In this document: positions 1 through 64,000 of the stretch, in pieces
Layout of the letters: each line of letters starts with the position of its first letter
How positions within the stretch are numbered: the first letter of the stretch is position 1
Assembly: GCA_030583725.1 (NCBI GenBank)
Contig: CP129472.1
Span: 64,286 to 128,285 of the forward strand
DNA from: a bacterium
GTDB taxonomy: Bacteria > Patescibacteriota > Microgenomatia > UBA8517
DNA length: 64,000 bases
Reading direction: 5' to 3'
The notes under the pieces: generated by a model
What the model was told of the DNA's origin: nothing
What the model saw: the letters and a program-made list of their open reading frames with translations, nothing else
Database searches by the model: none
Translations under genes and position numbers: made by a program

Positions 1-1
1 T

Positions 2-949
2 AAAAAAGGTAAAAAAGTTATAACCCCTGAAGAAGCATTTATCATTTCAAATATATTATCTGACAACAGTGCTAGAAGTGATACTTTTGGCACTAACTCA
101 TTACTTAACATTCCAGGTAGACAAGTTGCTGTTAAGACAGGTACAACAAACGACAGAAGAGACAACTGGACCGTTGGAGGTACGCCACAAAGAGCTGTTG
201 GGGTTTGGGTAGGGAATAATGACAACTCACCAATGCTTTCAGTTGCTTCTGGAATTTCCGGGGCCTCACCTATCTGGAGAAGGATAATGGTTGAATCACT
301 ATCAGGTTTAAGTCCTGTAGGCTTTACTCCCCCTAGCGGCATAGTAAGTATAGAAGTTGATAACTTTTCTGGTAAAAGAGCTCATGATGGTTTTTCATCT
401 AGGTCTGAATTTTTTATTAAAGGCAGGGAACCGCAAGAAGATGATATACATGTTAATTTGAAAGTTTGTAAAAGCGATGGAAAACTTGCAACTCCATCTG
501 ATGTTTCAGGTGGTAATTATGATAACAAGGAATACTTTGTGATAAAGGAAGAAGACCCTGTATCAACTGATGGTAAAAACAGATGGCAGGAGGCAATTTT
601 AAGTTGGATTAATACCCAAAGTGATGGTAGATATAAACCACCCTCAGATTATTGTGGAACAACCAATCCATTAAATGTTGAATGGGTTGACCCAATAGAC
701 AGGATAAGTAACTTACCTAATACTTTTAAAATTAAAATTAAGGCCAGTTCTACTTCAAATATTGATTATTTGGAAATTTTTGCAGATGGTTTAAAAATTA
801 GAACAATTGACAGTTTACCCTATGAAGCAGAAATTAGTTTGGCTGACGGAGTACATAAACTTCAAGTCAAAGCAAAAGACAAGGATGGCCACGAAAAGGA
901 ACACACTATTACTATTGGGGTAAACACTGCTTGGGACGCTACTCCTTAA
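2..949 (+). CDS. Penicillin-binding protein (class A PBP) C-terminal transpeptidase region; 5' partial, the ORF enters from upstream of the window
   Basis: Frame-2 translation from nt 2 is open. It contains the KTGTT (K-T/S-G) transpeptidase motif, then 'DNWTVGGTPQ' and 'VGVWVGNND' typical of PBP1 C-termini. Confidence 0.75.
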   Translation, partial: KKGKKVITPEEAFIISNILSDNSARSDTFGTNSLLNIPGRQVAVKTGTTNDRRDNWTVGGTPQRAVGVWVGNNDNSPMLSVASGISGASPIWRRIMVESLSGLSPVGFTPPSGIVSIEVDNFSGKRAHDGFSSRSEFFIKGREPQEDDIHVNLKVCKSDGKLATPSDVSGGNYDNKEYFVIKEEDPVSTDGKNRWQEAILSWINTQSDGRYKPPSDYCGTTNPLNVEWVDPIDRISNLPNTFKIKIKASSTSNIDYLEIFADGLKIRTIDSLPYEAEISLADGVHKLQVKAKDKDGHEKEHTITIGVNTAWDATP

Positions 950-2973
950 ACGGTAATTCCAAATTTTGATTTTAAAGATGATAGAATTTTGACCCTAATA
1001 CTTTCCACTTCTTTGTCAGTTAAAGTATGATCAGGTGATTGGTACTCAATGTTTACAGTATAGTTATTTTTATAGGTGTCCGTTAGTTCAACTTTGTTAA
1101 CCAGTTGATTTACAGATTTGATTGAGTCTATTACATCGCCGATATATGTTTTTTCAGGAATAATAAGAGTTAGGTCTTCTACCTGTGGTGGAAATTTAGG
1201 AATACTTTTATATTTTCTTGAAATTTTTTTGGCATCCATTAATTTTTGTAAATCAAAAGTATAGTAAAAATAACCAACTTCCAAATTGCCATACTCCCCC
1301 ACCTCAGTATTTCCAGAATAGACAGACAACCTCTGATTAGGTAGATACTTTCCCCCTTCCTCTATTTTTTCAATATAACTAATGTTTAATTCTTCCAACA
1401 GTTTTTCAACGATGCCTTTATTTTTTCTAAAATCTAAGATTTGTGCTGAACCAGACACTAGTGATGAATTTCCATTTTTTATAATACCAGCAAGAGTCAA
1501 TTTTTCTTGCGGTAGACTATTTTTGATTGGAATGTATACATTTGCAATTTCAAATATGTGTAAACGGCCTTTTTCTTGTGGATTATCTTTAATGTTTTGG
1601 ATTAGCGATTCTCTAAGGCTTGTTCTTAATAATTCTGTATCAGTGCCTAGTGGGTTTTTAAGCCCAAGTGCATTGTCGCTTGTCATTTCCTTACTAACAA
1701 GAGAAGAATTATATATTTCGGTTCCTCCCAATGCCCTGAGTATTACTTTTAAATTGTTTTCAAATTTAAATTCATTATTAACTTTTGGTTTAGGTAGTGA
1801 GCCATCCATTAGAAGACAAGGTAAATTGTGATATCCATATATTCTTGCAATCTCCTCTATTATGTCTTCCTTTATATTTATGTCATCTGCTCTATAAGAT
1901 GGGACCTTTATCTCAAGTGTTTTTTTATTTGTTTTAACTTCAAAACCTAAATTTGTTAAGTAACTTTTTATTTCCTTTTCAGGAATATCGATTCCAATTA
2001 TTTTATCTATTTCTTCTTTAGCTACAGAGACATTCTTAATTTTGTATGGCGACGGATAGATGTCTAAAATTTCTTCTTCTGATTTTCCACCTGACAACTT
2101 TTCAATCATGGAAACTGCTAAAATTATTGCAGGTTTTACATTTTCGCTGTCTAAGCCTTTTTCAAAAAGAACTGCTGCTTCAGTCCTTTGACCTAAGTTC
2201 ATGGATGTTTTTCTGATTTTGTGTTTATCGTAATTTTGCACAAACAGCAAAACATTTTTAGTGTTGTTGTCAACTGCACTGTTTTGTCCCCCCATAATTC
2301 CACAAAGGTCAATTAGTTTTCCTTCACCATCTTCAATGGCGTCAGACGACATACCAAATCCTTTAGGATTTGCTATAACAATATCTCCACCATCTAATTT
2401 AAATTCCTTCTCATCAAGTGTTTTAATCACCTCACTTTTTTTACTCTCTCGAAGTATCATTTTTCCACCAACTATTTTGTCAAAGTCAAAAGTATGAACA
2501 GGTTGACCTAGCTCATGCATTATAAAATTACTTACATCAACGATATTGTTAATTGGTCTGACATCAACCTTTTCAAGCAACGACTTTATATCTTGTGGTG
2601 AATCTTTAATTTTTACATCTTTGATTAAAACGGCGGTAAATCTAGGACAAAGTTTAGAATCAACAACTACTTCCAAATACTTTACCTTTTTAACAAACTT
2701 AAATCTTTCCTTTTTTAATTTTTTATTTTTAAAAGTCGCCGATATCCCAAATCTTGGCAATATGGCAACTGCCTCTCTTGCAATGCCTAAGACGCTGGCA
2801 CTATCTACCCTGTTAGTAGTTACTTCAATTGAATATACACTATCACCGTCTTTAACTTTCTCAACTTTCTCAATAGATGGTCCACAAAGAGATAGGTACT
2901 TGGCAATTTCAGAAGGAGATGCTTTAGTATCTAAGTATTTTTTAAGCCAGCTGTTAGGTATTTTTATATCCAT
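946..2973 (-). CDS. pheT: Phenylalanine--tRNA ligase beta subunit
   Basis: 675 aa. N-terminus 'MDIKIPNSWLKKYL...SPSEIAKYLSLCGPSIEKVE' is typical PheT; B3/B4, B5 and FDX-ACB-like C-terminal regions; directly downstream of pheS. Confidence 0.9.
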   Translation of the reverse strand: MDIKIPNSWLKKYLDTKASPSEIAKYLSLCGPSIEKVEKVKDGDSVYSIEVTTNRVDSASVLGIAREAVAILPRFGISATFKNKKLKKERFKFVKKVKYLEVVVDSKLCPRFTAVLIKDVKIKDSPQDIKSLLEKVDVRPINNIVDVSNFIMHELGQPVHTFDFDKIVGGKMILRESKKSEVIKTLDEKEFKLDGGDIVIANPKGFGMSSDAIEDGEGKLIDLCGIMGGQNSAVDNNTKNVLLFVQNYDKHKIRKTSMNLGQRTEAAVLFEKGLDSENVKPAIILAVSMIEKLSGGKSEEEILDIYPSPYKIKNVSVAKEEIDKIIGIDIPEKEIKSYLTNLGFEVKTNKKTLEIKVPSYRADDINIKEDIIEEIARIYGYHNLPCLLMDGSLPKPKVNNEFKFENNLKVILRALGGTEIYNSSLVSKEMTSDNALGLKNPLGTDTELLRTSLRESLIQNIKDNPQEKGRLHIFEIANVYIPIKNSLPQEKLTLAGIIKNGNSSLVSGSAQILDFRKNKGIVEKLLEELNISYIEKIEEGGKYLPNQRLSVYSGNTEVGEYGNLEVGYFYYTFDLQKLMDAKKISRKYKSIPKFPPQVEDLTLIIPEKTYIGDVIDSIKSVNQLVNKVELTDTYKNNYTVNIEYQSPDHTLTDKEVESIRVKILSSLKSKFGITV

Positions 2974-2977
2974 ATTA

Positions 2978-4042
2978 TTAAAGTTGAGAAAGGACTCTTA
3001 AGTCCGAACTATATAGTAGTCTAATGTCTGGAACTGAAAGACCTGATTTCATCATATATGTTCGTTCAACTCCCCAGCCGAATGCAAAACCAGTATATAT
3101 TTTGGAGTCAACACCACATTCCTTTAAAACATGTGGGTGTACCATTCCAGCCCCACCTATTTCAAGCCATCCCTTTTTACATAATTTACAAGTTACACCA
3201 GATGAAATATGGCCTTTTCCATTACAAACATTGCAAGAAATATCAACTTCAAACGATGGTTCAGTAAATTGAAAGTGATAAGGTCTTAGTCTTATTGTTC
3301 TTTCTGGTCCAAAGAAAGTTTTTGCAAAGTGGTCGATAGTACCACGAAGGTGGGTAATTGAAATATTTTTGTCTACGACTAGTCCTTCAAACTGGTGAAA
3401 CATTATTAAATGGCTTACATCACTTTGTCTTCTGTAGCATTTGGCAATGTTAATCATACGGATTGGTGGTTTTTCTTTAAGCATTTCTCTAATTTGTCCA
3501 CTTGACGTGTGTGGTGTTAAAAGCATGGGACCGTATTTTTTTGAGTCTGGAGCGTTGACAAAAAATGTTTCCCAATCATCTCTTGCGGGGTGGTTATCTG
3601 GAAAGTTTAAAGCGCCAAAAGCAAAGTAGTCATATTCAACTTCAGGATACTTAACCCTAGTAAAACCAATTTTTTCAAAAACTTCGGCTATTTCATTAAT
3701 TGCATTAGTAACCATATGGAGTTTACCTAATTTTACTTTCTTGGCTGGCATTGTTGGGTCAAACCACTCTCTTGCGTTATTGTTTAATTCATTCTTTTTC
3801 TCAGTAACTAAAATCTCAAGTGTATTTTTAACTTCATTTAAAGTAATACCATATTGCTTTCTAGCTTCACTATCGATTTTTGATATGTTTTTAGAGAGAA
3901 ATGTGAACTTTCCATTTCTGCCAAATAAGTCAATTCTTATCTGCTCTAATTCATTTACGTTTTTGACATCAGCAATTCTAGCTATTGCCTGATTTTTTAA
4001 ATTTATTAAATCTTCATTCATATTTTTATTATTATATAACAT
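2978..4042 (-). CDS. pheS: Phenylalanine--tRNA ligase alpha subunit
   Basis: 354 aa. Class II aaRS core motifs ('FPFTEPS'-like 'FQFTEPSFEVD', 'GWLEIGGAGMVHPHVL'), upstream of pheT. Confidence 0.9.
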   Translation of the reverse strand: MLYNNKNMNEDLINLKNQAIARIADVKNVNELEQIRIDLFGRNGKFTFLSKNISKIDSEARKQYGITLNEVKNTLEILVTEKKNELNNNAREWFDPTMPAKKVKLGKLHMVTNAINEIAEVFEKIGFTRVKYPEVEYDYFAFGALNFPDNHPARDDWETFFVNAPDSKKYGPMLLTPHTSSGQIREMLKEKPPIRMINIAKCYRRQSDVSHLIMFHQFEGLVVDKNISITHLRGTIDHFAKTFFGPERTIRLRPYHFQFTEPSFEVDISCNVCNGKGHISSGVTCKLCKKGWLEIGGAGMVHPHVLKECGVDSKIYTGFAFGWGVERTYMMKSGLSVPDIRLLYSSDLRVLSQL

Positions 4043-4220
4043 TATGACCTTCGGGTTTTACAGTAATTTCTTTCTTTCTTCCGAACCTGAACCCAATTTC
4101 TTTAAGCAAAATAACTATTTTAGGTTTTTCCTCTTTTAACACTTTTGCATGTAAATCTTCTAACTTGAGAGCTTTAGTCATTTTTTCAGTAACGATTATT
4201 ATTTCTTTCATATTCATCAC
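4032..4220 (-). CDS. Small hypothetical protein (62 aa) immediately upstream of pheS
   Basis: ORF with a plausible RBS (gaggtga) before the ATG; no recognisable motif. A possible minus-strand terminator-like hairpin plus T-run lies upstream at ~4240-4262. Confidence 0.3.
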   Translation of the reverse strand: MMNMKEIIIVTEKMTKALKLEDLHAKVLKEEKPKIVILLKEIGFRFGRKKEITVKPEGHNVI

Positions 4221-4329
4221 CTCGTTTCAAACCAATAAAAAAAACCTCCCTTCGGAAGCTTAAAATGCACAGCATCTAAACCTCCGTTAGAAAGTAAAGA
4301 AGAATACAAATGTATTTACTGATTTCATA

Positions 4330-4605
4330 TTACTGAAGTATAACACTCTTTTTTGCTTCATCAAATGTGATCTTAAATTTTTCAAAAAAACCTGATCTTC
4401 CCAATATATTTATAGATGCTTGATAGTCGTTTGAAAAAATAGGAGTGTCTTTTGTTGCAACTGCCATGATTTGAATATCTTGACAGAGTTTTTCATTACT
4501 TTTATAAAATATAGTGGGGACCCTCATTAGCGTAAGGAACTTTAAAGGCTGCAGGAACTGTACCAGGCTCTCTCGGATCGGTTGCAAGTCGTGTAACAAG
4601 TGCAT
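4330..4605 (-). pseudogene. Possible remnant of a retropepsin-like aspartic protease (C-terminal 'ILGRSGFFEKFKITFDEAKKSVIL' motif only; no D-S/T-G catalytic motif in frame)
   Basis: The C-terminal region resembles the conserved 'LLGrdfL..f.a.iDf.n..l.L' tail of retroviral-type aspartyl proteases. The upstream part overlaps the DUF5678-like gene in another frame. Confidence 0.2.
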
Positions 4606-4720
4606 CTATATCAGAGAGCTCATTACCAACAGCAATTATTTTGTTTTTAAGAGGATCGACAACGACCCACTTACCAGCGAATTGGCTCATTTTGTTTGTA
4701 GATACATTAACTTTTTTCAT
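4502..4720 (-). CDS. Small protein resembling the DUF5678 family ('GKWVVVD...IIAVGNEL...VP' pattern)
   Basis: 72 aa. Motif 'AGKWVVVDPLKNKIIAVGNELSDIDALV...TVPAAFKVP' matches my recollection of DUF5678-like small archaeal/CPR proteins. Confidence 0.4.
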   Translation of the reverse strand: MKKVNVSTNKMSQFAGKWVVVDPLKNKIIAVGNELSDIDALVTRLATDPREPGTVPAAFKVPYANEGPHYIL

Positions 4721-4756
4721 ATGACTAATTATACCATGGTGTGTAAAGTGAAGAAT

Positions 4757-5101
4757 CTATTTAGTCTTGAAGCTGGCAACTATTTTTTCAAATACGCTAG
4801 GGTTTTTTGCTGCAATGTCTGAAAGAATCTTTCTATCTAATTCAATTTTGTTTGTCTTTAAATTATTGATAAGTCTTGAGTATGAAGTTTCTAAAGATTT
4901 TGCAGCAGCTGAAAGTCTAACAATCCACAAACTTCTTAGATCTCTTTTCTTAAGCTTTCTACCATGAAATGCATATGCCCCCGCATGCATAACTGCTTCA
5001 TTTGCAGTTTTAAACCTTCTAGATCTTGCAGAATGGTAACCTTTGGCAAGCTTTCTTACCTTTCTATGTTTAATAGCTGCTTTTGATTTTATTCTTGTCA
5101 T
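4757..5101 (-). CDS. rplT: 50S ribosomal protein L20
   Basis: 114 aa. 'KHRKVRKLAKGYHSARSRRFKTANEAVMHAGAYAFHGRKLKKRDLRSLWIVRLSAAAK' aligns with bacterial L20. Confidence 0.9.
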   Translation of the reverse strand: MTRIKSKAAIKHRKVRKLAKGYHSARSRRFKTANEAVMHAGAYAFHGRKLKKRDLRSLWIVRLSAAAKSLETSYSRLINNLKTNKIELDRKILSDIAAKNPSVFEKIVASFKTK

Positions 5102-5102
5102 T

Positions 5103-5369
5103 TTATTTTTTAGTTACCCCTTTTTTTATTACTCCCTTTTTTATTACCTTAGGGGTTTTCATTACTTTACCTAAATATTTTCTTAATCTTCTTGCTAATA
5201 CCTTTTTAACTTCTGTAACCCTACTTAGTCTATTAAGTCTGTTCTTGCTCTTTGAGGCATTCAAATGCCTTTTAAAAGCCTTTCTTCTTAAGACTTTGCC
5301 ATTTTTAGTAATTCTGATTCTGTCAGTTACTAGTTTTTTATATTTTACTTTCGTTTTTGTCTTTGCCAT
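5103..5369 (-). CDS. rpmI: 50S ribosomal protein L35
   Basis: 88 aa, basic; 'TKNGKVLRRKAFKRHLNASKSKNRLNRL' is L35-like; between infC and rplT as in the canonical operon. Confidence 0.85.
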   Translation of the reverse strand: MAKTKTKVKYKKLVTDRIRITKNGKVLRRKAFKRHLNASKSKNRLNRLSRVTEVKKVLARRLRKYLGKVMKTPKVIKKGVIKKGVTKK

Positions 5370-5892
5370 ATTTATTAGTTGGTGAAATAATCATTATTAA
5401 GTTTCTTCCCATAAACTTAGGTTTCATGTCAACATTTATTCCCTCTCCCAAATCTTTTAAAATCCTGCCAAGTATATCATAACCAAAGGTTTTTGACCCT
5501 AGTTGTTTTATTTTAAAGTAAACAACAAGTTTAACCTTATCTTTATCTGTCAAAAATTCATTGATCCTCCTTAGCCTTGTTTGGTAGTCTCCTTCACCTA
5601 TAAAAGGTGTAAAACGTATTTCTTTAAGCTCACTTGGCTTGCTTTTTTTCAAAGCCTCCTTCTTTTTCTTTTCTTCCTGATACTTAAATTTTCCAAACTC
5701 AATTATTTTAGCAACAGGTGGATTTGCGTTTGCAACAAGCTCAATTAAGTCTTCGTTCTTCTCCTTGGCCATTTTGATAGCCTCATCCCTGGAAAAAACT
5801 CCTAACTGTTTACCTTCTGAGTCTAAAACTCTCAAAGTTTGAGCAGGAATTCTGTCATTTAGTCGCCAGTTGCTGTTATTGATACTTTTCAA
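5338..5892 (-). CDS. infC: Translation initiation factor IF-3
   Basis: 184 aa. 'IPAQTLRVLDSEGKQLGVFSRDEAIKMAKEKNEDLIELVANANPPVAKIIEFGKFKYQEEKKKK' matches IF-3 N and C domains; canonical infC-rpmI-rplT order. Confidence 0.85.
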   Translation of the reverse strand: MKSINNSNWRLNDRIPAQTLRVLDSEGKQLGVFSRDEAIKMAKEKNEDLIELVANANPPVAKIIEFGKFKYQEEKKKKEALKKSKPSELKEIRFTPFIGEGDYQTRLRRINEFLTDKDKVKLVVYFKIKQLGSKTFGYDILGRILKDLGEGINVDMKPKFMGRNLIMIISPTNKYGKDKNESKI

Positions 5893-5958
5893 TTTCTTCT
5901 GTTATTGTACCTAAAAATGACAATAGTAGCAAGAAGAAAATGGTTTTTCATTATATCT

Positions 5959-6477
5959 TCATTTTTCTACTTTGTAATGAACTTGAATTATATTTTCGAA
6001 TATTCTGGTTGTGCTTAATAATTTAAGTTTTAATTGAAAATCTGAGGGTTTAAAAAGTGAAATTCCATTCCCAATGATTACACCTTCAATATTTAATATA
6101 ATTTCATCAATCATATTTTTTTCTGCAAACACTGAGTTGTTTGTTGATCCTCCTGTAAGTATTGCTTCGGAAAAACCTTTTTCTGCTAATATCTCAATTG
6201 CATGCTCTGGTGAGTTTGCCAGAATAAAACCGTCATTCAGTTGAAATTTATCATCTGAGGAAATTATTACCTTACTTATGTTTTTCAATGGTTTTAAATA
6301 GGATTTAGGCCATTCCTTGATTAATTCGTAGGTTTTTCTACCCCAAATTAAACATCCACTTTTTTGAACTGCTGAGACAAATTCGTCCCAGTTTTCGTGT
6401 GACAGGAAATCTTCTTTGTAGTCATCTGTTGCAATTATTCCGTTTAACGAAATTGCCATCCAAAGTGTAATTTTCAT
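5959..6477 (-). CDS. Dihydrofolate reductase-family protein (RibD C-terminal domain-like)
   Basis: 172 aa. 'MKITLWMAISLNGIIA...WDEF...LIWGRKTYE' is the typical DHFR/RibD_C N-terminal signature. Confidence 0.65.
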   Translation of the reverse strand: MKITLWMAISLNGIIATDDYKEDFLSHENWDEFVSAVQKSGCLIWGRKTYELIKEWPKSYLKPLKNISKVIISSDDKFQLNDGFILANSPEHAIEILAEKGFSEAILTGGSTNNSVFAEKNMIDEIILNIEGVIIGNGISLFKPSDFQLKLKLLSTTRIFENIIQVHYKVEK

Positions 6478-6511
6478 ATTGTGTTTGATACAAATGTATT
6501 ATAATGAATTA

Positions 6512-6970
6512 ATGTCTAAATACAAAGACATAGAGGCTAAGGCTAAAAACTACTACTTTAATGAATGGCGTGGAAGTGAAAAGATAATTCAGGCGTTTAA
6601 TGAAATTGTATATGTGAATAGAATTGGGTGGGACCATATCGTACATCACCCAAGGAGGTCGCTAAAAGATAAAATAATAAGACTTAGAAAGTTAGACCTA
6701 GCTAGACAAGTTTTAGAAACTTCAAGCCATTATCAAACAGTGGAGGTTAGAGGTAAATTTTATTATTATGGTATTCAGGCGATTGTTGACAATACTCGTG
6801 TTAAAGTAATTGTTACTTCAAAAGGGAAGGATGGAAAAAAGATTTTATACTCAGTTATGTTTAAAAGTTTATCAAGGCAACAGCAAAAAATAGTTGATAA
6901 ACAAAACGAAAAATTAATAAGCGAATTCAGAAAAAATAATCCCAAAGTATCTCCTAGAAGAAGGAATTAA
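6512..6970 (+). CDS. Hypothetical protein
   Basis: ORF 6479..6970 with a likely start at the ATG at 6512 (MSKYKDIEAK...); basic C-terminus; no recognised domain. Confidence 0.4.
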   Translation: MSKYKDIEAKAKNYYFNEWRGSEKIIQAFNEIVYVNRIGWDHIVHHPRRSLKDKIIRLRKLDLARQVLETSSHYQTVEVRGKFYYYGIQAIVDNTRVKVIVTSKGKDGKKILYSVMFKSLSRQQQKIVDKQNEKLISEFRKNNPKVSPRRRN

Positions 6971-7050
6971 TCTGTCTCCACTATCTAACCGTTTTTCGGT
7001 GTTTAGTGCGCCAGCCTCAAGGGCTTCAGATAACTCCAAATAGAATAATA

Positions 7051-8817
7051 TCAATTATCTGTCTTGTTGTCAATTTTTGAAGAGATATCAGAAATAAATT
7101 TAGATAATTGTATTGAGGAATTTTCTCCTGCCCTGTTTCTGATAGAAACTTCGTCGTTCTCAGTTTCTTTGTCTCCCAAAACTAACATATATGGAACTTT
7201 TTCATTTTGTGCATTTCTGATTTTATTACTTAGTGTTTCATTTCTATCATCTAGTTCAACACGAATGTTGTTTTCCTTTAGTTTTTCAAAAATGGTATTT
7301 GCATAATCTAAATGTTTTTCAGAAATTGGTAGTATTTTAACTTGGACTGGTGAGAGCCAAGTTGGGAATGCTCCACCATAATGTTCAATTAGAAATCCTA
7401 TAAATCTCTCGTGTGAGCCTAGTGGGGCTCTATGGATTATTACAGGTGTTTTTTCTTTCCCATCTTTATCTGTATATTTAAGTCCAAACTGTTCCCCCAT
7501 AAATAAATCAATTTGGTTTGTAGAAATTGCAAACTCCCTTCCAATTTTGCTGTGGATTATAAAATCAATTTTTGGACCATAAAATGCTGCACTTCCAATT
7601 TCTTCTACCATAGGTATATCAACTTGTTTTACAGCTTCTCTCATTAATTTTTCTGCTCTTTTCCACATATCTTCATTACCATGATATTTTTCTGTGTTCT
7701 TAGGATCTCTTAAGGCTAACTCTAAATGGTAATCGGTAATACCTAACGTTTTGTAATAGTATTCATGCAATTTCATTACTTTTACAAATTCATCTACTGC
7801 TTGATCCTCAGTACAGTAGATATGAGCATCATTTTGTGCGAATCCCCTAACTCTCATCAGTCCAAACAGCTCACCTGATGATTCATAACGGTAGCAATTA
7901 CCATATTCAGCAAAACGAAGTGGTAAATCTCTGTAGCTGTGTTGAGTCGCATCAAAAATAATGTGATGATGTGGGCAATTCATTGGTTTTAGGAAATATT
8001 CTTCTTCACTGTCATCCAGCTTCATTGGAGGGTACATATCATCTTTGTAATATGGTAAATGACCTGATGTATGGAAAAGGCCGGATTTTGTAATACTTGG
8101 AGTTGTTACTCTCTTGTACCCCCACTCTTCTTCTGTCTTTTTGGCCCATTTTTCAATTTGTTCTTTAATTACGTTTCCTTTTGGCATCCAAAGAACCAGT
8201 CCTTGACCAACTTTTTCAGAAATAGTGAATAGTTCTAATTCCTGACCCAACTTTCTATGGTCATACTTTTTTGCAAGTTCTATATTTTCAAGATGTTTAT
8301 CAAGTTCTATCTTAGTTGGAAAACAAGTTCCATAAATTCTGGTTAACATCTTATTTTTTTCACTACCTCTCCAATATGCTCCAGCTACTGATAGTAGTTT
8401 AAAATGCTTGATTTCCGAATCAGGATGACTAACATGTCCCCCACGGCAGAGATCAGAATACTCACCAGAGTTGTAAAAAGTTAAGTCATTTCCTTCTTTT
8501 GAAAATTCTTCAATTAGTTCAATTTTGTATTTATTATCTTTATAATAATCCTTTGCTTCTTCTGTAGTTACATTTTTCTTTTCAAAACCTTTCCAAGTTT
8601 TGATAATTTCTTTCATTTTACTTTCTATTTTTGGAAAGTCTTCATCGGAAACTGTAGTATCACCAAAATCAAAGTCATAGTAAAAACCATTTTCAATTGA
8701 AGGACCTATGGTTCTTTTTGCAGAAGGATATATTTCTAAAACTGCAGCTGCCAAAAGATGAGCACATGAATGCCTTAAGTTTTCTAGATATTCTTTTGAT
8801 TGTTTGTCAGTCTTCAT
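7051..8817 (-). CDS. thrS: Threonine--tRNA ligase (short form lacking the N-terminal TGS domain)
   Basis: 588 aa. 'HRKLGQELELF', 'MRVRGFAQNDAHIYC', class II motifs and an anticodon-binding C-terminal domain. Confidence 0.9.
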   Translation of the reverse strand: MKTDKQSKEYLENLRHSCAHLLAAAVLEIYPSAKRTIGPSIENGFYYDFDFGDTTVSDEDFPKIESKMKEIIKTWKGFEKKNVTTEEAKDYYKDNKYKIELIEEFSKEGNDLTFYNSGEYSDLCRGGHVSHPDSEIKHFKLLSVAGAYWRGSEKNKMLTRIYGTCFPTKIELDKHLENIELAKKYDHRKLGQELELFTISEKVGQGLVLWMPKGNVIKEQIEKWAKKTEEEWGYKRVTTPSITKSGLFHTSGHLPYYKDDMYPPMKLDDSEEEYFLKPMNCPHHHIIFDATQHSYRDLPLRFAEYGNCYRYESSGELFGLMRVRGFAQNDAHIYCTEDQAVDEFVKVMKLHEYYYKTLGITDYHLELALRDPKNTEKYHGNEDMWKRAEKLMREAVKQVDIPMVEEIGSAAFYGPKIDFIIHSKIGREFAISTNQIDLFMGEQFGLKYTDKDGKEKTPVIIHRAPLGSHERFIGFLIEHYGGAFPTWLSPVQVKILPISEKHLDYANTIFEKLKENNIRVELDDRNETLSNKIRNAQNEKVPYMLVLGDKETENDEVSIRNRAGENSSIQLSKFISDISSKIDNKTDN

Positions 8818-8965
8818 AATATATAAATTATATACCTAAGAAGACGACTATTGAAGCCGTGGTTCCACTTCTCTTTATTCTCTTTATCAATTATTAATTT
8901 CTTTAGGTTGGTTAATCCTAAATACAAGCAATTAATTAATCAATATAAATATTGTAGTAAAAATA

Positions 8966-9250
8966 TTGCAATTTGTCCAGAGAGAGAGAGAGTACTATCA
9001 GCGTATTATGGAAAAAGAGAAACAAATGGCCGATCTTCCAATGACAATCTATAGTTGTAAATTTAAAAATTCGTGGCAGTGCGAATTTAAAGGCAATCTT
9101 CCAACCGGCGCTCGTCGTGGGTTCGGCAAATCTGTTTATTGCAACGTTTTGTCTTCAAACATCAAACCTGATGTATCTGCATGCGACCAAATTGTTGTTG
9201 AGGAGACCCCGATAGTAGCCAAAGTTACAAAAAGCGGAATGATTACTTAA
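8966..9250 (+). CDS. Questionable small Cys-containing ORF (likely start further in, at MEKEKQ or MADLPM)
   Basis: ORF in the thrS-typA intergenic region; 4 Cys but no canonical CxxC pairs; no homology recognised. Confidence 0.2.
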   Translation: MQFVQREREYYQRIMEKEKQMADLPMTIYSCKFKNSWQCEFKGNLPTGARRGFGKSVYCNVLSSNIKPDVSACDQIVVEETPIVAKVTKSGMIT

Positions 9251-11063
9251 TCCCCATTGATTTTTTACGTTTAGCTTCTGCTTCATCAAGAATTATTTTT
9301 CTAATCCTGATTGTTTTTGGTGTTACTTCAACTAACTCTGTGTCATCAATGTATTCTAGTGCGTCGTCTAAAAGCATTTCTTTTGGAGTATTGAAATGTT
9401 CTGCAGATCCATCACCTTTTGATCTCATATTGGAAAGTGCTTTTTCCTTGCAAACATTAACTTGCATATCTCCAGCTCTGCTACTTTGCCCAACAACTTG
9501 CCCTTTATATACTTTAACTGCAGGTCCAATAAATAATTGCCCTTGGTCTTGAACATTAACTAAGCCATAAAGCCTTGTTTCTCCTGTTTCATGGGCTACC
9601 ATTGATCCTCTATCTCTTTTTCTAGTAAAACCATCATCTGGTAGGTAATCAAAAAATGCGGTATTCATAACACCCATACCTTTTGTGTCAGTAATAAGTT
9701 CCCCTCTAAAACCTATTAACTCTTTTGTAGAGACAGTAAACTCAAGGGATACTATTCCCTCTTCATTTTTGTACATATCATCCATTTTTCCATGCCTTAC
9801 ACCCATATGTTGTATTACAACGCCTGAATATTCCTCTGGTACGTCTATATACACCTTCTCATATGGGGTTAAAACCTTTCCGTCAATGGTTTTATTAATA
9901 ACATATGGCCTTGATACTGCAAACTCATATCCTTCTCTCCTCATTCTTTCAATAAGAATGGCTAAATGTAGTTCTCCTCTACCACAAACTGTCCAAGTAC
10001 CGTCCACGTTGTCATATACTTGTAAAGCCACATCAGTGTCTAATTCTTTATAAAGTCTTTCCCTTATTTGGCTTGATGTTTTAAAGTCACCTTCTTTACC
10101 ACCAAATGGCGAATCGTTAACCATAAAGACCATTTTGACCGTTGGCTCTTCAATCGAGATAACTGGAAGCGCTATTGGGTTATTGATATCAGCAATTGTT
10201 TCTCCAATTGTTGCGTCTAAAATTCCAGTAACTGCTACAATGTCACCGGCAATTGCTTCTGTTTCCTCTTGTTTGGCCAAACCTTTGAACGTGGTAATTG
10301 ACGTAATCTTTGCCTTTTTTTGTATACCTTCTCTGTTTATATGAATAACGTCAGAATTGCTAGATAGTTTTCCATTTTTAATTCTTCCTATCGCAATTCT
10401 ACCTTTGTAGTTATCTTTACCGATATTACTGACAAGCATTTGGAGTGGTTTTTCAGGGTCTGCATCAGGTGCAGGTATATATTTTAGAATCTCTTCAAAT
10501 ATTGGAGTAATATCTTTCATCTTGGAAAGATCGGGTTCAAAACCTGCAAGGCCATCTCTACCACTTGAGTATATTGTTGGGAAGAATGCTGTTGTCTCGT
10601 CTGCACCAAGTTCAACAAACAAGTCAAAAGTTTTGCCTTGTACCCATTCAGATCTTGCTCCTTGTTTATCTATTTTATTTACAACTACAATAATTTTTAA
10701 ACCCATTTTAAGTGCGTGTTTTAACACAAACCTTGTCTGTGGCATAGGCCCTTCTTTAGCATCAACTAAAAGTAGGGCTCCATCAGCCATGGAAAGAACT
10801 CGTTCTACTTCCCCACCAAAATCAGCATGACCTGGAGTATCTATAATATTTATTTTTGTATCCTTGTACATTACTGAAGCGTTTTTACTAAAAATTGTAA
10901 TTCCTCTTTCGCGTTCAAGATCATTACTGTCCATTATTGCTTCTTGATCAGCAACTTCTTTTTTAAGTTCTGTGTGTGACTGACGCAAAAGTGCATCCAC
11001 AAGTGTGGTTTTTCCATGGTCAACGTGGGCAATAATAGCAATGTTTCGTATATCCATATGCAA
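9243..11063 (-). CDS. typA: Translational GTPase TypA/BipA
   Basis: 606 aa. 'NIAIIAHVDHGKTTLVDALL', 'DTPGHADFGGEVER', EF-G-like domain order. Confidence 0.9.
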   Translation of the reverse strand: MHMDIRNIAIIAHVDHGKTTLVDALLRQSHTELKKEVADQEAIMDSNDLERERGITIFSKNASVMYKDTKINIIDTPGHADFGGEVERVLSMADGALLLVDAKEGPMPQTRFVLKHALKMGLKIIVVVNKIDKQGARSEWVQGKTFDLFVELGADETTAFFPTIYSSGRDGLAGFEPDLSKMKDITPIFEEILKYIPAPDADPEKPLQMLVSNIGKDNYKGRIAIGRIKNGKLSSNSDVIHINREGIQKKAKITSITTFKGLAKQEETEAIAGDIVAVTGILDATIGETIADINNPIALPVISIEEPTVKMVFMVNDSPFGGKEGDFKTSSQIRERLYKELDTDVALQVYDNVDGTWTVCGRGELHLAILIERMRREGYEFAVSRPYVINKTIDGKVLTPYEKVYIDVPEEYSGVVIQHMGVRHGKMDDMYKNEEGIVSLEFTVSTKELIGFRGELITDTKGMGVMNTAFFDYLPDDGFTRKRDRGSMVAHETGETRLYGLVNVQDQGQLFIGPAVKVYKGQVVGQSSRAGDMQVNVCKEKALSNMRSKGDGSAEHFNTPKEMLLDDALEYIDDTELVEVTPKTIRIRKIILDEAEAKRKKSMGIK

Positions 11064-11174
11064 GGGAAAGTCAATTATATCCTATAGCGAGCTTAAAACA
11101 AAGTGTTAATTACACAATGAGGACAATCACTTCTTTACCTAAAAAAAGTATAGCAGATTTTTAAAAAAAATGGT

Positions 11175-11507
11175 CTATTGCTCTACCATACTTGCTTTAG
11201 TAATTAAGAGATTATATTCTTCAAGATACCCCACAGGCTCAAACACCCATCCCTCACTTGGAATTTGTTCTGATTCTAGTTTTTGACAGAAGACCACCGA
11301 GAATTTGTGCATCAAGCTTTCATCGTTTAAGTCTAATCGTGATATTGGATATAGGTTAAAATAATATCCAGGTTTAACACCTATTTTTTCTGCTTCGGAA
11401 GTTTTTCTAAGATCGTAGGATTTTATGGAAACCCTACTTCCATCTTCACGAGATATTGTAGCAGATGTTATTTCTAAAAGTTTGACTATTAGTTTTTCCT
11501 TTTGCAT
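11175..11507 (-). CDS. Hypothetical protein
   Basis: 110 aa ORF, no recognised motif. Confidence 0.4.
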   Translation of the reverse strand: MQKEKLIVKLLEITSATISREDGSRVSIKSYDLRKTSEAEKIGVKPGYYFNLYPISRLDLNDESLMHKFSVVFCQKLESEQIPSEGWVFEPVGYLEEYNLLITKASMVEQ

Positions 11508-11584
11508 TAATAAAAAATATTCTAACTACTTGATAGGATAGTAACACTAATTAGTAGTAAAATATAGGTTATTAATCTCTCTGT

Positions 11585-12170
11585 GTGCCTGTTTATAATT
11601 TAGCGCGAACCTATTTTACAACAAATTTCTAATTTGTGCTGAGCAACAAGGGAGGGGTTAAAGGGGAAGGAATTGTTGCGAAGCTCGGGTTTCCTCGCTC
11701 AGCCACTTCGTGGCTTCGCTAACACAACCTGCAAAGCTCGAAGCTTTGCGCTCACCCCACTTTGTGGGGTTCGCTAACCCAATTTAAAGGAAAAGGGGAT
11801 TATTTATAGTTCCACTTCGTGGAACGGTACTGTTACGGTATCCGTAAGGTACTTAATCAATACCGTTGACTAGTCGTATTTTCGACCCTTTTGCCGTTTA
11901 ACGGTCCGTACGGTCGGTTAACGGCCACCGTTGGGGTAAGGCTGAACACAAAAACTAACCCATTTCAGTCGCAATTTGCCCTAAAGGGCAACTTACCCAA
12001 GTGCTAAAAGACAAAAACTGGTGCTTATGCACAGCACTTGGTTAGGAAGCTACAAGCACACACACATTGCTCCTGAAATATTCCCTTTACGGGGAATCCT
12101 GCCCAACACAAAGACACTCCAAAGCTACAGGGGTGTTGGCTTCCGCCATGTGCAGGGCAGGAAGAACAAA
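11585..12170 (-). ncRNA. Structured RNA-like element, copy A: a ~380-nt hairpin-rich module (about 12170->11809) contiguous with a 200-nt inverted-repeat arm (11784->11585). Unclassified large ncRNA candidate.
   Basis: Three diverged copies in the window share an ordered set of hairpins with compensatory changes: a closing helix CUCCUG/CAGGAG; CCUGCCC/GGGCAGG; H1 UGGC-GGAA-GCCA (A) vs AUGGC-GUAA-GCCAU (B) vs UUGGCC-AAA-GGCCAA (C); H2 AUUCCC-loop-GGGAAU; a CCAAGUGCU...AGCACUUGG helix enclosing GUGC-AUAA/GUAA-GCAC; H4 UUGCCC-UUUA-GGGCAA vs UUGCC-UGUUAAG-G(U/C)AA. G-U wobbles are only valid on this strand. Confidence 0.5.
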
Positions 12171-12216
12171 CAAGTGGTGGTTTTGTAAATCCTCTAGTAA
12201 TATAATTCAGTTTAGT

Positions 12217-13362
12217 ATGAACAAAAATGACCAGTGGGACAAACTTCATAAACATTATAAAAATCAAGATTGGATTGAAAAGCCAAATATCTTTGCAGAA
12301 GAAGTATTAGAGTATTTACCAAATAATGGAAAAATACTTTGTTTAGGAGATGGGCAAGGACAAGACGGAAGATTTTTTGCAATTAAGGGATATGAAGTAA
12401 CCTCAGCAGATATTTCAGAAGAGGCACAAAACATAAACAAAGAAAAAATAAAAGTGCAGGGTTTAAAAAACATTTCAGTTGAAAGATTAGATTTAAGAGA
12501 AAGGTTTCCGTATTATGATGCAAGTTTTGATGTTGTGTATGCACATTTGTCTCTACATTATTTTTCTGAAGAAGTAACAAAAAGTATTTTTAAAGAAATC
12601 AAAAGAGTACTAAAAGGTGGTGGAATACTTGCAGTATTTACAAACTCAGTTAATGACCCTGAGTTTAACACGGGGAAAAGAATAGAACAGGAACTATTTG
12701 AGATAGAAGGTATACAAAAAAGATTTTTCTCAAAGTATTCAATGGATTATTTTGCACAAGATTTTCAGGTAGTTCTTTTGGATGACAACGGAAAGACATA
12801 TAAAGATGAAGCAAAAGGAGTGCACAATTTAATTAGATTTGTTGGTAAAAACTATGCTAGAAGAAATAACCAAATTGCATTACCTTTTGTATCAGCAATT
12901 GTAGAAAGAGAAAATAATGGAGAAAAGGAAGTTTTAATTCAAACAAGATGGAGACCAAATGCAGAATGGAATTATCACAACACTATTGAAATTCCTGCAG
13001 GCGTGTTAGATAAAGGGTATGAGAATGTACTTGATGCAGTTAAAAGAGAAGTTAAGGAAGAAACAGGACTTGATGTCACTGAAATTGTAGGTTTAGAAAA
13101 AACTGATATTCACTCTCCAAAAGATGATGCTTCATATGCTTTTAAACCTTTTGCTTGTTCACAACAACTAAAAGCAGGACTTCCTTGGGTTGGATTTTGT
13201 TTTGTTTGTAAAGTAAAAGAGGGAGAAACTAAACAACAAGAAGATGAGACGAGAAATGTTAGATGGGCTAAAAAATCAGAACTCAAACAAATGATTAAAG
13301 AAACTCCAGGTAAATTCTTTACCTTGCATTTAGGAGTTTTAGAAATGTATTTAAAAGATTAA
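12217..13362 (+). CDS. Class I SAM-dependent methyltransferase fused to a NUDIX hydrolase domain
   Basis: Likely start at the ATG at 12217 (MNKNDQW...); the track ORF 12067 start would run through the RNA element. Motif I 'ILCLGDGQGQDGRFFA'; NUDIX box 'GVLDKGYENVLDAVKREVKEETGLDV'. Confidence 0.7.
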   Translation: MNKNDQWDKLHKHYKNQDWIEKPNIFAEEVLEYLPNNGKILCLGDGQGQDGRFFAIKGYEVTSADISEEAQNINKEKIKVQGLKNISVERLDLRERFPYYDASFDVVYAHLSLHYFSEEVTKSIFKEIKRVLKGGGILAVFTNSVNDPEFNTGKRIEQELFEIEGIQKRFFSKYSMDYFAQDFQVVLLDDNGKTYKDEAKGVHNLIRFVGKNYARRNNQIALPFVSAIVERENNGEKEVLIQTRWRPNAEWNYHNTIEIPAGVLDKGYENVLDAVKREVKEETGLDVTEIVGLEKTDIHSPKDDASYAFKPFACSQQLKAGLPWVGFCFVCKVKEGETKQQEDETRNVRWAKKSELKQMIKETPGKFFTLHLGVLEMYLKD

Positions 13363-13364
13363 CT

Positions 13365-13691
13365 ATGAAAAGAATAAAATTTGCTCCAAATTTAGTACAA
13401 CTAGTTCTTGATGGAACAAAAACTTCAACTTGGAGATTGTGGGATGACAAAGATTTACAAACTGGAGATATCGTTGAATTCGTAAATGCAGAAACGCTTG
13501 AAGTATTTTCAAAGGCAGAACTTACAAAAGTAATAGAAAAGCCCTTTAAGGATTTAACAGACGATGAAAAAGAAGGACATGAGAAATATATTAACACAGA
13601 AGAAATGTCTAAAAAATTTGAGGAATATTATCACAAGCCTGTTGATGAAAATACTTTATTTAAAATAGTTCACTTTAGACTCATTAAATAA
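13365..13691 (+). CDS. ASCH (PUA-like) domain protein
   Basis: 108 aa. 'KFAPNLVQLVLDGTKTSTWRLWD...GDIVEF' resembles the ASCH domain. Confidence 0.5.
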   Translation: MKRIKFAPNLVQLVLDGTKTSTWRLWDDKDLQTGDIVEFVNAETLEVFSKAELTKVIEKPFKDLTDDEKEGHEKYINTEEMSKKFEEYYHKPVDENTLFKIVHFRLIK

Positions 13692-13693
13692 CA

Positions 13694-14269
13694 ATGAAAG
13701 AATTTGTAGGTATCTTGGCAGTTATTTTAACTTTTGTAGGTTATGCGCCATACATTTGGGATACTGTAAAAGGTAAAACAAAACCTCATATTTATAGTTG
13801 GTTCACTTGGGCCTTTGTCACTTTTATTATTTTTGCTCTTCAAATTTTTGGCAAAGGTGGTGCTGGTGCATATACAACTTTAGCAACAGCAATTCTTTGT
13901 TTAATAATATTTTTATTGGGCTTAAAAAATGGCAATAAAGATATAACAAGATTTGATACTGTAACTTTTATAATCTCACTTATAGCAACTGCAGTGTGGA
14001 TTTTTGCCAAGCAACCAATAATTTCAACTTTCTTGATTGTTACAATAAATACTTTAGCAAATTTACCAACTATTAGAAAATCTTGGAATGATCCACATTC
14101 TGAAACTTTATTTACATGGCAAATGGGTGCTGTCCGTAATTTTTTAGGAATAATTGCTCTCCAAAATTATTCAATACTAACATGGTTATATCCTGTTACT
14201 AATTTAATAATAAACATCATTGAAAGTTGTATTTTGATAATTAGGAGGAAACAATTAAAAAACATATGA
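13694..14269 (+). CDS. Integral membrane protein (about 6 TM), hypothetical
   Basis: Multiple hydrophobic segments; 'WNDPHSETLFTWQMG'; start codon 3 nt after the upstream stop. Confidence 0.5.
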   Translation: MKEFVGILAVILTFVGYAPYIWDTVKGKTKPHIYSWFTWAFVTFIIFALQIFGKGGAGAYTTLATAILCLIIFLLGLKNGNKDITRFDTVTFIISLIATAVWIFAKQPIISTFLIVTINTLANLPTIRKSWNDPHSETLFTWQMGAVRNFLGIIALQNYSILTWLYPVTNLIINIIESCILIIRRKQLKNI

Positions 14270-14772
14270 TGTATGTTAAATACTACGAAAAAGAAATCCC
14301 AGACAAAGGGATGGGTGTTTTTGCTTCTGAATTTATACCAAAAGGAACATTAATTTGGAAACTTACTGAAACTAAAAAGTTTACAAAAGAAGAATGGGAA
14401 AAGTTACCCCATGAAATTAGAAAAGATGCATATCCAGACAGTGATGGTAATTTTGTGGCTGCAGTTGGTAAAGGAGAATCATGGAATCATAGTTGTGACA
14501 CTAACACTTGGTGGACAGCAGATGATGAACTATCAGCAAGAAGAGATATACAAAAAGATGAAGAGCTAACATATGATTATGCAACTTCAGACATTGATGA
14601 AACTAAAGGGACAGATGTTGCTTACGATTGGGAATGTAAATGTGGTTCAAAAAACTGTAGAAAGATTCTTCATTGGAATGACATTTTAGAACCAGAAATC
14701 TACAACACTTACAAAGGTCATTTACCTAGTTGGGTGGAGAAATTTGTAAAGGAACATAATAAAAATATATGA
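14266..14772 (+). CDS. SET-domain protein (putative protein lysine methyltransferase) with a post-SET Cys cluster
   Basis: 'GMGVFASEFIPKGTLIW', 'NHSCDTN', 'EELTYDY', post-SET 'ECKCGSKNCRK'. Confidence 0.7.
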   Translation: MMYVKYYEKEIPDKGMGVFASEFIPKGTLIWKLTETKKFTKEEWEKLPHEIRKDAYPDSDGNFVAAVGKGESWNHSCDTNTWWTADDELSARRDIQKDEELTYDYATSDIDETKGTDVAYDWECKCGSKNCRKILHWNDILEPEIYNTYKGHLPSWVEKFVKEHNKNI

Positions 14773-15761
14773 ACAACCTAGACGTATTGATTAAAAGAAC
14801 AAATTTAAATATTTCATTTGATGAATTTTTGAAAGATATTGAAGGTAAATTTACATCAATAGGAAAAATTGGAAATTATTCTCCGATCAATGAAGGATAT
14901 GAAGATGCAAATATTATTTTAAATACTTCAACTGGTAAATATGTTTTAAAAATATTTTTAGCTGAAAGAGAATTAGGAAACATAAACAGCTATGTAAAAA
15001 TACTAACTGAATGTAAAAAAGTTGGAGTACCAACTACAGAAATACTATTAGATTTTAATAATGGACTTGGTGTATTTGAAAATGAAGGTATAAAAACATA
15101 CTACATAATTACAAAGTTTTTTGAAGGTAATAACTTTCAGAATACTACTCCAACAATTGAAGATATAAGAAAAGTTACCGAGTGTGTAGCAAAATTAAAC
15201 ACTTTAAATTTCGAAGTTGGAGAGGGTTATGATTCTTGGGGAATTAAAGCATTTCCTGAAGAGTATAAAAATAAAAAAGAAAAATTAACTCCTGAACAAG
15301 ACTCATTAATCAAAGATATTTATGAAGAATATCTGAAGTTAGACATGACTAGTTTTAGTAAGTCAGTTATCCATGGAGACATGCAAAGAAAACATGTTAT
15401 CAAAAATAGTAACAACGAATATTGTATTTTAGATTTTGGTTGTATGGCGTATGACTACAAAGTTATTGAGTTAGCAACCTATCTTGCTTGGTTTTGCATA
15501 CAAAAAGATACTTGGAAAGATAAAGATTTAATCTATAAAGAGGTATTAGATATCTACAATTCAATACACCATCTATCAGAGCAAGAGATATTATCACTTC
15601 CTCTTTTAATTAAAGTTTCTTGTTCTGCATATTATGTGACAACTTCTGTGATGATAAATGAAGGTGATACTAGTGAAGAAACACTAGATTGGCACAATAG
15701 ATCAAAGAAGCTGTTGGAATTATCTAAAATATCGATATCAAACTTATCTACTTTGGGGTGA
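14769..15761 (+). CDS. Protein kinase-like phosphotransferase (APH / homoserine kinase II fold)
   Basis: 'VIHGDMQRKHVIKN' (H-x-D...N catalytic loop) and 'ILDFGCMAY' (DFG-like). Confidence 0.6.
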   Translation: MNNLDVLIKRTNLNISFDEFLKDIEGKFTSIGKIGNYSPINEGYEDANIILNTSTGKYVLKIFLAERELGNINSYVKILTECKKVGVPTTEILLDFNNGLGVFENEGIKTYYIITKFFEGNNFQNTTPTIEDIRKVTECVAKLNTLNFEVGEGYDSWGIKAFPEEYKNKKEKLTPEQDSLIKDIYEEYLKLDMTSFSKSVIHGDMQRKHVIKNSNNEYCILDFGCMAYDYKVIELATYLAWFCIQKDTWKDKDLIYKEVLDIYNSIHHLSEQEILSLPLLIKVSCSAYYVTTSVMINEGDTSEETLDWHNRSKKLLELSKISISNLSTLG

Positions 15762-16721
15762 ATGAATAAAAGATATATTTTTGAAGTTAATATTAAAGTT
15801 GAGCAAAGTAACTTCTGTATTGAGGATTCAACTATTAACGATTGGAGATTTTTTTGGACGAACGATAACGTTTGTGCCATCATATCTGCGACTAAATTAT
15901 TTAGCGGAAATGGACAAATGACTGATGGATTTGAATATTTAAATACGCCAGATAAATTAGGTTTGTTGATTGATTGTATAAGTTTTATTACAGACCTACC
16001 GGTTTCCTGTAAAGTAGACTTCCGACTTTTTCGTGTAGATGATAATAACAAAATTAACATTTTAGACTTGACAACACCATTTACTAAGCTATTGCAACAA
16101 GCCAGAAGTAATAAATTATTACAACATGGTAGTAGCGTCGACGAGTGGCCTATTAGGGTTAGTCCTGGAATTTCGCACAACTTTAGAAGCAAAGATATTA
16201 GTTTCATTCGACATCTATTTGTGCTAATTTCAAAAATACGAATAAAAAACACTTCAATTAAACTGTTAAATTATTGGAGAAAAGGATTTGACCTCGACGT
16301 GCTAAATTATTGGGATGAGAGCTTCTTGGTATTTTTTAAGATTCTTGAGTATTTCGACAAAAGATATCAACCTAATAATAATTTGTATATTGATAATAAA
16401 ATAATGAAAGCAAAATCAGAGATTTCCAAAAAAGCTTTAAGGATAGCTGGTGGCGCAGAATCTACTAAGCCAAGTAAGTATCTAATAAAACTGATTTCTG
16501 ATTTCATCGAAATAAGAAATAATTCAGACATTGCACACATGCGTATAAAACCGCTACCTAAAGATAGGAATGGTGCCTTTTATTTTACATCCTATTTAAA
16601 TATTTGGGACACACATGATGATATCAAAGAATTAGCAAGGCTCTTTGTTTATAAACAACTTGGTATTAAAGGTTTACAATTAAGGAATGATGGTGGTTTG
16701 TTTAAGTTAACAACGATTTAA
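15762..16721 (+). CDS. Hypothetical protein (319 aa)
   Basis: ORF in the same operon (start 1 nt after the upstream stop); no recognised motif. Confidence 0.45.
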   Translation: MNKRYIFEVNIKVEQSNFCIEDSTINDWRFFWTNDNVCAIISATKLFSGNGQMTDGFEYLNTPDKLGLLIDCISFITDLPVSCKVDFRLFRVDDNNKINILDLTTPFTKLLQQARSNKLLQHGSSVDEWPIRVSPGISHNFRSKDISFIRHLFVLISKIRIKNTSIKLLNYWRKGFDLDVLNYWDESFLVFFKILEYFDKRYQPNNNLYIDNKIMKAKSEISKKALRIAGGAESTKPSKYLIKLISDFIEIRNNSDIAHMRIKPLPKDRNGAFYFTSYLNIWDTHDDIKELARLFVYKQLGIKGLQLRNDGGLFKLTTI

Positions 16722-16723
16722 TT

Positions 16724-17362
16724 ATGAAAACACTTAATGTCTTCACAAATGAAAAAGGAGAATTTGGAAATCCTGTAGGAATAATTGTTGATTCCGAAAA
16801 CAAGATAGATGATAAAAAACGTCAGCAAATGGCAATTAATAGTGGTTTTAGTGAAATTGTGTTCATAAACAATCTTGAAACAAAAGATGTAAGTATCTTT
16901 TCTCCAACAAGACAAATTCCATTTGCTGGCCATGCTTTAGTTGGAACAAGTTACTTTTTTAACAATGTTTTAAATTTACCTACAATTGAAATTATAAGCA
17001 TGGGTAAGGTTATTAAATCATGGCAAGAAAACAAATTAACTTTTGTAGAAGCTGATCTTTCAATTTTACCTAATTGGAATATAAAAGAATATAAAACTCC
17101 AGAGGAAATAGAACAAATTACAATCCAAGAAGCTTCAATTTTAGAACACACTCTAGTTTGGTGTTGGATAGATAAAGAGAAAGGATTGGTTAGGGCTAGA
17201 ACATTTGCTTCTGACTGGGATATCCCAGAGGATGAAGCAAATGGATCAGGAGCAATGAAACTTGCAAGTTTAATTAATAGAAATCTAATCATTCATCATG
17301 GAAAAGGATCAGTTATTCATTCAACTCCAAGTTCAGTTGGTGGGTTAGTAAAACTAACCTAG
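16724..17362 (+). CDS. PhzF/YddE-family isomerase-like protein (short, 212 aa)
   Basis: 'EFGNPVGIIVD...NSGFSEIVFI...SPTRQIPFAGHALVGTSYF' matches the PhzF family N-terminal half. The 3' end abuts/overlaps the inverted-repeat arm. Confidence 0.55.
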   Translation: MKTLNVFTNEKGEFGNPVGIIVDSENKIDDKKRQQMAINSGFSEIVFINNLETKDVSIFSPTRQIPFAGHALVGTSYFFNNVLNLPTIEIISMGKVIKSWQENKLTFVEADLSILPNWNIKEYKTPEEIEQITIQEASILEHTLVWCWIDKEKGLVRARTFASDWDIPEDEANGSGAMKLASLINRNLIIHHGKGSVIHSTPSSVGGLVKLT

Positions 17363-17384
17363 TTTTGTAATAACAACAAAACAC

Positions 17385-17584
17385 AATTGGGTTAGCGAAC
17401 CCCACAAAGTGGGGTGAGCGCAAAGCTTCGAGCTTTGCAGGTTGTGTTAGCGAAGCCACGAAGTGGCTGAGCGAGGAAACCCGAGCTTCGCAACAATTCC
17501 TTCCCCTTTAACCCCTCCCTTGTTGCTCAGCACAAATTAGAAATTTGTTGTAAAATAGGTTCGCGCTAAATTATAAACAGGCAC
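17385..17584. repeat. 200-bp inverted-repeat arm A' (exact reverse complement of 11585..11784)
   Basis: Read by eye as an exact 200/200 reverse-complement match to the arm adjacent to ncRNA copy A. Internal hairpins GCAACAA..UUGUUGC, GCCAC-UUCG-UGGC, GCAAAGCU-CGA-AGCUUUGC, CCCCAC-UUU-GUGGGG. Confidence 0.85.
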
Positions 17585-17647
17585 CCAACCCCGACCTGTC
17601 GGGGTCGAGCGAAGCGAAGACCACGACATTTGCCCATCCCCTCGGAC
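17582..17647. repeat. ~65-bp inverted repeat IR65a (left arm, upstream of recombinase 1); partner at 19179..19244
   Basis: 'cacccaaccccgacctgtcggggtcgagcgaagcgaagaccacgacatttgcccatcccctcggac' is the reverse complement of 19179..19244; contains the palindrome CCCCGACCTGTCGGGG. Confidence 0.8.
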
Positions 17648-17693
17648 GAAAACAACACAAGACAAAACAAAAAAGTTGATATTATTTGATGCC

Positions 17694-17723
17694 TTGATAT
17701 GGATTATTTACGGGCGTATAAAT
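17694..17723 (+). promoter_or_regulatory. Sigma70-like promoter for recombinase 1: TTGATA - 17 nt - TATAAAT, start codon ~7 nt downstream (leaderless)
   Basis: TTGATA at 17694-17699, 17-nt spacer, TATAAAT at 17717-17723. The same 30-nt sequence 'ttgata(c/t)ggattatttacgggcgtataaat' is conserved upstream of all three recombinase genes. Confidence 0.65.
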
Positions 17724-17729
17724 GATATT

Positions 17730-19355
17730 GTGAAGCACAATATTGTAAATAATCCATTACATCCAAAATTCTTCCTCTACGCAAGAAAGTCTACAGATGT
17801 AGAAGATAAACAAGTGCAGTCTATTGAGGGTCAGCTTCAGGAGTTACATGAACTTGCTAAGAGAGAAAATTTAATCATTGTAGATGAATTCATTGAAAAA
17901 CAATCTGCCAAAACTCCCGGAAGGTCAATTTTTAATAAAATGTTGGATTCTATTGAACAAGGTCATGCAAATGGAATTCTCTCTTGGCATCCTGATAGAC
18001 TAGCAAGGAACTCTGTAGACGGCGGAAGAATTATTTACCTATTAGACACAGGTAAATTGTCTGCCCTCAAATTTAATACCTTTTGGTTTGAGTCCACTCC
18101 ACAAGGAAAGTTTATGCTGTCAATTGCGTTTTCTCAATCTAAATATTATGTAGATAGTTTAAGTGAAAATACTCGTCGTGGACTCAGGCAAAAAGCTAGA
18201 AATGGATATTCTCCAACTGTTGCTCCGCTTGGTTATATAAATGATATTAGAAGTAAAACTGTTGTTCTTAATAGAAAATTAAGTCCAATTGTTCAGGAAG
18301 CTTTTGAAAAATATAGTGTTGGGAATATCCTAATGAAAGATGTGTCTAGCTTTTTGGCAAAGAATGGGATTCTTAACCCAAATGGTAAGAAATTTGATTT
18401 GAATAGAATAAAAAGACTTTTAACCAATCCATATTACTGTGGATATTTTGTATATGGTGGAGAAGTGTATGAGGGCAGACACGATCCAATAATTTCAAAG
18501 AAACTTTTTGACAAAGTCCAAGATGTAATGAGTGTTAGAAATCACTCTTGGAAAAATGCAAAAGTAGAAAAGATTTCTAAACCCTTTGATGGACTTCTAA
18601 GGTGTGGTGAGTGTGGCATGATGATTTCTCCTGATTTTAAAGTTAAACATTATAAAAATGGTACTTGTGGCTACTTTAATTACTATAGATGTACAAAAAA
18701 GAATAGAAGTATAAAGTGCCGACAGTCTCATATTAGAGTGAGTGGTTTAGAAAGCCAACTCATCACACTTGTCAAAAAATATTCTTTGAAAAATGATTGG
18801 GCTATAAAAATGAACGAGAAACTTGATGAAGAACAAAAGGATATAGCCCAATCAATCCTTCCTGTTGTTGCAGAAAAAAGGAAAGAAATTGAAAGCATTA
18901 ACACTAAACTCCAACTTCTTCTTGATACTTATTTAGATCAGACAATTGATAAAGAAATGTATAAGGTTAAGAAGTTGGAGCTTTTTTCCAAAAGGAAAAC
19001 TTTTGAAGAACAAATTCTTTCCTTGCAACAACATAAAGGAAGTTGGATCGAACCTATGCGAAATTGGATATCTGAGGCTAGGGAAGTAGATCAAATAATA
19101 TCAACTAACAACAAAGAACAATTAAAGGTCCTCGCGAAGAAAATCTTCGGCTCGAACCTTTACCTAGAGAACAAAACAGTCCGAGGGGATGGGCAAATGT
19201 CGTGGTCTTCGCTTCGCTCGACCCCGACAGGTCGGGGTTGGGTGGACCTAGGGAGAATCGAACTCCCGTTACATGACTGCCAGCCACGTGTCCTACCATT
19301 GAACGACAGGCCCCAATACTTTGAGATTCCTCTGTGTGGACCCTGCAGGACTTGA
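17730..19355 (+). CDS. Large serine recombinase 1 (resolvase catalytic domain + recombinase domain + zinc ribbon + coiled coil)
   Basis: 'FFLYARKSTDVEDKQVQSIEGQ' (catalytic Ser), 'WHPDRLARN', zinc ribbon 'LRCGECGMMISP...YRCTKKNRSIKC'. Probable GTG start at 17730; the track's N-terminal extension covers the promoter. No stop until 19355: the C-terminus ('GDGQMSWSSLRSTPTGRGW') is encoded by IR65a' and the frame reads on antisense through tRNA-Ala. Confidence 0.85.
   Translation: MKHNIVNNPLHPKFFLYARKSTDVEDKQVQSIEGQLQELHELAKRENLIIVDEFIEKQSAKTPGRSIFNKMLDSIEQGHANGILSWHPDRLARNSVDGGRIIYLLDTGKLSALKFNTFWFESTPQGKFMLSIAFSQSKYYVDSLSENTRRGLRQKARNGYSPTVAPLGYINDIRSKTVVLNRKLSPIVQEAFEKYSVGNILMKDVSSFLAKNGILNPNGKKFDLNRIKRLLTNPYYCGYFVYGGEVYEGRHDPIISKKLFDKVQDVMSVRNHSWKNAKVEKISKPFDGLLRCGECGMMISPDFKVKHYKNGTCGYFNYYRCTKKNRSIKCRQSHIRVSGLESQLITLVKKYSLKNDWAIKMNEKLDEEQKDIAQSILPVVAEKRKEIESINTKLQLLLDTYLDQTIDKEMYKVKKLELFSKRKTFEEQILSLQQHKGSWIEPMRNWISEAREVDQIISTNNKEQLKVLAKKIFGSNLYLENKTVRGDGQMSWSSLRSTPTGRGWVDLGRIELPLHDCQPRVLPLNDRPQYFEIPLCGPCRT
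19179..19244. repeat. IR65a' (right arm); encodes the recombinase 1 C-terminus and abuts the tRNA-Ala 3' end
   Basis: Reverse complement of 17582..17647. Confidence 0.8.
19243..19313 (-). tRNA. tRNA-Ala (anticodon GGC)
   Basis: Manual cloverleaf: acceptor GGGCCUG/UAGGUCC with the G3:U70 Ala identity pair, anticodon loop CUGGCAG, T-arm GGGAG-UUCGAUU-CUCCC, discriminator A. Convergent with, and overlapped by, the recombinase 1 ORF. Confidence 0.8.
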
Positions 19356-19410
19356 ACCTGCGACCTCTTTCACGTCAAGAAAGCGCTCTAGCCAACTGAG
19401 CTAAGAGTCC
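19337..19410 (-). tRNA. tRNA-Val (anticodon GAC)
   Basis: Manual fold: GGACUCU acceptor, D-arm GCUC-AGUUGGCUA-GAGC, anticodon loop UUGACGU, T-arm GCAGG-UUCAAGU-CCUGC. Confidence 0.8.
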
Positions 19411-19466
19411 ATATACTCTTCCCGCATTTAGCGAAAGAGTTCTTAGGCTGTTATTATACCAGAAAT

Positions 19467-20798
19467 TTATTGGTTTCTTAAGAATAAGTTACTAAATTCT
19501 AAAGCTTTCTGAATAAGGTCAATGTCAAAGTTTTCATTTGCACCATGCATATTACAATCTTCATTACCTAGTGAAATTAATAGAGTATCTACTCCTAATA
19601 TTTTTTTTACATCTCCAACAAAAGGTATTGCTCCACCAACATATTTTCTACCAACTTTTGATTTATATGATTCCTCCAGTAGTTTCTCAACATCTACAAC
19701 ATATTGGTTGTTTGTATCAACTTTAATTGGGTCATGAAACCCGTTTGTAGTTAGTTCGTACTTAATATATTTTGGTGTATTTTTAGCTACATACTTTTTA
19801 AAACCTAGGAATACACTTTTTGCAGTTTGTGACTCCACGATTCTGAAATTTAGTCTTACTTCTGCAGTTGCTGGCACAATATTAGCATAGCCGTTGTCAA
19901 TGTAACCCGATTTAATTCCAGTAACTTGTATTGTTGGGCGAAGACCGGTTTGAGTATAGAAGTCATAATTGTTTTCAGTTAGTAATGAGTTAACTCCAGC
20001 AAGTTTTGTAATACTATTACCTCCCTTAATTAAGTTTACGTTATTAACAATCTGACTTTTTTCAATTCTATCTACATTTTTGTAAAAGTCATTGTAACTT
20101 ACACTAGTGTTTGAGTTATATAGATTGCCGATAAACTTTGAAAGTTCATAAGCAGCATTTGGTACGCCACCACCATAAATTCCAGAATGTAGATTATTTT
20201 TACCAGTTGTATAGGTTAATGTGCAGTTAAAACCACCACGCAATGAAACCTCAATAGATGGTTTGTTGTTTGTCAATTCTCCATCGGATACTACAACAAT
20301 ATTACATTTTAGGTCTTTTTTGTATTTCTTCATCAGTATTGGTAGGTCAGGATTACTAGTTTCTTCGTTTCCTTCAATTAAAAACTTTAAATTGTATTTA
20401 AGACCTCCGCTTTTTATTAAGTTAATTGCAGTAACAATGTGAATTAATACCTGTCCCTTATTATCCACAACTCCACGAGCAAGTAATTTTTTGTTTCTTT
20501 CAAATAACGTAAATGGATCTTTGTGCCACCCGTCAGCCTTGTTTGCTGGTTGTACATCATAATGACCATAGATAAGTACTGTTTCTAGTTTGTCTGAAAC
20601 TTTGTAGTCAGCAAAAACTACAGGATTTGTTGTCTTTCCTTTTAATATCTTTACTTTAAATCCTGAAGACTTAAATAATTTTTCGAGCCAGTCTACGGTT
20701 TTATTTATTTCAGGGATAAAAGTTTCATCTGTTGATATACTTTTAAATGAAACAAACTCATTTAATAGTTTCTTGTAATAATTATAATTGTTTGTCAT
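19467..20798 (-). CDS. M20-family metallopeptidase (dipeptidase / PepV-like)
   Basis: 443 aa. 'VLIYGHYDVQPA...GWHKDPF...ARGVVDNKGQV' M20 signature. Confidence 0.75.
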   Translation of the reverse strand: MTNNYNYYKKLLNEFVSFKSISTDETFIPEINKTVDWLEKLFKSSGFKVKILKGKTTNPVVFADYKVSDKLETVLIYGHYDVQPANKADGWHKDPFTLFERNKKLLARGVVDNKGQVLIHIVTAINLIKSGGLKYNLKFLIEGNEETSNPDLPILMKKYKKDLKCNIVVVSDGELTNNKPSIEVSLRGGFNCTLTYTTGKNNLHSGIYGGGVPNAAYELSKFIGNLYNSNTSVSYNDFYKNVDRIEKSQIVNNVNLIKGGNSITKLAGVNSLLTENNYDFYTQTGLRPTIQVTGIKSGYIDNGYANIVPATAEVRLNFRIVESQTAKSVFLGFKKYVAKNTPKYIKYELTTNGFHDPIKVDTNNQYVVDVEKLLEESYKSKVGRKYVGGAIPFVGDVKKILGVDTLLISLGNEDCNMHGANENFDIDLIQKALEFSNLFLRNQ

Positions 20799-20933
20799 AT
20801 TTTTTGAATTATACTACAATACGAACTTGAGAGAGGACTAGGAATTTTTACTATTCACTTTTGATGACGCAATTATCTTTAAGTGTTTAGTAATGGACCT
20901 GTCCTCTCTCTTTTGTCTAAAGGCAAGCTATGT

Positions 20934-21152
20934 TTATCTAAATTTTTGATCGTTGCCATAGTCTATTAGTGTTCCTCTTGTTCTATCAAAAATCTCTCCT
21001 TTGGAACGGTCTAAATAGGTTTCAATAACTTGCTTGAACCACCCTTCAGCCAAATGCTCTTCTTCAACTGGTATTGCAAATGCTCCTACAATTTTTTCCT
21101 CACTGTCGAGTCTATATGCCCACCTGTATTTAGTTGTTGCATGTGTGCCCAT
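20934..21152 (-). CDS. Small hypothetical protein (72 aa)
   Basis: ORF only. Flanked downstream (on the minus strand) by a 10-bp inverted repeat gagagaggac/gtcctctctc at ~20826-20915. Confidence 0.35.
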   Translation of the reverse strand: MGTHATTKYRWAYRLDSEEKIVGAFAIPVEEEHLAEGWFKQVIETYLDRSKGEIFDRTRGTLIDYGNDQKFR

Positions 21153-21371
21153 GTGATTCTCCTTTAGATATGTTTTAACGTACTTTTTAAAAAATAAAAA
21201 AAACCCTCGCCGTTTGGTGAGAGTTATTTCTTTAAACTTTTAGTATTCTTTTTCTTTTTATCTTGTATCTCTCACCACGTTAAATACGCTTCCAAGCTGG
21301 AAGTGCTCTAAATAGATAGTGAGACATCAAGTTCATACTAGCTAGAATAATATTAAATGAAGAGTTACTTG

Positions 21372-22010
21372 TCAACCTGCAGATCTTTGAGAATAGGTTT
21401 CACCTGAAAGAAGAAAACTTGAACCCTTTTTCTTGTATTGTGACCAAAAATTTTTCTTTTCTGCTCTTTTACTTTGTCCTTGCATCCAGTCAATTGCATT
21501 ATCAATCTTTTTTCTAAAGGAAACAATCATTTGAATAATACTTTCAAAAAAATTAACTTGATATTCAGAAGCATTTGTGGTGTTTTGTAATACTGCAGTT
21601 TTAACTTCCTCTGATAGGTTAGCTGTTGAATTAATAAGATTTAGAGCTTCTGTTTGTATTGCCTGAAGTCTAAGTCTTAATTGCTGTAGTTTTTTTCCTG
21701 TTTCTTGTTTTTCCTCACTAAAAAGTCTTCTTTCAAAAAATATTTGTTCTTGTAGTTTTTTATTTTTTTCAGCCTCTCCACTTACCATCTCATTCATTTG
21801 AAGTGACGCTCCGGGTTCTATTTCACCTAGTTGTCTAGGTTGAGCATTTTTCTGTTGACCCAGAAGTTGTCTAAAAAAGTCTTCACTAATTTGTTTTGTT
21901 TCGTTTTGCGCAGTTTGTACTACTTGTGAGCCAATATCATTTATGGACTCAAGTATGTTTTTTGTCTTAATCTGTTTTTGAGCTTTAAGCTTTTGTGATT
22001 TATCGGTCAT
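21372..22010 (-). CDS. Coiled-coil hypothetical protein
   Basis: 212 aa, Q/E/K-rich heptad-like sequence. Confidence 0.45.
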   Translation of the reverse strand: MTDKSQKLKAQKQIKTKNILESINDIGSQVVQTAQNETKQISEDFFRQLLGQQKNAQPRQLGEIEPGASLQMNEMVSGEAEKNKKLQEQIFFERRLFSEEKQETGKKLQQLRLRLQAIQTEALNLINSTANLSEEVKTAVLQNTTNASEYQVNFFESIIQMIVSFRKKIDNAIDWMQGQSKRAEKKNFWSQYKKKGSSFLLSGETYSQRSAG

Positions 22011-22033
22011 ATTTTAACAAGCCAATTGTACAC

Positions 22034-22852
22034 TTATTTTTCCAAAAATTCCAAAGCTTTGCGTCTTAAGATAACCCTCTTTAATACTTTTCTTTGTTCT
22101 GCTCCAACTTTTGTTTTGTCTTCACCTGTGGTTTTAATAAAATCGTCAATCTCAGATTCTGATACATCAATTTTTTGACTATTAGAAACTTCATTTAATA
22201 TTAGCTCTAGTGAGATTGCCTCAAAAGCTTGATCTTCATACTCTTTCCTTAATCCTTCAGGAGTCTTACCAACGCTTTTAAGATAGCCTTCTAGAGTTAA
22301 ACCTAATTTTTCAATTCTATCTAAAACTTGTGATAATCTGCCATTTACCTCCTCCTCAATTAGAAGTCTTGGAATTTTTAAGTTGACTTGTTCAACTATT
22401 GACTTGATTAAAACATTTTGATCTTTTGGATCCTTTGAAAGTTTTTTCTTTAAATCTTTATCTATTTTGACTTCAGGCAGTTCACAAGTAACTGCTTTTA
22501 TTTGCCATTCTGTATTATCAGCTACATTCTTTGAGGAGGTGATTTTGTGAGCTTCAAACTTTGGATACATTGCGGGTTTAAATTTGTGCTCTTCTACTGA
22601 TTTTGTAAAAGCATTGGGTAAAAGATGGTTTAAAATATGTTCTGTTAATCCCTCTTCTGAAACATTTTCTTCAACCTTAGCAATTGGTGCCTTACCTTTT
22701 CTAAAGCCTGCAATAACTGCTGTTTTTGCATATTCAATCAAAGCTTCACTCTTGGCTTTTAAAATAACTTCTGCTGGAATCGTATATGATATTTCTAAAT
22801 TACCATTATCAAGCCTTTTGAGCTCAGATTTTATATTTTGCACATTCTTCAT
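22034..22852 (-). CDS. tig: Trigger factor, short form (N-terminal ribosome-binding domain + C-terminal domain, PPIase absent)
   Basis: 'GFRKGKAPIAKVEE' trigger factor signature; 272 aa. Confidence 0.7.
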   Translation of the reverse strand: MKNVQNIKSELKRLDNGNLEISYTIPAEVILKAKSEALIEYAKTAVIAGFRKGKAPIAKVEENVSEEGLTEHILNHLLPNAFTKSVEEHKFKPAMYPKFEAHKITSSKNVADNTEWQIKAVTCELPEVKIDKDLKKKLSKDPKDQNVLIKSIVEQVNLKIPRLLIEEEVNGRLSQVLDRIEKLGLTLEGYLKSVGKTPEGLRKEYEDQAFEAISLELILNEVSNSQKIDVSESEIDDFIKTTGEDKTKVGAEQRKVLKRVILRRKALEFLEK

Positions 22853-23168
22853 AGGCTGAAGTATAGCATAACAAAGCTAAAATTCATAATGAGTTTTTAA
22901 GCCCCTTTGTGCTGATTAATTCTAAACTGTGGAGAATTTGCTTTAGTTTGCCCGTGCATACTTTGGCCTCTATCGCTTGTGGGGTTAAACTGATTTCTGG
23001 CTCTCTTATCAAAAATAGATACTCTAGGTAATACTACCAGCTTTTCTTTTGTTGTCTTTTGCTTTTTATCCATAAATAGATTATACTACATTTGCCCTCT
23101 GTAAGGTTAGTGTCCCCAAGGTCGGCTTCAGGAAATGAGGTGAAGAATTTAATCTTAAATTAAAAAAT

Positions 23169-23420
23169 ATGAAAAAATTATTTATTGGAAATTTGTCGTG
23201 GGAAGTATCATCTGATGACTTGAGAGCATTTTTTGCAAGCTTTGGTACAGTTATTGACGCCGTAGTTATTATGGATAGAATGACTGGAAGAAGCAGAGGC
23301 TTTGGTTTCGTAGAAATGGAAACTGAAGACGAAGCAAACAAGGCATTAGACGCAAACGGTAAAGAACTTAAAGGTAGAGCTATGAACGTAAATATGGCAA
23401 AACCTCAAGAAAACCGTTAA
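23169..23420 (+). CDS. RRM-type RNA-binding protein
   Basis: 83 aa. RNP2 'LFIGNL', RNP1 'RGFGFVEM'. Confidence 0.8.
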   Translation: MKKLFIGNLSWEVSSDDLRAFFASFGTVIDAVVIMDRMTGRSRGFGFVEMETEDEANKALDANGKELKGRAMNVNMAKPQENR

Positions 23421-23432
23421 GCAAGCTTGCCA

Positions 23433-24437
23433 CTACGTGGTAAGTTTCTTGTGTTTTTCTAAAAACTGAAAAGTTTTAAGAATTACTTCACTCCAAAGCG
23501 GGTTCATATTGTGATCAGCGCCGGAGTGATTGTAGTTTGTAATATCCTTGTCCAGGACTTTCATCCGTTTCAAAAATCTATCTCTCCACTCAAGAGGTAT
23601 CGCATCGTCTGCTGTCCCCAAGTGGTATTCTATTGGTGCATTTATTTTCTCTAGATAATTAATGAGAGAAAACTTGTCCGTATCATAATTATCTTCAAAT
23701 TTAGCCAATTCCTTTCTTATAAATTTTCCCCCATCTTGAGACTCGTTAGTATAATAAAGTATGGAATAGGGAAAGTTTTCAGTAACTGGAGCCCACAAGA
23801 CTGTTGGATAATCTTTACCTGTAATTTCAAGAACTGTTAAAGCTATTTGTCCCCCATTGCTATGTGCCCAAATAAAAATGTTCTTACCGTCCCAGTTTGG
23901 AAAGTTTTCTTTGTTTATTGATTTTAGTAATGTCAAAACAGTTGTATAAGTTTGAAATCTGGTTTCAAAGATATTTGAAGATTCTATACTTGAGCCACCA
24001 TAACCCAAGAAATCAGGTGCAAGAGTTATGTATCCGTTATCTCTAAAATATTCACCAACTCGTTTTGTCCCCACACCTGTTTGGTAAATTGATTGGTCAA
24101 CATAGCCACGAAGTAAAATAACTATTGGTGATTTTGTGTTTGACTCTGGAATGTTAATTAGTCCAGTTACTTTTTTTAGATCATTACCTTTTTTGTATTC
24201 TAATGTAGGATCAAATTCAAAAGAAAAGATATTATCTTCAACCTTTACTTCTACTGAAGTTACTTCAGTTTGAGACAGATTCTCAATTGTATACTTTTCC
24301 AAAGGTTTAGGTTTATTCCAGCTGGGTAGTTCAAAATCTTGATTTAGGTATTCTTTGTATTTATCACTCCCCCACCAACCAAAAGAAACAAGGGTTATGG
24401 ATGCTAGAAAATAGATTAATAATATTCTTAATTTCAT
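23433..24437 (-). CDS. Secreted alpha/beta-hydrolase (peptidase S9 / dienelactone hydrolase-like)
   Basis: N-terminal TM/signal segment; nucleophile elbow 'GHSNGG'. Confidence 0.6.
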   Translation of the reverse strand: MKLRILLIYFLASITLVSFGWWGSDKYKEYLNQDFELPSWNKPKPLEKYTIENLSQTEVTSVEVKVEDNIFSFEFDPTLEYKKGNDLKKVTGLINIPESNTKSPIVILLRGYVDQSIYQTGVGTKRVGEYFRDNGYITLAPDFLGYGGSSIESSNIFETRFQTYTTVLTLLKSINKENFPNWDGKNIFIWAHSNGGQIALTVLEITGKDYPTVLWAPVTENFPYSILYYTNESQDGGKFIRKELAKFEDNYDTDKFSLINYLEKINAPIEYHLGTADDAIPLEWRDRFLKRMKVLDKDITNYNHSGADHNMNPLWSEVILKTFQFLEKHKKLTT

Positions 24438-24460
24438 ATTTCTATTATATAATAATTTAT

Positions 24461-24946
24461 ATGCAAACCCTTATTCTTCCAGGATATTCAGCCTCAAACA
24501 AAGAGTGGGTAGATGATGTGGTTAAAAATTTAAAGGTAGAGGGAACAATTAGACCTTTTTACTGGATGCACTGGACAGACGAAAACAGTAAGTTTGATGC
24601 AAAACAAAAGGCTGGACTCATCGCAAAACACATAAGAGGAGATAAAGTAAATATTATCGCTAAATCGCTAGGAACCTTAATTGTGGGCTACCTTTGGCAA
24701 ATCATCCCTACCCAGATCGAAAAGGTTGTTTTTTGTGGAATACCTGTAAAAGATATAACTTCAGAAGAATTAGAAATTGTTAAAAGATGTATTTCTCAAA
24801 TGAATGATAAAATAATTGTGCTTCAGAATGTAAATGACCCACATGGTACTTTTGAAGAAGTTAAAGACCTTGGAAATATTAGAATGACCAGTCGCGATGA
24901 CCATACTTATCCATTCTTTGATAAGTTTAACGAATTTTTAAATTAA
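24461..24946 (+). CDS. Small alpha/beta-hydrolase-like protein (YdeN/RBBP9-like esterase)
   Basis: Likely start MQTLILPGYS; 'KSLG' nucleophile-like motif. Low certainty. Confidence 0.45.
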   Translation: MQTLILPGYSASNKEWVDDVVKNLKVEGTIRPFYWMHWTDENSKFDAKQKAGLIAKHIRGDKVNIIAKSLGTLIVGYLWQIIPTQIEKVVFCGIPVKDITSEELEIVKRCISQMNDKIIVLQNVNDPHGTFEEVKDLGNIRMTSRDDHTYPFFDKFNEFLN

Positions 24947-25020
24947 CAAAATTTCATCATCCTCTTTCCAAATCTTCTTGTTGACTTGGGTAAAAGTTCG
25001 GAATATATTTAATACAGTAT

Positions 25021-25251
25021 ATGCAAACGATAGCCGAAAAAGTGAGTGTAGACTTGCGAGATAATGTTCCAGTTTTAATGTCTTGGAGAAATCGTGACTA
25101 TCATATTACAAAAGTTGGTTTACATCATAGTTTTACAGAGGGTGATATCTTGTACCATACTTTTTCTGTTCTTTCTGGTGACTTATTTTTAAAACTTAAG
25201 TTTAATACAAAACATTTAATATGGAATTTAATACAAATTTACCAAGAATAG
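25021..25251 (+). CDS. Small hypothetical protein directly upstream of dinB, overlapping it
   Basis: 76 aa ORF; position analogous to the YolD/UmuD-like partners of Y-family polymerases, but no motif confirmed. Confidence 0.3.
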   Translation: MQTIAEKVSVDLRDNVPVLMSWRNRDYHITKVGLHHSFTEGDILYHTFSVLSGDLFLKLKFNTKHLIWNLIQIYQE

Positions 25252-26426
25252 TACATCTTGATATTAATTCTTGCTTTGCAACAATTGAACAGCAGGCTAA
25301 CCCCAAACTTCGTGACAAAGCCGTAGTGGTTGCTGCCTATACTACAAGTTCGGGCTGTATTTTGGCCTCCTCCATAACCGCTAAAAAGATGGGGATTAAA
25401 ACTGGTATGAGGGTTGGTGATGGTAGATTAATCTGTCCGAACCTGATAGTTCTTGAACCTGATCCTGAAAAATATAGATTTGTACACAAAAAACTTAAAA
25501 AACTGCTTGAAAAATATAGTCCTCTAGTCACCTCAAAATCCATAGATGAGTTTGTATTCGAGATTGTTAAAGGTAGCCCAGTTGTAGTTAGTCGTCAAAT
25601 CAAGGAAAGGATAAAAAAAGAAATTGGAGAATATATAACTGTTTCTATAGGCATTTCTACTAATAGATACTTGGCAAAAGTGGCAAGTAACTTACAAAAA
25701 CCAGATGGGTTGTCAGTAATTAATAAAAGTAACTATCATAAAGTGTTTTCAAATCTTAAGTTGACAGATTTAACGGGTATAAAGATAAACAACTCCAATA
25801 GATTGAGAAGTGTTGGTATAAAAACAGTTAATGATTTTTACAGCTACCCTCTTTATAAACTTAAAATTGCATTTGGTGGTATAGGTGGTCTTTATTGGCA
25901 TTTAAGACTCCACGGATATGAAATTGATGATTTTAAGAGCACCAGAAAGGTAGTAGGTAATTCATATGCCCCACCACCCAACCATGCAAACAAAGTAGGA
26001 GAAATAATGATCAAGTTGACAGAGAAAACGGGTCTAAGACTTAGGTACGCAAATCTTAAAGCCTTAGGTGTTCATCTTTATATACAAGATAGAAATGGCA
26101 CCTCTTGGCATATGGGCAGAACGCTTAAAAGATATGTATCTAATTCTTGTGATATCTATAGGGAGATGAATAACCTTTTAAGGTTAAGTCCTATTAAAAA
26201 CAATATCAGAAATATTGCAATATCAACATTTAAATTAAAACAAAACAGTGAGTTGCAACTTGAAATATTTGACAACGAAGTTGGGTTTTTTAATGTTTTA
26301 AAAAAAGAAGAACTGACAAAGTCATTAGATTTAATTAATACTAAATACGGAGACTATACGATTTATCCAGCCAGAATGGTAAATACGAAAGATATGGTCA
26401 AAGATCGAATAGCTTTTGGACAGTAG
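25221..26426 (+). CDS. dinB: DNA polymerase IV (Y-family)
   Basis: 'IVHLDINSCFATIEQQANPKLRDKAVVVAA' is the classic ImpB/DinB N-terminus; 401 aa. Confidence 0.85.
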   Translation: MEFNTNLPRIVHLDINSCFATIEQQANPKLRDKAVVVAAYTTSSGCILASSITAKKMGIKTGMRVGDGRLICPNLIVLEPDPEKYRFVHKKLKKLLEKYSPLVTSKSIDEFVFEIVKGSPVVVSRQIKERIKKEIGEYITVSIGISTNRYLAKVASNLQKPDGLSVINKSNYHKVFSNLKLTDLTGIKINNSNRLRSVGIKTVNDFYSYPLYKLKIAFGGIGGLYWHLRLHGYEIDDFKSTRKVVGNSYAPPPNHANKVGEIMIKLTEKTGLRLRYANLKALGVHLYIQDRNGTSWHMGRTLKRYVSNSCDIYREMNNLLRLSPIKNNIRNIAISTFKLKQNSELQLEIFDNEVGFFNVLKKEELTKSLDLINTKYGDYTIYPARMVNTKDMVKDRIAFGQ

Positions 26427-26892
26427 AACCAGTTGTAATCTTGTGTTTATCAGAAAATCCTGCATTTACCTCCAAGACATAGTCAATTTCAGATGGCGCA
26501 GGGTATTTTTTTAAATCAGAGTCTTTTACATCAGGTTCTGGGTTAACATTCTTATTAATTAAAACAACTTTGTCATCTTTAATCCAAATGATATCGAGTG
26601 CTATTTTTGTGTCCTTCATCCAAAATGTAGGTTTTGAGCTTTCTCCAAAAACAAAAAGCATACCAGAATCTTGATCCAAAAAGTCCCTATTTGATAGTCC
26701 TTTCGACCTTTCTTCATTGGTTTTTGCAACCTCTACCTTAATTTTAGTTTCATCAATTTTAATAATATTATCAACTGTTGTTGGTTTACTTATTTTATTT
26801 GTTAAAAATTCTAATTTACCTTGGCTGAAAAGGCCAATAAAAACAATAAATAGCATAACTGCAATTATGGGGAGAAAAATAGACTTAAACAT
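26398..26892 (-). CDS. DUF192 (COG1430) family protein, secreted
   Basis: 'GLSNRDFLDQDSGMLFVF...FWMKDTKIALDIIWI...YVLEVNAGF'. Confidence 0.7.
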   Translation of the reverse strand: MFKSIFLPIIAVMLFIVFIGLFSQGKLEFLTNKISKPTTVDNIIKIDETKIKVEVAKTNEERSKGLSNRDFLDQDSGMLFVFGESSKPTFWMKDTKIALDIIWIKDDKVVLINKNVNPEPDVKDSDLKKYPAPSEIDYVLEVNAGFSDKHKITTGSTVQKLFDL

Positions 26893-27129
26893 TTAATTCA
26901 ATTCTGATTCTATGAGAGATATTTCAGAGTCAATATTTTCAAAATCAGTATCTTCCAGATCACTTTCGATGTCATCAACTTCGTCAGATTCAGAAATAGT
27001 TTCAACTTTCGTTATTTCTCTTTCATAGTTCTTCTCCGTCCCCATATTGCTATTTGTCATTACGTAGGCAAATAAACCCAAGACAAAAACTAAAATAGCT
27101 AAAAGTGAGATAACAAGTTTATTTTTCAT
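26893..27129 (-). CDS. Small secreted/membrane-anchored acidic protein
   Basis: N-terminal TM, Asp/Glu-rich tail. Confidence 0.35.
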   Translation of the reverse strand: MKNKLVISLLAILVFVLGLFAYVMTNSNMGTEKNYEREITKVETISESDEVDDIESDLEDTDFENIDSEISLIESELN

Positions 27130-27141
27130 AGTTTTTAAAAA

Positions 27142-27690
27142 TTATTGGTCTCCTACCCTCAGACCTTTAATGTCGCTTATTACTTCAATTAACAATCGAT
27201 GGACCTCTTTAAGGTCATCCTTAATAGCCATTAACGAGGTTCTGACTTCTTCAAACACTACTTTAGGGTCTTGTGCTTCAGGTATGCTATTGAGTTTTTC
27301 TTTTAATAATCTAAGATCTGCCTCTACGCTTAGAAGTAATTGTTTTGCCTCTGAAAGCAGTGTTCTTGTATCAACCAAGATGACATTATCGTTTTCTTCC
27401 TCAATTATTTTTATCCTATTCTCGATTCTTGTAATTAATAATTTTAATCTCTCAACCATGGCATCAAGCCTAACAGTTAGTTTGTTGGAGTATGACATAA
27501 TTCTCTCTTTTCTTACCAAACTTAATTTTATTCTATTTTCTTCACCAGAATTTTTAAGTTCAGTCCTAACTTTAGCGTTTATTACAACTCCTGGGGTTGG
27601 TCTAGATTTTTCACCTTGAGCGGAAACTAAAACTGGAGTCGCTAATACTAAAAAAAGAAATGAAACTAGAAGTAAAAACTTAACTTTCAT
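27142..27690 (-). CDS. Secreted coiled-coil protein
   Basis: Signal peptide 'LLVSFLFLVLATPVLVSAQ', then helical repeats. Confidence 0.4.
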   Translation of the reverse strand: MKVKFLLLVSFLFLVLATPVLVSAQGEKSRPTPGVVINAKVRTELKNSGEENRIKLSLVRKERIMSYSNKLTVRLDAMVERLKLLITRIENRIKIIEEENDNVILVDTRTLLSEAKQLLLSVEADLRLLKEKLNSIPEAQDPKVVFEEVRTSLMAIKDDLKEVHRLLIEVISDIKGLRVGDQ

Positions 27691-27826
27691 AAATAAATAT
27701 TAAACTAATACTAAAAAGATTGCAAGTATACAGAAAAAGATAATAATTGGTATGAATAATAGAAAAACTTCTAGGCTGTTATGCTCCTTTTTTGTAAGTT
27801 TGTGTATAGTATCCATATTTGCTGTG

Positions 27827-27908
27827 TGTCGGAGACAGGAATCGAACCTGCAAGGATTGCTCCACAGGTTCCTAAAACCTGCGCGTCTACCAATTTCGCC
27901 ACTCCGAC
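27827..27908 (-). tRNA. tRNA-Leu (anticodon TAG)
   Basis: Manual fold: GUCGGAG acceptor, 3-bp D-stem with 11-nt D-loop, anticodon arm CAGGU-UUUAGGA-ACCUG, long variable arm, T-arm GCAGG-UUCGAUU-CCUGU, discriminator A. Confidence 0.8.
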
Positions 27909-27944
27909 ATTTTTAATCTTATGAGAAATTGGCCAAGCTTTGCT

Positions 27945-27965
27945 TACCAATTTCGCCACTCCGAC
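27945..27965 (-). repeat. 21-nt duplicate of the tRNA-Leu 5' end, 37 nt upstream of tRNA-Leu(TAG), followed by 'ttggccaatttc'
   Basis: The reverse complement 'gtcggagtggcgaaattggta' is identical to tRNA positions 1-21. Confidence 0.7.
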
Positions 27966-27992
27966 ATTACTAATATATTATACAACCTAAAA

Positions 27993-28020
27993 CAAAAAAA
28001 AGCCCCCTCTTTTGGAGGGG
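27993..28020 (-). terminator. Rho-independent terminator (minus strand) after the methyltransferase gene
   Basis: Hairpin CCCCTC-TTTTG-GAGGGG followed by a T-run on the minus strand. Confidence 0.5.
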
Positions 28021-28117
28021 ACTTGTAAAAATTCAAACGCCTTACACTGTAAACAGTGAAAGCCTCGGAACGTAGTGGTACTATAGCATATGACTATGGG
28101 TATGTCAAGCTTTGGAG

Positions 28118-28879
28118 CTAACTATCCCTTTTTCTTGCGAGTACAAACATTGATGGTCCAAATAGTACCTTGGCTAGTGGCAACTGAAGTGCTTTCTCAA
28201 GGTCAATTAATGAAGCTATTGGAAACAATCTTTTAAGAAGAGTAGATCTGATGTTTGACACTGATCTAACTTGGATGATTTCAAAATCGTTTTCAACAAG
28301 CTTTTCAAGTATTTGATCAGGATGATAATTTATAAATGGTAAAGTACCCCTTTTTATGAACTTTTTACTTCTTAGGTCGATTGGAAAGATGTTAATAGGA
28401 TATGTGAAGTCACCTTTAATTATATTTCTCAAACTTGCTTTTAAATTACTTTTGTTGGGGAATTCTAATATAAAGTAGCCTTTATTGGATAATAGCTTAT
28501 TAACTATTTTGAATGCATTGTCTATGTTATCAATATGGTGAAGTACTCTCACCATAACAACAAGGTCAAATTTGCGTAAGTCTTTACGGTTACTTAAGTT
28601 TTGTAAACTGGACTGTATAAATTCAATATTTCCAAATTTCTTTTGACTTCTCATTGCTTTTGAAAGAAGTTTCGCAGACGGATCAGTTAAAACAATTTTC
28701 TTAGATCTAAACTTATAGGCAGGAACTAGTCTCCCGTAGCCTGCACCTATTTCAATAACCTTGCGTATGCTGGATATTTTAGTAAGAAAGCCTTTAATTG
28801 CAAAAAATTCTGACAAATGTTCGTATTCCCTATTCTTCCAATATGACGGGTAATCATATGTATCATATGCAGCTGGCAT
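28118..28879 (-). CDS. Class I SAM-dependent methyltransferase
   Basis: Motif I 'VIEIGAGYGRLVP'; post-I acidic residue 'LTDPS'. Confidence 0.7.
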   Translation of the reverse strand: MPAAYDTYDYPSYWKNREYEHLSEFFAIKGFLTKISSIRKVIEIGAGYGRLVPAYKFRSKKIVLTDPSAKLLSKAMRSQKKFGNIEFIQSSLQNLSNRKDLRKFDLVVMVRVLHHIDNIDNAFKIVNKLLSNKGYFILEFPNKSNLKASLRNIIKGDFTYPINIFPIDLRSKKFIKRGTLPFINYHPDQILEKLVENDFEIIQVRSVSNIRSTLLKRLFPIASLIDLEKALQLPLAKVLFGPSMFVLARKRDS

Positions 28880-29002
28880 TGTAAGGGTATTATAGCATTT
28901 ATGCTGAATCTCATAGCATTATATGCTGAATCTCATAGCATTCCATTGCAGTCATAAGTAAACTTACATCTCGATGACTCGATGCAAGCAAGCTTGTAAT
29001 GT

Positions 29003-29623
29003 CTATTCCATAGCCATCATGAACTGATTTACACCTTTGGCCCATGCGCCGTCTGGTGAGTTTGGGGTATATTTAGTCCATATAGTGTCTGGGGTTGTTA
29101 GTCCTTTATCAATATATTCTTTTTTCAAACCTCTCATAACTGTGTCTATTGCTTCTTCATATGAATTAAAACCTAATGTTCCCCTGCTGTGGATACCCCA
29201 ACCCCAACAGTTGTATGTATTTGGTGGAATAATTTTACAAAGATTAGATTCTTGCTGTCCTATGGCAGGTATTAATCTGTAATCTAAGCCATATTCGTCA
29301 GCTTTTTCAACCATATAATTTTCTAAACCAACAAGTGGAGAGTTATATCTTATCAGGTACTGTCGAATTAGCTCAGGCCTTGCATCAACTGCATTATATG
29401 TTCCTGAAACTGTTGGAAACTCACTAGGTAGTGAGGCATATATTTTTACGCTACCTTGGCTGGTATTTTCAACTTCAACTACACTACTACTTTTAAATGA
29501 AAAAAGAGAAAATATAGAAATAGCAATTGTAATAGGTGTAATACTAAAAAATATTGCAACTAATAGTAAGTTTTTCCAAAAATCAAAAGAAGGTTTCTCT
29601 TCGATACTCACAATCGTTTGCAT
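29003..29623 (-). CDS. Membrane-anchored protein with a possible lysozyme-like / lytic-transglycosylase-like domain (tentative)
   Basis: N-terminal TM; 'AIGQQESNL...YNCWGWGI' loosely resembles the SLT E-S motif region. Confidence 0.35.
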   Translation of the reverse strand: MQTIVSIEEKPSFDFWKNLLLVAIFFSITPITIAISIFSLFSFKSSSVVEVENTSQGSVKIYASLPSEFPTVSGTYNAVDARPELIRQYLIRYNSPLVGLENYMVEKADEYGLDYRLIPAIGQQESNLCKIIPPNTYNCWGWGIHSRGTLGFNSYEEAIDTVMRGLKKEYIDKGLTTPDTIWTKYTPNSPDGAWAKGVNQFMMAME

Positions 29624-29641
29624 ATAGTTTAGAATGACATA

Positions 29642-31345
29642 CTAAAAAGTTATAGTCAAGTTTGATATACTACCAATAGTTCTTGGAAACAAAAAAAATG
29701 CCGAGATGCTGAAATTGGTAAGAACCTTGGCCAATTTCAACACACAATAAGCCGAGATGCTGAAATTGGTAGACAGGCACGTCTCAGAAGCGTGTGTCGA
29801 AAGACATGAGAGTTCAAGTCTCTCTCTCGGCACCATTTTGCGACTTGGCGGGTCGGCACGAAGTGCCGACCAAGCGTTTAGCCCATCCCCTTGGAGTTTT
29901 TTGTTCTGGAGTTGCAGGTTCGAGCCGAAGATTTTTGAGGCGAGGACCTTAATTTGTTCTTTATCGTTAGTTGATATTATTTGATCTACTTCACTAGCTT
30001 CATTTATCCATTTTTTCATGGGTTCGAGCCAATTGCCTTGTGATCTTTTAAGAGAAAGGATTTGTTCCTCGATTGTTTTCTTTTTGGAAACTAATTCCAA
30101 TTTTTTATTTTGAAAAGTTTCTATATCAATTACTTGATCAAGATATGAGTCAAGAAGAAGTTTTAATTTTAAATTAATAGTTTCTAAATCCTTTCTCTTG
30201 TCATTTATGACCTCAAGGCAAGACTTGGCTATATCTGATTCTTCTTGTTTTAGTTTAGATAACATCTGATTAGCCCAAGTCTTTTTCAAAGAGTATTTTT
30301 TGATGAGTGTGGTGAGTTGTGGTTCAAGATAAATATCTCTTAGATACTTTTGACTACACTTTATATATTTATTCTTTTTAGTACAGTGATAGTAGGTATA
30401 TCTAACATTTCTATTAGTACCTTTATAATATTTATCTTGAACTTCGGCTGATATCATCATGCCACACTCACCACACCTAATAAGTCCTAAATATGGTTTT
30501 ATAATTCTATTAACTTTGGCTTCTTTCCACTGCCGATTTCTCCTATTTAGGACTTCCTGTACTTCATCAAAAAGTTTCTTTGAAATAATTGGCTCGTGTC
30601 TGCCCTCATACACATCTCCACCGTATGTAAAAACACCGTAGTAAAATGTCTTTTTAAGTAGATATCTTATTTTATCCTCATCAATTCTATTACCTTGTGG
30701 ATTTAAGACCTTTTGTGTTTCCAAAAAGCTAGAAATATCTTTCATTGATTTATCTCCCTTTGAGTACATTTCAAAAGCTTGGGTAATAACAGGCGCAATT
30801 CTTTTATTAACAATAATAGTTTTATTTCGAGTATCATTAATATACCCAAGCGGTGCTTTGCAAGGAAAATTACCATTTCTAGCTTTTTGCCTTAACCCAC
30901 GACGAGTATTTTCTGACAAAGAATCTACATAATATTTGGATTGAGAGAACGAAATTGACAACATGAACTTACCTTGAGAAGTGGGTTCAAACCAAAAGGT
31001 GTTAAATTTGAGGGCAGACAATTTACCTGTGTCCAAGAGGTAAATAATTTTTCCTCCATCAACGGAGTTTCTTGCCAAACGATCCGGATGCCATGAAATT
31101 ATCCCAGAAGCACGACCTTTTTCAATATTTTCTATCATTTTATTAAAAACTGGTCGTCCAGGAATTTTGGCAGATTGTTTCTCTATTAATTCTTCGACTA
31201 TTTCCAGACCTTCTCGTTTGGCAAGCAAACGAAGTTCGTCGAGTTGACCATCAATTGATTGAACTTGCATATCCTCAACATCTGTAGATTTTCTTGCGTA
31301 GAGGAAAAATTTTCTAGAATTAGGATTATTTACATTAGTAGCCAT
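29642..31345 (-). CDS. Large serine recombinase 2
   Basis: Paralog of recombinases 1 and 3, sharing the catalytic Ser motif 'FFLYARKSTDVEDMQ' and zinc ribbon 'IRCGECGMMIS'. Likely start MATNVNNP at 31345. The ORF has no stop before reading antisense through IR65b and tRNA-Leu, so the true 3' end is uncertain. Confidence 0.85.
   Translation of the reverse strand: MATNVNNPNSRKFFLYARKSTDVEDMQVQSIDGQLDELRLLAKREGLEIVEELIEKQSAKIPGRPVFNKMIENIEKGRASGIISWHPDRLARNSVDGGKIIYLLDTGKLSALKFNTFWFEPTSQGKFMLSISFSQSKYYVDSLSENTRRGLRQKARNGNFPCKAPLGYINDTRNKTIIVNKRIAPVITQAFEMYSKGDKSMKDISSFLETQKVLNPQGNRIDEDKIRYLLKKTFYYGVFTYGGDVYEGRHEPIISKKLFDEVQEVLNRRNRQWKEAKVNRIIKPYLGLIRCGECGMMISAEVQDKYYKGTNRNVRYTYYHCTKKNKYIKCSQKYLRDIYLEPQLTTLIKKYSLKKTWANQMLSKLKQEESDIAKSCLEVINDKRKDLETINLKLKLLLDSYLDQVIDIETFQNKKLELVSKKKTIEEQILSLKRSQGNWLEPMKKWINEASEVDQIISTNDKEQIKVLASKIFGSNLQLQNKKLQGDGLNAWSALRADPPSRKMVPRERLELSCLSTHASETCLSTNFSISAYCVLKLAKVLTNFSISAFFLFPRTIGSISNLTITF
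29700..29720 (+). repeat. 21-nt duplicate of the tRNA-Leu(CAG) 5' end, 30 nt upstream of the full gene, followed by 'ttggccaatttc'
   Basis: 'gccgagatgctgaaattggta' occurs at 29700 and again at 29751 (start of the tRNA). Confidence 0.7.
29751..29832 (+). tRNA. tRNA-Leu (anticodon CAG)
   Basis: Manual fold: GCCGAGA acceptor, anticodon arm CACGU-CUCAGAA-GCGUG, long variable arm, T-arm GAGAG-UUCAAGU-CUCUC, discriminator A. Confidence 0.8.
29830..29896. repeat. IR65b (abuts the tRNA-Leu 3' end); partner 31435..31503
   Basis: 'gcaccattttgcgacttggcgggtcggcacgaagtgccgaccaagcgtttagcccatcccc' is the reverse complement of the partner; contains the perfect hairpin GGTCGGCAC-GAAG-TGCCGACC. Confidence 0.8.
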
Positions 31346-31354
31346 GCTACTATC

Positions 31355-31384
31355 ATTTATACGCCCGTAAATAATCCGTATCAA
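31355..31384 (-). promoter_or_regulatory. Conserved sigma70-like leaderless promoter of recombinase 2
   Basis: Reverse complement reads ttgata-cggattatttacgggcg-tataaat; ATG 10 nt downstream. Confidence 0.65.
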
Positions 31385-31434
31385 GATATCAAATAATATC
31401 AACTTGTTGTTATGCTTTTTGTGTGGAGTTTTCA

Positions 31435-31503
31435 GTCCGAGGGGATGGGCTAAACGCTTGGTCGGCACTTCGTGCCGACCCGCCAAGTCGCAAAATGGTG
31501 CAT
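31435..31503. repeat. IR65b' (upstream of the recombinase 2 promoter)
   Basis: Reverse complement of 29830..29896. Confidence 0.8.
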
Positions 31504-31698
31504 ATCTATAGTTTAGTCAGAACCTATTTTACCACACATTTTTAATTCTGTAGCGGAGCAACAAGGGAGGGGTTAAAGGGGAAGGAATTGTTGCGGAGCG
31601 TGTTTCCTTGCTCGCCGCTTCGCGGCTCGCAAACCCATATCATGTTTGCGCTCCAGGCCTCCACTCGCTTCGCTCGTTTCGGCCTTCCGCTTACCCAC
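31499..31698. repeat. ~200-bp inverted-repeat arm B (far end). Partner 39274..39480; followed by a ~90-nt inner segment (31699..31790) shared with arm C.
   Basis: Reverse complement of the arm 3' of ncRNA copy B. Hairpins GCAACAA...UUGUUGC and GCCGC-UUC-GCGGC (covaries with GCCAC-UUCG-UGGC in arm A and GCUCCGC-UUCG-GCGGAGC in arm C). Confidence 0.85.
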
Positions 31699-31786
31699 TG
31701 TGTTTTGTTGTTATGCCTAGCCCACGCTTACTGATAACATAGAATACTCATTTGAACTTATGAATACTTATTTTATACAATTGAAG

Positions 31787-32641
31787 CTAGGCAGTGTTTT
31801 TGTTTTCTTTTTTCTTCGCCTGACTATCTGCTTTTTGAAAACGATCCGTTGTCATAAAACTATCTCGAAATTTTAGATTTGTGGCCATAAGTCTTGCATG
31901 TTGATTTTCGTAATCATTAATTAATACTAACTTCTTAAAATCTCGATTAACTTCGTAAATCAAGTTAAGACAAGCAAGACAAGTATTAGAAAGTTGCCAC
32001 AAAGCAGCTTTAACTAGGTATTCATCTTCAATATCAAAAAATAGTGTTTGTGTTTCTGGTGGATTGTTTTTATCAAAAATATGTTTAGTATTTTTGAATG
32101 TATTAACTAAATTAGAATGTGAGTTGAATTGTATTTGCTTCTTTATCTTCTTTAAATCAATAGACCTATCTGAATAATTATCATCTAACCACTTATATCT
32201 TTTTGATTTTAAGTCATTGGACGGATCTAAGATACCAAATTCATCAGTTGCTGCAAAATCTTTATAATTAGGATTAGCAATTGAATAACCAAGGTTGCAT
32301 GAGGCTTCCATGAACAATCGTAAGTTTAAAGATGCCTGCACTGAATGCAAACGGACAATTGAAAACATTGACAAAAGATAAAAATTTCGCATCTCGGTGT
32401 GAAATCTAAGTAACAAATCAGTTCCTTGATCAAAATTTCCAAGATAACCATCAAAAAAATTACTAACTAGCATATATACATCATTTACATGTTTATACAA
32501 ATCTCCATATTTTTGCTGAGATTTTAATAATAATGAATTTTCTTCGATGACAATATCTAATAAAGTGTTTGAATTTAGTATCATTAATTTGATTTTACCA
32601 TTGATTTGACATATTTCACTTTCGACATATAATACGTACAA
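31787..32641 (-). CDS. Hypothetical protein (284 aa)
   Basis: First cargo gene inside element B; no motif recognised. Confidence 0.45.
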   Translation of the reverse strand: MYVLYVESEICQINGKIKLMILNSNTLLDIVIEENSLLLKSQQKYGDLYKHVNDVYMLVSNFFDGYLGNFDQGTDLLLRFHTEMRNFYLLSMFSIVRLHSVQASLNLRLFMEASCNLGYSIANPNYKDFAATDEFGILDPSNDLKSKRYKWLDDNYSDRSIDLKKIKKQIQFNSHSNLVNTFKNTKHIFDKNNPPETQTLFFDIEDEYLVKAALWQLSNTCLACLNLIYEVNRDFKKLVLINDYENQHARLMATNLKFRDSFMTTDRFQKADSQAKKKENKNTA

Positions 32642-33045
32642 AGATGACAGATCGAATATTTAGACTTACTGATCCGGATTTAATTTCTTGTGATACACCA
32701 TGCGAAGAAAAGTTTGCAACCCTAACAGATTCAAGTAAAAGCTTACCCACGGAATATAAAGGTATCCAAACAAAACGTTGTGTTGCCAACAATGCTGCTT
32801 TACGAGGTCAACATTTTGCTGAACAACAACACCCTGATCCAAAAAAGTGCAGGGTCTGCACAATTTATACAGCAACACCAACAACAGTTGACAGTGCTTC
32901 TACTGAAGCGTAAAATCATCCTTATGAATATGAATTTTACTACCGCTACAATAATTCTCTCTAGGAGAGGTTAATTTGTAGTGGGAGGAACTTAAAAAGT
33001 TCAGATAACTCTCACTTACCTGAGAGTTTTTTTATATCTAAAAAT

Positions 33046-33558
33046 ATGGAACAACTAAAATCAAGATTAGCAACTACAAACGATGAGAAATATGCCTCTC
33101 AAATATCTGGTTGGACAAAAGAATCTGGAACAATGCTTCCTAAAACTGTTGATGATTTAATGGCTCTGTTTAGTAATAATGACTCTGTATTGGTTTTTGA
33201 CGATGAAGGAGCTTTGGTCAGTCATGCAGCAATAACTTATACATATTCGGACGGTAGTGTAGAAATTGGGTGCGTAATCACAGATCGTGAAAAAAGAAAA
33301 AATGGTGCAGCCACCCAAGCGGTTAAGCAAATTTTAGTTTTGGCGGACGAAAAATACCCAGGTAACAAGAAATTTGCATTAGCTAATGAACATAGTTCTG
33401 CATTGTTTGAAAAAATTGGTGCCATAAAAATACCAACAACAGAACTTTCAGCAGAAGTTTGGATACCATGCAAAACATGCCCTAGAATACCAAAACAGAA
33501 ATCTGGACAACCATTTGTGTGTTGTGATACACCTTATGACTTAACCAATATCAGATAG
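33046..33558 (+). CDS. GNAT-family N-acetyltransferase (tentative)
   Basis: 'VEIGCVITDREKRKNGAATQAVKQ' resembles the acetyl-CoA binding motif A. Confidence 0.5.
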   Translation: MEQLKSRLATTNDEKYASQISGWTKESGTMLPKTVDDLMALFSNNDSVLVFDDEGALVSHAAITYTYSDGSVEIGCVITDREKRKNGAATQAVKQILVLADEKYPGNKKFALANEHSSALFEKIGAIKIPTTELSAEVWIPCKTCPRIPKQKSGQPFVCCDTPYDLTNIR

Positions 33559-34623
33559 AAAAGCTGATACTATTTCTGTAAGTCTCTCTAAATTTTTAAT
33601 AGATATTTTTTCATTTGTAGTATGTGGATCCTCTACTCCATCACTAAGATTTACAACTTGAATCCCAGCATTTACTAATGGGTTTGCATCACTTATTCCT
33701 GTTGGTTTATCAAATGAGGTCTTGATACCAAGTTTATTATAAATAGAAACTATTTTTAATATAAACGGATCATTTTCTTTGTGATTATAACCACTGCAAT
33801 ATCCATCAAGTTTTAGTTCTATTTCGACATCTGAATATTTAGATTTAATATCAACAACATGCTTATTTAATTCTTCGATATGAACATCAAATTTCTTTTT
33901 ATTTAAACTTCTAATTTCACCTTGAACAATCGTTTTATTCGGAACTGTATTAATACCTATACCTGAGTTAACTACACCAATGTTAATTGTTGTTTCTCCG
34001 TTATCAAATCTACCAATTTTTATTTTATCCATAAATTTAATTGCAGGTGATAATGAGTTAATACCTTCCTCTGGTCGAGATGAATGCGCAGACTTACCTA
34101 TAAAAGTTACCTTAAAATTGTAAATATAAGGTGAAGACAAAACAATTCTTCCAAATGGTCTAGCGTAATCAATAGTCAAGCCAACTTTCGATTTAATCCA
34201 TTCAAATGGAAAAAATTCTAAACCACCTCCAGTTTCTTCTTTGACTGAAAATAATAATTCGATATTTGGTAGTTTGTTATTTTTTTCTTTATATTCTTCT
34301 ATAGCACAAATTATTGCAGATATTGATGCTTTATTATCAGCTCCCAAAATAGTTTTTCCATCAGATTGAATATAGTCATTTTGAATAATTGGATTAATGC
34401 TATTCCCTGGTTCTACAGTGTCCATATGAGAACTTAATAACAATTCGGGACTGTCGTTACCTTTTTCTATGGCTAAAATTGATCCTAATTTATCTTGCTT
34501 CCACTTAAATCCTACTTTTTTTAGCCAATTCTTAATATATATAGCCATGTCCTGTTCATTTCCAGAAACGCTATCTATTTTTACAATAGTTGTAAATATA
34601 TCGGCTATTTTCATATTATTCAT
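33541..34623 (-). CDS. M20/M42 metallopeptidase (PepT / ArgE-DapE-like)
   Basis: 'LLLSSHMDTVEPG', metal-binding His/Asp/Glu pattern; 360 aa. Confidence 0.7.
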   Translation of the reverse strand: MNNMKIADIFTTIVKIDSVSGNEQDMAIYIKNWLKKVGFKWKQDKLGSILAIEKGNDSPELLLSSHMDTVEPGNSINPIIQNDYIQSDGKTILGADNKASISAIICAIEEYKEKNNKLPNIELLFSVKEETGGGLEFFPFEWIKSKVGLTIDYARPFGRIVLSSPYIYNFKVTFIGKSAHSSRPEEGINSLSPAIKFMDKIKIGRFDNGETTINIGVVNSGIGINTVPNKTIVQGEIRSLNKKKFDVHIEELNKHVVDIKSKYSDVEIELKLDGYCSGYNHKENDPFILKIVSIYNKLGIKTSFDKPTGISDANPLVNAGIQVVNLSDGVEDPHTTNEKISIKNLERLTEIVSAFLSDIG

Positions 34624-34778
34624 ATCTTACTCTAACCTTGGTCTACTTGACAATACGCATGAGTAGATATATATTACAGGGTAATTTCAATATGAACATT
34701 AGATTAATTAACAGAAGGAGACAAATTTGTCTCTAGTAAACCTACCCGCTTATATAGCGGGTTTTTTAATATAAAAAT

Positions 34779-36002
34779 ATGCAACACGATATACAAAACG
34801 AAGAACGAGAAGCTGAAAATAGAGCACTCAAAGTAAACGAGGAGACATCAAAACTAACTAAAGTTTTAATGTGGGGTGCTCCTGGTTCTGAAACAGTTCT
34901 TGGACAATTACTCCCTAGTAAAATAAGTTGTTTTGAAACCCAGTTTGATGTGCTTGGAGCAAGAACAGAGTTTGAAACAGCCAAATCAATACTTACTTCC
35001 CAAGGAGTAGAAGTTATTCAAGTTAAAGACTTGATGGCTAAAATGATAGACGAGCAAGGATTGAAGCCTGAGGGGAACTTTGAAGGATTACGAAAAAATA
35101 TTGAGACGCGAGCATTAGGATATTCCGAAAAATATAAAGGTCAGGGAATTTCTGATGTTGAAGAAGTACTAAGCTGGTTAGATGAAGTATTAGAAGCTGA
35201 TGCAAAAAAATACGGGGTTGAAACCGCTACTTTAATGAATGAGGTTTTGTCATTAAAAAGTGAATTACCACTCTCAAATGTTTTGTATGCTAGAGATCAA
35301 TCAAATTTATTAGGTAGGACTTTTGTATGGTCATCTATGAGACATCAGATTAGACAACCAGAAGTGCATCTTTTCAAAACAGTCCTTAATCATAGTGGAA
35401 TTTTAGAATCAAAAGGTCTACAACAAGTACAAATTAACGGTAATGGAAGATTTGAGGGTGGAGATGGAATTGCAAACGCAGGGATTTTTTATGTTGGTGT
35501 CGGAGGTAGATCAAACACAGAAGGTGTGCTGCAGGCTTCTGAATCAATTATCTCGAAGGGTGGAAGAGTAATGATATCAATTGACAGTGATCGTGATTCA
35601 GGAGCTAATGAGATGGATGCAATGCATCTTGATACATTCTGGATGCCTGTTGGCATTAATCAAATTGTGGCCTGCAGAGATGAAATTAACAGAAGACAAA
35701 TTTTAGAAGTTGTAGGTAATCCTCTTTCGGGATTAAGACTTGAAGATCGGGGTAGTTTTATTGATCATCTTAATGAAAGAAATGTAGAACTTATTCCACT
35801 CACAAAAGAAGAACAGTTAGCCTACGCACCAAATTTCTTGAATCTAGGAAACAAAACAGTAGTCTTATCACTAGCTGATGGTAACAACTTAACAGGTGAA
35901 CTTGAGAAACGTGGTTTTACTGTGTTTAATGCAAATCTCAAAAATATTACTAAGGGTTATGGTGGGTTACATTGCATGACCGCCGCTATTAAAAGGGAGT
36001 AA
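34779..36002 (+). CDS. Amidinotransferase-superfamily enzyme, arginine deiminase-like
   Basis: 407 aa; C-terminal nucleophile region 'GYGGLHCMTAAI' as in ADI 'GGGxRCMS'. Confidence 0.55.
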   Translation: MQHDIQNEEREAENRALKVNEETSKLTKVLMWGAPGSETVLGQLLPSKISCFETQFDVLGARTEFETAKSILTSQGVEVIQVKDLMAKMIDEQGLKPEGNFEGLRKNIETRALGYSEKYKGQGISDVEEVLSWLDEVLEADAKKYGVETATLMNEVLSLKSELPLSNVLYARDQSNLLGRTFVWSSMRHQIRQPEVHLFKTVLNHSGILESKGLQQVQINGNGRFEGGDGIANAGIFYVGVGGRSNTEGVLQASESIISKGGRVMISIDSDRDSGANEMDAMHLDTFWMPVGINQIVACRDEINRRQILEVVGNPLSGLRLEDRGSFIDHLNERNVELIPLTKEEQLAYAPNFLNLGNKTVVLSLADGNNLTGELEKRGFTVFNANLKNITKGYGGLHCMTAAIKRE

Positions 36003-36003
36003 A

Positions 36004-37941
36004 ATGAAAAGAGAACGAAATGAACCCATGAACGATAACCCTTTGTATGCAATTTACAAAAAAGAGAGTCAATTAATAAAAGCTGTTGAGTCTCAATTAG
36101 TAAGCAAAAATCAAACTCCAAATATTATTGAAGCTCCACTTTCTACAGGTTTTGATTATGGCATTAATCTTACAAGTCTGGCTAGTGAAGAAGGATTATC
36201 TCCACAAGATCTAGCTTTAAAAATAGCGAGTAAAATAGATGGTGCTGAAGCTGTTGGGTCATTTTTGAATTTTAAATTAGAAATGTCTGAATTTGGTCAT
36301 GCAGTAGTAGATCAAATTTTGGATATGAAAGCTGACTATGGTAAGGAAAATGAAGGAAATGGACAAAGAGTAGTTATAGATATGTCTTCTCCCAACATAG
36401 CAAAAAGAATGAGCTATGGTCACTTAAGGTCTACAATTATTGGCGATGCTTTAGCAAATCTACACAGATCTGCAGGATATGAAGTTATTCGAGATAATCA
36501 TATAGGTGACTGGGGAACACAGTTTGGAAAATTAATTGTTGCGATTAAAAACTGGGGTGACGAGCAAGAATTATTAAATTCGGATGATCCCATTGGTATA
36601 CTTCAAGATTTATATGTTAAATTTCATTCAGAAGAAGAAATTGAAAAAGGTGTTTTGAGAGAGGAAGCAAAGAAAAAAATTGAAGTGGATGGTGTTGAAT
36701 CAGTAACTGGACTTGAAGAAACAATCGAGATCATAAGTCAGGAAATAATGACTAGAAAGAAAATATCTAGGTCAGAATTGGATACGACAAAAATAACTGA
36801 AGATGCATTAGATAGAGTAATTGTTTCAGGTTTAGAAAAAGAAGGACGGAATTGGTTTTTAAAACTTGAAAAAGGCAATAAAGAAGCTCGAAGACTTTGG
36901 AAACTTTGCATTGATCTTTCGTTAAAAGAATTTAATCAGATTTATGAAGTATTAGGAGTTAATTTTGAAGAGTCGTTTGGCGAGAGTTTCTACGAAAGTA
37001 TGTTAGGTGGTGTTATAGACAAAGTAGCTTCAAGTAAAGCTGGTCACGTTAGTAATGGAGCATTAGTAATTGATATGCAGGATAAAGGATTGGGTGTTGC
37101 AATTGTACAAAAATCTGACGGGGCAAGTGTTTATATGACAAGAGATTTGGCTTGTGCAATTTATCGAGAGGAAGAGATGAAAGCGGACAAGGCGATTTAT
37201 GTAGTTGGTGATGATCAAAAACAATATTTTGAACAACTTTTCGAAAGCTTAAGTAGACTAGGTTATAAAATTGGTGAGAATTCAGTACATGTTTATTTTG
37301 GAATGGTGAGTTTACCAGAAGGTAAAATGTCAACAAGAAAAGGAAGAGTAATTCTATTAAAAGATGTTTTAAGTGAGGGATTTAGAAAAGCAAATGAGGT
37401 TATTGAAGCAAAAAGTCCAAAGTTGAATAAGAATGAATCACTTAAGGATGAAATTGTTAGACAAATTGCTGTTGGGGCTTTGAAATGGAATGATTTATGT
37501 CAAGATCCAAGAAAGTCAGTTATCTTTAATTGGGACAAGGCCTTAAATTTCGATGGAAACTCAGCACCTTATGTTCAATATACTGCAGTTAGAGCAAATA
37601 GTATTATTGAAGCTTCACGAATAGATATAGCGCAGCTATCAAAAAATAATGCTAATTCAGAAAATGATTATCAAGAAATATCTGAAAAAGCATTAATTAG
37701 ACAATTAGCTAGTTTCCCAAAAGCAATTAAAGATGCTCTAGATAATAACTCTCCAGCTAAAGTTGCAACGTATGTATTTGAATTATCAAAAAGATTTAAT
37801 ACTTTTTATGGTAAAAATAGAGTTTTGGGTATTGAGGATGAAAATATAGTCTCATCTCGTTTGAAACTAGTCGCTGCAACATACCAAACAATCAAAAATT
37901 CACTTGCGATTTTAGGAATAGAGGTTCCTTCAAGAATGTAA
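36004..37941 (+). CDS. argS: Arginine--tRNA ligase
   Basis: 'SSPNIAKRMSYGHLRSTIIGDALANLHRSAGYEVIRDNHIGDWGTQFGKL' ArgRS signature; DALR anticodon-binding C-terminus; 645 aa. Confidence 0.9.
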   Translation: MKRERNEPMNDNPLYAIYKKESQLIKAVESQLVSKNQTPNIIEAPLSTGFDYGINLTSLASEEGLSPQDLALKIASKIDGAEAVGSFLNFKLEMSEFGHAVVDQILDMKADYGKENEGNGQRVVIDMSSPNIAKRMSYGHLRSTIIGDALANLHRSAGYEVIRDNHIGDWGTQFGKLIVAIKNWGDEQELLNSDDPIGILQDLYVKFHSEEEIEKGVLREEAKKKIEVDGVESVTGLEETIEIISQEIMTRKKISRSELDTTKITEDALDRVIVSGLEKEGRNWFLKLEKGNKEARRLWKLCIDLSLKEFNQIYEVLGVNFEESFGESFYESMLGGVIDKVASSKAGHVSNGALVIDMQDKGLGVAIVQKSDGASVYMTRDLACAIYREEEMKADKAIYVVGDDQKQYFEQLFESLSRLGYKIGENSVHVYFGMVSLPEGKMSTRKGRVILLKDVLSEGFRKANEVIEAKSPKLNKNESLKDEIVRQIAVGALKWNDLCQDPRKSVIFNWDKALNFDGNSAPYVQYTAVRANSIIEASRIDIAQLSKNNANSENDYQEISEKALIRQLASFPKAIKDALDNNSPAKVATYVFELSKRFNTFYGKNRVLGIEDENIVSSRLKLVAATYQTIKNSLAILGIEVPSRM

Positions 37942-37970
37942 TTCTCTGGAAAATAAACTATAATACTTTT

Positions 37971-38870
37971 ATGCAATCATGGATTTTGTATTCCTTACTT
38001 GGTACAGCAATTTATGTTATTGTGATTTTTGTTGACAAATATAATTTAACTCAACAAATTAAGGATTATCGGGGTATGGCTATGTACAGCGCCATTGTTG
38101 GATTAATTTCAGGGAGTGTTCTCTGGTTAATGACTGGAAGACCAATACTTGGGTTTCAAGATGGATTATTAGTTATGATAACTGGAATGCTTTCGATATT
38201 TTCAGCTTCGATATATTTCTATGTAATACAAAAGGAGGATGGAAGTAAAGTTCTTTTTCTACTCCAATTAGTTCCTGTATTTGTTTTAATTTTATCACTG
38301 TTATTCTTGGATGAAGTCATCACTATAAAGAAGCTGTTAGGTTTTGCATTAATTTTAATTCCATCTCTTTTGGCATCATCGGATGGCAATAAGCTGAAAC
38401 TATCAATAGATAAAAACACAATACTATTAATGGCCTCCACATTTTTAACTGCTGTCAGTGCTGTAATATTTAAGTTTGTTGTTGATGCAGGAAGTTTTTC
38501 AAAAGTTGTTGCCTATGAAAGCTGGGGTTGGGCAATCGGCGGTTTAATTTTATTTACTGTTTTTCCCTCCGTAAGAAAGGCTTTTTTCACAACTACCAAA
38601 TCCTTAAAGAAAATTGCATTGGCAATTGTATTTGGAAATGAGATTTTGTTTTTAGGCAGTAAGCTTCTTTTATTTCTTGCAATTTCATTGGGATCAGTCT
38701 ATTTAGTTAATGTGATAACTGGAACACAAGTACTGTTCGGAGCTTTATTTGGAGTAGTACTTACATTACTTGTACCCAAGATATTTCATGAGGATATCAG
38801 TAAGAATAGTATTAAAAATAAATTAATATTGGGAGTTATCACTCTTGTTGGATTAGGGTTAATTTATTAA
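37971..38870 (+). CDS. DMT/EamA-family membrane transporter
   Basis: 10 predicted TM segments in two 5-TM halves. Confidence 0.6.
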   Translation: MQSWILYSLLGTAIYVIVIFVDKYNLTQQIKDYRGMAMYSAIVGLISGSVLWLMTGRPILGFQDGLLVMITGMLSIFSASIYFYVIQKEDGSKVLFLLQLVPVFVLILSLLFLDEVITIKKLLGFALILIPSLLASSDGNKLKLSIDKNTILLMASTFLTAVSAVIFKFVVDAGSFSKVVAYESWGWAIGGLILFTVFPSVRKAFFTTTKSLKKIALAIVFGNEILFLGSKLLLFLAISLGSVYLVNVITGTQVLFGALFGVVLTLLVPKIFHEDISKNSIKNKLILGVITLVGLGLIY

Positions 38871-38896
38871 TCATAACTGTATACATTCTTAGTAGT

Positions 38897-39480
38897 CTCC
38901 TTTCTCCTGCCCATGCACATGGCGTAAGCCATCACCCCTGTAAGCTTTGGCGTGTTTTGTGTTGGGCAGAATTCCCGACAGGGAATATTTCAGGAGCAAT
39001 GCCTGTTGTGCCCGTAGCTTCCTAACCAAGTGCTGTGCGTAAGCACCTGTTCTGTTTTCAGCACTTGGATAGTTGCCTGTTAAGGTAAATTGCGACTGAA
39101 ATGTCATATTTTGTCCCAACGGCTAGCCGTTAACCGTCCAGCGGACGGTAACATGGACAAAAGGCCGTATTTACGGCCAGTTAACGGAGTCGATTGATCT
39201 TCTTACGGTATACCGTTAACTACCGTCAGGAGCCGTTAGGCCTCCTGACTATAAATAACCCCTTTTCCTTAAAGTGGGTAAGCGGAAGGCCGAAACGAGC
39301 GAAGCGAGTGGAGGCCTGGAGCGCAAACATGATATGGGTTTGCGAGCCGCGAAGCGGCGAGCAAGGAAACACGCTCCGCAACAATTCCTTCCCCTTTAAC
39401 CCCTCCCTTGTTGCTCCGCTACAGAATTAAAAATGTGTGGTAAAATAGGTTCTGACTAAACTATAGATATGCACCTTGAC
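38897..39480 (+). ncRNA. Structured RNA-like element, copy B (hairpin-rich module 38897..~39273 + inverted-repeat arm 39274..39480)
   Basis: Same hairpin order as copy A with compensatory changes: AUGGC-GUAA-GCCAU; AUUCCC-GACA-GGGAAU; GUGC-GUAA-GCAC; UUGCC-UGUUAAG-GUAA (G-U wobble, valid only on the + strand); ACGG-UAUA-CCGU; GUCAGGAG-loop-CUCCUGAC; then the conserved junction 'uauaaauaaccccuuuuccuuaaag'. Confidence 0.5.
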
Positions 39481-39516
39481 GTACTTTAATATATTTTTGA
39501 AGCTAAAAGATAATTT

Positions 39517-39598
39517 GCGGGAGTGGCGAAATTGGTAGACGCGCTTGCCTAAGGAGCATGTGGAGAAATCCTTGCTGGTTCGAGTCCAGTCTCCCGCA
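39517..39598 (+). tRNA. tRNA-Leu (class II); anticodon reads AAG in the canonical fold (U-U mismatch in the anticodon stem), so the anticodon assignment is uncertain
   Basis: GCGGGAG acceptor, 3-bp D-stem/11-nt loop identical in pattern to the other Leu genes, long variable arm, T-arm GCUGG-UUCGAGU-CCAGU, discriminator A. Confidence 0.65.
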
Positions 39599-39614
39599 CA
39601 ATGTACTTTAATAT

Positions 39615-39688
39615 GGATTCATAGCTCAGTTGGTTAGAGCGTTCGGTTTACATCCGAAAGGTCGTAGGTTCGAGTCCTACTGGATCCA
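39615..39688 (+). tRNA. tRNA-Val (anticodon TAC)
   Basis: GGAUUCA acceptor, GCUC-AGUUGGUUA-GAGC, anticodon arm UUCGG-UUUACAU-CCGAA, T-arm GUAGG-UUCGAGU-CCUAC. Confidence 0.85.
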
Positions 39689-39797
39689 CAAAGTGGAGTC
39701 AGCAAGTTTCTTACTGGATCTACAAGAATAAGATTGTTTGCTATAATATTGAAATTAAGCTGAGATAATAAAAATCTTGTCTTATCAAAACATATTT

Positions 39798-39870
39798 GCC
39801 GAGATAGCCTAGTTGGTCATGGCGCATCTCTGAAGAAGATGAAATGTTGGTTCGATTCCAACTCTCGGCA
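39798..39870 (+). tRNA. tRNA-Phe (anticodon GAA)
   Basis: GCCGAGA acceptor, anticodon arm CAUCU-CUGAAGA-AGAUG, T-arm GUUGG-UUCGAUU-CCAAC. Confidence 0.85.
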
Positions 39871-41496
39871 CAAATTGTAAATGCGGGTATGTGAAATTAA
39901 AATTTCATCACCCGCTCGAAGCTCGCGGGTATAGCATAGTGGTAATGCGCCTCGTTGCCAACGAGGATAGAGGAGTCCGATTCTCCTTACCCGCTCCCAC
40001 CCCCGACCTGTCGGGTCGGCACGAAGTGCGGACCAGACATTTATCCCCTGTCCTCGGACAATTCTGTTTTTTAGAAAGAGGTCCGAGCCGAAGATTTTAG
40101 CGGCGAGAACCTTTTTAAGTTGCAAGTCCGCAGACTTGGCAACTTGTGTAGCTGTTCTTGCTTCATTTATCCAACTCCTCATGGGTCCGAGCCAACTGTC
40201 ATTGGTTTGTTGGAAGTTAAAGATTTGCTCCTCCAATTTCTTCTTTTGGGAGAGAAGTTCTGACTTTTTAGAAAGATAACTTTCTTTGTCAACTTCTTGG
40301 TCAAGGTAACTATCCAAAAGAATTGTCAATTTGGAGGAAATCTTTCTAACTTCCTCTTGTTTTTCAAAAACAAACCTATGACCAGATTGGGCAAGATTGA
40401 TTTTTTCTTTGTCTAATTTCTTTAACATTTTACTTGCCCAATCGTTTCGCAAAGAATACTTTTTGATGAGTGTGGAGAGTTGAAAGTCTAAATTTTCCTC
40501 TCTAATAAATGGTTGGCGACAGTTATGGAATTTAGACTTTCTAGTACATCTATAGTATTTGAAAATATCTACTTTACCGTTTTTATAATATTTATTTTTA
40601 ATTTCTCCTGTAATTGCCATTCCACACTCTCCACACTTTAGAAGTCCTAAAAATGGTTTAGTAATTCTTGCCTTGGTCCACTGTTTACTTCTACCATTTA
40701 GGACTTCTTGTACTTCATCAAAAAGTTTCTTTGTGATTATTGGCGTATGGACCCCTTCGTGGATCTCTCCTAAATACCGAAAATGGCCGTAGTAGAATGG
40801 GTTTTTTAAAACAAGATTCATCTTGTCTATCCGAGCGCATCTAGCTTTAGGTAAATTTACGCCATTTTCTGACAAAAAGTCAGCAATTTGGTAAAGCCTA
40901 TACTTACCTGTTGCAAACATTTCAAAGGCTTTAACAATAAGTGGTGAAATCTTTTTATTAACTTTGATTGACTTATCCCTAGAATCATTAATGTAACCTA
41001 GTGGTGCAACACCTGGCATTTCACCACGTCTGACTTTTTGGCGTAGTCCTCTTTTGGTATTTTCAGAGAGAGCATCCACGAAGTACTTGCTTTGGCCAAA
41101 GGCCATTGCAAGCATGAATTTTCCTTGTGGAGTTGGTTCAAACCAAAATTGAGGACATTTTAAATACTTTAACTTTCCTATATCAATCAAGTAAATAATT
41201 TTTCCACCATCCATGGAGTTTCTAGCAAGTCTATCAGGATGCCAACAAATTATGCCAGAAGCACGGTCTTTTTCTATTGCTTCCATCATTTTATTAAATA
41301 TTGGTCTTCCTTGAATTTTGGCAGACTGCTTTTCAACAAATTCTTCAACAACAAACAAATTCTCACGTTTTGCAAAGTCTCTTAACTCAGCAAGTTGTGC
41401 TTCGATCGAAAGAATTTGTTTGTCTTCTACATCTGTAGACTTGCGTGCATACAAGAAAAATTTTTGAAGGCTAGGATTATTTACAATATTGCTCAT
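39817..41496 (-). CDS. Large serine recombinase 3
   Basis: 'FFLYARKSTDVEDKQILSIEAQ', 'WHPDRLARN', zinc ribbon 'LKCGECGMAITG...YRCTRKSKFHNC'; start MSNIVNNP at 41496. The C-terminus 'WSALRADPTGRGW' is encoded in IR65c; the frame continues antisense through tRNA-Gly/Phe without a stop until 39817. Confidence 0.85.
   Translation of the reverse strand: MSNIVNNPSLQKFFLYARKSTDVEDKQILSIEAQLAELRDFAKRENLFVVEEFVEKQSAKIQGRPIFNKMMEAIEKDRASGIICWHPDRLARNSMDGGKIIYLIDIGKLKYLKCPQFWFEPTPQGKFMLAMAFGQSKYFVDALSENTKRGLRQKVRRGEMPGVAPLGYINDSRDKSIKVNKKISPLIVKAFEMFATGKYRLYQIADFLSENGVNLPKARCARIDKMNLVLKNPFYYGHFRYLGEIHEGVHTPIITKKLFDEVQEVLNGRSKQWTKARITKPFLGLLKCGECGMAITGEIKNKYYKNGKVDIFKYYRCTRKSKFHNCRQPFIREENLDFQLSTLIKKYSLRNDWASKMLKKLDKEKINLAQSGHRFVFEKQEEVRKISSKLTILLDSYLDQEVDKESYLSKKSELLSQKKKLEEQIFNFQQTNDSWLGPMRSWINEARTATQVAKSADLQLKKVLAAKIFGSDLFLKNRIVRGQGINVWSALRADPTGRGWERVRRIGLLYPRWQRGALPLCYTRELRAGDEILISHTRIYNLCRELESNQHFIFFRDAP
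39925..39995 (+). tRNA. tRNA-Gly (anticodon GCC)
   Basis: GCGGGUA acceptor, anticodon arm CCUCG-UUGCCAA-CGAGG, T-arm AGGAG-UCCGAUU-CUCCU. The 3' end is contiguous with IR65c. Confidence 0.85.
39993..40059. repeat. IR65c (abuts the tRNA-Gly 3' end); partner 41580..41646
   Basis: 'gctcccacccccgacctgtcgggtcggcacgaagtgcggaccagacatttatcccctgtcctcggac' is the reverse complement of the partner. Confidence 0.8.
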
Positions 41497-41504
41497 GCAA
41501 TATT

Positions 41505-41534
41505 ATTTATACGCCCGTAAATAATCCGTATCAA
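41505..41534 (-). promoter_or_regulatory. Conserved sigma70-like leaderless promoter of recombinase 3
   Basis: Reverse complement ttgata-cggattatttacgggcg-tataaat, ATG 9 nt downstream. Confidence 0.65.
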
Positions 41535-41579
41535 TAGATCTTTTTATATCAATTTTGGTTTGAGGTTGTGTTCTGTTTT

Positions 41580-41646
41580 GTCCGAGGACAGGGGATAAAT
41601 GTCTGGTCCGCACTTCGTGCCGACCCGACAGGTCGGGGGTGGGAGC
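41580..41646. repeat. IR65c' (upstream of the recombinase 3 promoter)
   Basis: Reverse complement of 39993..40059. Confidence 0.8.
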
Positions 41647-41866
41647 GACTTTTCCAAACCGCTCTGACTTGGTTTCGCCAACATGTATAGTTTAACATCT
41701 TTGTTTGCATTCTCCAAGAAGAGGGGTTAAAGGGGAAATGAATTGGAGAATGCTCGTGTTGCTCGCTCAGCTCCGCTTCGCGGAGCTTCGCTAACCCAAT
41801 CGTGTGTGCGCTCCAGGCCTCCACTCGCTTCGCTCGTTTCGGCCTTCCGCTTACCCACTGTGTTTT
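41646..41866. repeat. ~220-bp inverted-repeat arm C (far end). Partner 57166..57386; followed by an inner segment 41867..41970 homologous to 31699..31790.
   Basis: Reverse complement of the arm 3' of ncRNA copy C. Hairpin CUCCAA...UUGGAG replaces GCAACAA...UUGUUGC of arms A/B around the conserved loop 'gaggggttaaaggggaa'. Confidence 0.85.
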
Positions 41867-41967
41867 GTTGTTATACCTAGCTCACGCTTACTGATAACAT
41901 AAAATACTCGTTTAACCTTATAAATACTTATTTTATTCGAAGAAAAGCTTTGCTTATACAATTGAAG

Positions 41968-42486
41968 CTAACTGTTCTTCCAGATTCCTAGTTTTTTGCT
42001 CTTTGCTTGTTCCTGTGCTTCTAAAAGTTGAACTTGATAAATAAATGGCTTCCTTTTTTGATATATAACTAATTCAGCCATACCTTTTCGGACAAGTTCA
42101 ATGGAGATGTTCTTTTCATCAATGATTGGGTATGCAAGAATTCTTCCAAATTTGTCAGAAGTATAGTTATCATATTCAAGTTTTATTTCTTTACCTTCAA
42201 CAAGTTCTTTGTTTAATTTAGAAGCTTCTTCTGCAAAGTCTTCACTCTCTTCTGGAGCTGTTATGCCAACATATCTAAGTACAGTACCGTTAAATAACTC
42301 TACAGTGTCTCCATCTATCACTCTTTTAACAACTGCAGTTTTGGGGAGTTTTGTAACATCATGATTTTCTATAGCTTCTCTAGAATCTAAAACTTTTCTT
42401 ACATCATCTTCATATTCTGTACCTTTGGATAGTTCTTTTAAGTTTTTAAGAAGTTCTACTGGGACTAAAACAAATTTGTTATTCAT
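41968..42486 (-). CDS. Staphylococcal-nuclease (SNase/thermonuclease)-like protein
   Basis: 'VKRVIDGDTVEL...LRYVGITAPE...GRILAYP' matches the SNase active-site region. Confidence 0.65.
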   Translation of the reverse strand: MNNKFVLVPVELLKNLKELSKGTEYEDDVRKVLDSREAIENHDVTKLPKTAVVKRVIDGDTVELFNGTVLRYVGITAPEESEDFAEEASKLNKELVEGKEIKLEYDNYTSDKFGRILAYPIIDEKNISIELVRKGMAELVIYQKRKPFIYQVQLLEAQEQAKSKKLGIWKNS

Positions 42487-42495
42487 ATAATTTTA

Positions 42496-42888
42496 CTAAC
42501 TAAAGATAGTTTTAATTGTATCCTCCAAAGAAATAGCAAATTGATCTAACTTTGAGTATTCTTTTAAAATCGACTGCGTAATTCCATGTTTAATTAGCGC
42601 TTGATTGTAATCAGGAACAGACGAGATACCAACTATTTTATTTGGTACAAATTTTTTAAAATCAAGAACATGGAAAGACCCTCCAAGTTTACAGTCACGA
42701 TCTAGAAGTATTAAGTCAAAACTGACGTCTAAATCCTTATTAATATATTTTTCAACCTGAATATACTCAGACAAAACAATTACAGATAAATCAAGCTTCA
42801 TTGCTGTTTCAATTTTATATAATGCGTCAAATATTTTAGAGAGTGTTAGGATATCATCCTCAAGTATTAATATTCTTTTAGTTTTCAT
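42496..42888 (-). CDS. Stand-alone receiver (REC/CheY-like) domain protein
   Basis: 'RILILEDD' acidic pocket, 'LILLDRD' phospho-acceptor-like Asp; 130 aa. Confidence 0.5.
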   Translation of the reverse strand: MKTKRILILEDDILTLSKIFDALYKIETAMKLDLSVIVLSEYIQVEKYINKDLDVSFDLILLDRDCKLGGSFHVLDFKKFVPNKIVGISSVPDYNQALIKHGITQSILKEYSKLDQFAISLEDTIKTIFS

Positions 42889-42890
42889 TA

Positions 42891-43154
42891 TTAAATTAGT
42901 ACTAAAGTTATTATTAAAGACAATATGGCAGAAACAAAAAAGGATGTTTTTCTTGCACTTTTCTCAACATTTATGAATTCCTCATTATTCTTGTAGTTTT
43001 TTGGATTATGGAACCTGCGGTTCATTTTTAATCCTCTATAGCTGTGGCTTGGTTCAAAACTAATTTTTCCTTTGTACTTGATATAAGTCCAATATATCCA
43101 AGAAAAATTAAAGATAAAACAAACTATGTATATAAGGATAAATGACATACACAA
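42891..43154 (-). CDS. Small membrane protein
   Basis: Two hydrophobic segments; ORF only. Confidence 0.3.
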   Translation of the reverse strand: MCMSFILIYIVCFIFNFSWIYWTYIKYKGKISFEPSHSYRGLKMNRRFHNPKNYKNNEEFINVEKSARKTSFFVSAILSLIITLVLI

Positions 43155-43277
43155 ATTATAAAACTATATTTACAAAAAATACATAAACATAAACTTTTTA
43201 AAATTTCACAACTCAAAATATTTTGTCGAATTAGAAAATTTTGTTGTTAATTGTGCTTTACGCTTAAATTTATTTAA

Positions 43278-43712
43278 CTAATACACCTTTTCAGTAAAAA
43301 GTGACTTGAGTGTAAAAAATATAGTTTTTGTTATTCTAAATATAAATTCAATAAACATAATTGTTGCTATAAACATAATTTTTAAAACGCTAGGAAAATA
43401 TAGAATAATACTTATTAAACCACATGCAATAATTATTGATCTCTCATCAAACTCAAAAACGAGAAGCCCAGTAAAAAATAAACCTATTACAATAACTGCG
43501 TGTATCACTTTTCTAAATAGATAATCAGATAGTGGGTAATTAACTAAATTATAAAATCGTGAAGTTTTCTTAATTTCAAACTTTTTGAAATATCCACTAA
43601 ACAGACTAATTGGAACCATAAAAAACCTAAATAGTTCAAAAATTATGTTTCTAGCAAAATTTGGTGTTGTATCTAATTCAAACTCAACCTTTTTCATAAT
43701 AACCATATTCAA
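43278..43712 (-). CDS. Membrane protein (about 4 TM), hypothetical
   Basis: Hydrophobic segments; directly upstream of the helicase gene. Confidence 0.4.
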   Translation of the reverse strand: MNMVIMKKVEFELDTTPNFARNIIFELFRFFMVPISLFSGYFKKFEIKKTSRFYNLVNYPLSDYLFRKVIHAVIVIGLFFTGLLVFEFDERSIIIACGLISIILYFPSVLKIMFIATIMFIEFIFRITKTIFFTLKSLFTEKVY

Positions 43713-43721
43713 TATGTAACA

Positions 43722-46700
43722 TTATTTATCAATATATTTTTCAGTAATTTTACATTTTGGATAAAATTTACAACCCCACAAATATCCACCGAATCTACTT
43801 TTTCTTTTAATCATTGGCTGTGGTTCGTGATTTGGGTTAGGACAAATCGGTTCACCTGCAGGCGTATATTTTTTAACCATCTTTCTTAAACTAGTAAGTT
43901 TTTCTTTCTGCTCCTTGGTCTCTATATCTGTTTTTGGTATGACTCCCGGTTTATGCATACGCAATAAACAATATGTCCAATAACTACCGAAGCGACTTTT
44001 GTCTGTCCAATAATATGCTCCAGTTTCTTTGCAAAATTCGCACAATCTTAGATTATTTGTGCCTATTTTTCCAATATTCTTATCTAATTTCAAGAATTTA
44101 AACATTTGATTACATGTGGATTCACCCTCAAACCTTCTCATTACTTCATGGCTATCCTTTTGAGATAATATATTTAAGCTTCCTTCCCACAGTATATTTC
44201 TATCTATTATTGCTAATTTTCTATGAATAAAACCAACAAAAGGTAAGACCACAACTCCCAATTTGCTAAGCTCTTTGATACCGGATTCTGCTTGTTGTTT
44301 CATAAGTGAACTGTGTTCCTTCGTCATTCTTGTTAGTAAAAATATATTTACACCTTTACTTATAAGATGCCTAAAAATTGGCAAGAAAAAATTAACTCGA
44401 TTCATAGTTATATATGGACTATCGATTACAACTTCATTCTTTGCTTTAAGCAGATCGTTAACAAAAACATTATAAAAATCAGTTTCGTCAAACAACTTTG
44501 ATTGAGAATCGCCCTTTTCTAGTTCTTTTGTCTGAACTATTTTGGAAAGCCACTTTTCGGTCTTATCTGTAACAACATATTTTGGCAAAATTTCTTTTGC
44601 ATTAACGAATGGATAATTATTTAAACGCGAATATTCTACAAACATTCTTAACTTTGACGACAAACTATGTTTCACTAATAAACTTTTTGAATCTACTATT
44701 ACAATACATTTTTCTTGGGTTCGCGAAAAAGCGACATTTATAAGCTTTTCGTCATCACCACCATCCTGACTATCGTCTGTAAGTTTCGTTTGATTAGCTG
44801 TCGTTACATCAAAAATAATTATTTGCTTTTCTCCACCTTGAAACTTGTGTACAGTATCTACCACAACTTTATCATCTGTATTTTCGTCTTTCAGAATTTT
44901 TTGAATTAAATTTACCTGAGCTCTAAATGGTGAAATTATTCCGATGGTTTTGTAACCGCTCTTGATTGCTTGCTTTGCTATATCTACTGCCAATAATGCG
45001 TTATAAAGATTGTAATATGACCCAGAATCAGTTTTTACAGCAATTGTTCCCACTTCGCTCGTGTCAAAAACACCAATATGAAAATCGGGTAATGGTGGCT
45101 TTGACAGTAACACACTACCTTTATCAGAAGTCGCTTTAATGTCAGATATTAATTCATAGTCTTTACCGATTTTTGAATAGACAAGATGGTTAACTAAATT
45201 TGAGATGTCTGGGTGCATTCTGTATTGCCTTCTAAGTTGCTGTAAGCAGTTAACCAATGTTTTATTTCTAAGATTGTCTTCAACTCCCGATGCCTTAAAA
45301 ACATCTCGTTTTAGCCATTTATCCACGAGGTCTTGCTCTGCCTGCTTTTGTTCATCAGATAGATTCCTGTTATCGAGAACTTTATGTTTTGCAATTGGCG
45401 GAAGTTGAAGAAAATCACCAACAATAACTGTTTTAGTTTTTGATAAACCACAAGCGTGCCACACGGCAGGTAATGGAGCCATTGAAGCCTCATCAATAAT
45501 AACGCAGTCGTATTCACGACTCAATATTTCACTTGAACTATAACTTTTTGTTAACGTCGTCGCAATTATTTTTGCATTTTTGACTACCAACGAAATGAGG
45601 TTGTTCAACTGATTTTCTAATTCACTTTTTTGTGAATCTAAATCTTTTATTATCTTTCTATTGGCAAGGACTTTGGCTTCATTTTCTTCTCTAGAGTTAT
45701 CCCTTAAATCATTTCTAAGCTTTTCTGCCTCCTCCGTAAATATTCGCAACCTACCTTCAATTGTTTCAATTTGATAAATAGTTGCTTCATTTTTCTGTTT
45801 TAGATTTTCAATATTTTCAAGTAACTTTGTTTTTTCAGAGATTAATTGGGATAGATTTGTTCCAGAAAAGAACCTCATAATACTGTTTGAATTTTGATAA
45901 TTTGCGATTCTTTGGTTAATATCAGCTAATTTATGTTTATGTCCCGTCACTAATTCTTTTGAAGATATTAATTTGTTTTTGTTAGAGACTAACTCTCTAC
46001 TTATTTTTTCTATATCCTTATCACAATTATCAAGATTATCAAATAATTCAACAATTTTTTCTGAGTATTCACATTCTTTATTGATTTTATCAATTTTGGC
46101 GTTAAGATCTCCAATCTCTTTTCTGATCGGACTACCCTTAATTTCTAGTGCCTTACCGGGATCAACGTAATCAATTGATTTTAAATCCTTTTCTGTTTCG
46201 TAGAGCTTACTATCAGCATTTACCTTCCCAATACGTATGATGTTTCCAGATTCAAGATCACTTAACTGCTTCGTTTGCAACAGATACTGAACTGTTTTGT
46301 TCAAAGCCTCATCAGTTGCCTTATTTGTATGTGACAAAAGCAAAGTACTGTAGTTTAGAGACAACATGCCTTCGAGCATTTTAGCAATTAAATGTGTTTT
46401 GCCAGTTCCTGGAGGTCCCCAGATATAGGAAACTTCACTTCCCATTACGAGTCTTAATGCCCTCTCTTGAAATTCGTTCAAGGATTCCCCAACTGAGGGG
46501 ATAATATAGTCATTATCAATCATTGACTTTGAAGTATCAGGATTAAACGTTTTATTGGCTAAATCTGTTATTTTGATTTCACCATTTTTAATTTTTTGGA
46601 GTTTGTTATACAAAAGCTGCAACAAATAATAACTTGATATTATCATCATTGCTTCAGAAATTGTTGACCCAATATTTTTCTCTAATTGGACCTCAATTAT

Positions 46701-46946
46701 ATTTTCATTTATGCCAATAACTTTACCAGATACAGACTCATTTTTGATACGAATTTCAATTTCAGAATCAGAGTCAATATCTTGTAAAAAATCCATAACA
46801 AATTCGTAGATATGTAACTCTCCTACGACAGATGTTAACTGGCCGTTTGTTAGTCGAATACTGGAGCCACCTTCTTTTTGAAGATATTTAATATTAGCAT
46901 CAAGGGCTAACATCATCTCATCTATAATGTTTTGATTATCAGTCAT
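43722..46946 (-). CDS. Upf1/Dna2-like SF1 helicase fused to a PLD-family nuclease domain and a C-terminal topoisomerase-type C4 zinc finger (1074 aa)
   Basis: Walker A 'GPPGTGKTH'; motif II 'VIIDEASM'; 'VGDFLQLPP'; 'SPFRAQ'; 'VHKFQGGEKQIIIFD'; PLD HKD motif 'HRKLAIIDRNILWEGSLNILS'; zinc ribbon 'CPNPNHEPQPMIKRKSRFGGYLWGCKFYPKC'. Long coiled-coil insert between the helicase halves. Confidence 0.75.
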   Translation of the reverse strand: MTDNQNIIDEMMLALDANIKYLQKEGGSSIRLTNGQLTSVVGELHIYEFVMDFLQDIDSDSEIEIRIKNESVSGKVIGINENIIEVQLEKNIGSTISEAMMIISSYYLLQLLYNKLQKIKNGEIKITDLANKTFNPDTSKSMIDNDYIIPSVGESLNEFQERALRLVMGSEVSYIWGPPGTGKTHLIAKMLEGMLSLNYSTLLLSHTNKATDEALNKTVQYLLQTKQLSDLESGNIIRIGKVNADSKLYETEKDLKSIDYVDPGKALEIKGSPIRKEIGDLNAKIDKINKECEYSEKIVELFDNLDNCDKDIEKISRELVSNKNKLISSKELVTGHKHKLADINQRIANYQNSNSIMRFFSGTNLSQLISEKTKLLENIENLKQKNEATIYQIETIEGRLRIFTEEAEKLRNDLRDNSREENEAKVLANRKIIKDLDSQKSELENQLNNLISLVVKNAKIIATTLTKSYSSSEILSREYDCVIIDEASMAPLPAVWHACGLSKTKTVIVGDFLQLPPIAKHKVLDNRNLSDEQKQAEQDLVDKWLKRDVFKASGVEDNLRNKTLVNCLQQLRRQYRMHPDISNLVNHLVYSKIGKDYELISDIKATSDKGSVLLSKPPLPDFHIGVFDTSEVGTIAVKTDSGSYYNLYNALLAVDIAKQAIKSGYKTIGIISPFRAQVNLIQKILKDENTDDKVVVDTVHKFQGGEKQIIIFDVTTANQTKLTDDSQDGGDDEKLINVAFSRTQEKCIVIVDSKSLLVKHSLSSKLRMFVEYSRLNNYPFVNAKEILPKYVVTDKTEKWLSKIVQTKELEKGDSQSKLFDETDFYNVFVNDLLKAKNEVVIDSPYITMNRVNFFLPIFRHLISKGVNIFLLTRMTKEHSSLMKQQAESGIKELSKLGVVVLPFVGFIHRKLAIIDRNILWEGSLNILSQKDSHEVMRRFEGESTCNQMFKFLKLDKNIGKIGTNNLRLCEFCKETGAYYWTDKSRFGSYWTYCLLRMHKPGVIPKTDIETKEQKEKLTSLRKMVKKYTPAGEPICPNPNHEPQPMIKRKSRFGGYLWGCKFYPKCKITEKYIDK

Positions 46947-47228
46947 TTGGTTCAGTTAAACTATTATAATACTCGCCTGTCTGTATTAACTAATATTGTA
47001 ACTAAAAAAATGAAACATTACCTCATATTATCCGCAAGCAGTTATAAAAACAGTTTTTATGAACCTGCATAGGCTTGAAGGTGATATGGTTTGTCACTAA
47101 AAGTTACTAGTTGACTCACTATCCCTAGTGTTAGAACATAGGCATATAGCCTCAGATTAGCTATAAGACTTAGATCTGTGTTTATATGTATCTGAAGTTT
47201 TAGTTAAGTACTTTGCTAAGGATAGTGG

Positions 47229-47314
47229 GAGCTCGTGGCGAAACTGGTACACGCGATAGTTCAGAGAACTATTTCCTCTCAGGATTACGAGTTCAAATCT
47301 CGTCGAGCTCACCA
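47229..47314 (+). tRNA. Class II tRNA (Leu-like, discriminator A, CCA encoded) with an atypical anticodon arm: the canonical fold gives C33 and anticodon AGA, an alternative register gives CAG
   Basis: GAGCUCG/CGAGCUC acceptor with extra 5' G, 3-bp D-stem GCG/CGC, long variable arm, T-arm ACGAG-UUCAAAU-CUCGU, 3' ACCA. Confidence 0.5.
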
Positions 47315-47478
47315 GTATCCTTAACAGAACATTCAACTAATTAAGTGCTTTTTGTAATTGTTGTACAAAAGTTAATCTAACTTTCATTAAACATTTATTT
47401 CCCTGCGATGTCAACAACGACTGCGTTGAAGGAGTAAATCAGATAGGTTTCCGATTTTACCCATATTTTTAGTAGATT

Positions 47479-48105
47479 TCAACTTTTTATTGTACTTTTA
47501 TCAAATGCAATTTTTACGGCTTCATCTTCGTAAATAGGTTCTTTGGTTTCTGGAACTCTATAACTATGATCTGCATTTTTAATTTCAAAATAATTTATAT
47601 CTTTTGAAACTGCCGTTTTTAAATCATTTTTAACAACCTCTATGTTTCCAAACTTGTCTTTCTCACCTTGAATAATATCTATTTTTCCTTCAAAAGTTTT
47701 TAAATCTATACTTCCTGTAACATATCCAAAAACTATTGCTGAATATTTTGATTGTTCTTCTTTCGGTAACGATTTTAGATAATAACTAGCAATTATTGCT
47801 CCTAGTGATTTTCCTATTAACCTAACATGTTTATACTCCTTTGCTCTACACTCATCTAAAATAGATCGTAATGTTTCTAGTTCTTCTTTTAATTCTGGTC
47901 CTGAAGATTGTTCTTCCCCTCTTTCATAATATGGAAAATTAAAATTAACTACTGAATGGCCTTGTTTTACACATTCATCAAATATCATTTGCATCAACGA
48001 ATAATTCATGCCACCTGAACTACCATGAAGTAAAACATCTAGAGTGTCTGATTTGTTACTTACAAATTTTAAACTTGGGATATCCATTTTAATTATTTTA
48101 AACAA
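47479..48105 (-). CDS. Alpha/beta-hydrolase
   Basis: Nucleophile elbow 'GKSLG'; 208 aa. Confidence 0.6.
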   Translation of the reverse strand: MFKIIKMDIPSLKFVSNKSDTLDVLLHGSSGGMNYSLMQMIFDECVKQGHSVVNFNFPYYERGEEQSSGPELKEELETLRSILDECRAKEYKHVRLIGKSLGAIIASYYLKSLPKEEQSKYSAIVFGYVTGSIDLKTFEGKIDIIQGEKDKFGNIEVVKNDLKTAVSKDINYFEIKNADHSYRVPETKEPIYEDEAVKIAFDKSTIKS

Positions 48106-49120
48106 ATTTAATTAATTCTTTTAATCTTACTTCATAGGAATGTTCAGCTACTAATTTGTTTCGTATACCTTTACTAATATCTGAATATTTTTTGTAATCC
48201 TTCATAATCATCAGTAGTTTTTCGTTAGACAAAACCAATTCTTTTACAGTATCACCATAAAGTTCCGATGCGTGAGCGAAATATTCAGGAATGACAGGAA
48301 CTGTATCGGCTGCAAAAGTTTCAAGCATTCTTGGTGTTACCAGTTTTAACTTATTAAGTATCGGCCTAATGTAAATTGGATTAATTAGCCCTCTACTCAT
48401 TGATGATTCTACTTTTCCATAAGGTGCTGATTTTAATATTTCTACATTATTCGCCTTAAGAAAATTTGGATCGGAATAGGTGGCTTCTTCAAAACCTTTC
48501 ATCACTTTTTCATCCCAATGACTTCCCATGACACCTATTCTCTTTAATACATTTCTAATTGAGTTTGTCGATTTTGCAAGTTTTGTTATATCATCCCATC
48601 GATACCAATTATTACCTACATAAAGAAAATCAAAATCTTTTTTAATATTTTCGAAATTATTATCAGCATCAATTCCAAAATAAATAAATTTGGATACCTT
48701 TTCTTTTGTTATTTTATCCAATGTCGGTTGGAGAATTTTATCTGATAGACTGTCGTAAAGTGTTGTCCAGTATTCGTATGAATCGGGAGTTGGATGATTT
48801 GTATCATTTTCCAAAACTGACGGTTCCAAATATTTGCAATCAGGATCGATTAGTAATATTTTTGATCTTGGTATACTTTTCCTGATTTCGTCTAAATCCT
48901 CATTTGATAAAAATGGATAGGATTCATAAACTATAACTAAAATATCTAAATCCCAAGATCTTTCTGCAACAGGTACAACTTTCCTTATTTCTTCATCAAT
49001 GTAACCAAACTCAGATACTCTAACATCATGTCCTAATATCTTGCCGGCATTTACATATCCCAGCAATGCATTACTAGATCCACAGTTATATTGATAATTA
49101 CCAACAAATGCTATTTTCAT
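48098..49120 (-). CDS. Hypothetical protein (possibly glycosyltransferase-associated)
   Basis: 340 aa, no clear motif; overlaps the downstream hydrolase by 8 nt (operon). Confidence 0.4.
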   Translation of the reverse strand: MKIAFVGNYQYNCGSSNALLGYVNAGKILGHDVRVSEFGYIDEEIRKVVPVAERSWDLDILVIVYESYPFLSNEDLDEIRKSIPRSKILLIDPDCKYLEPSVLENDTNHPTPDSYEYWTTLYDSLSDKILQPTLDKITKEKVSKFIYFGIDADNNFENIKKDFDFLYVGNNWYRWDDITKLAKSTNSIRNVLKRIGVMGSHWDEKVMKGFEEATYSDPNFLKANNVEILKSAPYGKVESSMSRGLINPIYIRPILNKLKLVTPRMLETFAADTVPVIPEYFAHASELYGDTVKELVLSNEKLLMIMKDYKKYSDISKGIRNKLVAEHSYEVRLKELIKFV

Positions 49121-49166
49121 TTATTTTCCTTAGAAATCGATTATACTATATCAGTTAACCAAAAAT

Positions 49167-50381
49167 ATGGACATACTAGACGCATATTATAAAAAAACAA
49201 TTGACTTTACATTTCAAGATAAAAAATTGAAATTTAAAGTTTCACAAGCCTTATTCAGCTCGCATATTATAGATTCTGGAACTCAGAGGCTTCTCAGAAC
49301 ATTCATGAATAGTAACGGTTTTTTTAACAAAATTTTAGATTTGGGATGTGGATATGGACCAATTGGAATAACATTAAAAACTTTATATCCTAACTCAGAA
49401 ATTCATATGGTAGACAGAGATGCACTGGCACTCGAATATGCACAGATAAATGCTGGCCTAAATAAAACTAACAACTATAAAATATATGCAAGCTTAGGAT
49501 ATGACTCAGTAGATACCAAAGACTTTGATTTAATAATTTCAAACATTCCTGCTAAGGTTGGTAAAAATGTTTTGTCACACATGTTAATTGATTCAAAATA
49601 TTTTTTAAGCAATGATGGTTTTGTTGCAATTGTCGTTGTTGATGCAATATTAGAGGATGTCAAAGACATATTGTCTAATCCAGAGATTGAAATAGTATTG
49701 CAAAAATCTTGGCCTGGTCATACAGTGTTTCATTACAAATTCAATTCTCCTCACACATCAAAAGTTAACACAGTAGTTAATAGTTTTGATTCAGGATTGT
49801 ACGATAGAGATGAGAACACACTTAAAATAGGTGGCAAGGAAGCAGTGTTAAAATCATCTTTTAACTTGCCTGAGTTTGATGAAATGAGTTATGAAACTCA
49901 AATGCTTTTAAATAACGTTACAGATATTAAAAACCAAAATATTTCCAACTGCCTTGTGTTTAATGTTAATCAAGGCCACATTCCTGTTGCAATTACTCTT
50001 TTGACTAAGGTAGATAAGATGATAGTTGTTGATAGAAATTTACAATCACTAAAAGTGACTGAAAGAAATCTAATAAATAACGGATTCTTAAAAGAAAATA
50101 TAATTGTAAAACACCAAGTAGGTATTAGTATAAATTTATCTAAAATTGACTGTGTAGTTGGCATACTTAACAAAAAGGATGAAAGAAGTGTAAATGATTT
50201 AACCATTGATCAAATTGTAAGCCAACTGACTGACAAAGGGGTTGCGTATATTGTCTCAAGCTCAAACATAATTACACAAATTGAAAGGAAAATAAAAAAA
50301 GTTAAGGAGTTACAAACTATAAAAAGAATTAGATATAAAGGAGATAGCTTCATATCCTTCAAATTTAAAAGTAAAAAATAA
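49167..50381 (+). CDS. Two-domain SAM-dependent methyltransferase (RsmC/RlmG-like small-domain type)
   Basis: 'LDLGCGYGPIGI', 'DLIISNIPAKVG' (N-I-P motif IV). Confidence 0.5.
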   Translation: MDILDAYYKKTIDFTFQDKKLKFKVSQALFSSHIIDSGTQRLLRTFMNSNGFFNKILDLGCGYGPIGITLKTLYPNSEIHMVDRDALALEYAQINAGLNKTNNYKIYASLGYDSVDTKDFDLIISNIPAKVGKNVLSHMLIDSKYFLSNDGFVAIVVVDAILEDVKDILSNPEIEIVLQKSWPGHTVFHYKFNSPHTSKVNTVVNSFDSGLYDRDENTLKIGGKEAVLKSSFNLPEFDEMSYETQMLLNNVTDIKNQNISNCLVFNVNQGHIPVAITLLTKVDKMIVVDRNLQSLKVTERNLINNGFLKENIIVKHQVGISINLSKIDCVVGILNKKDERSVNDLTIDQIVSQLTDKGVAYIVSSSNIITQIERKIKKVKELQTIKRIRYKGDSFISFKFKSKK

Positions 50382-50388
50382 ATATATT

Positions 50389-51462
50389 ATGTTGGACTTA
50401 TCAAGTGATATATTTTCGGGAAAATATTTACCTTCACAATGGGAAAGAAAAGAAATAGACGTGAGTAAATATGAAAAAGCATTAAATATTATTTGTCCAA
50501 ATATGGATATATTGGGTCAATTGACAAGAAGTACTAACACTGTATCTTTTGTGTTGAAAAGCTCACAAAAATTATTCGTATGCCAATTTGCACCTCCAAA
50601 TTTAACCAAAGTATCTAAATTTGAAGAAAAGAACAACCCAAACAAATTTCAAGGTGCTCAAGAACGTATGGCACACCTAAATGAGCATAAAATATCTGTG
50701 CCTGAAATAATATTAAAAGGAGAAACAATAATCGACAGCCAAAAAAGACAATACATTGTAATGAATTTTGTTGATGGGATAAGTGCTGACCGTCTATTAG
50801 CAAGATCGCCTGAATCCAGATTAACTATATATCATGAGTTTGGTAGAATTTTATCAAAATTGTCGACTGTTCCAATCATTGAGCCTGAGAATAGAACTCC
50901 CTCAAAAATTGTATTAGATAAAGTTAATCACGCTGCAAAATATATTTTAAACAGAAAAATTATATCTCAAGATCAATTTGATAAATTAATAATGTTAGTA
51001 AATGCTCGACTAACAATACTAGGTGAGATGCCTCTGGCCTATGTTCACTTAGATCCTTCTCCAACCAATTTACACATAAAGATTCAGGGCACAAAACATG
51101 TAACAACATTAATGGATATTGAAGCAATTCAAATTGGACATCCAATTATTGAAGGACTAGGTCGAGCAATCATGACTGGTATCTATGATTGGAGTTATAT
51201 TACAAACGGAAATACCGATGAAATTCAGTCCAATGTAGAATCATTTCTTAGTGGATATTCTGAGATGTCTTTATATGCAAAAAGTTTACTAAGATCGAAA
51301 AAAGATTTTGAATGGCTATTACAAACTTGTCGAATTATACATTTACCTCAATCAATCATGTATGAAGACAAAAAAGACACATCTTTATTTAATCCAGACG
51401 ATATATCGTTTAATTGGAGTATCGACACCTTACAGAAGCTAATAACAGGTAACGAAAAATAG
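50389..51462 (+). CDS. Kinase-like phosphotransferase (APH/CotS family)
   Basis: 'YVHLDPSPTNLHI' catalytic loop, 'LMDIEAI' DxE/DFG-like. Confidence 0.55.
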   Translation: MLDLSSDIFSGKYLPSQWERKEIDVSKYEKALNIICPNMDILGQLTRSTNTVSFVLKSSQKLFVCQFAPPNLTKVSKFEEKNNPNKFQGAQERMAHLNEHKISVPEIILKGETIIDSQKRQYIVMNFVDGISADRLLARSPESRLTIYHEFGRILSKLSTVPIIEPENRTPSKIVLDKVNHAAKYILNRKIISQDQFDKLIMLVNARLTILGEMPLAYVHLDPSPTNLHIKIQGTKHVTTLMDIEAIQIGHPIIEGLGRAIMTGIYDWSYITNGNTDEIQSNVESFLSGYSEMSLYAKSLLRSKKDFEWLLQTCRIIHLPQSIMYEDKKDTSLFNPDDISFNWSIDTLQKLITGNEK

Positions 51463-51477
51463 AAGTTGACAAAATAT

Positions 51478-52605
51478 CTATTTAAGAAGTTCTTTTATTT
51501 TTTCTATTGCAAGATCTACTCCATTACCACCCAACGAATCTATATAATCCTTACCTTTTTTCACCATTTCATTGGACCATTCATTTCTATTTTTTACAAG
51601 ATCATTAAGTTCTAAACCAATTTTACGCTGAACATCTTCAGATTTTTCTAAAAGTCGTAGTTGTTCAAGTACCAGTCTCATACTTTCCTCCCCTGGAAGA
51701 TGAAGTAAATTAAGTTCAGGGAAAAACTCTTTAAGATGGACTGATGCTTTTGCTAAACCAAGACCATTAAAACCATCTAATTGTATATATTGACTGTCGT
51801 TTGATGGTGGCAAATAAACTACAGGCGTTTCAGTGTAAAATGCACCCCTTGCAGTTATCAGACCTGGGGTGATAAGTATAACTTCAGATTGGGACATCTC
51901 ACTTACAAATTTGTCATGTGCAAGAGTAGTAAACTCAAAAGGTGTATTTGCGAATCTTTTTTTAAGTTCTTCAACTGTTTTTTCATTTGTTGCAAGAATC
52001 ACACGTTCAAAATCTGACCAATCAACATATTTTGAAAGAATATCTGTCATTACAAAGGGGAAATTGGTATCCTTTCCAACTTTGTACACATGGGTTGCTT
52101 GCGCACCTCCAAACGAAATGAATGCTTGTTTTTTTCTAGGTAATTTTTTAGATTTGGCCATAATTGGACCGACAGTTAATAGGTTTTTAATCTTGTCGAC
52201 ATAAAGATTGTCATTTGCACTGGAATAAAATGTTCGTTCACGAATATAAAGGTCAACATCAAAAAGTTCATCTGAAATGGATGGCCAAAACCAGAACAAA
52301 ACGTCCTCATATATAGTAATTTTGTTATGCTTCTTAGCAATTTTTATACTTGCAAGGTCCATACAACTAACTACTGCGTCACATTTAGATATAATATCTT
52401 CAAGCTTGGATAGATTTTTAGGATCTTCTATATCAAGTTCATAAACTTCATTAAAGGGAAATTTTCTAGCCAATTGAAGCGATGTTCCAAAACCTACAAA
52501 AATTAATTCAAAATCTTTAGTATTTCTAAATTCTTCAATAAGATATAGTAATGGACCCACTGAACCGAAGGCAAAATCTTGAGCTGTAAAAACAATCTTC
52601 ATCAT
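51478..52605 (-). CDS. GT-B fold glycosyltransferase-like protein (MGT/UDP-glycosyltransferase-like), tentative
   Basis: Two-domain Rossmann-like pattern; 375 aa. Confidence 0.4.
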   Translation of the reverse strand: MMKIVFTAQDFAFGSVGPLLYLIEEFRNTKDFELIFVGFGTSLQLARKFPFNEVYELDIEDPKNLSKLEDIISKCDAVVSCMDLASIKIAKKHNKITIYEDVLFWFWPSISDELFDVDLYIRERTFYSSANDNLYVDKIKNLLTVGPIMAKSKKLPRKKQAFISFGGAQATHVYKVGKDTNFPFVMTDILSKYVDWSDFERVILATNEKTVEELKKRFANTPFEFTTLAHDKFVSEMSQSEVILITPGLITARGAFYTETPVVYLPPSNDSQYIQLDGFNGLGLAKASVHLKEFFPELNLLHLPGEESMRLVLEQLRLLEKSEDVQRKIGLELNDLVKNRNEWSNEMVKKGKDYIDSLGGNGVDLAIEKIKELLK

Positions 52606-52647
52606 GATGTAGTATTATACTACTATCAGGCACAAAATGTTTAACTT

Positions 52648-53508
52648 ATGAAAACTATTAATTATTCTAAGCAAAGCGCTTTAGGTTATGCTGGTTTAGC
52701 TTTGCTCCGAAACTGGCTAATCGGCAAAAGTTCTTCAATTACTTCGATATTTAATGAAATATCGAATCTCGCAGAAAACCAAGCCGACACACTAGAAGTA
52801 ACAGATATAAAAACAAAGGCAGTTGAACATAATATCGAATCTGGTTATAAAATATGGTCCAAAATATACGATACCGAAGAAAACATATTAATTGAGATTG
52901 AAGAACCAATTGTCAAGAAATTATTAGAAAAATATCCGACAGGAAAAGTAGTTGATCTAGGATGTGGAACTGGAAGATATAGCCTATATCTTAATTCACT
53001 TGGCCATTCTGTTACTGGAATTGATATCTCTGAAGATATGATAAACATAGCTCGATCAAAAAACAAAAAGGTTAAATTCCTTCAAGGAGACATGAGAAAG
53101 CTTCCATTTAATGATAATGAATTCGACTTTGCTATTTCAGGTTTAGCGATACACTATGTAAAAAATTTAGAGGAAACAATAAAAGAATACTCAAGAGTTT
53201 TAAAGCCTGGTGGAAAACTAATTATCTCTAGCATTCATCCTTGGATGGTTGCATTAGGAGTGCATGCCGAGTTCCATGATAAGAAATCTGGATGGGGCTT
53301 TATTAGAGACAGTATCTTATGGCACAGTTCATACATTGAAGCGTTTAATAAAGCATCGTTGCAAATTGTACATTGTTATGAACCTAAAATAGAATCTAGC
53401 CATATTAAAACTTTACAAAAATGGTCAATACTCAGTCCTAAAACATTATCATCAGCATTAAAGGGATTACCAGTTGCTATAATTTGGGTTCTTAAAAAAA
53501 ATAAATAA
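52648..53508 (+). CDS. Class I SAM-dependent methyltransferase
   Basis: 'VVDLGCGTGRYSLYL' motif I, 'LKPGGKLII'. Confidence 0.7.
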   Translation: MKTINYSKQSALGYAGLALLRNWLIGKSSSITSIFNEISNLAENQADTLEVTDIKTKAVEHNIESGYKIWSKIYDTEENILIEIEEPIVKKLLEKYPTGKVVDLGCGTGRYSLYLNSLGHSVTGIDISEDMINIARSKNKKVKFLQGDMRKLPFNDNEFDFAISGLAIHYVKNLEETIKEYSRVLKPGGKLIISSIHPWMVALGVHAEFHDKKSGWGFIRDSILWHSSYIEAFNKASLQIVHCYEPKIESSHIKTLQKWSILSPKTLSSALKGLPVAIIWVLKKNK

Positions 53509-55055
53509 TGATGAAACACAAAGAAGCACTCACCCAAAAAAGTAACGATTACTCATCACTTGAAAAAGAGTATTTGAAACTCACAAGATCAGAATTACTA
53601 GATCCATTTTCTGTTCCGCCAGATATAAAGATCAATGAGGATATGACAGCTACAATCATAATTCCTGGAAAGAATGTTGAGCCATCGATTCTTGCCTGTC
53701 TTGTGGCAATTGAGCAAAGTAGCTTCAATATTAAGTATCCAGAAAAATTAGAAGTTATATTTATTGATGATGGCTCAAATGATAGAACATGGGAAATTAT
53801 TAATAATAATGATCTTGCATTGAATCTTGTTGTAATAAAGCAAAAACATTCAGGCCAATCACGTGCACTTAATACTGCAATTTCTATTGCTAAAAATAAA
53901 ATTATTATTTCTTGTGATGCAGACATGATTCTTTCTTATTACACAATTGAACAGTTAATGATAAGGCACCAGCTGTTTCCAAATGTCTTGTTAGCAGGAT
54001 TTCGTTCAGAAGTATCTAAGGACGACCCACGAGTTGATCCTAAAAATATAAGGCATTTGGGATTACACAGATATCCGACTCTGACAACTGATGAGAGGAT
54101 AGTATTTTCATCATCAGGTTATCCGAACAATATGTGCTTAGCAAGTAATCATTATAAAGATTTAGGGCACTTAAATGGGCTCTGGATGCGTAATACTAAT
54201 GATCCTTGGTTAGTTTCTGATCTAGTTTTTGGTGCACTTTTTAGCCTTCCAAAAGAAACTTACAATGAAATAGGTGGATTTGAGGAACGATTCATTGGTT
54301 ATGGTTGTGCTGATGGTTATGTAGCCTCAAAGGCTATTTCTTTAGGAAAATTCATCTTGCCTGTCTACTCTGCTACAGGATTACACATTAGTCACTCATC
54401 GAGGACAGAAGATAAATTTAGTGAATACTTAAATAATCGACGTATGTTTTACAAACTGATAGAAGAGACCGAAACAAATGACTTTATGAATTGGATAGAT
54501 AAACCAAAAGATCATATTATTGAGCAAATACACAAGAAACCTGCACTTATTAGAATATCAAATAATGACGCTTCCATTAAAACGAATGTTCCTAGAAACT
54601 TAGAAATCGATACATTATTAGCCATTGGTCAATTTAACAAGGTAATAGATCATATACCTAAAGATACATCGGATGAGAAGCTACTTTTAAATTTAGGTCA
54701 TGCATATTTAGGTACGGAAAATTACAATGAGGCAGTTGATATTTTTAATAAATTATCAGAAAAATCAAATGACTACCTACTTGGTTTATTTCAATCTCAG
54801 GTAGCAATAGAGAAATTTTCTGATGCTGGAAAAACTTTAGAAAGATATCTCCAAACTATTGAAGTTAATGAAGATATTAGTTATTGGAATAACAATCCAG
54901 AATTTTATATAAAACAAGGAACACTTTTTTATAATCAAAATTTTTACAAGATAGCAATTAGATGCTTTGGGATCGCTTTAGCTAAACAGCCATCTAATAG
55001 TATTGCTTTGGATTATCACGACAGATGTCTTCAAAAACTACAAAAAATTAGTTAG
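53508..55055 (+). CDS. Family 2 glycosyltransferase with C-terminal TPR repeats
   Basis: 'TIIIPGKNVEP...IFIDDGSNDRT' GT2 N-terminal signature; TPR-like C-terminal third. Confidence 0.7.
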   Translation: MMKHKEALTQKSNDYSSLEKEYLKLTRSELLDPFSVPPDIKINEDMTATIIIPGKNVEPSILACLVAIEQSSFNIKYPEKLEVIFIDDGSNDRTWEIINNNDLALNLVVIKQKHSGQSRALNTAISIAKNKIIISCDADMILSYYTIEQLMIRHQLFPNVLLAGFRSEVSKDDPRVDPKNIRHLGLHRYPTLTTDERIVFSSSGYPNNMCLASNHYKDLGHLNGLWMRNTNDPWLVSDLVFGALFSLPKETYNEIGGFEERFIGYGCADGYVASKAISLGKFILPVYSATGLHISHSSRTEDKFSEYLNNRRMFYKLIEETETNDFMNWIDKPKDHIIEQIHKKPALIRISNNDASIKTNVPRNLEIDTLLAIGQFNKVIDHIPKDTSDEKLLLNLGHAYLGTENYNEAVDIFNKLSEKSNDYLLGLFQSQVAIEKFSDAGKTLERYLQTIEVNEDISYWNNNPEFYIKQGTLFYNQNFYKIAIRCFGIALAKQPSNSIALDYHDRCLQKLQKIS

Positions 55056-55806
55056 ATATAGGAATTCCAGTTGGAGTTGTTGTTGATTCTACTGTTGGAA
55101 TTGGAGTCGGTGCAACTGTAGGAACGGGAGTTTCTGTAGGCTTTGGTGTTGGAGTTGTTGTTGGGATTGGTACTGGTGTTGTTGAAAGTACTTCTAGATC
55201 TTGGATATCTTCTACTTCTAACACTTTGTTTTTAGAATCATATGTACCAACTGCAAGTATTCTTTTTCCAACTAGAGTAGAAAGATTAAAACCAACTGGT
55301 ATTTCTAAAGTAACAGCTTCTGTTGATGTGGTGATTAAATAAAATTTAACAGGATTAGTATTTGTTTTTGTTAATGTTCCTTTTAAGGCTGTATCTTTTA
55401 ATAATTCAGGAGTTGGCGTGTTTGTGGGAGTTGTGACTATAGAATTATTAAATTTTATCCAAGGAAAGAAAGTTGGAAGAACTACGCCACCTAAACCAAA
55501 GGCAAGTGAAAAAGCAATTAATGCAACTCCAAAGACTGTAAGAGGTTTCATTCTAAATCTCATATCAATTCCTTCATTTGCCATTATTCTTCTCCACCAA
55601 TACTTAATATATACAAGTGGATTAGTTACTTTTAAATTAACAAGATCAGGAGGGTTAGTTGTATTTACTGAAGTTGGGTTGTTAACTGATACAGATATTG
55701 GCGGTAGTTTTGTTGGATCATCTTTTGCAACAAACTTACCACCACTACCTCTAACTTGTTTCTTTGCATTCTCACTTTTAATTTGACTTAAAATATCATC
55801 CTCCAT
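55048..55806 (-). CDS. Membrane-anchored protein with a Pro/Thr-rich C-terminal tail
   Basis: Single TM; tail 'TPVPIPTTTPTPKPTETPVPTVAPTPIPTV'. Confidence 0.45.
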   Translation of the reverse strand: MEDDILSQIKSENAKKQVRGSGGKFVAKDDPTKLPPISVSVNNPTSVNTTNPPDLVNLKVTNPLVYIKYWWRRIMANEGIDMRFRMKPLTVFGVALIAFSLAFGLGGVVLPTFFPWIKFNNSIVTTPTNTPTPELLKDTALKGTLTKTNTNPVKFYLITTSTEAVTLEIPVGFNLSTLVGKRILAVGTYDSKNKVLEVEDIQDLEVLSTTPVPIPTTTPTPKPTETPVPTVAPTPIPTVESTTTPTGIPISN

Positions 55807-55853
55807 GTTTTTACCTCTAATTAAATATTAGTACTTTGAAAGGCAAACTACAA

Positions 55854-56696
55854 TCATTTATCAAACTTTTTAAATTCAGTTTCACGATCCTCAATTATTT
55901 CATTTACATTACCCCAATTATTTTGAGCTGGTGTTAATTTAAGCAAAACTAATAATCTTAATAAAATTGTTAATCCTAACATTAAGGTAAGCCACAAAAT
56001 AACAGTTGATACTAAAATTTTTACAATAGTAGCTAGGTATTTAAATATAAAGACTTTTTTAGTCAACTCTGGATTGTAAAGTGATATAAATATCAAAGTA
56101 ATTAAAATTACTAATGCTACAATTGAAATTATCAAGATATCCTTAATATTAGCAGATGAGACAACCCCAATTAATTCATAGGCAGATAAACATTCTGATT
56201 TTCCTTGCTTTGATATAACTTTTGATAAATCTCTTTTATTTACAGGACCAAACGATCTTGAATCATTTGAATTTAACCGATTGTCCCCTAGAACAAAATA
56301 TTCATCATTATCTAAAACTACTGATTGGTTATCATTTTCGTGTGCACTTATGTCTAAAAATCCATTTTCGCTAACTATTTTGTCATTAATATAAATTTTT
56401 GAATTAACTATCGTTACCTTTTCATTTGGTAGTCCAATTATTCTTTTAACAAAATCAGCGTTCTCAACACTTGAATCATATTTACTACCATCAAAAGTGA
56501 CAACATCGCAACGATTATAAGACACTAGTCTTCTAACTGAAGAGTAACTATCACGATTACTAAAGTAAGGATTCATTGAATTTCCCATAACATCACCATT
56601 ATCAAAGCCCGATATAAAATATAAACCTATCAATAGTACGATGCCTATCCCACCATGTTTAAGAATATCTAGAAAAATCTTTTCGATTTTCTTCAT
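55854..56696 (-). CDS. lepB: Signal peptidase I (S26) with an extended C-terminal membrane region
   Basis: 'GNSMNPYF' (catalytic Ser), 'GDNRLNSNDSRSFG' (box E). Confidence 0.7.
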   Translation of the reverse strand: MKKIEKIFLDILKHGGIGIVLLIGLYFISGFDNGDVMGNSMNPYFSNRDSYSSVRRLVSYNRCDVVTFDGSKYDSSVENADFVKRIIGLPNEKVTIVNSKIYINDKIVSENGFLDISAHENDNQSVVLDNDEYFVLGDNRLNSNDSRSFGPVNKRDLSKVISKQGKSECLSAYELIGVVSSANIKDILIISIVALVILITLIFISLYNPELTKKVFIFKYLATIVKILVSTVILWLTLMLGLTILLRLLVLLKLTPAQNNWGNVNEIIEDRETEFKKFDK

Positions 56697-56744
56697 AATT
56701 TCAGTTTACTCTTTTGGTTATAAGTTGTTAATCTCTTTTATTGT

Positions 56745-57386
56745 TCTCCTGCCCATGCACATTGGCCAAAGGCCAACCACCCCTGTAAGCTTTGGGGTGT
56801 TTTGTGTTGGGCAGGATTCCCGACAGGGAATATTTCAGGAGCAATGGTTTTGTTGTTTTTGTGTTCTAACCAAGTGCTGTGCCGAAGGCACTTTTGGAGT
56901 TGTTTTCTAGCACTTGGGTAGTTGCCTGTTAAGGCAAATTGCGACTGAAATGACACATTAGAAATCCTTTAAAAATAGGTCTTGTTTAGTTTTTGTGTTC
57001 ATATGTGAACTTGCGGTGACCGCATCCGCAACCGCAGTACCGCAACTCCGCAATATGCCCTATAATACGACACGATTGCGGATTTTATAAAGGTCTCTGC
57101 GGTATACCGCAAGGGCACCGTCAGACACTCGCAAGTGTCTGACTCTACAAATAACCCCTTTTCCTTAAAGTGGGTAAGCGGAAGGCCGAAACGAGCGAAG
57201 CGAGTGGAGGCCTGGAGCGCACACACGATTGGGTTAGCGAAGCTCCGCGAAGCGGAGCTGAGCGAGCAACACGAGCATTCTCCAATTCATTTCCCCTTTA
57301 ACCCCTCTTCTTGGAGAATGCAAACAAAGATGTTAAACTATACATGTTGGCGAAACCAAGTCAGAGCGGTTTGGAAAAGTCGCTCC
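56745..57386 (+). ncRNA. Structured RNA-like element, copy C (hairpin-rich module 56745..~57165 + inverted-repeat arm 57166..57386)
   Basis: Closing helices CUCCUG/CAGGAG and CCUGCCCA/UGGGCAGG (perfect 8 bp); UUGGCC-AAA-GGCCAA; AUUCCC-GACA-GGGAAU; CCAAGUGCU..AGCACUUGG enclosing GUGCC-GAA-GGCAC; UUGCC-UGUUAAG-GCAA; UGCGG-UAUA-CCGCA; GUCAGACAC-UCGCAA-GUGUCUGAC; then the junction 'cuacaaauaaccccuuuuccuuaaag'. Confidence 0.5.
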
Positions 57387-57517
57387 ATAGCGAAATGGTT
57401 TTGCGTTTTTCCCAATTTTCCTCAAGAAATCAGCATTTTCCCGAGTTCTAGCCACTATTTTTAACGGTTTATCTTTAGCCTGGAAAAAAGTTTACCGGTT
57501 ACCGGAGTCGGACCAAA

Positions 57518-58792
57518 TTATTTTTTCTTACTTACTTCTTTTATAACCCAATCACCGAAAACCAATGGTTTCCAGTCTTTTCCTATGGTTTCTCCAATGC
57601 TCTTGGTAAATGACCCACCTATATTTGCACCAGCCACAATTACTCCAGTCAATGGAGTAGGATCAATCGCAGCATAGAATGGTGGTCCATATTGTAATAA
57701 ATTTCCAAATAACTTGAGTGTAGAAGAAGTAAATTTTGTTATTCCAGAAGCTTTTGTTACTTCTTGGTGATACTCCACAATCTCATCTCTGTCCCTTTCC
57801 GATTCTTGCTGAAGCCATTTTCTAAACTTTGAACTATTACTTCTGACTTTCATTACTAAATCAATATCAATGATGCCTTGGTTAACTAACTCACGTATAT
57901 TTGGGTATTCGACTTTTTCCGTGAGCTTGCTAATCACTTTTTGAGGTTTATTTGTACTTTGATCTACTTCAAAAAGTTTATTACCAACGACAGTACTCAT
58001 AACATCACCCAAATACAAATCCCACCCATATTTCGATGATGTCCATATCAGATTATTGGAATGTGCCTCACCTATTGCAGGCATTTCTCCTCTGAAATAA
58101 CCGGGTAAACCTAACAACTCATCCAACTTTTTAAAGTCGTAATTATAATTAATCGTGAATTGATCACTTTCTGAATTTAGAATAGTCGAGTGAATTTCAG
58201 GTGGCTTTATTCCTGGTTGGAAGTTTTTGAAAATATGATCTACATAAGCTTGGGTGAGTAAATTTATTCTCTCAGTTTGTTTTAGAGCCAGTCTTGAGTT
58301 TTCAACTGGAGGGTCGTAACCTTCGGCCATTTCATTAATCAAATTTTCTTCAATAATTCTATATAGTTGTGCCCTTTTTCGTGAATTCATGAATTTTGCC
58401 AGATTGCTTCTATAAACTATCAATCTGATGAAGTCACTTTGATTGTTTTCTTGCGGAGTGTTAATGTTCCAAATCGAAAAAGTACCTTGATTATTTATTG
58501 CACTTGTCATGAAGTGGTAGTAAAAGGGACGGAGAGTTCTTTCCCTCAATAAGCTGAAAAATAAATCCAACTTTCCTTGTGAAGAAAACCACTCAAGTAA
58601 TTCTTCGAATTCTTCTACAGTATTGATGTTAAATAAAACTTGATCGTAATAAATTAGAGATTCTGCAAGAAGTCCAAGATCAACATGTTTTTTAGCTTTA
58701 GCCAGATAAGGAGAACTGAAAGGCCAAACTTCTAGCGGGACCAATACTGTAGTGTGTTTGTTAATAGAATCTGTCATGATTTTATCAAACAT
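57518..58792 (-). CDS. Hypothetical protein (424 aa), downstream partner in a two-gene operon
   Basis: Overlaps the upstream gene by 8 nt; no motif recognised. Confidence 0.5.
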   Translation of the reverse strand: MFDKIMTDSINKHTTVLVPLEVWPFSSPYLAKAKKHVDLGLLAESLIYYDQVLFNINTVEEFEELLEWFSSQGKLDLFFSLLRERTLRPFYYHFMTSAINNQGTFSIWNINTPQENNQSDFIRLIVYRSNLAKFMNSRKRAQLYRIIEENLINEMAEGYDPPVENSRLALKQTERINLLTQAYVDHIFKNFQPGIKPPEIHSTILNSESDQFTINYNYDFKKLDELLGLPGYFRGEMPAIGEAHSNNLIWTSSKYGWDLYLGDVMSTVVGNKLFEVDQSTNKPQKVISKLTEKVEYPNIRELVNQGIIDIDLVMKVRSNSSKFRKWLQQESERDRDEIVEYHQEVTKASGITKFTSSTLKLFGNLLQYGPPFYAAIDPTPLTGVIVAGANIGGSFTKSIGETIGKDWKPLVFGDWVIKEVSKKK

Positions 58793-59768
58793 TTTTTACT
58801 TCTTTGTTAACATTTGACATTGTTTTTAAAAATTTATCGAAAAGAGGTTTGAGCTCCTTTTCAGCCTTCCATCCATAATGATCACTTGCCGAAGCAAATA
58901 TACTACTAAAGAAATCAAAAGCCATAACAAGATCTTCTTCGACCCAATTATCAGAGATACCTGCAAAATTAGTGAAACCATTTTCAGTTTGTTTTACATA
59001 ATCATTCATCACTCGCGCATGGGAATGTGTATGTTGAGAGCTGAGACGGTACATTGTTTTATATTGGCCACTCCGATTAACCTCTTCTGCCATTTCTCCC
59101 AATGACTTGTCAGACCAGTTGTAGCCCTTGTATTTGTATTTATCTTGGACTTGTTTTGCCATTTTTTTAACTTCAGAAATAGAGACGTCTCCATTTTTTG
59201 GTTTTAAAGCACGTTGCTCGAGTTGAAGTAATAGTTCTGGTTTTTGTTCTGCATAATTAAACATTTTCTCTCTCAATATCCAATCAAAACCGTAATAACG
59301 GTATGCTCGTTCATCAGTAGGGTCTTTTAGGATATATAAAAGTGTAATTAAAAGTTCAAATATTGTTCTGTTCAAGATTGAGGCATCTTCGCCGTATCCT
59401 CCTTCGCAAAGAGCCATGATAGCTGAATGTGTTTTATAGGATTTTGCCAAAGTGAATGCAACAAGAGCATCTTTTGGTCCTATGTTTCGAATTTCCCTTT
59501 CGAGATAATCATCTACCAGTAACTTGAGTTGATGGTTAAAGCTAAAGAGATCTTTGTAGGAAGTGCTTATAACATTTTTTGTACGATAGTTAGACGCATC
59601 TTCTTCGCTAACGACCCACTCACGTCCCTTTTTTTCGGCCTTTAACTTTCCTTCACCTATTAATCTACGGATGTAAGAATCATCGTTATAGCCAAGTATC
59701 TTCGCAAGGTCTCGAGTGTTATAGTATCGCATATTAAAAATAATACACTCTTTGTATTTACTTGTCAA
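58785..59768 (-). CDS. Protein with an N-terminal excisionase/MerR-like HTH (HTH_17-type) and a large uncharacterised C-terminal domain
   Basis: 'YNTRDLAKILGYNDDSYIRRLIGEGKLKAEKKGREWVVSEED' resembles excisionase-family DNA-binding domains. Confidence 0.5.
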   Translation of the reverse strand: MTSKYKECIIFNMRYYNTRDLAKILGYNDDSYIRRLIGEGKLKAEKKGREWVVSEEDASNYRTKNVISTSYKDLFSFNHQLKLLVDDYLEREIRNIGPKDALVAFTLAKSYKTHSAIMALCEGGYGEDASILNRTIFELLITLLYILKDPTDERAYRYYGFDWILREKMFNYAEQKPELLLQLEQRALKPKNGDVSISEVKKMAKQVQDKYKYKGYNWSDKSLGEMAEEVNRSGQYKTMYRLSSQHTHSHARVMNDYVKQTENGFTNFAGISDNWVEEDLVMAFDFFSSIFASASDHYGWKAEKELKPLFDKFLKTMSNVNKEVKNV

Positions 59769-60053
59769 CGGTCACCGTGTACTAGATTGCGTGTACTGAA
59801 TAATATTTTGACGTCCTAGCATGTTTTTTGATCTCTGCGATCTTTACCGAATACCTCCATATATAGAAACGAATTGATTTCCTTCAAGTAGCCTTTGAAA
59901 ACTGTAAGTTGTAAAATTAACTCAGCCTGAGCTGTAATATAGTAGTGAAGACCGATTTTAATTTTGGAAATAAGAGATAAATCGGGATCGAGTAGATATT
60001 GTTTGATATACTCGTCCTGGCTAAACAGGTTCGAGCCAATTACGGTTACCAGC

Positions 60054-60443
60054 TCACAAATCCTTTTTAAACCAATCCCCTAGTGGTTTTTTACTGTTTG
60101 GATAGTAATTGTAGTTTATAAATATTTCAGAATTACTTTTTATATTTTTAATAGCTTTAATTATCAATTTCTTGTTTTTGTAATCATATAAATATCTTGC
60201 GTTTGGTGAATAGGAATGGTTATATAAACTTGCAGTTCCTAGAGCTATGACAAAGTGTTTATTTGTATATTCAAAGTAATAGTAATAAAGATTAGTTTTT
60301 TTGATATGTTTAAAATCTTTAATAGGTAATAAAATAAGTGGGGCAATTTCTATTATCTCACCTTTTTTAATGTTTTCTTTTGAGAATACACCACTACCAT
60401 TGATTGTTTCAGATTGTTTGATCGTTATTTTTTGCATCATCAA
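60054..60443 (-). CDS. Minimal SET-like domain protein (129 aa)
   Basis: 'GSGVFSKENIKKGEII', 'NHSYSPNA' (NHSCxPN variant), 'SEIFINYN'. Confidence 0.5.
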   Translation of the reverse strand: MMMQKITIKQSETINGSGVFSKENIKKGEIIEIAPLILLPIKDFKHIKKTNLYYYYFEYTNKHFVIALGTASLYNHSYSPNARYLYDYKNKKLIIKAIKNIKSNSEIFINYNYYPNSKKPLGDWFKKDL

Positions 60444-61422
60444 TTGTGTTAATAAATATCCTTTTTAATGTTTCGGTAAAGTCAACACCATACATATCAA
60501 GAATTATTGAATATGTTGCGTGGGTTTCTTTGGTCGGACCAAAAAAAGGGTTACAATTAGGGTCAATTACGTAAATTCTTCCCGATGCATCAATTCTTAA
60601 GTCTATTCTTGCATAGTCTGACATTTTTAAAATATCAAACGTTTTTCTAACATATTCTTTTAAATTGTCTTGTTCATATTTAATATACTCAATAGTTTTC
60701 CAATTTTTCCATTTTTTATTAAAAGTAACAACATCACCTTCTGTGTCGTTGTTCGTTTTTCTTTGTACACAGTAGACTTTTGTATTGGAACCGTCAAGAA
60801 CAGATGCAGTAACTTCAATTCCAGCTATAAACTCGTCAACTAAAATTGGTTGCCTAAATTTATCAATTAAATATTTTAGTTTGTTTCTTAATTGTTTCTC
60901 ATTCCTGCAAATACTATCCTCGTCAACACCAATACTACTATGTTCGTGATTTAATTTTGGAAACAAAGGGTATCTCAAATTGTGATCTATACTTTCTGTA
61001 TGAGAAGTAAAAAGTTGATGATTTGGTACTGGTACACCACCAGACTCAAGCAGTTTATACATTAAATATTTGTTTGTACCAATTGACCAACCAAGAGTGC
61101 CAGAACCAGTATACGGAATATTTAGAATCTCATATAGTCCAATAACTGAGGCCCCAAGTGTTGACTCTCCTCTTACACTATCTACTAAATTTAATATCAT
61201 CGATGGATTGTATTTTTTTAAGTTAGCAGCAATACTTTCATCGCAAGGGAGGCAGACAACATCAATCCCCATATTTAGGGCATATTTTGCAATATCATTA
61301 GCATAGATGTCTGCACCTTCTTCAGACACATATTCCTCTTCAGTTTTAAAATATTCTCTTTTTACATCAGAATACACAATTGCAACTTTTTTAGGTAATC
61401 TTATTTTTTCTTGATCAGTCAT
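60409..61422 (-). CDS. ATP-grasp enzyme, D-Ala-D-Ala ligase-like (paralog 2)
   Basis: 'KKVAIVYSDVKREY...', Ddl_N-like then an ATP-grasp fold; paralog of the upstream gene. Confidence 0.6.
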   Translation of the reverse strand: MTDQEKIRLPKKVAIVYSDVKREYFKTEEEYVSEEGADIYANDIAKYALNMGIDVVCLPCDESIAANLKKYNPSMILNLVDSVRGESTLGASVIGLYEILNIPYTGSGTLGWSIGTNKYLMYKLLESGGVPVPNHQLFTSHTESIDHNLRYPLFPKLNHEHSSIGVDEDSICRNEKQLRNKLKYLIDKFRQPILVDEFIAGIEVTASVLDGSNTKVYCVQRKTNNDTEGDVVTFNKKWKNWKTIEYIKYEQDNLKEYVRKTFDILKMSDYARIDLRIDASGRIYVIDPNCNPFFGPTKETHATYSIILDMYGVDFTETLKRIFINTIDDAKNNDQTI

Positions 61423-61423
61423 C

Positions 61424-62491
61424 TTAATATCCCCATTCCCTCATTGTATTTTGAAGCATTCTTTTAAGCAGTGTTTTAAACGGAACACCATAATCCTCTA
61501 AGGTTTTAGTCATTTCACATTCCCAACTTGGTGGACCAAAATGACAATTTGCATTGGCATCAATGAAATAGTATTTTCCCATTCTGTCCATTCTTACATC
61601 AAATTTGCCATAGTCTGACATTCTGGCAATTTTAAAGGCTTTTTTAACTAAAGCATCAAGTAAAGGATCATGATATTTTTCATACTTTAAATATTTTTTA
61701 TATTCTGAAGGTTCATACATCCAACAAAGATCATAGTCTAAAAATTCATGTCCTGTTTTGTTGTTTGGAAGTTTAATTTTTCTTTCTATTGAATATACTT
61801 TTTTGTTTACAGATTCAAAAGTAAAAATTGCAAATTCTCGTCCATCAATAAATTCTGAGACCAGTACGTCCTGTTCATAATACTTATTTAATAGATACTT
61901 TAATTGACGTCTTAAATCTTTTTCATTTTCTACAACAGATTTTCTAGTTATTTCTACATTACTGTGTTCTTCATTAAGTTTTAAAATCAAGGGAAACTTT
62001 AAAGACGGGTCTAGAGGTGTTTTGGCAGATGTCATTAATTGAAAAGGGGGTACTGGTATGCCATGTTGTGACAAAAGTGCATATATCAAATACTTGTTGC
62101 ACCCTAGAGAAAAACCTAGAATATCAGCACCAGTATATGGGATTTCAAGAAGTTCAAGTGTCGCAGGGATAGTTGCGCCCAGATAGTCATAACCTTTAAC
62201 TGTTGTAACCAAATTAATTGCCATATCTGGTTTTTCTTTTTGTAGGTTCTTGGCAATATCAGAGTCCCCTTTTATATAACAAACGTCAACACCAAGGGAC
62301 TTAAGAAATGGTCCAAAAGCGTAGGCTTCTTTGTCAGAACCATCTACTGTATAGAATTCTTCTACGGTGTAGTAATATTCTCTCTTTGCATCTGTGTATA
62401 TAATTGCAACTTTTTTGGGAAGCTTTCCACCATTCTGATTGTGTTTAGCAATTAGGCTTCTGGTGTTAGGAGAATTAACTATATCTTTCAT
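61424..62491 (-). CDS. ATP-grasp enzyme, D-Ala-D-Ala ligase-like (paralog 1)
   Basis: 'KKVAIIYTDAKREYYYT...' with the same domain order; about one-third identity to its neighbour by eye. Confidence 0.6.
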   Translation of the reverse strand: MKDIVNSPNTRSLIAKHNQNGGKLPKKVAIIYTDAKREYYYTVEEFYTVDGSDKEAYAFGPFLKSLGVDVCYIKGDSDIAKNLQKEKPDMAINLVTTVKGYDYLGATIPATLELLEIPYTGADILGFSLGCNKYLIYALLSQHGIPVPPFQLMTSAKTPLDPSLKFPLILKLNEEHSNVEITRKSVVENEKDLRRQLKYLLNKYYEQDVLVSEFIDGREFAIFTFESVNKKVYSIERKIKLPNNKTGHEFLDYDLCWMYEPSEYKKYLKYEKYHDPLLDALVKKAFKIARMSDYGKFDVRMDRMGKYYFIDANANCHFGPPSWECEMTKTLEDYGVPFKTLLKRMLQNTMREWGY

Positions 62492-62642
62492 TTTATTAAA
62501 TGATGTATGAATATTTATATATATTTTGATAGAATATACAAGTAGTAAACAGATTGGTCATTTTAACCAACAAATTATAAACCTTAAGTTTTAATTTGCG
62601 ACTATGACAAACTAAAGTTTGTTTATTTGCGAAACAAGTTTC

Positions 62643-62714
62643 GCGACTATAGGTAAATGGATATACCGACTCCCTTCTAAGGAGCAATTCTAGGTTCGAT
62701 TCCTAGTAGTCGCA
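62643..62714 (+). tRNA. tRNA-Arg (anticodon TCT)
   Basis: GCGACUA acceptor, D-arm GGUA-AAUGGAUA-UACC, anticodon loop CUUCUAA, T-arm CUAGG-UUCGAUU-CCUAG, discriminator A. Confidence 0.8.
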
Positions 62715-62774
62715 CACTGTGACACTTTTCTTGACACTTGTTCCACTTCAACTTACAATCTTAAAATAACTCAA

Positions 62775-63488
62775 ATGAAACGAATTAAGCGAATAATGCT
62801 CAAGCTTACAGGAGAGCTTTTTGAAAAAGAGTTACAAAATATAAGTTTTGAAAGATATGATTTTGTAGCTAAGCAAATCTTAAAGATTCAAGAAGAAGCT
62901 AAGGTTCAGATAGGAATTGTTGTTGGTGGTGGCAATATTTTTAGAGGAAGAGAGGCAAATACATCAGTAGATAGGTCAGAGGCTGATGCAGTTGGAATGC
63001 TTGCTACAATCTCAAATGGAATTCTTTTAAGAGAGGCTTTAGTACGTCACGGAGCAATTAATGCACGCCTCATGACAGCAATTGACATTCACCAATTCGC
63101 AGAACCATATATTAAGAATAAGGCTAGGCATCATTTAGATGAGAACAGGCTTGTGATTATTGCTGGTGGACTTGGAAAACCTTATTTTTCTACAGATTCT
63201 GCAGTGGCCCAATACGCAAACGAGATTAATTGTGACATTATTTTTAAAGCAAGCACTATTGACGGAGTTTATGATTCTGATCCAAACAAAAATAGAAATG
63301 CAAAAAAGTACAAAAGCCTAACTTATCGTGAAGCCATTAATAAAAATCTAAAAATTTTAGACCAAACCGCTTTTGCTATGTGTGAAGAATCGCAAATACC
63401 AATTTTTGTATTTGACGTAAAGAACCTCCATGAACTTCCCAAAGTCATCAAGGGTGATTATTCTATTGGTACACTAATTCATAAATAA
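62775..63488 (+). CDS. pyrH: UMP kinase
   Basis: 'RIMLKLTGELF', 'GIVVGGGNIFRG', 'DSDPNKN' amino-acid kinase family motifs. Confidence 0.9.
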   Translation: MKRIKRIMLKLTGELFEKELQNISFERYDFVAKQILKIQEEAKVQIGIVVGGGNIFRGREANTSVDRSEADAVGMLATISNGILLREALVRHGAINARLMTAIDIHQFAEPYIKNKARHHLDENRLVIIAGGLGKPYFSTDSAVAQYANEINCDIIFKASTIDGVYDSDPNKNRNAKKYKSLTYREAINKNLKILDQTAFAMCEESQIPIFVFDVKNLHELPKVIKGDYSIGTLIHK

Positions 63489-63505
63489 AAATAGTTAATG
63501 AAGAA

Positions 63506-63531
63506 CCCACGACCTTACGGTCGGGGTTTTT
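63506..63531 (+). terminator. Rho-independent terminator after pyrH
   Basis: Hairpin CCGACC-TTAC-GGTCGG followed by TTTTT. Confidence 0.5.
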
Positions 63532-63582
63532 GCAGTGATAAATCTACTGGCTTGCTACAATTTAATGTACAATGAATGTTCG

Positions 63583-64000
63583 ATGAAAAAAATTGTATAC
63601 CTCTTGCTGTTTTTTATGTTTTTATTTCCTACAAAAACTCTTGCGTATAATCCCTTGTCTGTTCCCAACAATATATATGGAATGGGAATTATCAATCACT
63701 CTGATATTGGAGATGTTAAAAATTTAGTAAATTTTAATGGTGGAGACTGGGGTTATGTAAAAGTTGTAATTACTGAAAAAGAAAGAAACAAAGAAGTCTG
63801 GCAAAAGTTTTTAGATGATTGCCGAAGAGATAACCTAATACCAATAATTAGAATTGCATCTAATTTCGATGGTAGTAACTGGGAAATTCCTAAACTTGAT
63901 GAGATTGACAACTGGGTTTCATTTTTTGACTCTTTAAACTGGGTTACCGAGAACAGATATCTAATAATTGGCAATGAACCAAATCATGCAAAAGAGTGGG
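63583..64000 (+). CDS. Secreted protein, 3' partial, with a glycoside-hydrolase clan GH-A-like 'GNEPN' motif (tentative)
   Basis: ATG at 63583, signal peptide 'KKIVYLLLFFMFLFPTKTLA', open to the end of the window. Absent from the ORF track because no stop is reached. Confidence 0.45.
   Translation, partial: MKKIVYLLLFFMFLFPTKTLAYNPLSVPNNIYGMGIINHSDIGDVKNLVNFNGGDWGYVKVVITEKERNKEVWQKFLDDCRRDNLIPIIRIASNFDGSNWEIPKLDEIDNWVSFFDSLNWVTENRYLIIGNEPNHAKEW

Follow-up and report, generated by a model that had tools for sequence, protein, structure and literature searches.

Five co-directional genes lie at the beginning of a 15.3-kb segment within the analysed window, a stretch of 64,000 nucleotides. All five minus-strand open reading frames reported in the preliminary description are present, and according to the gene calls they are separated, in order of transcription, by gaps of 15, about 130, 2 and 9 nt. 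The block and its surroundings comprise the following features:

39817..41496, minus strand: large serine recombinase (Pfam Resolvase, Recombinase and Zn_ribbon_recom)
41642..41859: left arm of a 218-nt perfect inverted repeat, with its partner at 57169-57386 (repeat search, sequence)
41968..42486, minus strand: 172-aa putative nuclease of the SNase family, without signal peptide (Pfam, nuclease A alignment)
42496..42888, minus strand: 130-aa stand-alone, divergent receiver (REC) domain, absent from a 97%-identical strain (family profile, AlphaFold, Foldseek)
42891..43154, minus strand: 87-aa protein with two hydrophobic segments, likewise absent from that strain (open reading frame, hydropathy, strain comparison)
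43278..43712, minus strand: 144-aa membrane protein with two to three hydrophobic segments (hydropathy)
43722..46946, minus strand: 1074-aa (122 kDa) protein with Upf1-like SF1B helicase, predicted PLD nuclease and two zinc ribbons (open reading frame, Pfam, PADLOC, alignments, AlphaFold, Foldseek)
46947..46993, minus strand: 47-nt leader of the helicase gene, shared with the 97% strain and carrying TATAAT on the gene strand (blastn of the strain's locus against the window, sequence)
47229..47314, plus strand: class II tRNA with anticodon AGA and the unusual residues C33 and A73, separating the helicase gene from the remainder of the segment (ARAGORN, Rfam)

The two 218-nt arms bound the 15.3-kb segment, and the left arm ends at 41859, which is 108 nt from the stop codon of the SNase gene. 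This segment, named cargo C in the preliminary description, also encodes signal peptidase I and sugar/methyl-transferases, and no other defence genes were found in it; the region around the helicase gene does not amount to a dense defence island. The serine recombinase gene is flanked by perfect inverted repeats of 70 nt (39992-40061 and 41578-41647) and runs at its 3' end into a tRNA-Gly. We judged this architecture of inverted repeats and recombinase to be a stranger feature than the helicase gene itself. The tRNA upstream of the block was called Ser-AGA by ARAGORN and reached 47.6 bits against the Rfam tRNA model, in agreement with its earlier designation as an atypical class II tRNA.

The largest of the five genes encodes the 1074-aa protein, whose parts are placed on the minus strand as follows:

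46638..46946: residues 1-103, N-terminal helix followed by a beta-barrel (AlphaFold, conserved in the family)
46398-46418: Walker A motif GPPGTGK, residues 177-183 (alignment)
45576..46160: coiled-coil insertion of three helices within RecA1, residues 263-457, about 195 residues (AlphaFold)
44667..45575: second half of RecA1 and RecA2 with motifs II-VI, residues 458-760 (invariant motifs, AAA_12)
44127..44498: predicted single-HKD, Nuc-like PLD nuclease domain, residues 817-940 (PLDc_2, invariant motif)
43752..44042: two zinc ribbons with a helix between them, CCCH at residues 969-998 and putative Topo-I-type CHCC at residues 1035-1065 (ligand conservation)

The full set of SF1 Upf1/Dna2-type helicase motifs claimed for this protein proved intact, with Pfam matches to AAA_11 (1e-32) and AAA_12 (1.3e-29). 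Motifs I, Ia, II, III, IV, V and VI and a two-RecA fold with an insertion in RecA1 are all present, as in the Upf1-like SF1B helicases, and GPPGTGK, DEASM, GDxxQLPP, QYRM, TVHxFQG and NVAxSR were invariant or nearly so in alignments with 17 and 65 homologues. The AlphaFold model (pLDDT 85) found its best Foldseek matches in SETX, IGHMBP2, UPF1 and DNA2 (E 1e-29 to 1e-24) and also matched ZNFX1; in a sequence search of the PDB the top match was Dna2 (1.1e-16). The modelled N-terminal domain consists of a helix (residues 2-25) and a barrel of strands (28-103), in which G26, G35, Y47, F49 and G93 are conserved among homologues. The long coiled-coil insertion noticed earlier appears in the model as helices 263-352, 365-414 and 419-457; the region is found in all homologues, with poorly conserved sequence.

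The C-terminal part was assessed as a Nuc/Zucchini-type PLD domain, that is, HxK(x4)D and GSxN in a domain of about 130-150 residues, with an active site made of two paired HKD units. The proposed PLD motif was borne out by H908-R-K910-LAII-D915, followed by G922-S-L-N925, which is invariant or nearly so in the 17 and 65 homologues, and PLDc_2 was matched above its cut-off (4.6e-9, 36.7 bits versus 27). The domain is about 50% identical to stand-alone PLD proteins of 146 residues. The topoisomerase-type zinc ribbon had to be revised: there are two ribbons, the second a candidate for the Topo-I type, rather than a single C4 one, with the ligands C969/C972/C993/H998 and C1035/H1040/C1059/C1065 kept in 57-65 of 65 sequences. 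Zn_ribbon_Top1 (PF01396) was matched below its cut-off in the 1074-aa protein (1.7e-4, 21.8 bits versus 32), and a precomputed match to it exists for most homologues. As judged from sequence and model, the 1074-aa protein is an intact Upf1/Senataxin-type SF1B helicase fused to a predicted PLD nuclease.

The small neighbouring genes were also described correctly as single proteins. The SNase-like nuclease was recognized by Pfam SNase (7.8e-21, 75 bits) and is 36% identical to S. aureus nuclease A; compared with the reference residues of the latter (Ca ligands D21, D40 and T41; catalytic R35, E43 and R87), the equivalents of D21, R35, E43 and R87 are kept, and D40 is replaced by Thr and T41 by Ala. 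The receiver domain in the 130-aa protein was missed by the Pfam Response_reg model, but a family profile matched a response regulator of the PDB over the full length (1.2e-4), AlphaFold gave a (beta/alpha)5 receiver fold (pLDDT 97), Foldseek placed the receiver domains of ComE and Rcp1 on top (TM 0.66-0.72), and E10/D11, D63, S89 and K109 are conserved in 49 sequences. By these profile and structural comparisons, the protein is a genuine, if divergent, receiver domain. The 144-aa and 87-aa proteins both contain two to three hydrophobic segments; the 144-aa protein had no match in Pfam, NCBIfam or PADLOC, and PADLOC has no model for the three small proteins of the block.

The preliminary description had treated the five genes as one defence module, in which the helicase-nuclease, an SNase effector, a receiver switch and membrane sensors would act jointly. 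Co-directionality and the tight spacing of the genes speak for such a system, as does the retention of the helicase, the 144-aa protein and the SNase in the 97% strain. Relatives of the receiver are found elsewhere amid restriction-modification, toxin-antitoxin and OLD genes, and in one family of elements (L161, L162 and L164, at near-identical places) an SNase and a receiver homologue are 2.8 kb apart. However, among about 150 related loci retrieved with helicase or PLD relatives, of which only about 15-20 offer a full-length relative with usable downstream sequence, neither the membrane proteins nor the receiver gene nor an SNase was found beside any relative except in the same genome and the 97% strain. 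Homologues of the 144-aa protein were absent from 160 loci except the same two (L073 and L074), the block did not co-occur around receiver relatives in seven loci, and the genes downstream of the helicase differ in every other family member examined. Even in the nearest strain a gene for an FtsK-gamma protein takes the place of the 87-aa and 130-aa genes, and the SNase shows 83% DNA identity versus 96% for the helicase; homology between the two strains stops at the 47-nt leader, the right edge of the shared cassette. In the loci examined, the five genes did not co-occur as one multi-gene defence operon outside these two strains. The five-gene module, largely refuted by this co-occurrence test across the related loci, was rejected, and we regard joint action of the five proteins as highly unlikely. 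Each of the four small neighbours is an accessory gene in its own right within one variable region, unrelated to the helicase gene: the receiver is a member of a large family of small regulators (more than 1300 proteins, named examples from candidate-phyla bacteria, with varied neighbours of their own), the SNase is a putative nuclease of the mobile-element type beside the recombinase, and the membrane proteins are lineage-specific.

Compared with the receiver family, the helicase–PLD family is sparse, with about 110 full-length clusters, and its named examples also come from candidate-phyla bacteria. The genomic contexts of its members are heterogeneous and include restriction-modification, Mrr, DndB, Shedu, PARIS-like and GajB-like genes, serine-recombinase islands and a gap between housekeeping operons. 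In one context a UvrD/GajB-like gene and an integrase lie near the helicase relative, another combines DndB, BamHI restriction-modification and a serine recombinase at a tRNA-Gln, and a third contains an AAA_15/21-DUF4435 gene with a serine recombinase. No conserved partner gene was found among the neighbours of the relatives. Family members are inserted in variable regions, among them serine-recombinase islands integrated at tRNA genes and sites beside restriction and other defence genes.

The frequent linkage to recombinases raises the question whether the protein works for the mobile element on which it is encoded rather than for the host, by processing or protecting DNA during excision, replication or transfer, or by attacking competitors. 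Large serine recombinases related to that of the window lie 0-6 kb from family members (L080, L155, L157 and the window), directly adjoining the helicase homologue in L080, and in L127 a recombinase lies 66 nt from a stand-alone PLD gene. The stand-alone PLD relatives (about 50% identity) have VirB4-like ATPases nearby in seven loci and M23 peptidases in 12, and homologues of the SNase were found on 647 plasmids, most of which are conjugative or mobilisable. In both strains the SNase end of the block adjoins the repeat beside the recombinase, and for the pairing of a site-specific recombinase with a nuclease there is a precedent in parCBA of RP4 (PMC7314908). Under such a role, the SNase beside the recombinase would join the same element toolkit. 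Against it stand the loci L003-L005 and L006, in which no mobile-element gene lies within 8 kb of the family member, the search of IMG/VR viral contigs, which returned no close relatives, and a plasmid search, which gave only weak matches; moreover, the closest annotated profiles are those of defence proteins. A role in the service of the element therefore appears rather unlikely to us.

A housekeeping helicase-nuclease of these reduced-genome bacteria, acting in repair, fork processing or RNA surveillance in the manner of Dna2, Upf1 or IGHMBP2, was weighed as well. It would agree with DNA2, UPF1, IGHMBP2 and SETX as the nearest matches in structure and sequence, and with the housekeeping operons that flank some homologues, for example in L003-L005, where the helicase relative alone is inserted between the pyr and pur operons. 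The relatives were nevertheless not confined to housekeeping contexts, which the preliminary description had named as evidence against defence: several sit amid housekeeping genes, but the contexts are variable, and neither conserved synteny nor a conserved replication or repair operon was seen in those examined. Like Dna2, the 1074-aa protein combines in a single chain a helicase core of the SF1B type with a nuclease domain. The nuclease of Dna2 lies at the N-terminus, belongs to the PD-(D/E)XK type and carries an iron-sulfur cluster, whereas that of the 1074-aa protein is predicted to be a C-terminal PLD domain. Considering also the sparse family and the embedding of the gene in a strain-variable cassette, we find a housekeeping role very unlikely; a patchy presence of the helicase gene among close relatives is already suggested.

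The claim that the fusion is of a defence-associated kind was substantiated by PADLOC profiles of the Mokosh system, namely MkoA (3e-62, residues 76-757), MkoC (1.7e-45) and MkoB (7.6e-5). In BLASTP the E. coli K-12 YjhR/MkoC remnant was matched with 2e-17 and 23% identity over residues 655-948 (RecA2 and PLD). YjhR has been described as a fused MkoA-MkoB (10.1101/2022.12.12.520048), and Mokosh II as a monomeric protein of 132 kDa with SF1 helicase and PLD, whose protection was limited to an ssDNA phage (bioRxiv 10.1101/2025.07.10.664194). As in Mokosh type II (MkoC), a COG1112/Upf1-like SF1 helicase is followed by a single-HKD PLD domain in one polypeptide of similar size (122 versus 132 kDa; AAA_11, AAA_12 and PLDc_2 in one open reading frame), the gene stands alone, and all three Mko profiles are matched. 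In contrast to type II, identity is only 23% over the alignable part and MkoA scores above MkoC; unlike YjhR, whose alignment ends at the PLD domain 12 residues short of the YjhR end, the 1074-aa protein has an extra tail of about 125 residues with the two conserved zinc ribbons. The named hosts of the relatives are candidate-phyla bacteria, and activity of the 1074-aa protein is predicted. With Mokosh type I, in which MkoA, a helicase with extra domains, and the PLD nuclease MkoB are encoded by two genes, it shares both enzymatic modules, but here they are fused and a separate MkoB gene is lacking.

The combination of an Upf1-like helicase with a single-HKD PLD, proposed to be Mokosh-derived (10.1101/2022.12.12.520048), recalls the eukaryotic piRNA pathway with MOV10L1/Upf1-like helicases and PLD6 (Zucchini); there, helicase and nuclease are distinct proteins that act on RNA in germline granules, whereas no small-RNA machinery is present here. 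The single-HKD domain of about 150 residues is also shared with the Nuc-type PLD endonucleases of conjugative plasmids, such as Nuc of pKM101, but in the window protein it is fused to a motor and zinc ribbons.

Based on the MkoA, MkoC and MkoB matches, the homology to YjhR, the stand-alone status of the gene, the variable and defence-related contexts and the sparse family, we consider the 1074-aa protein a probable defence effector of the Mokosh type II kind, encoded by one gene, complete in itself and predicted to target nucleic acids. Weighing against this reading, MkoA and not MkoC was the best match, and the MkoC profile was covered only over positions 663-1109 of 1136 (the C-terminal half of the helicase and the PLD domain), with the first 660 or so unmatched. 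NCBIfam named nothing above its cut-offs, and a PADLOC or DefenseFinder run on the protein might call no system. The lack of other defence genes in the segment and the homologues amid housekeeping genes count against it too, and the recombinase linkage and the VirB4-like ATPases near PLD relatives would also fit mobile-element biology.

As an effector of the Mokosh type II kind, the protein would load its motor on single-stranded foreign nucleic acid, for example ssDNA of elements that enter or replicate, or transcripts of such elements, and would move 5' to 3' driven by ATP, while the N-terminal beta-barrel and the putative Topo-I-type ribbons may grip the strand. Since one HKD alone cannot form a PLD active site, two molecules would have to pair, plausibly via the coiled coil or on the substrate; this dimerisation is a conjecture, because EcMokosh II was reported to be monomeric in solution (bioRxiv 10.1101/2025.07.10.664194). 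Pairing would then license cleavage, by which the invader would be destroyed.

The five minus-strand open reading frames claimed at 41968-46946 are all present with exact coordinates, and their products correspond to accessions WKZ25806-WKZ25810 by exact sequence match. The G+C content of the window is about 32% and slightly lower, 27-30%, in the block (42-44 kb). The largest product (1074 aa) carries the Pfam domains AAA_11 (1e-32) and AAA_12 (1.3e-29), and the PLD nuclease motif read from its sequence was recovered above the cut-off by PLDc_2 (4.6e-9). The helicase motifs GPPGTGK (Walker A), DEASM, GDxxQLPP, QYRM, TVHxFQG and NVAxSR, as well as the PLD signature H908-x-K910-x4-D915 with GSLN, show little or no variation in alignments of 17 and 65 homologues. 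In the AlphaFold model (mean pLDDT 85) the minus-strand encoded protein is arranged as follows:

aa 1-103: N-terminal helix and beta-barrel
aa 263-457: three-helix coiled coil splitting RecA1
downstream of the split RecA1: RecA2
aa 817-940: PLD domain, with a single HKD unit
C-terminal: two small ribbons with a helix between them

The top solved structures found with this model by Foldseek were Senataxin, IGHMBP2, UPF1, DNA2, Aquarius and ZNFX1, and a PDB sequence search led to DNA2 and UPF1; the name "Upf1/Dna2-type" is therefore right for the helicase. The single topoisomerase-type C4 finger of the preliminary description has to be replaced by two ribbons with CCCH (C969/C972/C993/H998) and CHCC (C1035/H1040/C1059/C1065) ligands, each kept in 57-65 of 65 sequences; the Pfam model Zn_ribbon_Top1 reached only a sub-threshold 1.7e-4.

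A word-indexed search returned 409 relatives, about 110 of them full-length (1040-1090 aa) with the same domain string and 40-52% identity; close relatives with a name belong to Gracilibacteria, Saccharibacteria, Daviesbacteria and Harrisonbacteria. NCBI labels the family members only as "AAA domain-containing protein", and no NCBIfam model scored above its cut-off against the 1074-aa protein. The PADLOC models of the Mokosh system did match, namely MkoA of type I (3e-62), the fused MkoC of type II (1.7e-45, aa 471-937 against profile positions 663-1109 of 1136) and, on the PLD domain, MkoB of type I (7.6e-5). The yjhR remnant of E. coli K-12 has served as an example of a fused MkoA-MkoB protein (10.1101/2022.12.12.520048); to it the 1074-aa protein shows 23% identity (E = 2e-17) from RecA2 through the PLD domain. 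Since the YjhR sequence stops just past the PLD domain, the C-terminal zinc ribbons are an addition in the clade of the 1074-aa protein. The search for a full-length E. coli MkoC yielded only truncated yjhR pseudogenes in K-12 and in a sampled genome. Published work characterises Mokosh type II as a monomer of 132 kDa that combines an SF1 helicase with a PLD and that, in one phage panel, protected only against an ssDNA phage (10.1101/2025.07.10.664194). The two-module logic of helicase and PLD is common to both, with only remote sequence identity between them. The clade studied here has conserved ribbons and a coiled coil in addition, and its known members come mainly from bacteria with ultra-small genomes. 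We regard the helicase gene as a variant of Mokosh type II, which is a useful yet unsurprising result.

No close relatives of the helicase-PLD protein were found in viral contigs (IMG/VR), and tblastn against plasmids gave weak partial matches only. The scan of a genome collection was saturated on the Walker-A pattern and returned relatives of at most 28% identity. A metagenome scan with the whole protein found no relatives, because its search patterns were drawn from non-conserved stretches; the same scan with the alignment of PLD domain and ribbons did find matches, mostly stand-alone PLD genes. These lie on about 70 metagenomic contigs (L084-L154) and encode single-HKD proteins of 146-170 aa with about 50% identity to the PLD domain of the helicase. 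An M23 peptidase is encoded near twelve of them and a VirB4-like ATPase near seven; a helicase adjacent to the PLD gene is present on none of the roughly 70 contigs. They look like Nuc-type nucleases of conjugation-like clusters, and their relationship to the helicase suggests recent domain shuffling.

The five genes had been proposed to form one module. About 160 loci were gathered (contigs of close homologues, 64 distant genomic loci, and 80 metagenomic loci picked by the PLD and ribbon region); most hold distant relatives, stand-alone PLD genes or short contigs, and a full-length relative with usable downstream sequence is present in only about 15-20. Homologous blocks did not recur in this collection: the four small proteins were detected by phmmer only in L073 (the genome under study itself) and in L074, from a strain with 97% identity in the helicase. 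An SNase located 9 kb from a stand-alone PLD gene in L090 was judged irrelevant. What follows directly downstream differs in each of 14 other family members and is seldom a gene for a membrane protein, and no recurring partner family was found among 129 pooled neighbour proteins from 14 loci.

The comparison with L074 is decisive on this question. From 47 nt upstream of the helicase start codon through the gene of the 144-aa protein, the two strains share 95.9% DNA identity. Beyond that, an FtsK-gamma protein of 101 aa, whose C-terminus carries a membrane helix, takes the place of the 87-aa and 130-aa genes, the SNase gene is just 83% identical, and the outer flanks of the block are unlike on both sides. 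The block is thus a mosaic and not a co-inherited unit, and it is very improbable that the five genes, tightly spaced and co-directional as they are, constitute one defence system. A promoter and terminator scan of the block gave counts no better than those of shuffled sequence. In L074 (3952-4257, 4785-5014), an extra 65-aa two-helix membrane ORF is followed by the G+C-rich GCGACCGAGCGAAGCGAGG that ends the cassette; it is similar to the long inverted repeat of the window, and the contig breaks at that point. By this resemblance the SNase side of the block is repeat-adjacent in both strains; on the helicase side the neighbours differ.

The 172-aa protein is an SNase-like nuclease (Pfam 7.8e-21, 36% identity to nuclease A) that keeps the equivalents of D21, R35, E43 and R87, has Thr in place of D40 and, judged from the sequence, has no signal peptide. 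Comparable genes ("thermonuclease family") are present on 647 plasmids, the majority of them conjugative or mobilisable, and in RP4 a recombinase and a nuclease are encoded together in the parCBA operon (PMC7314908). An association of the SNase with the neighbouring recombinase is therefore no less likely than one with the helicase. For the 144-aa and 87-aa products, which have 2-3 hydrophobic segments, no relatives were detected beyond the strains of L073 and L074.

The 130-aa protein gave no match with Pfam or in a single-sequence phmmer search of the PDB, and recognition of the claimed stand-alone receiver needed a family profile and a structure model. An exhaustive search yielded about 100 family clusters (50% identity) and a profile search more than 1300 proteins, the named members being from candidate-phyla bacteria except for one labelled Nanoarchaeota. 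E10, D63 and S89 are invariant in the alignment and D11 and K109 nearly so, which is the catalytic set of receiver domains; the family profile matched response regulators in the PDB over the full length (best E-value 1.2e-4), and the AlphaFold model (pLDDT 97) was closest in Foldseek to the receiver domains of ComE and Rcp1. These results together identify a genuine but divergent stand-alone receiver. The Pfam Response_reg model misses this family of small receivers, to which the gene at 42496-42888 (locus tag QY322_00655) belongs.

Receiver relatives (L158-L164) are located amid restriction-modification, toxin-antitoxin, OLD-type and PD-(D/E)XK genes. One of them (L159) directly follows an FtsK-gamma winged-helix protein homologous to the replacement gene of L074, which hints at a split pair of receiver and DNA-binding protein. 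The element that holds another of them (L161) also carries a Toprim primase, a DUF5659 gene and a distant SNase. L161 has two kinds of gene in common with L155, an island with a helicase homologue: one for a primase-like protein (MTBMA_p00010_2nd; with Toprim in addition in L161) and one for DUF5659. Of these, only the DUF5659 proteins match each other in sequence. The two loci may thus represent a common family of integrative elements in candidate-phyla bacteria.

The block adjoins one arm (41642-41859) of a perfect 218-nt inverted repeat with its partner at 57169-57386. Next to this arm, a large serine recombinase (39817-41496) is located between its own perfect 70-nt inverted repeats, one of which overlaps the 3' end of a tRNA-Gly. 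This layout recurs at 17.6-19.4 kb and at 29.6-31.5 kb with two paralogous recombinases of about 55% identity, giving three units:

17582-19244: first recombinase unit; 203-nt long repeats 11582-11784/17385-17587, enclosing 5.6 kb
29830-31501: recombinase unit B; 203-nt long repeats 31497-31699/39273-39475, enclosing 7.6 kb
39992-41647: recombinase unit C; 218-nt long repeats 41642-41859/57169-57386, enclosing 15.3 kb

Each of the three recombinases is flanked by perfect inverted repeats of 66-70 nt, the outer end overlapping a tRNA 3' end. In element C the core GCTCC(C)A is found at the tRNA-Gly end, again at 41641-41647 in inverted orientation, and at 57380-57387 in direct orientation, in the forms B-O-P', inverted P-O-P' and P-O-B', respectively. 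With sites placed in this way, both the recombinase gene and the large segment could be inverted. The recombinase ORF 39817-41496 reads through tRNA-Phe and tRNA-Gly on the opposite strand; the accessions from WKZ25804 (ArgRS) to WKZ25806 (SNase) leave space for one protein only, so that this recombinase is apparently without a public protein record.

The repeat-bounded segments, previously labelled cargo, are not obviously such. Segment B holds arginyl-tRNA synthetase (36004-37941) and arginine deiminase (34779-36002), and segment C holds signal peptidase I (55854-56696) and glycosyl/methyl-transferases; in view of these housekeeping-type genes, the segments may be invertible chromosomal stretches and not mobile cargo. 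The 15.3-kb segment C was also rejected as a defence island, no defence match other than the helicase-PLD gene having been found there. At the recombinase-distal ends of the segments (56778-57168, 38933-39272 and, on the reverse strand, 11785-12086) lies a common non-coding region of 300-500 nt. The three copies have 72% column identity and share a 12-bp stem, CCAAGTGCT/AGCACTTGG, that does not vary. Several hairpins are present as well, compensatory changes among the copies affect 11 pairs, and Rfam gave no credible match. The region could encode an RNA specific to the element, or serve as an origin of transfer or replication. We know of no described element with such a triple recombinase/inverted-repeat layout, which together with the structured non-coding region is stranger than the helicase finding.

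The atypical class II tRNA reported upstream of the block (47229-47314, plus strand) is real: it is missed under Rfam default filters, and its Rfam tRNA score of 47.6 bits led us to reject a spurious call. It has the anticodon AGA, C and not U at position 33, and the discriminator A73, which is Leu-like and not Ser-like. The tRNA-Leu at 39517-39599 has an A34 anticodon (AAG).

The tRNA/recombinase geometry of element C is the same as in a classical island at L157, where the island around a helicase homologue begins with the gene of a large serine recombinase that overlaps the tRNA-Gln 3' end, and also holds DndB and a BamHI system. The inverted repeats of the window were not found in L080, L127, L155 or L157, and its repeat sequences matched none of the other fetched loci. 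That the helicase-PLD protein serves a mobile element is, in our estimate, unlikely. At L003-L005 the helicase gene stands with one unannotated downstream ORF, alone between pyrimidine and purine operons. A housekeeping role is very improbable. Defence matches among the 129 neighbour proteins occurred once each (a GajB-like UvrD, a type II methylase and BamHI, a type IV Mrr, Shedu SduA and PARIS-like AriAB), and they stand beside plain housekeeping genes. We show that the protein retains an intact helicase motor, nuclease half-site and set of zinc sites and that it has no obligate partner; a role in defence is the reading that we regard as probable.

Enzymes of the Upf1-like SF1B type translocate along single strands in the 5' to 3' direction. 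In PLD nucleases such as Nuc and Zucchini, two HKD units together make up one active site, and the C-terminal ribbons of topoisomerase I bind ssDNA. The helicase-PLD protein might scan or load onto single-stranded foreign nucleic acid and cleave only when two copies meet, perhaps via the coiled coil; such a requirement would restrain a potentially toxic nuclease. A more comprehensive reading, to which we give little credence as a whole, would make the zinc-ribbon helicase-PLD clade a distinct single-protein effector of immunity or inter-element conflict. The clade would be centred on candidate-phyla bacteria and be carried, as cargo close to the integrase, by islands of large serine recombinases that target tRNA genes. 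The Topo-I-type ribbons would sense ssDNA entering via conjugation, natural uptake or ssDNA phages, and the substrate would induce two half-site PLD domains to pair, driven by the coiled coil.

For annotation practice, co-occurrence should be tested before tight co-directional gene strings in small genomes are equated with functional modules. Mokosh is a widespread system with a homology link to the piRNA machinery of animals. If the comprehensive reading were true, it would offer a mechanistic handle on the trigger and the target of Mokosh. The clade is compact and well conserved, its roughly 110 full-length members having a constant architecture; the two ssDNA-type zinc ribbons and the long coiled coil that it adds to the core could aid the dissection of substrate recognition and nuclease licensing in the sensing and destruction of invaders. 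We know of few documented defence systems besides restriction-modification and CRISPR in bacteria with ultra-small genomes, and the clade would widen recognised defence to these organisms.

Follow-up and report, generated by a model that had tools for sequence, protein, structure and literature searches.

What do the two genes lying side by side on the minus strand next to element C encode, and is their helix-turn-helix (HTH) protein an effector, one half of an abortive-infection or toxin-antitoxin-like system, or the recombination directionality factor of an integrative element? These possibilities had been raised in a preliminary description of the window, by which we mean the whole 64,000-nt stretch of DNA analyzed here. 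We propose, at about even confidence, that the locus is a regulator-led slot for defence cassettes beside a tRNA-Gly integration site, and that the cargo it carries here is a candidate new defence effector.

Both open reading frames called previously (58785..59768 and 57518..58792, minus strand) are real and together form one transcription unit, whose main features are the following:

58785..59732, minus strand: gene A, 315 aa, HTH_17 + DUF5677, a conserved gene that leads the cassette slot
57518..58792, minus strand: gene B, 424 aa, or 419 aa from ATG 58777; the cargo cassette, from a rare unannotated family of ~420 aa
59740..59768, minus strand: promoter TTGACA-17 nt-TATTAT, with the ATG 7 nt past the -10 box; transcript probably leaderless
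59776..59796, minus strand: putative operator, two direct GTACACG repeats (59796-59790 and 59782-59776) that abut the -35 box

The TTG at 59768 that had been taken as the start codon of gene A was ruled out because it belongs to the -35 hexamer TTGACA of a near-consensus promoter, of which 59768 is the first base. The true start is the ATG at 59732, yielding a 315-aa product identical (100%) to the public protein P0076, and because this ATG follows the -10 box so closely a leaderless mRNA is implied. An overlap between the genes had been reported; it amounts to 8 nt if gene B starts at ATG 58792 and disappears with a start at ATG 58777, the second ATG, where gene callers place it in identical and near-identical copies (419 aa, 7 nt past the A stop). 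The two genes are tightly coupled whichever start holds, and a scan between them found no strong terminator-like site (two weak minus-strand matches with 5-bp stems, both inside coding sequences). It is the 3' end of the operon (B stop, 57518), and not its beginning as described, that lies 131 nt from the perfect inverted-repeat arm of element C (218 nt, 57169-57386). No Rfam family matched in 56600-60200, even at E ≤ 1, and a 230-nt repeat upstream of gene A folded no better than shuffled sequences (z -1.25).

Gene A combines two recognizable parts:

59598..59726, minus strand: HTH_17, an excisionase/MerR/BldC-type winged helix (gene A residues 3-45)
58977..59468, minus strand: DUF5677 domain (PF18928), an all-helical bundle (gene A residues 89-252)
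59007..59042, minus strand: the "His-rich patch" SSQHTHSHARVM (residues 231-242), which holds the invariant H236 and R240

Gene A does have an HTH of excisionase/MerR type. The HTH_17 profile (PF12728) matched the window copy marginally (26.7-26.9 bits, against a cut-off of 27) and was detected in 17 of 25 aligned A homologs (best E-value 1.4e-8), residues 1-55 gave BldC and Xis proteins as best structural matches (PDB 6amk, 4j2n), and the winged-helix fold was superimposable on solved HTH members. The HTH was also the sole part of gene A matched by PADLOC 2.0 (mad1, E-value 1.7e-5). The following ~260 aa, first reported as uncharacterised sequence, correspond to Pfam DUF5677 (E-value 6e-39), which scored 134 bits where the cut-off is 27.1 and was matched from position 2 to position 165 of its 166. 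Invariant residues of this domain include G112, G114, E115, R122, D137, Y228, H236 and R240, while D116 and N243, the latter right after the His-rich patch, are nearly invariant. A tblastn search of gene A against 72,556 plasmids and 50,697 phage genomes returned no match.

The promoter of gene A is sigma-70-like, agrees with the consensus at 11 of 12 positions and was the best site of the scanned region. Its -35/-10/ATG spacing is kept in homologous A loci, and the promoter/ATG layout is common to 22 related ones. The two GTACACG repeats are spaced 14 nt start to start, in a tandem pattern that occurs once in the 64-kb window (0.01 expected); 14 of the 22 loci have an exact same-orientation TACACG pair ≤70 nt upstream of the ATG, with none in their remaining 127 kb. 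The repeats lie directly upstream of the -35 box in a window-like group of A loci, and a second group carries the reverse-complement motif within the -35/-10 region. Direct repeats are also bound by Xis. BldC has been reported as a binder of such repeats (PMC5859096), and the tandem arrangement at the presumed site of gene A fits the head-to-tail binding mode of both. Repeats that abut the promoter and are kept in relatives thus point to autoregulation of gene A, and conserved operator repeats at a promoter mark A as a predicted regulator, which makes the earlier label of "HTH-fused effector" doubtful. We infer from this conservation that gene A's own promoter is most likely bound by its HTH at the tandem GTACACG repeats, and that A would thereby control a leaderless bicistronic transcript, the direction of that control being likewise conjectural. 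DUF5677 would then be the signal-sensing or catalytic part of A, linking a trigger to the expression or activity of the cargo.

The neighborhood analysis of homologs proposed in the preliminary description was informative. In Microgenomates (CPR) relatives the cassette after gene A differs each time, with genes of Septu, TIR, Mrr, DUF4238, DUF3800 and pPIWI-nuclease type downstream of close A homologs. Behind an A copy 95% identical in protein, PtuA (E-value 1.6e-164) and PtuB (E-value 1.1e-67) begin 5 nt later. Other loci carry a 188-aa protein with a TIR_2 protein, a 227-aa protein with Mrr_cat (6 loci), DUF3800 (PADLOC candidate PDC-M04A), DUF4238, pP_pnuc_1 (a pPIWI-associated nuclease) or a 158-aa membrane protein. 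A single DUF4238 gene gives protection against T7 (PMC9122126), and DUF3800 is the accessory protein of type VII retrons (PMC7736814). Many or most cargo proteins are without annotation, the unannotated families of the slot being gene B, the 227-aa Mrr partner and proteins of 188, 246 and 283 aa. A same-strand partner is found at -10 to +68 nt in 17 of 21 HTH-type A loci, and DNA homology between A loci breaks at the A stop codon and picks up again in a conserved tail. The interval between the A stop codon and this tail is exchangeable cargo: a known or predicted anti-phage module in related Microgenomates and, in this genome, gene B. Of the defence-type layout suggested earlier, the conflict or defence flavour is borne out by the A neighborhoods, but the pairing of A with B is not conserved as a two-component system.

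The far side of the slot is delimited as follows:

57381..57517, minus strand: conserved 134-nt tail closing the cassette slot, starting with a hairpin and T-run and ending in CGCTCCA
57381..57387, no strand: recombination junction, where homology to relatives ends and the 218-nt arm of element C starts

The tail opens with a hairpin and T-run (CCGGTAACCGG TAAACTTTTTT, 57505-57482) and terminates in CGCTCCA, a tRNA-Gly-like acceptor end. Its identity is 87% to locus L057 and 83% to L137, where it immediately follows cargo genes that differ from gene B or are the same, and in L057 it leads into a convergent tRNA-Gly(TCC). More generally, the tail of relatives ends at the 3' end of tRNA-Gly, sometimes with a large serine recombinase (LSR) in between. 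L139, a contig of another sample that is 100% identical to the window, diverges from it after 57383, so that L139, the window and L057 show alternative junctions. The minus-strand order in the window is A, B, tail, element C, LSR (41496-39817) and tRNA-Gly, which places the nearest same-strand LSR ~16 kb away, across element C.

Gene B, described as lacking any recognisable motif, is indeed unrecognisable: it matched nothing in Pfam, NCBIfam or PADLOC (no component of any PADLOC 2.0 system at E ≤ 1), and PHROGs and PDB sequences gave matches at noise level only (E ≥ 0.12). No solved structural relative of the family was found, and the fold of gene B is novel. A profile search with the family retrieved 771 cluster representatives at E ≤ 1e-3 among 1.84 billion (161 at E ≤ 1e-30). 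Copies are present in 39 of 185,579 species genomes, scattered patchily across many phyla, and ~10 of the 39 are split or truncated. Searching 72,556 plasmids and 50,697 phage genomes by tblastn with gene B and a typical homolog (P0014) gave no match. Integrases, transposases and toxin-antitoxin genes occur among the neighbors of B homologs, many others being housekeeping genes, and in a Pfam census of 139 flanking proteins nothing recurred apart from integrases, transposases and HTH_3, which were scattered. Two regions stand out in the protein:

57608..57736, minus strand: Gly/Ala-rich hydrophobic stretch of gene B (~residues 353-395; hydropathy and zipper counts)
57548..57574, minus strand: invariant C-terminal motif W-K-P-x-V-F-G-x-W of gene B (W407, P409, F412, G413, W415; alignment of the family)

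Most B-family members carry a glycine zipper, and NCBI names P0014 a "glycine zipper family protein". Many of 46 aligned members have 10-14 overlapping small-xxx-small-xxx-small motifs and a 19-residue hydropathy of 1.5-2.0, which together with the hydrophobic C-terminal stretch recalls glycine-zipper membrane proteins. Homologs with a canonical zipper are encoded by culturable species such as Cellvibrio fibrivorans BE190 and Marinobacterium stanieri DSM 7027, in the latter as two separate ORFs. Unlike in those proteins, the zipper takes up just ~40 of 420 residues, next to a large N-terminal domain unrelated to anything known. In the window copy this zipper has degenerated, with a zipper count of 0 and a hydropathy of 1.06 at most, and pLDDT is low over residues 353-390. 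Because of its position in the slot, gene B is a candidate defence effector, most likely a stand-alone defence or abortive-infection protein that may act on the membrane via its C-terminal zipper region; as a candidate, it is probably a new anti-virus protein. Counting against this overall reading of slot and cargo are the many unannotated cargo genes, the ordinary metabolic genes found downstream of DUF5677 homologs that lack an HTH, the absence of gene B from the PADLOC models, plasmids and phage genomes searched, the housekeeping genes near many B homologs, the degenerate zipper of the window copy and the result for a DUF5677 gene tested alone that is given below.

Several other readings of the locus were weighed against that of a regulator-led slot. 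The invariant polar residues of DUF5677 would also fit an enzyme that is itself the effector, so that A could be an enzyme, for instance a HEPN-like nuclease, which the HTH anchors to DNA, with the downstream genes, B included, accessory or unrelated. The conserved set (E115, R122, D137, H236 and R240, with D116 and N243 nearly so), the presence of DUF5677 alone in many genomes and the in-frame fusion of gene A to a Mrr_cat-containing half in L060 agree with this. We nonetheless consider it unlikely, and the lack of a conserved Rx4-6H motif led us to reject a canonical HEPN RNase: the sole R-x6-H of gene A is R229...H236, homologs have S, Y or F in place of R229, and the invariant H236 and R240 are spaced H-x3-R. 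No HEPN Pfam family matched at E ≤ 1 across 25 A-family members, and the A-family profile had no match among PDB sequences at E ≤ 10. In Enterococcus faecalis, five of nine candidate ORFs reduced plaquing; a DUF5677 gene tested alone was not one of them, and no protection was reported for it (bioRxiv 10.1101/2025.10.07.681051). Rather improbable in our view is that A is the recombination directionality factor (excisionase) of neighboring LSR elements, with the repeats as architectural sites at an element end and B as a passenger. The Xis-like fold of its HTH would suit this role, as would the start of DNA homology to relatives precisely at the repeats (59797), the A-cargo-LSR-tRNA layout of L046 and L069 together with the similar minus-strand order of the window, the statistical enrichment of DUF5677 beside serine recombinases that mark defence loci (bioRxiv 10.1101/2025.10.07.681051) and the ability of winged-helix directionality factors to regulate transcription too (PMC11963761). 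However, of the 12 HTH-type A loci for which the sequence extends ≥2.5 kb downstream, just 2 have an LSR ≤5 kb downstream, so A does not consistently co-occur with a cognate recombinase and the directionality role raised in the preliminary description gains little from these loci. The repeats, moreover, stay in constant register with the -35/-10 boxes and lie inside the promoter in one group, as would suit control of transcription. DUF5677 proteins that lack an HTH are common, and an excisionase needs no conserved domain of 270 aa.

Tight coupling behind an autoregulated-looking promoter, retention of the same pair in several samples of the strain cluster and the frequent splitting or truncation of B-family genes, as expected of a costly gene, would all be in keeping with A and B as a classical toxin-antitoxin or two-component Abi pair, in which the HTH protein neutralises B by contact and represses the operon. 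We rejected this reading because the pair is not conserved, and judge it very unlikely. A + B was found solely in this strain cluster (L137-L140), gene B in 0 of 80 metagenome loci with an A homolog, and neither a DUF5677 gene nor any other conserved neighbor in 45 loci with a B homolog; an 83%-identical copy of gene B also has no DUF5677 gene upstream. Gene B is solitary elsewhere and kept alone in many phyla, and it is improbable that contact with a single domain could neutralise a dozen unrelated partners. There is similarly little chance that the locus has no conflict role at all, A being an ordinary local transcription factor, B a rare protein of cellular physiology (e.g. envelope-associated), and the two neighbors by accidental island insertion. 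The many housekeeping neighbors of B homologs, the absence of B from the phages, plasmids and PADLOC models searched and the lack of annotation of most cargo proteins go with such a view; against it stand the patchy spread and frequent decay of B across phyla, the slot it shares with Septu, TIR, Mrr and DUF4238 cassettes, and the linkage of the locus to tRNA genes and serine recombinases.

As a regulator-led slot, the locus resembles several known systems. BrxR/CapW-type WYL transcription factors are found upstream of diverse defence systems (PMC9122601, PMC9122589, PMC9122588), and gene A is likewise a conserved, putatively DNA-binding gene with a second, probably ligand-sensing domain that leads many unrelated defence cassettes (Septu, TIR_2, Mrr_cat, DUF4238, DUF3800/PDC-M04A, pP_pnuc_1), with repeats at its own promoter that suggest autoregulation. 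Unlike BrxR/CapW, it lacks WYL, which was absent from its Pfam matches along with the wHTH + WYL architecture, its HTH is of the Xis/BldC/MerR type, its second domain is DUF5677, and the HTH-DUF5677 family, a predicted regulator, has so far been found in Microgenomates (CPR). BldC and Xis are stand-alone proteins of 50-70 residues, whereas the HTH of gene A is fused to a 270-residue DUF5677 helical domain and most of its loci are without a cognate recombinase. Gene A is a clear member of the DUF5677 family studied in Bacillota and also lies beside large-serine-recombinase elements, but that study concerns small Gin-like recombinases and describes neither the HTH fusion nor the operator nor a swappable slot behind the gene (bioRxiv 10.1101/2025.10.07.681051). 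Conserved flanks (gene A on one side, the 134-nt tail and tRNA on the other) around a sharply bounded variable interior with known defence genes, DUF4238 among them, are shared with the hotspots of P2 prophages and P4 satellites (PMC9122126); unlike these, the present slot is a chromosomal, tRNA-proximal, LSR-associated islet in CPR, one flank of which is a regulator gene. Septu occupies the same slot behind the 95%-identical gene A of a related genome, and gene B resembles neither of its proteins, PtuA and PtuB, and matches no PADLOC model.

Defence systems have been poorly surveyed in CPR bacteria, since CPR organisms are uncultured and the focus of most discovery pipelines is on Proteobacteria and Firmicutes. 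A conserved and readily recognised leader gene that has a fixed promoter/operator and a sharply bounded slot offers a practical "bait" for defence genes in CPR metagenomes, in parallel with the use of serine recombinases or BrxR elsewhere, and nominates gene B, the 227-aa Mrr partner and the 188-, 246- and 283-aa proteins as families to pursue. DUF5677 gains a first testable role, and GTACACG is a defined DNA motif for binding studies. More tentatively, and with the balance tilted against it, HTH-DUF5677 proteins could be an unrecognised class of CPR defence regulators or sensors that license interchangeable effectors at a tRNA-Gly/serine-recombinase slot, and gene B the founder of a family of anti-phage effectors, each encoded by a single gene, with a novel fold and a glycine zipper as killing module, which horizontal transfer has scattered over bacteria and archaea. 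Gene B is compact, widely scattered and without a structural relative, so that its mechanism would be new if it truly is an effector.

We compared the two adjacent minus-strand genes outside element C (the segment between a pair of perfect inverted-repeat arms), gene A (58785..59732, HTH_17 + DUF5677) and gene B behind it (57518..58792), with related loci on other contigs. Among the 21 distinct HTH-type loci having downstream sequence, 17 carry a same-strand gene beginning -10 to +68 nt after A, and these partner genes are mutually unrelated. The defence association proposed in the preliminary description was borne out by the neighbourhoods of A homologs, which precede Septu, TIR_2, Mrr_cat, DUF3800, DUF4238 and pP_pnuc_1 genes. 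Gene B is one among many interchangeable cargoes, and cargoes other than B, where nameable, are defence genes. A single DUF4238 gene shields E. coli from T7 (PMC9122126), and type VII retrons use DUF3800 as their accessory protein (PMC7736814).

Cargo behind gene A homologs, by locus
L136: Septu (PtuA, E 1.6e-164; PtuB, E 1.1e-67), preceded by an A copy that shares 95% identity with that of the window
L056: 188-aa protein and 503-aa TIR_2 protein
Six loci: 227-aa protein and 154-aa Mrr_cat nuclease; L061 and L060 have fused forms
L046: DUF3800 protein matching the PADLOC candidate PDC-M04A
L065: DUF4238 protein
L077: predicted pPIWI-associated nuclease pP_pnuc_1
L057: 283-aa protein with an RDFRNFIH stretch at its C-terminal end
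L049: 158-aa membrane protein and 296-aa protein

DNA homology between the window and five of these loci (L136, L056, L057, L049 and L060) starts at ~59797-59804, level with the putative operator of gene A or immediately upstream of it, and stops at or just before the gene A stop codon. It returns in a 134-nt tail (57514-57381), which shares 87% identity with the sequence that L057 has behind its unrelated cargo gene, and 83% with L137. By this loss and return of homology, the interval from the A stop codon to the tail is a sharply bounded, exchangeable slot.

Features flanking genes A and B
59796-59776, minus strand: two direct GTACACG repeats, 14 nt start to start, abutting the -35 box
From 59768, minus strand: promoter-like site (TTGACA, 17 nt, TATTAT), 11/12 matches, the best of the region
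57505-57482, minus strand: hairpin and T-run, 3' of gene B

We confirmed both open reading frames of the preliminary description, 58785..59768 (327 aa when read from a TTG) and 57518..58792 (424 aa), but the TTG at 59768 is base 1 of the -35 hexamer TTGACA and gene A was instead started at the ATG at 59732, 7 nt past the -10 box. The same ATG begins P0076, a public 315-aa protein 100% identical to that of gene A (named “DUF5677 domain-containing protein”, on a MAG contig of 841,695 bp), as well as the A genes called on three more contigs whose DNA is 100% identical to the window (L138-L140); with this spacing and shared start, the gene A transcript is probably leaderless. The reported overlap of the two genes amounts to 8 nt if B starts at 58792 and gives way to a 7-nt gap if it starts at the second ATG (58777), the start picked by gene callers in all close copies. 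Scanning for a strong terminator-like site between A and B returned none; the sole entries were two weak 5-bp stem matches on the minus strand, both within coding sequences.

We then aligned the 130 nt upstream of A in 22 HTH-type homologs (protein identity 46-95%), all of which have the promoter/ATG layout in common. The window-like group follows the pattern (A)GTACACG-N7-(A)GTACACG-N6-TTGACA-N17-TAtTAT-N7-ATG, and a second group carries the reverse-complement motif within the promoter (TTGACGTGTAC-N8-ACGTGTATAAT). The tandem GTACACG pattern occurs once in the window versus 0.01 expected by chance; an exact same-orientation TACACG pair lies ≤70 nt from the ATG in 14/22 loci and nowhere in the remaining 127 kb of these 22 loci. 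The simplest reading of this conservation is that gene A would bind the GTACACG repeats and autoregulate the operon. Gene A is the constant part of the locus, a putative DNA-binding and apparently autoregulated leader gene.

Loci of the second group (L063-L075) share a further conserved element, ~40-110 nt ahead of the start codon of A (GGCTAAATGAGACAAATGAGACA..TATAAAAAGG..GTGTCTC), made of direct AATGAGACA repeats and an inverted copy. Between the gene A promoter and a SET-domain gene, the window has a 230-nt non-coding repeat (59827-60055), also found in L057 (two copies), L049, L136 (downstream of Septu) and L056, with no Rfam match and folding no better than shuffles. The region upstream of the operon (60054-62491) encodes, on the operon's strand, a SET-domain protein of 129 aa and a pair of D-Ala-D-Ala-ligase-like ATP-grasp paralogs; the two paralogs have an 88-nt direct repeat in common (70% identity, 61308-61395 and 62332-62419).

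Using Pfam, we assigned residues 89-252 of gene A to DUF5677 (PF18928, E 6e-39) and residues 3-45 to HTH_17 (26.7-26.9 bits, marginally below the cut-off of 27), a domain found in 17/25 aligned homologs. Invariant residues of the homolog alignment include G112, G114, E115, R122, D137, Y228, H236 and R240, and D116 and N243 are nearly invariant. The His-rich patch noted earlier is present as the H236/R240 motif, in sequence that belongs to DUF5677 rather than being uncharacterised. We therefore filed gene A under DUF5677 and not under HEPN, whose Rx4-6H motif is not conserved in these homologs. Two further arrangements were also recorded: L060 (283-2283) has an A homolog joined in frame to an Mrr_cat-containing C-terminal half (666-aa ORF), which may be genuine or may stem from a frameshift artefact, and L057 (4006-4887) has a second HTH_17/MerR-type gene (293 aa) directly upstream of its A gene.

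To the other side of the slot, the tail leads directly into a convergent tRNA-Gly(TCC) in L057 (junction region 6934-7007), tRNA-Gly lies behind the cargo in L049 and L060, and a large serine recombinase (LSR) gene separates cargo from tRNA in L046 (Gly) and L069 (Leu). The window tail terminates in CGCTCCA, a tRNA-Gly-like acceptor end, and joins at 57381-57387 the outer end of element C's perfect 218-nt arm (57169-57386, paired with 41642-41859). The minus-strand order is A, B, tail, arm, 15.3 kb, arm, LSR (41496-39817) and convergent tRNA-Gly(GCC) (39925-39997), which is the L046 layout with element C inserted between. Contig L139, which comes from a different sample, matches the window at 100% identity between 60081 and 57383 and diverges beyond, so the post-tail junction varies between populations; the differing junctions suggest an active recombination site at the tRNA-Gly acceptor end after the tail. 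The sequence after the tail is the element C arm in the window and L138, unrelated to the window in L139 (2690-2720), and different, possibly tRNA-like, in L137, where ARAGORN called no tRNA.

The window holds three LSR genes (Resolvase + Recombinase + Zn_ribbon_recom; 17582-19244, 29830-31501 and 39992-41647), each bracketed by 66-70-nt inverted repeats (100%, 98% and 100% complementary) beginning in tRNA 3' ends. Three perfect 203-218-nt inverted-repeat pairs (11582-11784/17385-17587, 31497-31699/39273-39475 and 41642-41859/57169-57386) delimit segments of 5.6, 7.6 and 15.3 kb, which look more like the product of inversion or rearrangement between att sites that LSRs use in different tRNA genes than like simple insertions. 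On both arms of element C the outer end reads GGAGCG, then ACTTTTCC, a tRNA-Gly-like acceptor sequence. A ~600-nt non-coding stretch at the right end of element C (56741-57307; GC 0.42 vs ~0.32 background) is a diverged copy (81-85%) of 38902-39405 and 11652-12169, the corresponding end stretches of the two other elements. The interior of element C, with a staphylococcal-nuclease homolog (41968-42486) and a fused 1074-aa AAA_11/AAA_12 helicase + PLD-like nuclease domain + Zn ribbon (43722-46946), is a defence-like architecture.

Gene B had zero matches in Pfam, NCBIfam and PADLOC and noise-level matches only (E ≥ 0.12) in PHROGs and PDB sequences. It belongs to a well-conserved ~420-residue family with 75 clusters in a 90% collection; a full profile search among 1.84 billion cluster representatives retrieved 771 at E ≤ 1e-3, including 161 at E ≤ 1e-30. 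Copies occur in 39/185,579 species genomes, including Cellvibrio, Marinobacterium, Acidobacteriota, Chloroflexota, Planctomycetota and Gemmatimonadota, with a homolog also in a Methanoregulaceae archaeon; ~10 of the 39 are split or truncated, and no member of the family turned up in the plasmid and phage collections. Over its last 70 residues the protein is Gly/Ala-rich and hydrophobic; in many members this stretch forms a glycine zipper (10-14 overlapping small-xxx-small motifs), after which comes an invariant W-K-P-x-V-F-G-x-W. One member is listed at NCBI as “glycine zipper family protein”. No neighbour is conserved among the B homologs and none of the 45 loci compared has a DUF5677 gene nearby, nor does an 83%-identical copy have one upstream. 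Housekeeping genes flank many of the homologs, and here and there integrases, TniQ, IS110 and IS200 transposases, or HigB and ParE modules occur among them.

Since the nameable cargoes are defence genes and the slot lies at a tRNA/serine-recombinase integration site, the best-supported reading is a composite one, a regulator-led defence-cassette slot with B as candidate stand-alone effector, to which we give about an even chance. Among its parts, defence cargo in the slot is quite likely and a DNA-binding regulator role for A likely; a defence effector role for B is plausible at somewhat under even confidence, and action of B on the membrane via its zipper is speculative, weakened because the zipper is degenerate in the window copy.

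Xis proteins bind direct repeats, as A is predicted to. Direct repeats are reported to be bound likewise by BldC, as head-to-tail multimers (PMC5859096). The excisionase or recombination directionality factor role suggested in the preliminary description seems improbable. That A is itself the effector is unlikely, if slightly less so. A published survey found DUF5677 significantly enriched beside serine recombinases marking Bacillota defence loci, and a DUF5677 gene tested alone was outside the 5/9 ORFs reducing plaquing (bioRxiv 10.1101/2025.10.07.681051). A toxin-antitoxin pair would agree with A and B forming one operon in the window, as first described; the two are without conservation as a two-component system, the pair being confined to the window's strain cluster (L137, DNA identity 89%; L138-L140, 100%), and we regard this as very unlikely. 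The housekeeping genes around B homologs would suit the absence of any conflict role for A and B, which, beside the defence cargoes of other A loci, we hold to be just as improbable.

As a regulator-led slot, the locus recalls the WYL regulators BrxR/CapW, which likewise precede diverse defence systems (PMC9122601, PMC9122588) and to which A is functionally comparable, although A, lacking a WYL domain, falls outside that family. Neither the DUF5677 and HTH_17 families nor the kind of arrangement, a defence hotspot that has conserved flanks or regulators, is new; in the literature searched, we found no account of an HTH-DUF5677 leader with conserved operator and leaderless promoter, of a sharply bounded slot in genomes of CPR bacteria (the group including Microgenomates), or of the B family as slot cargo. 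The finding gives DUF5677 and the B family their first hypothesis open to testing, and is useful chiefly as a way into the defence genes of CPR bacteria.
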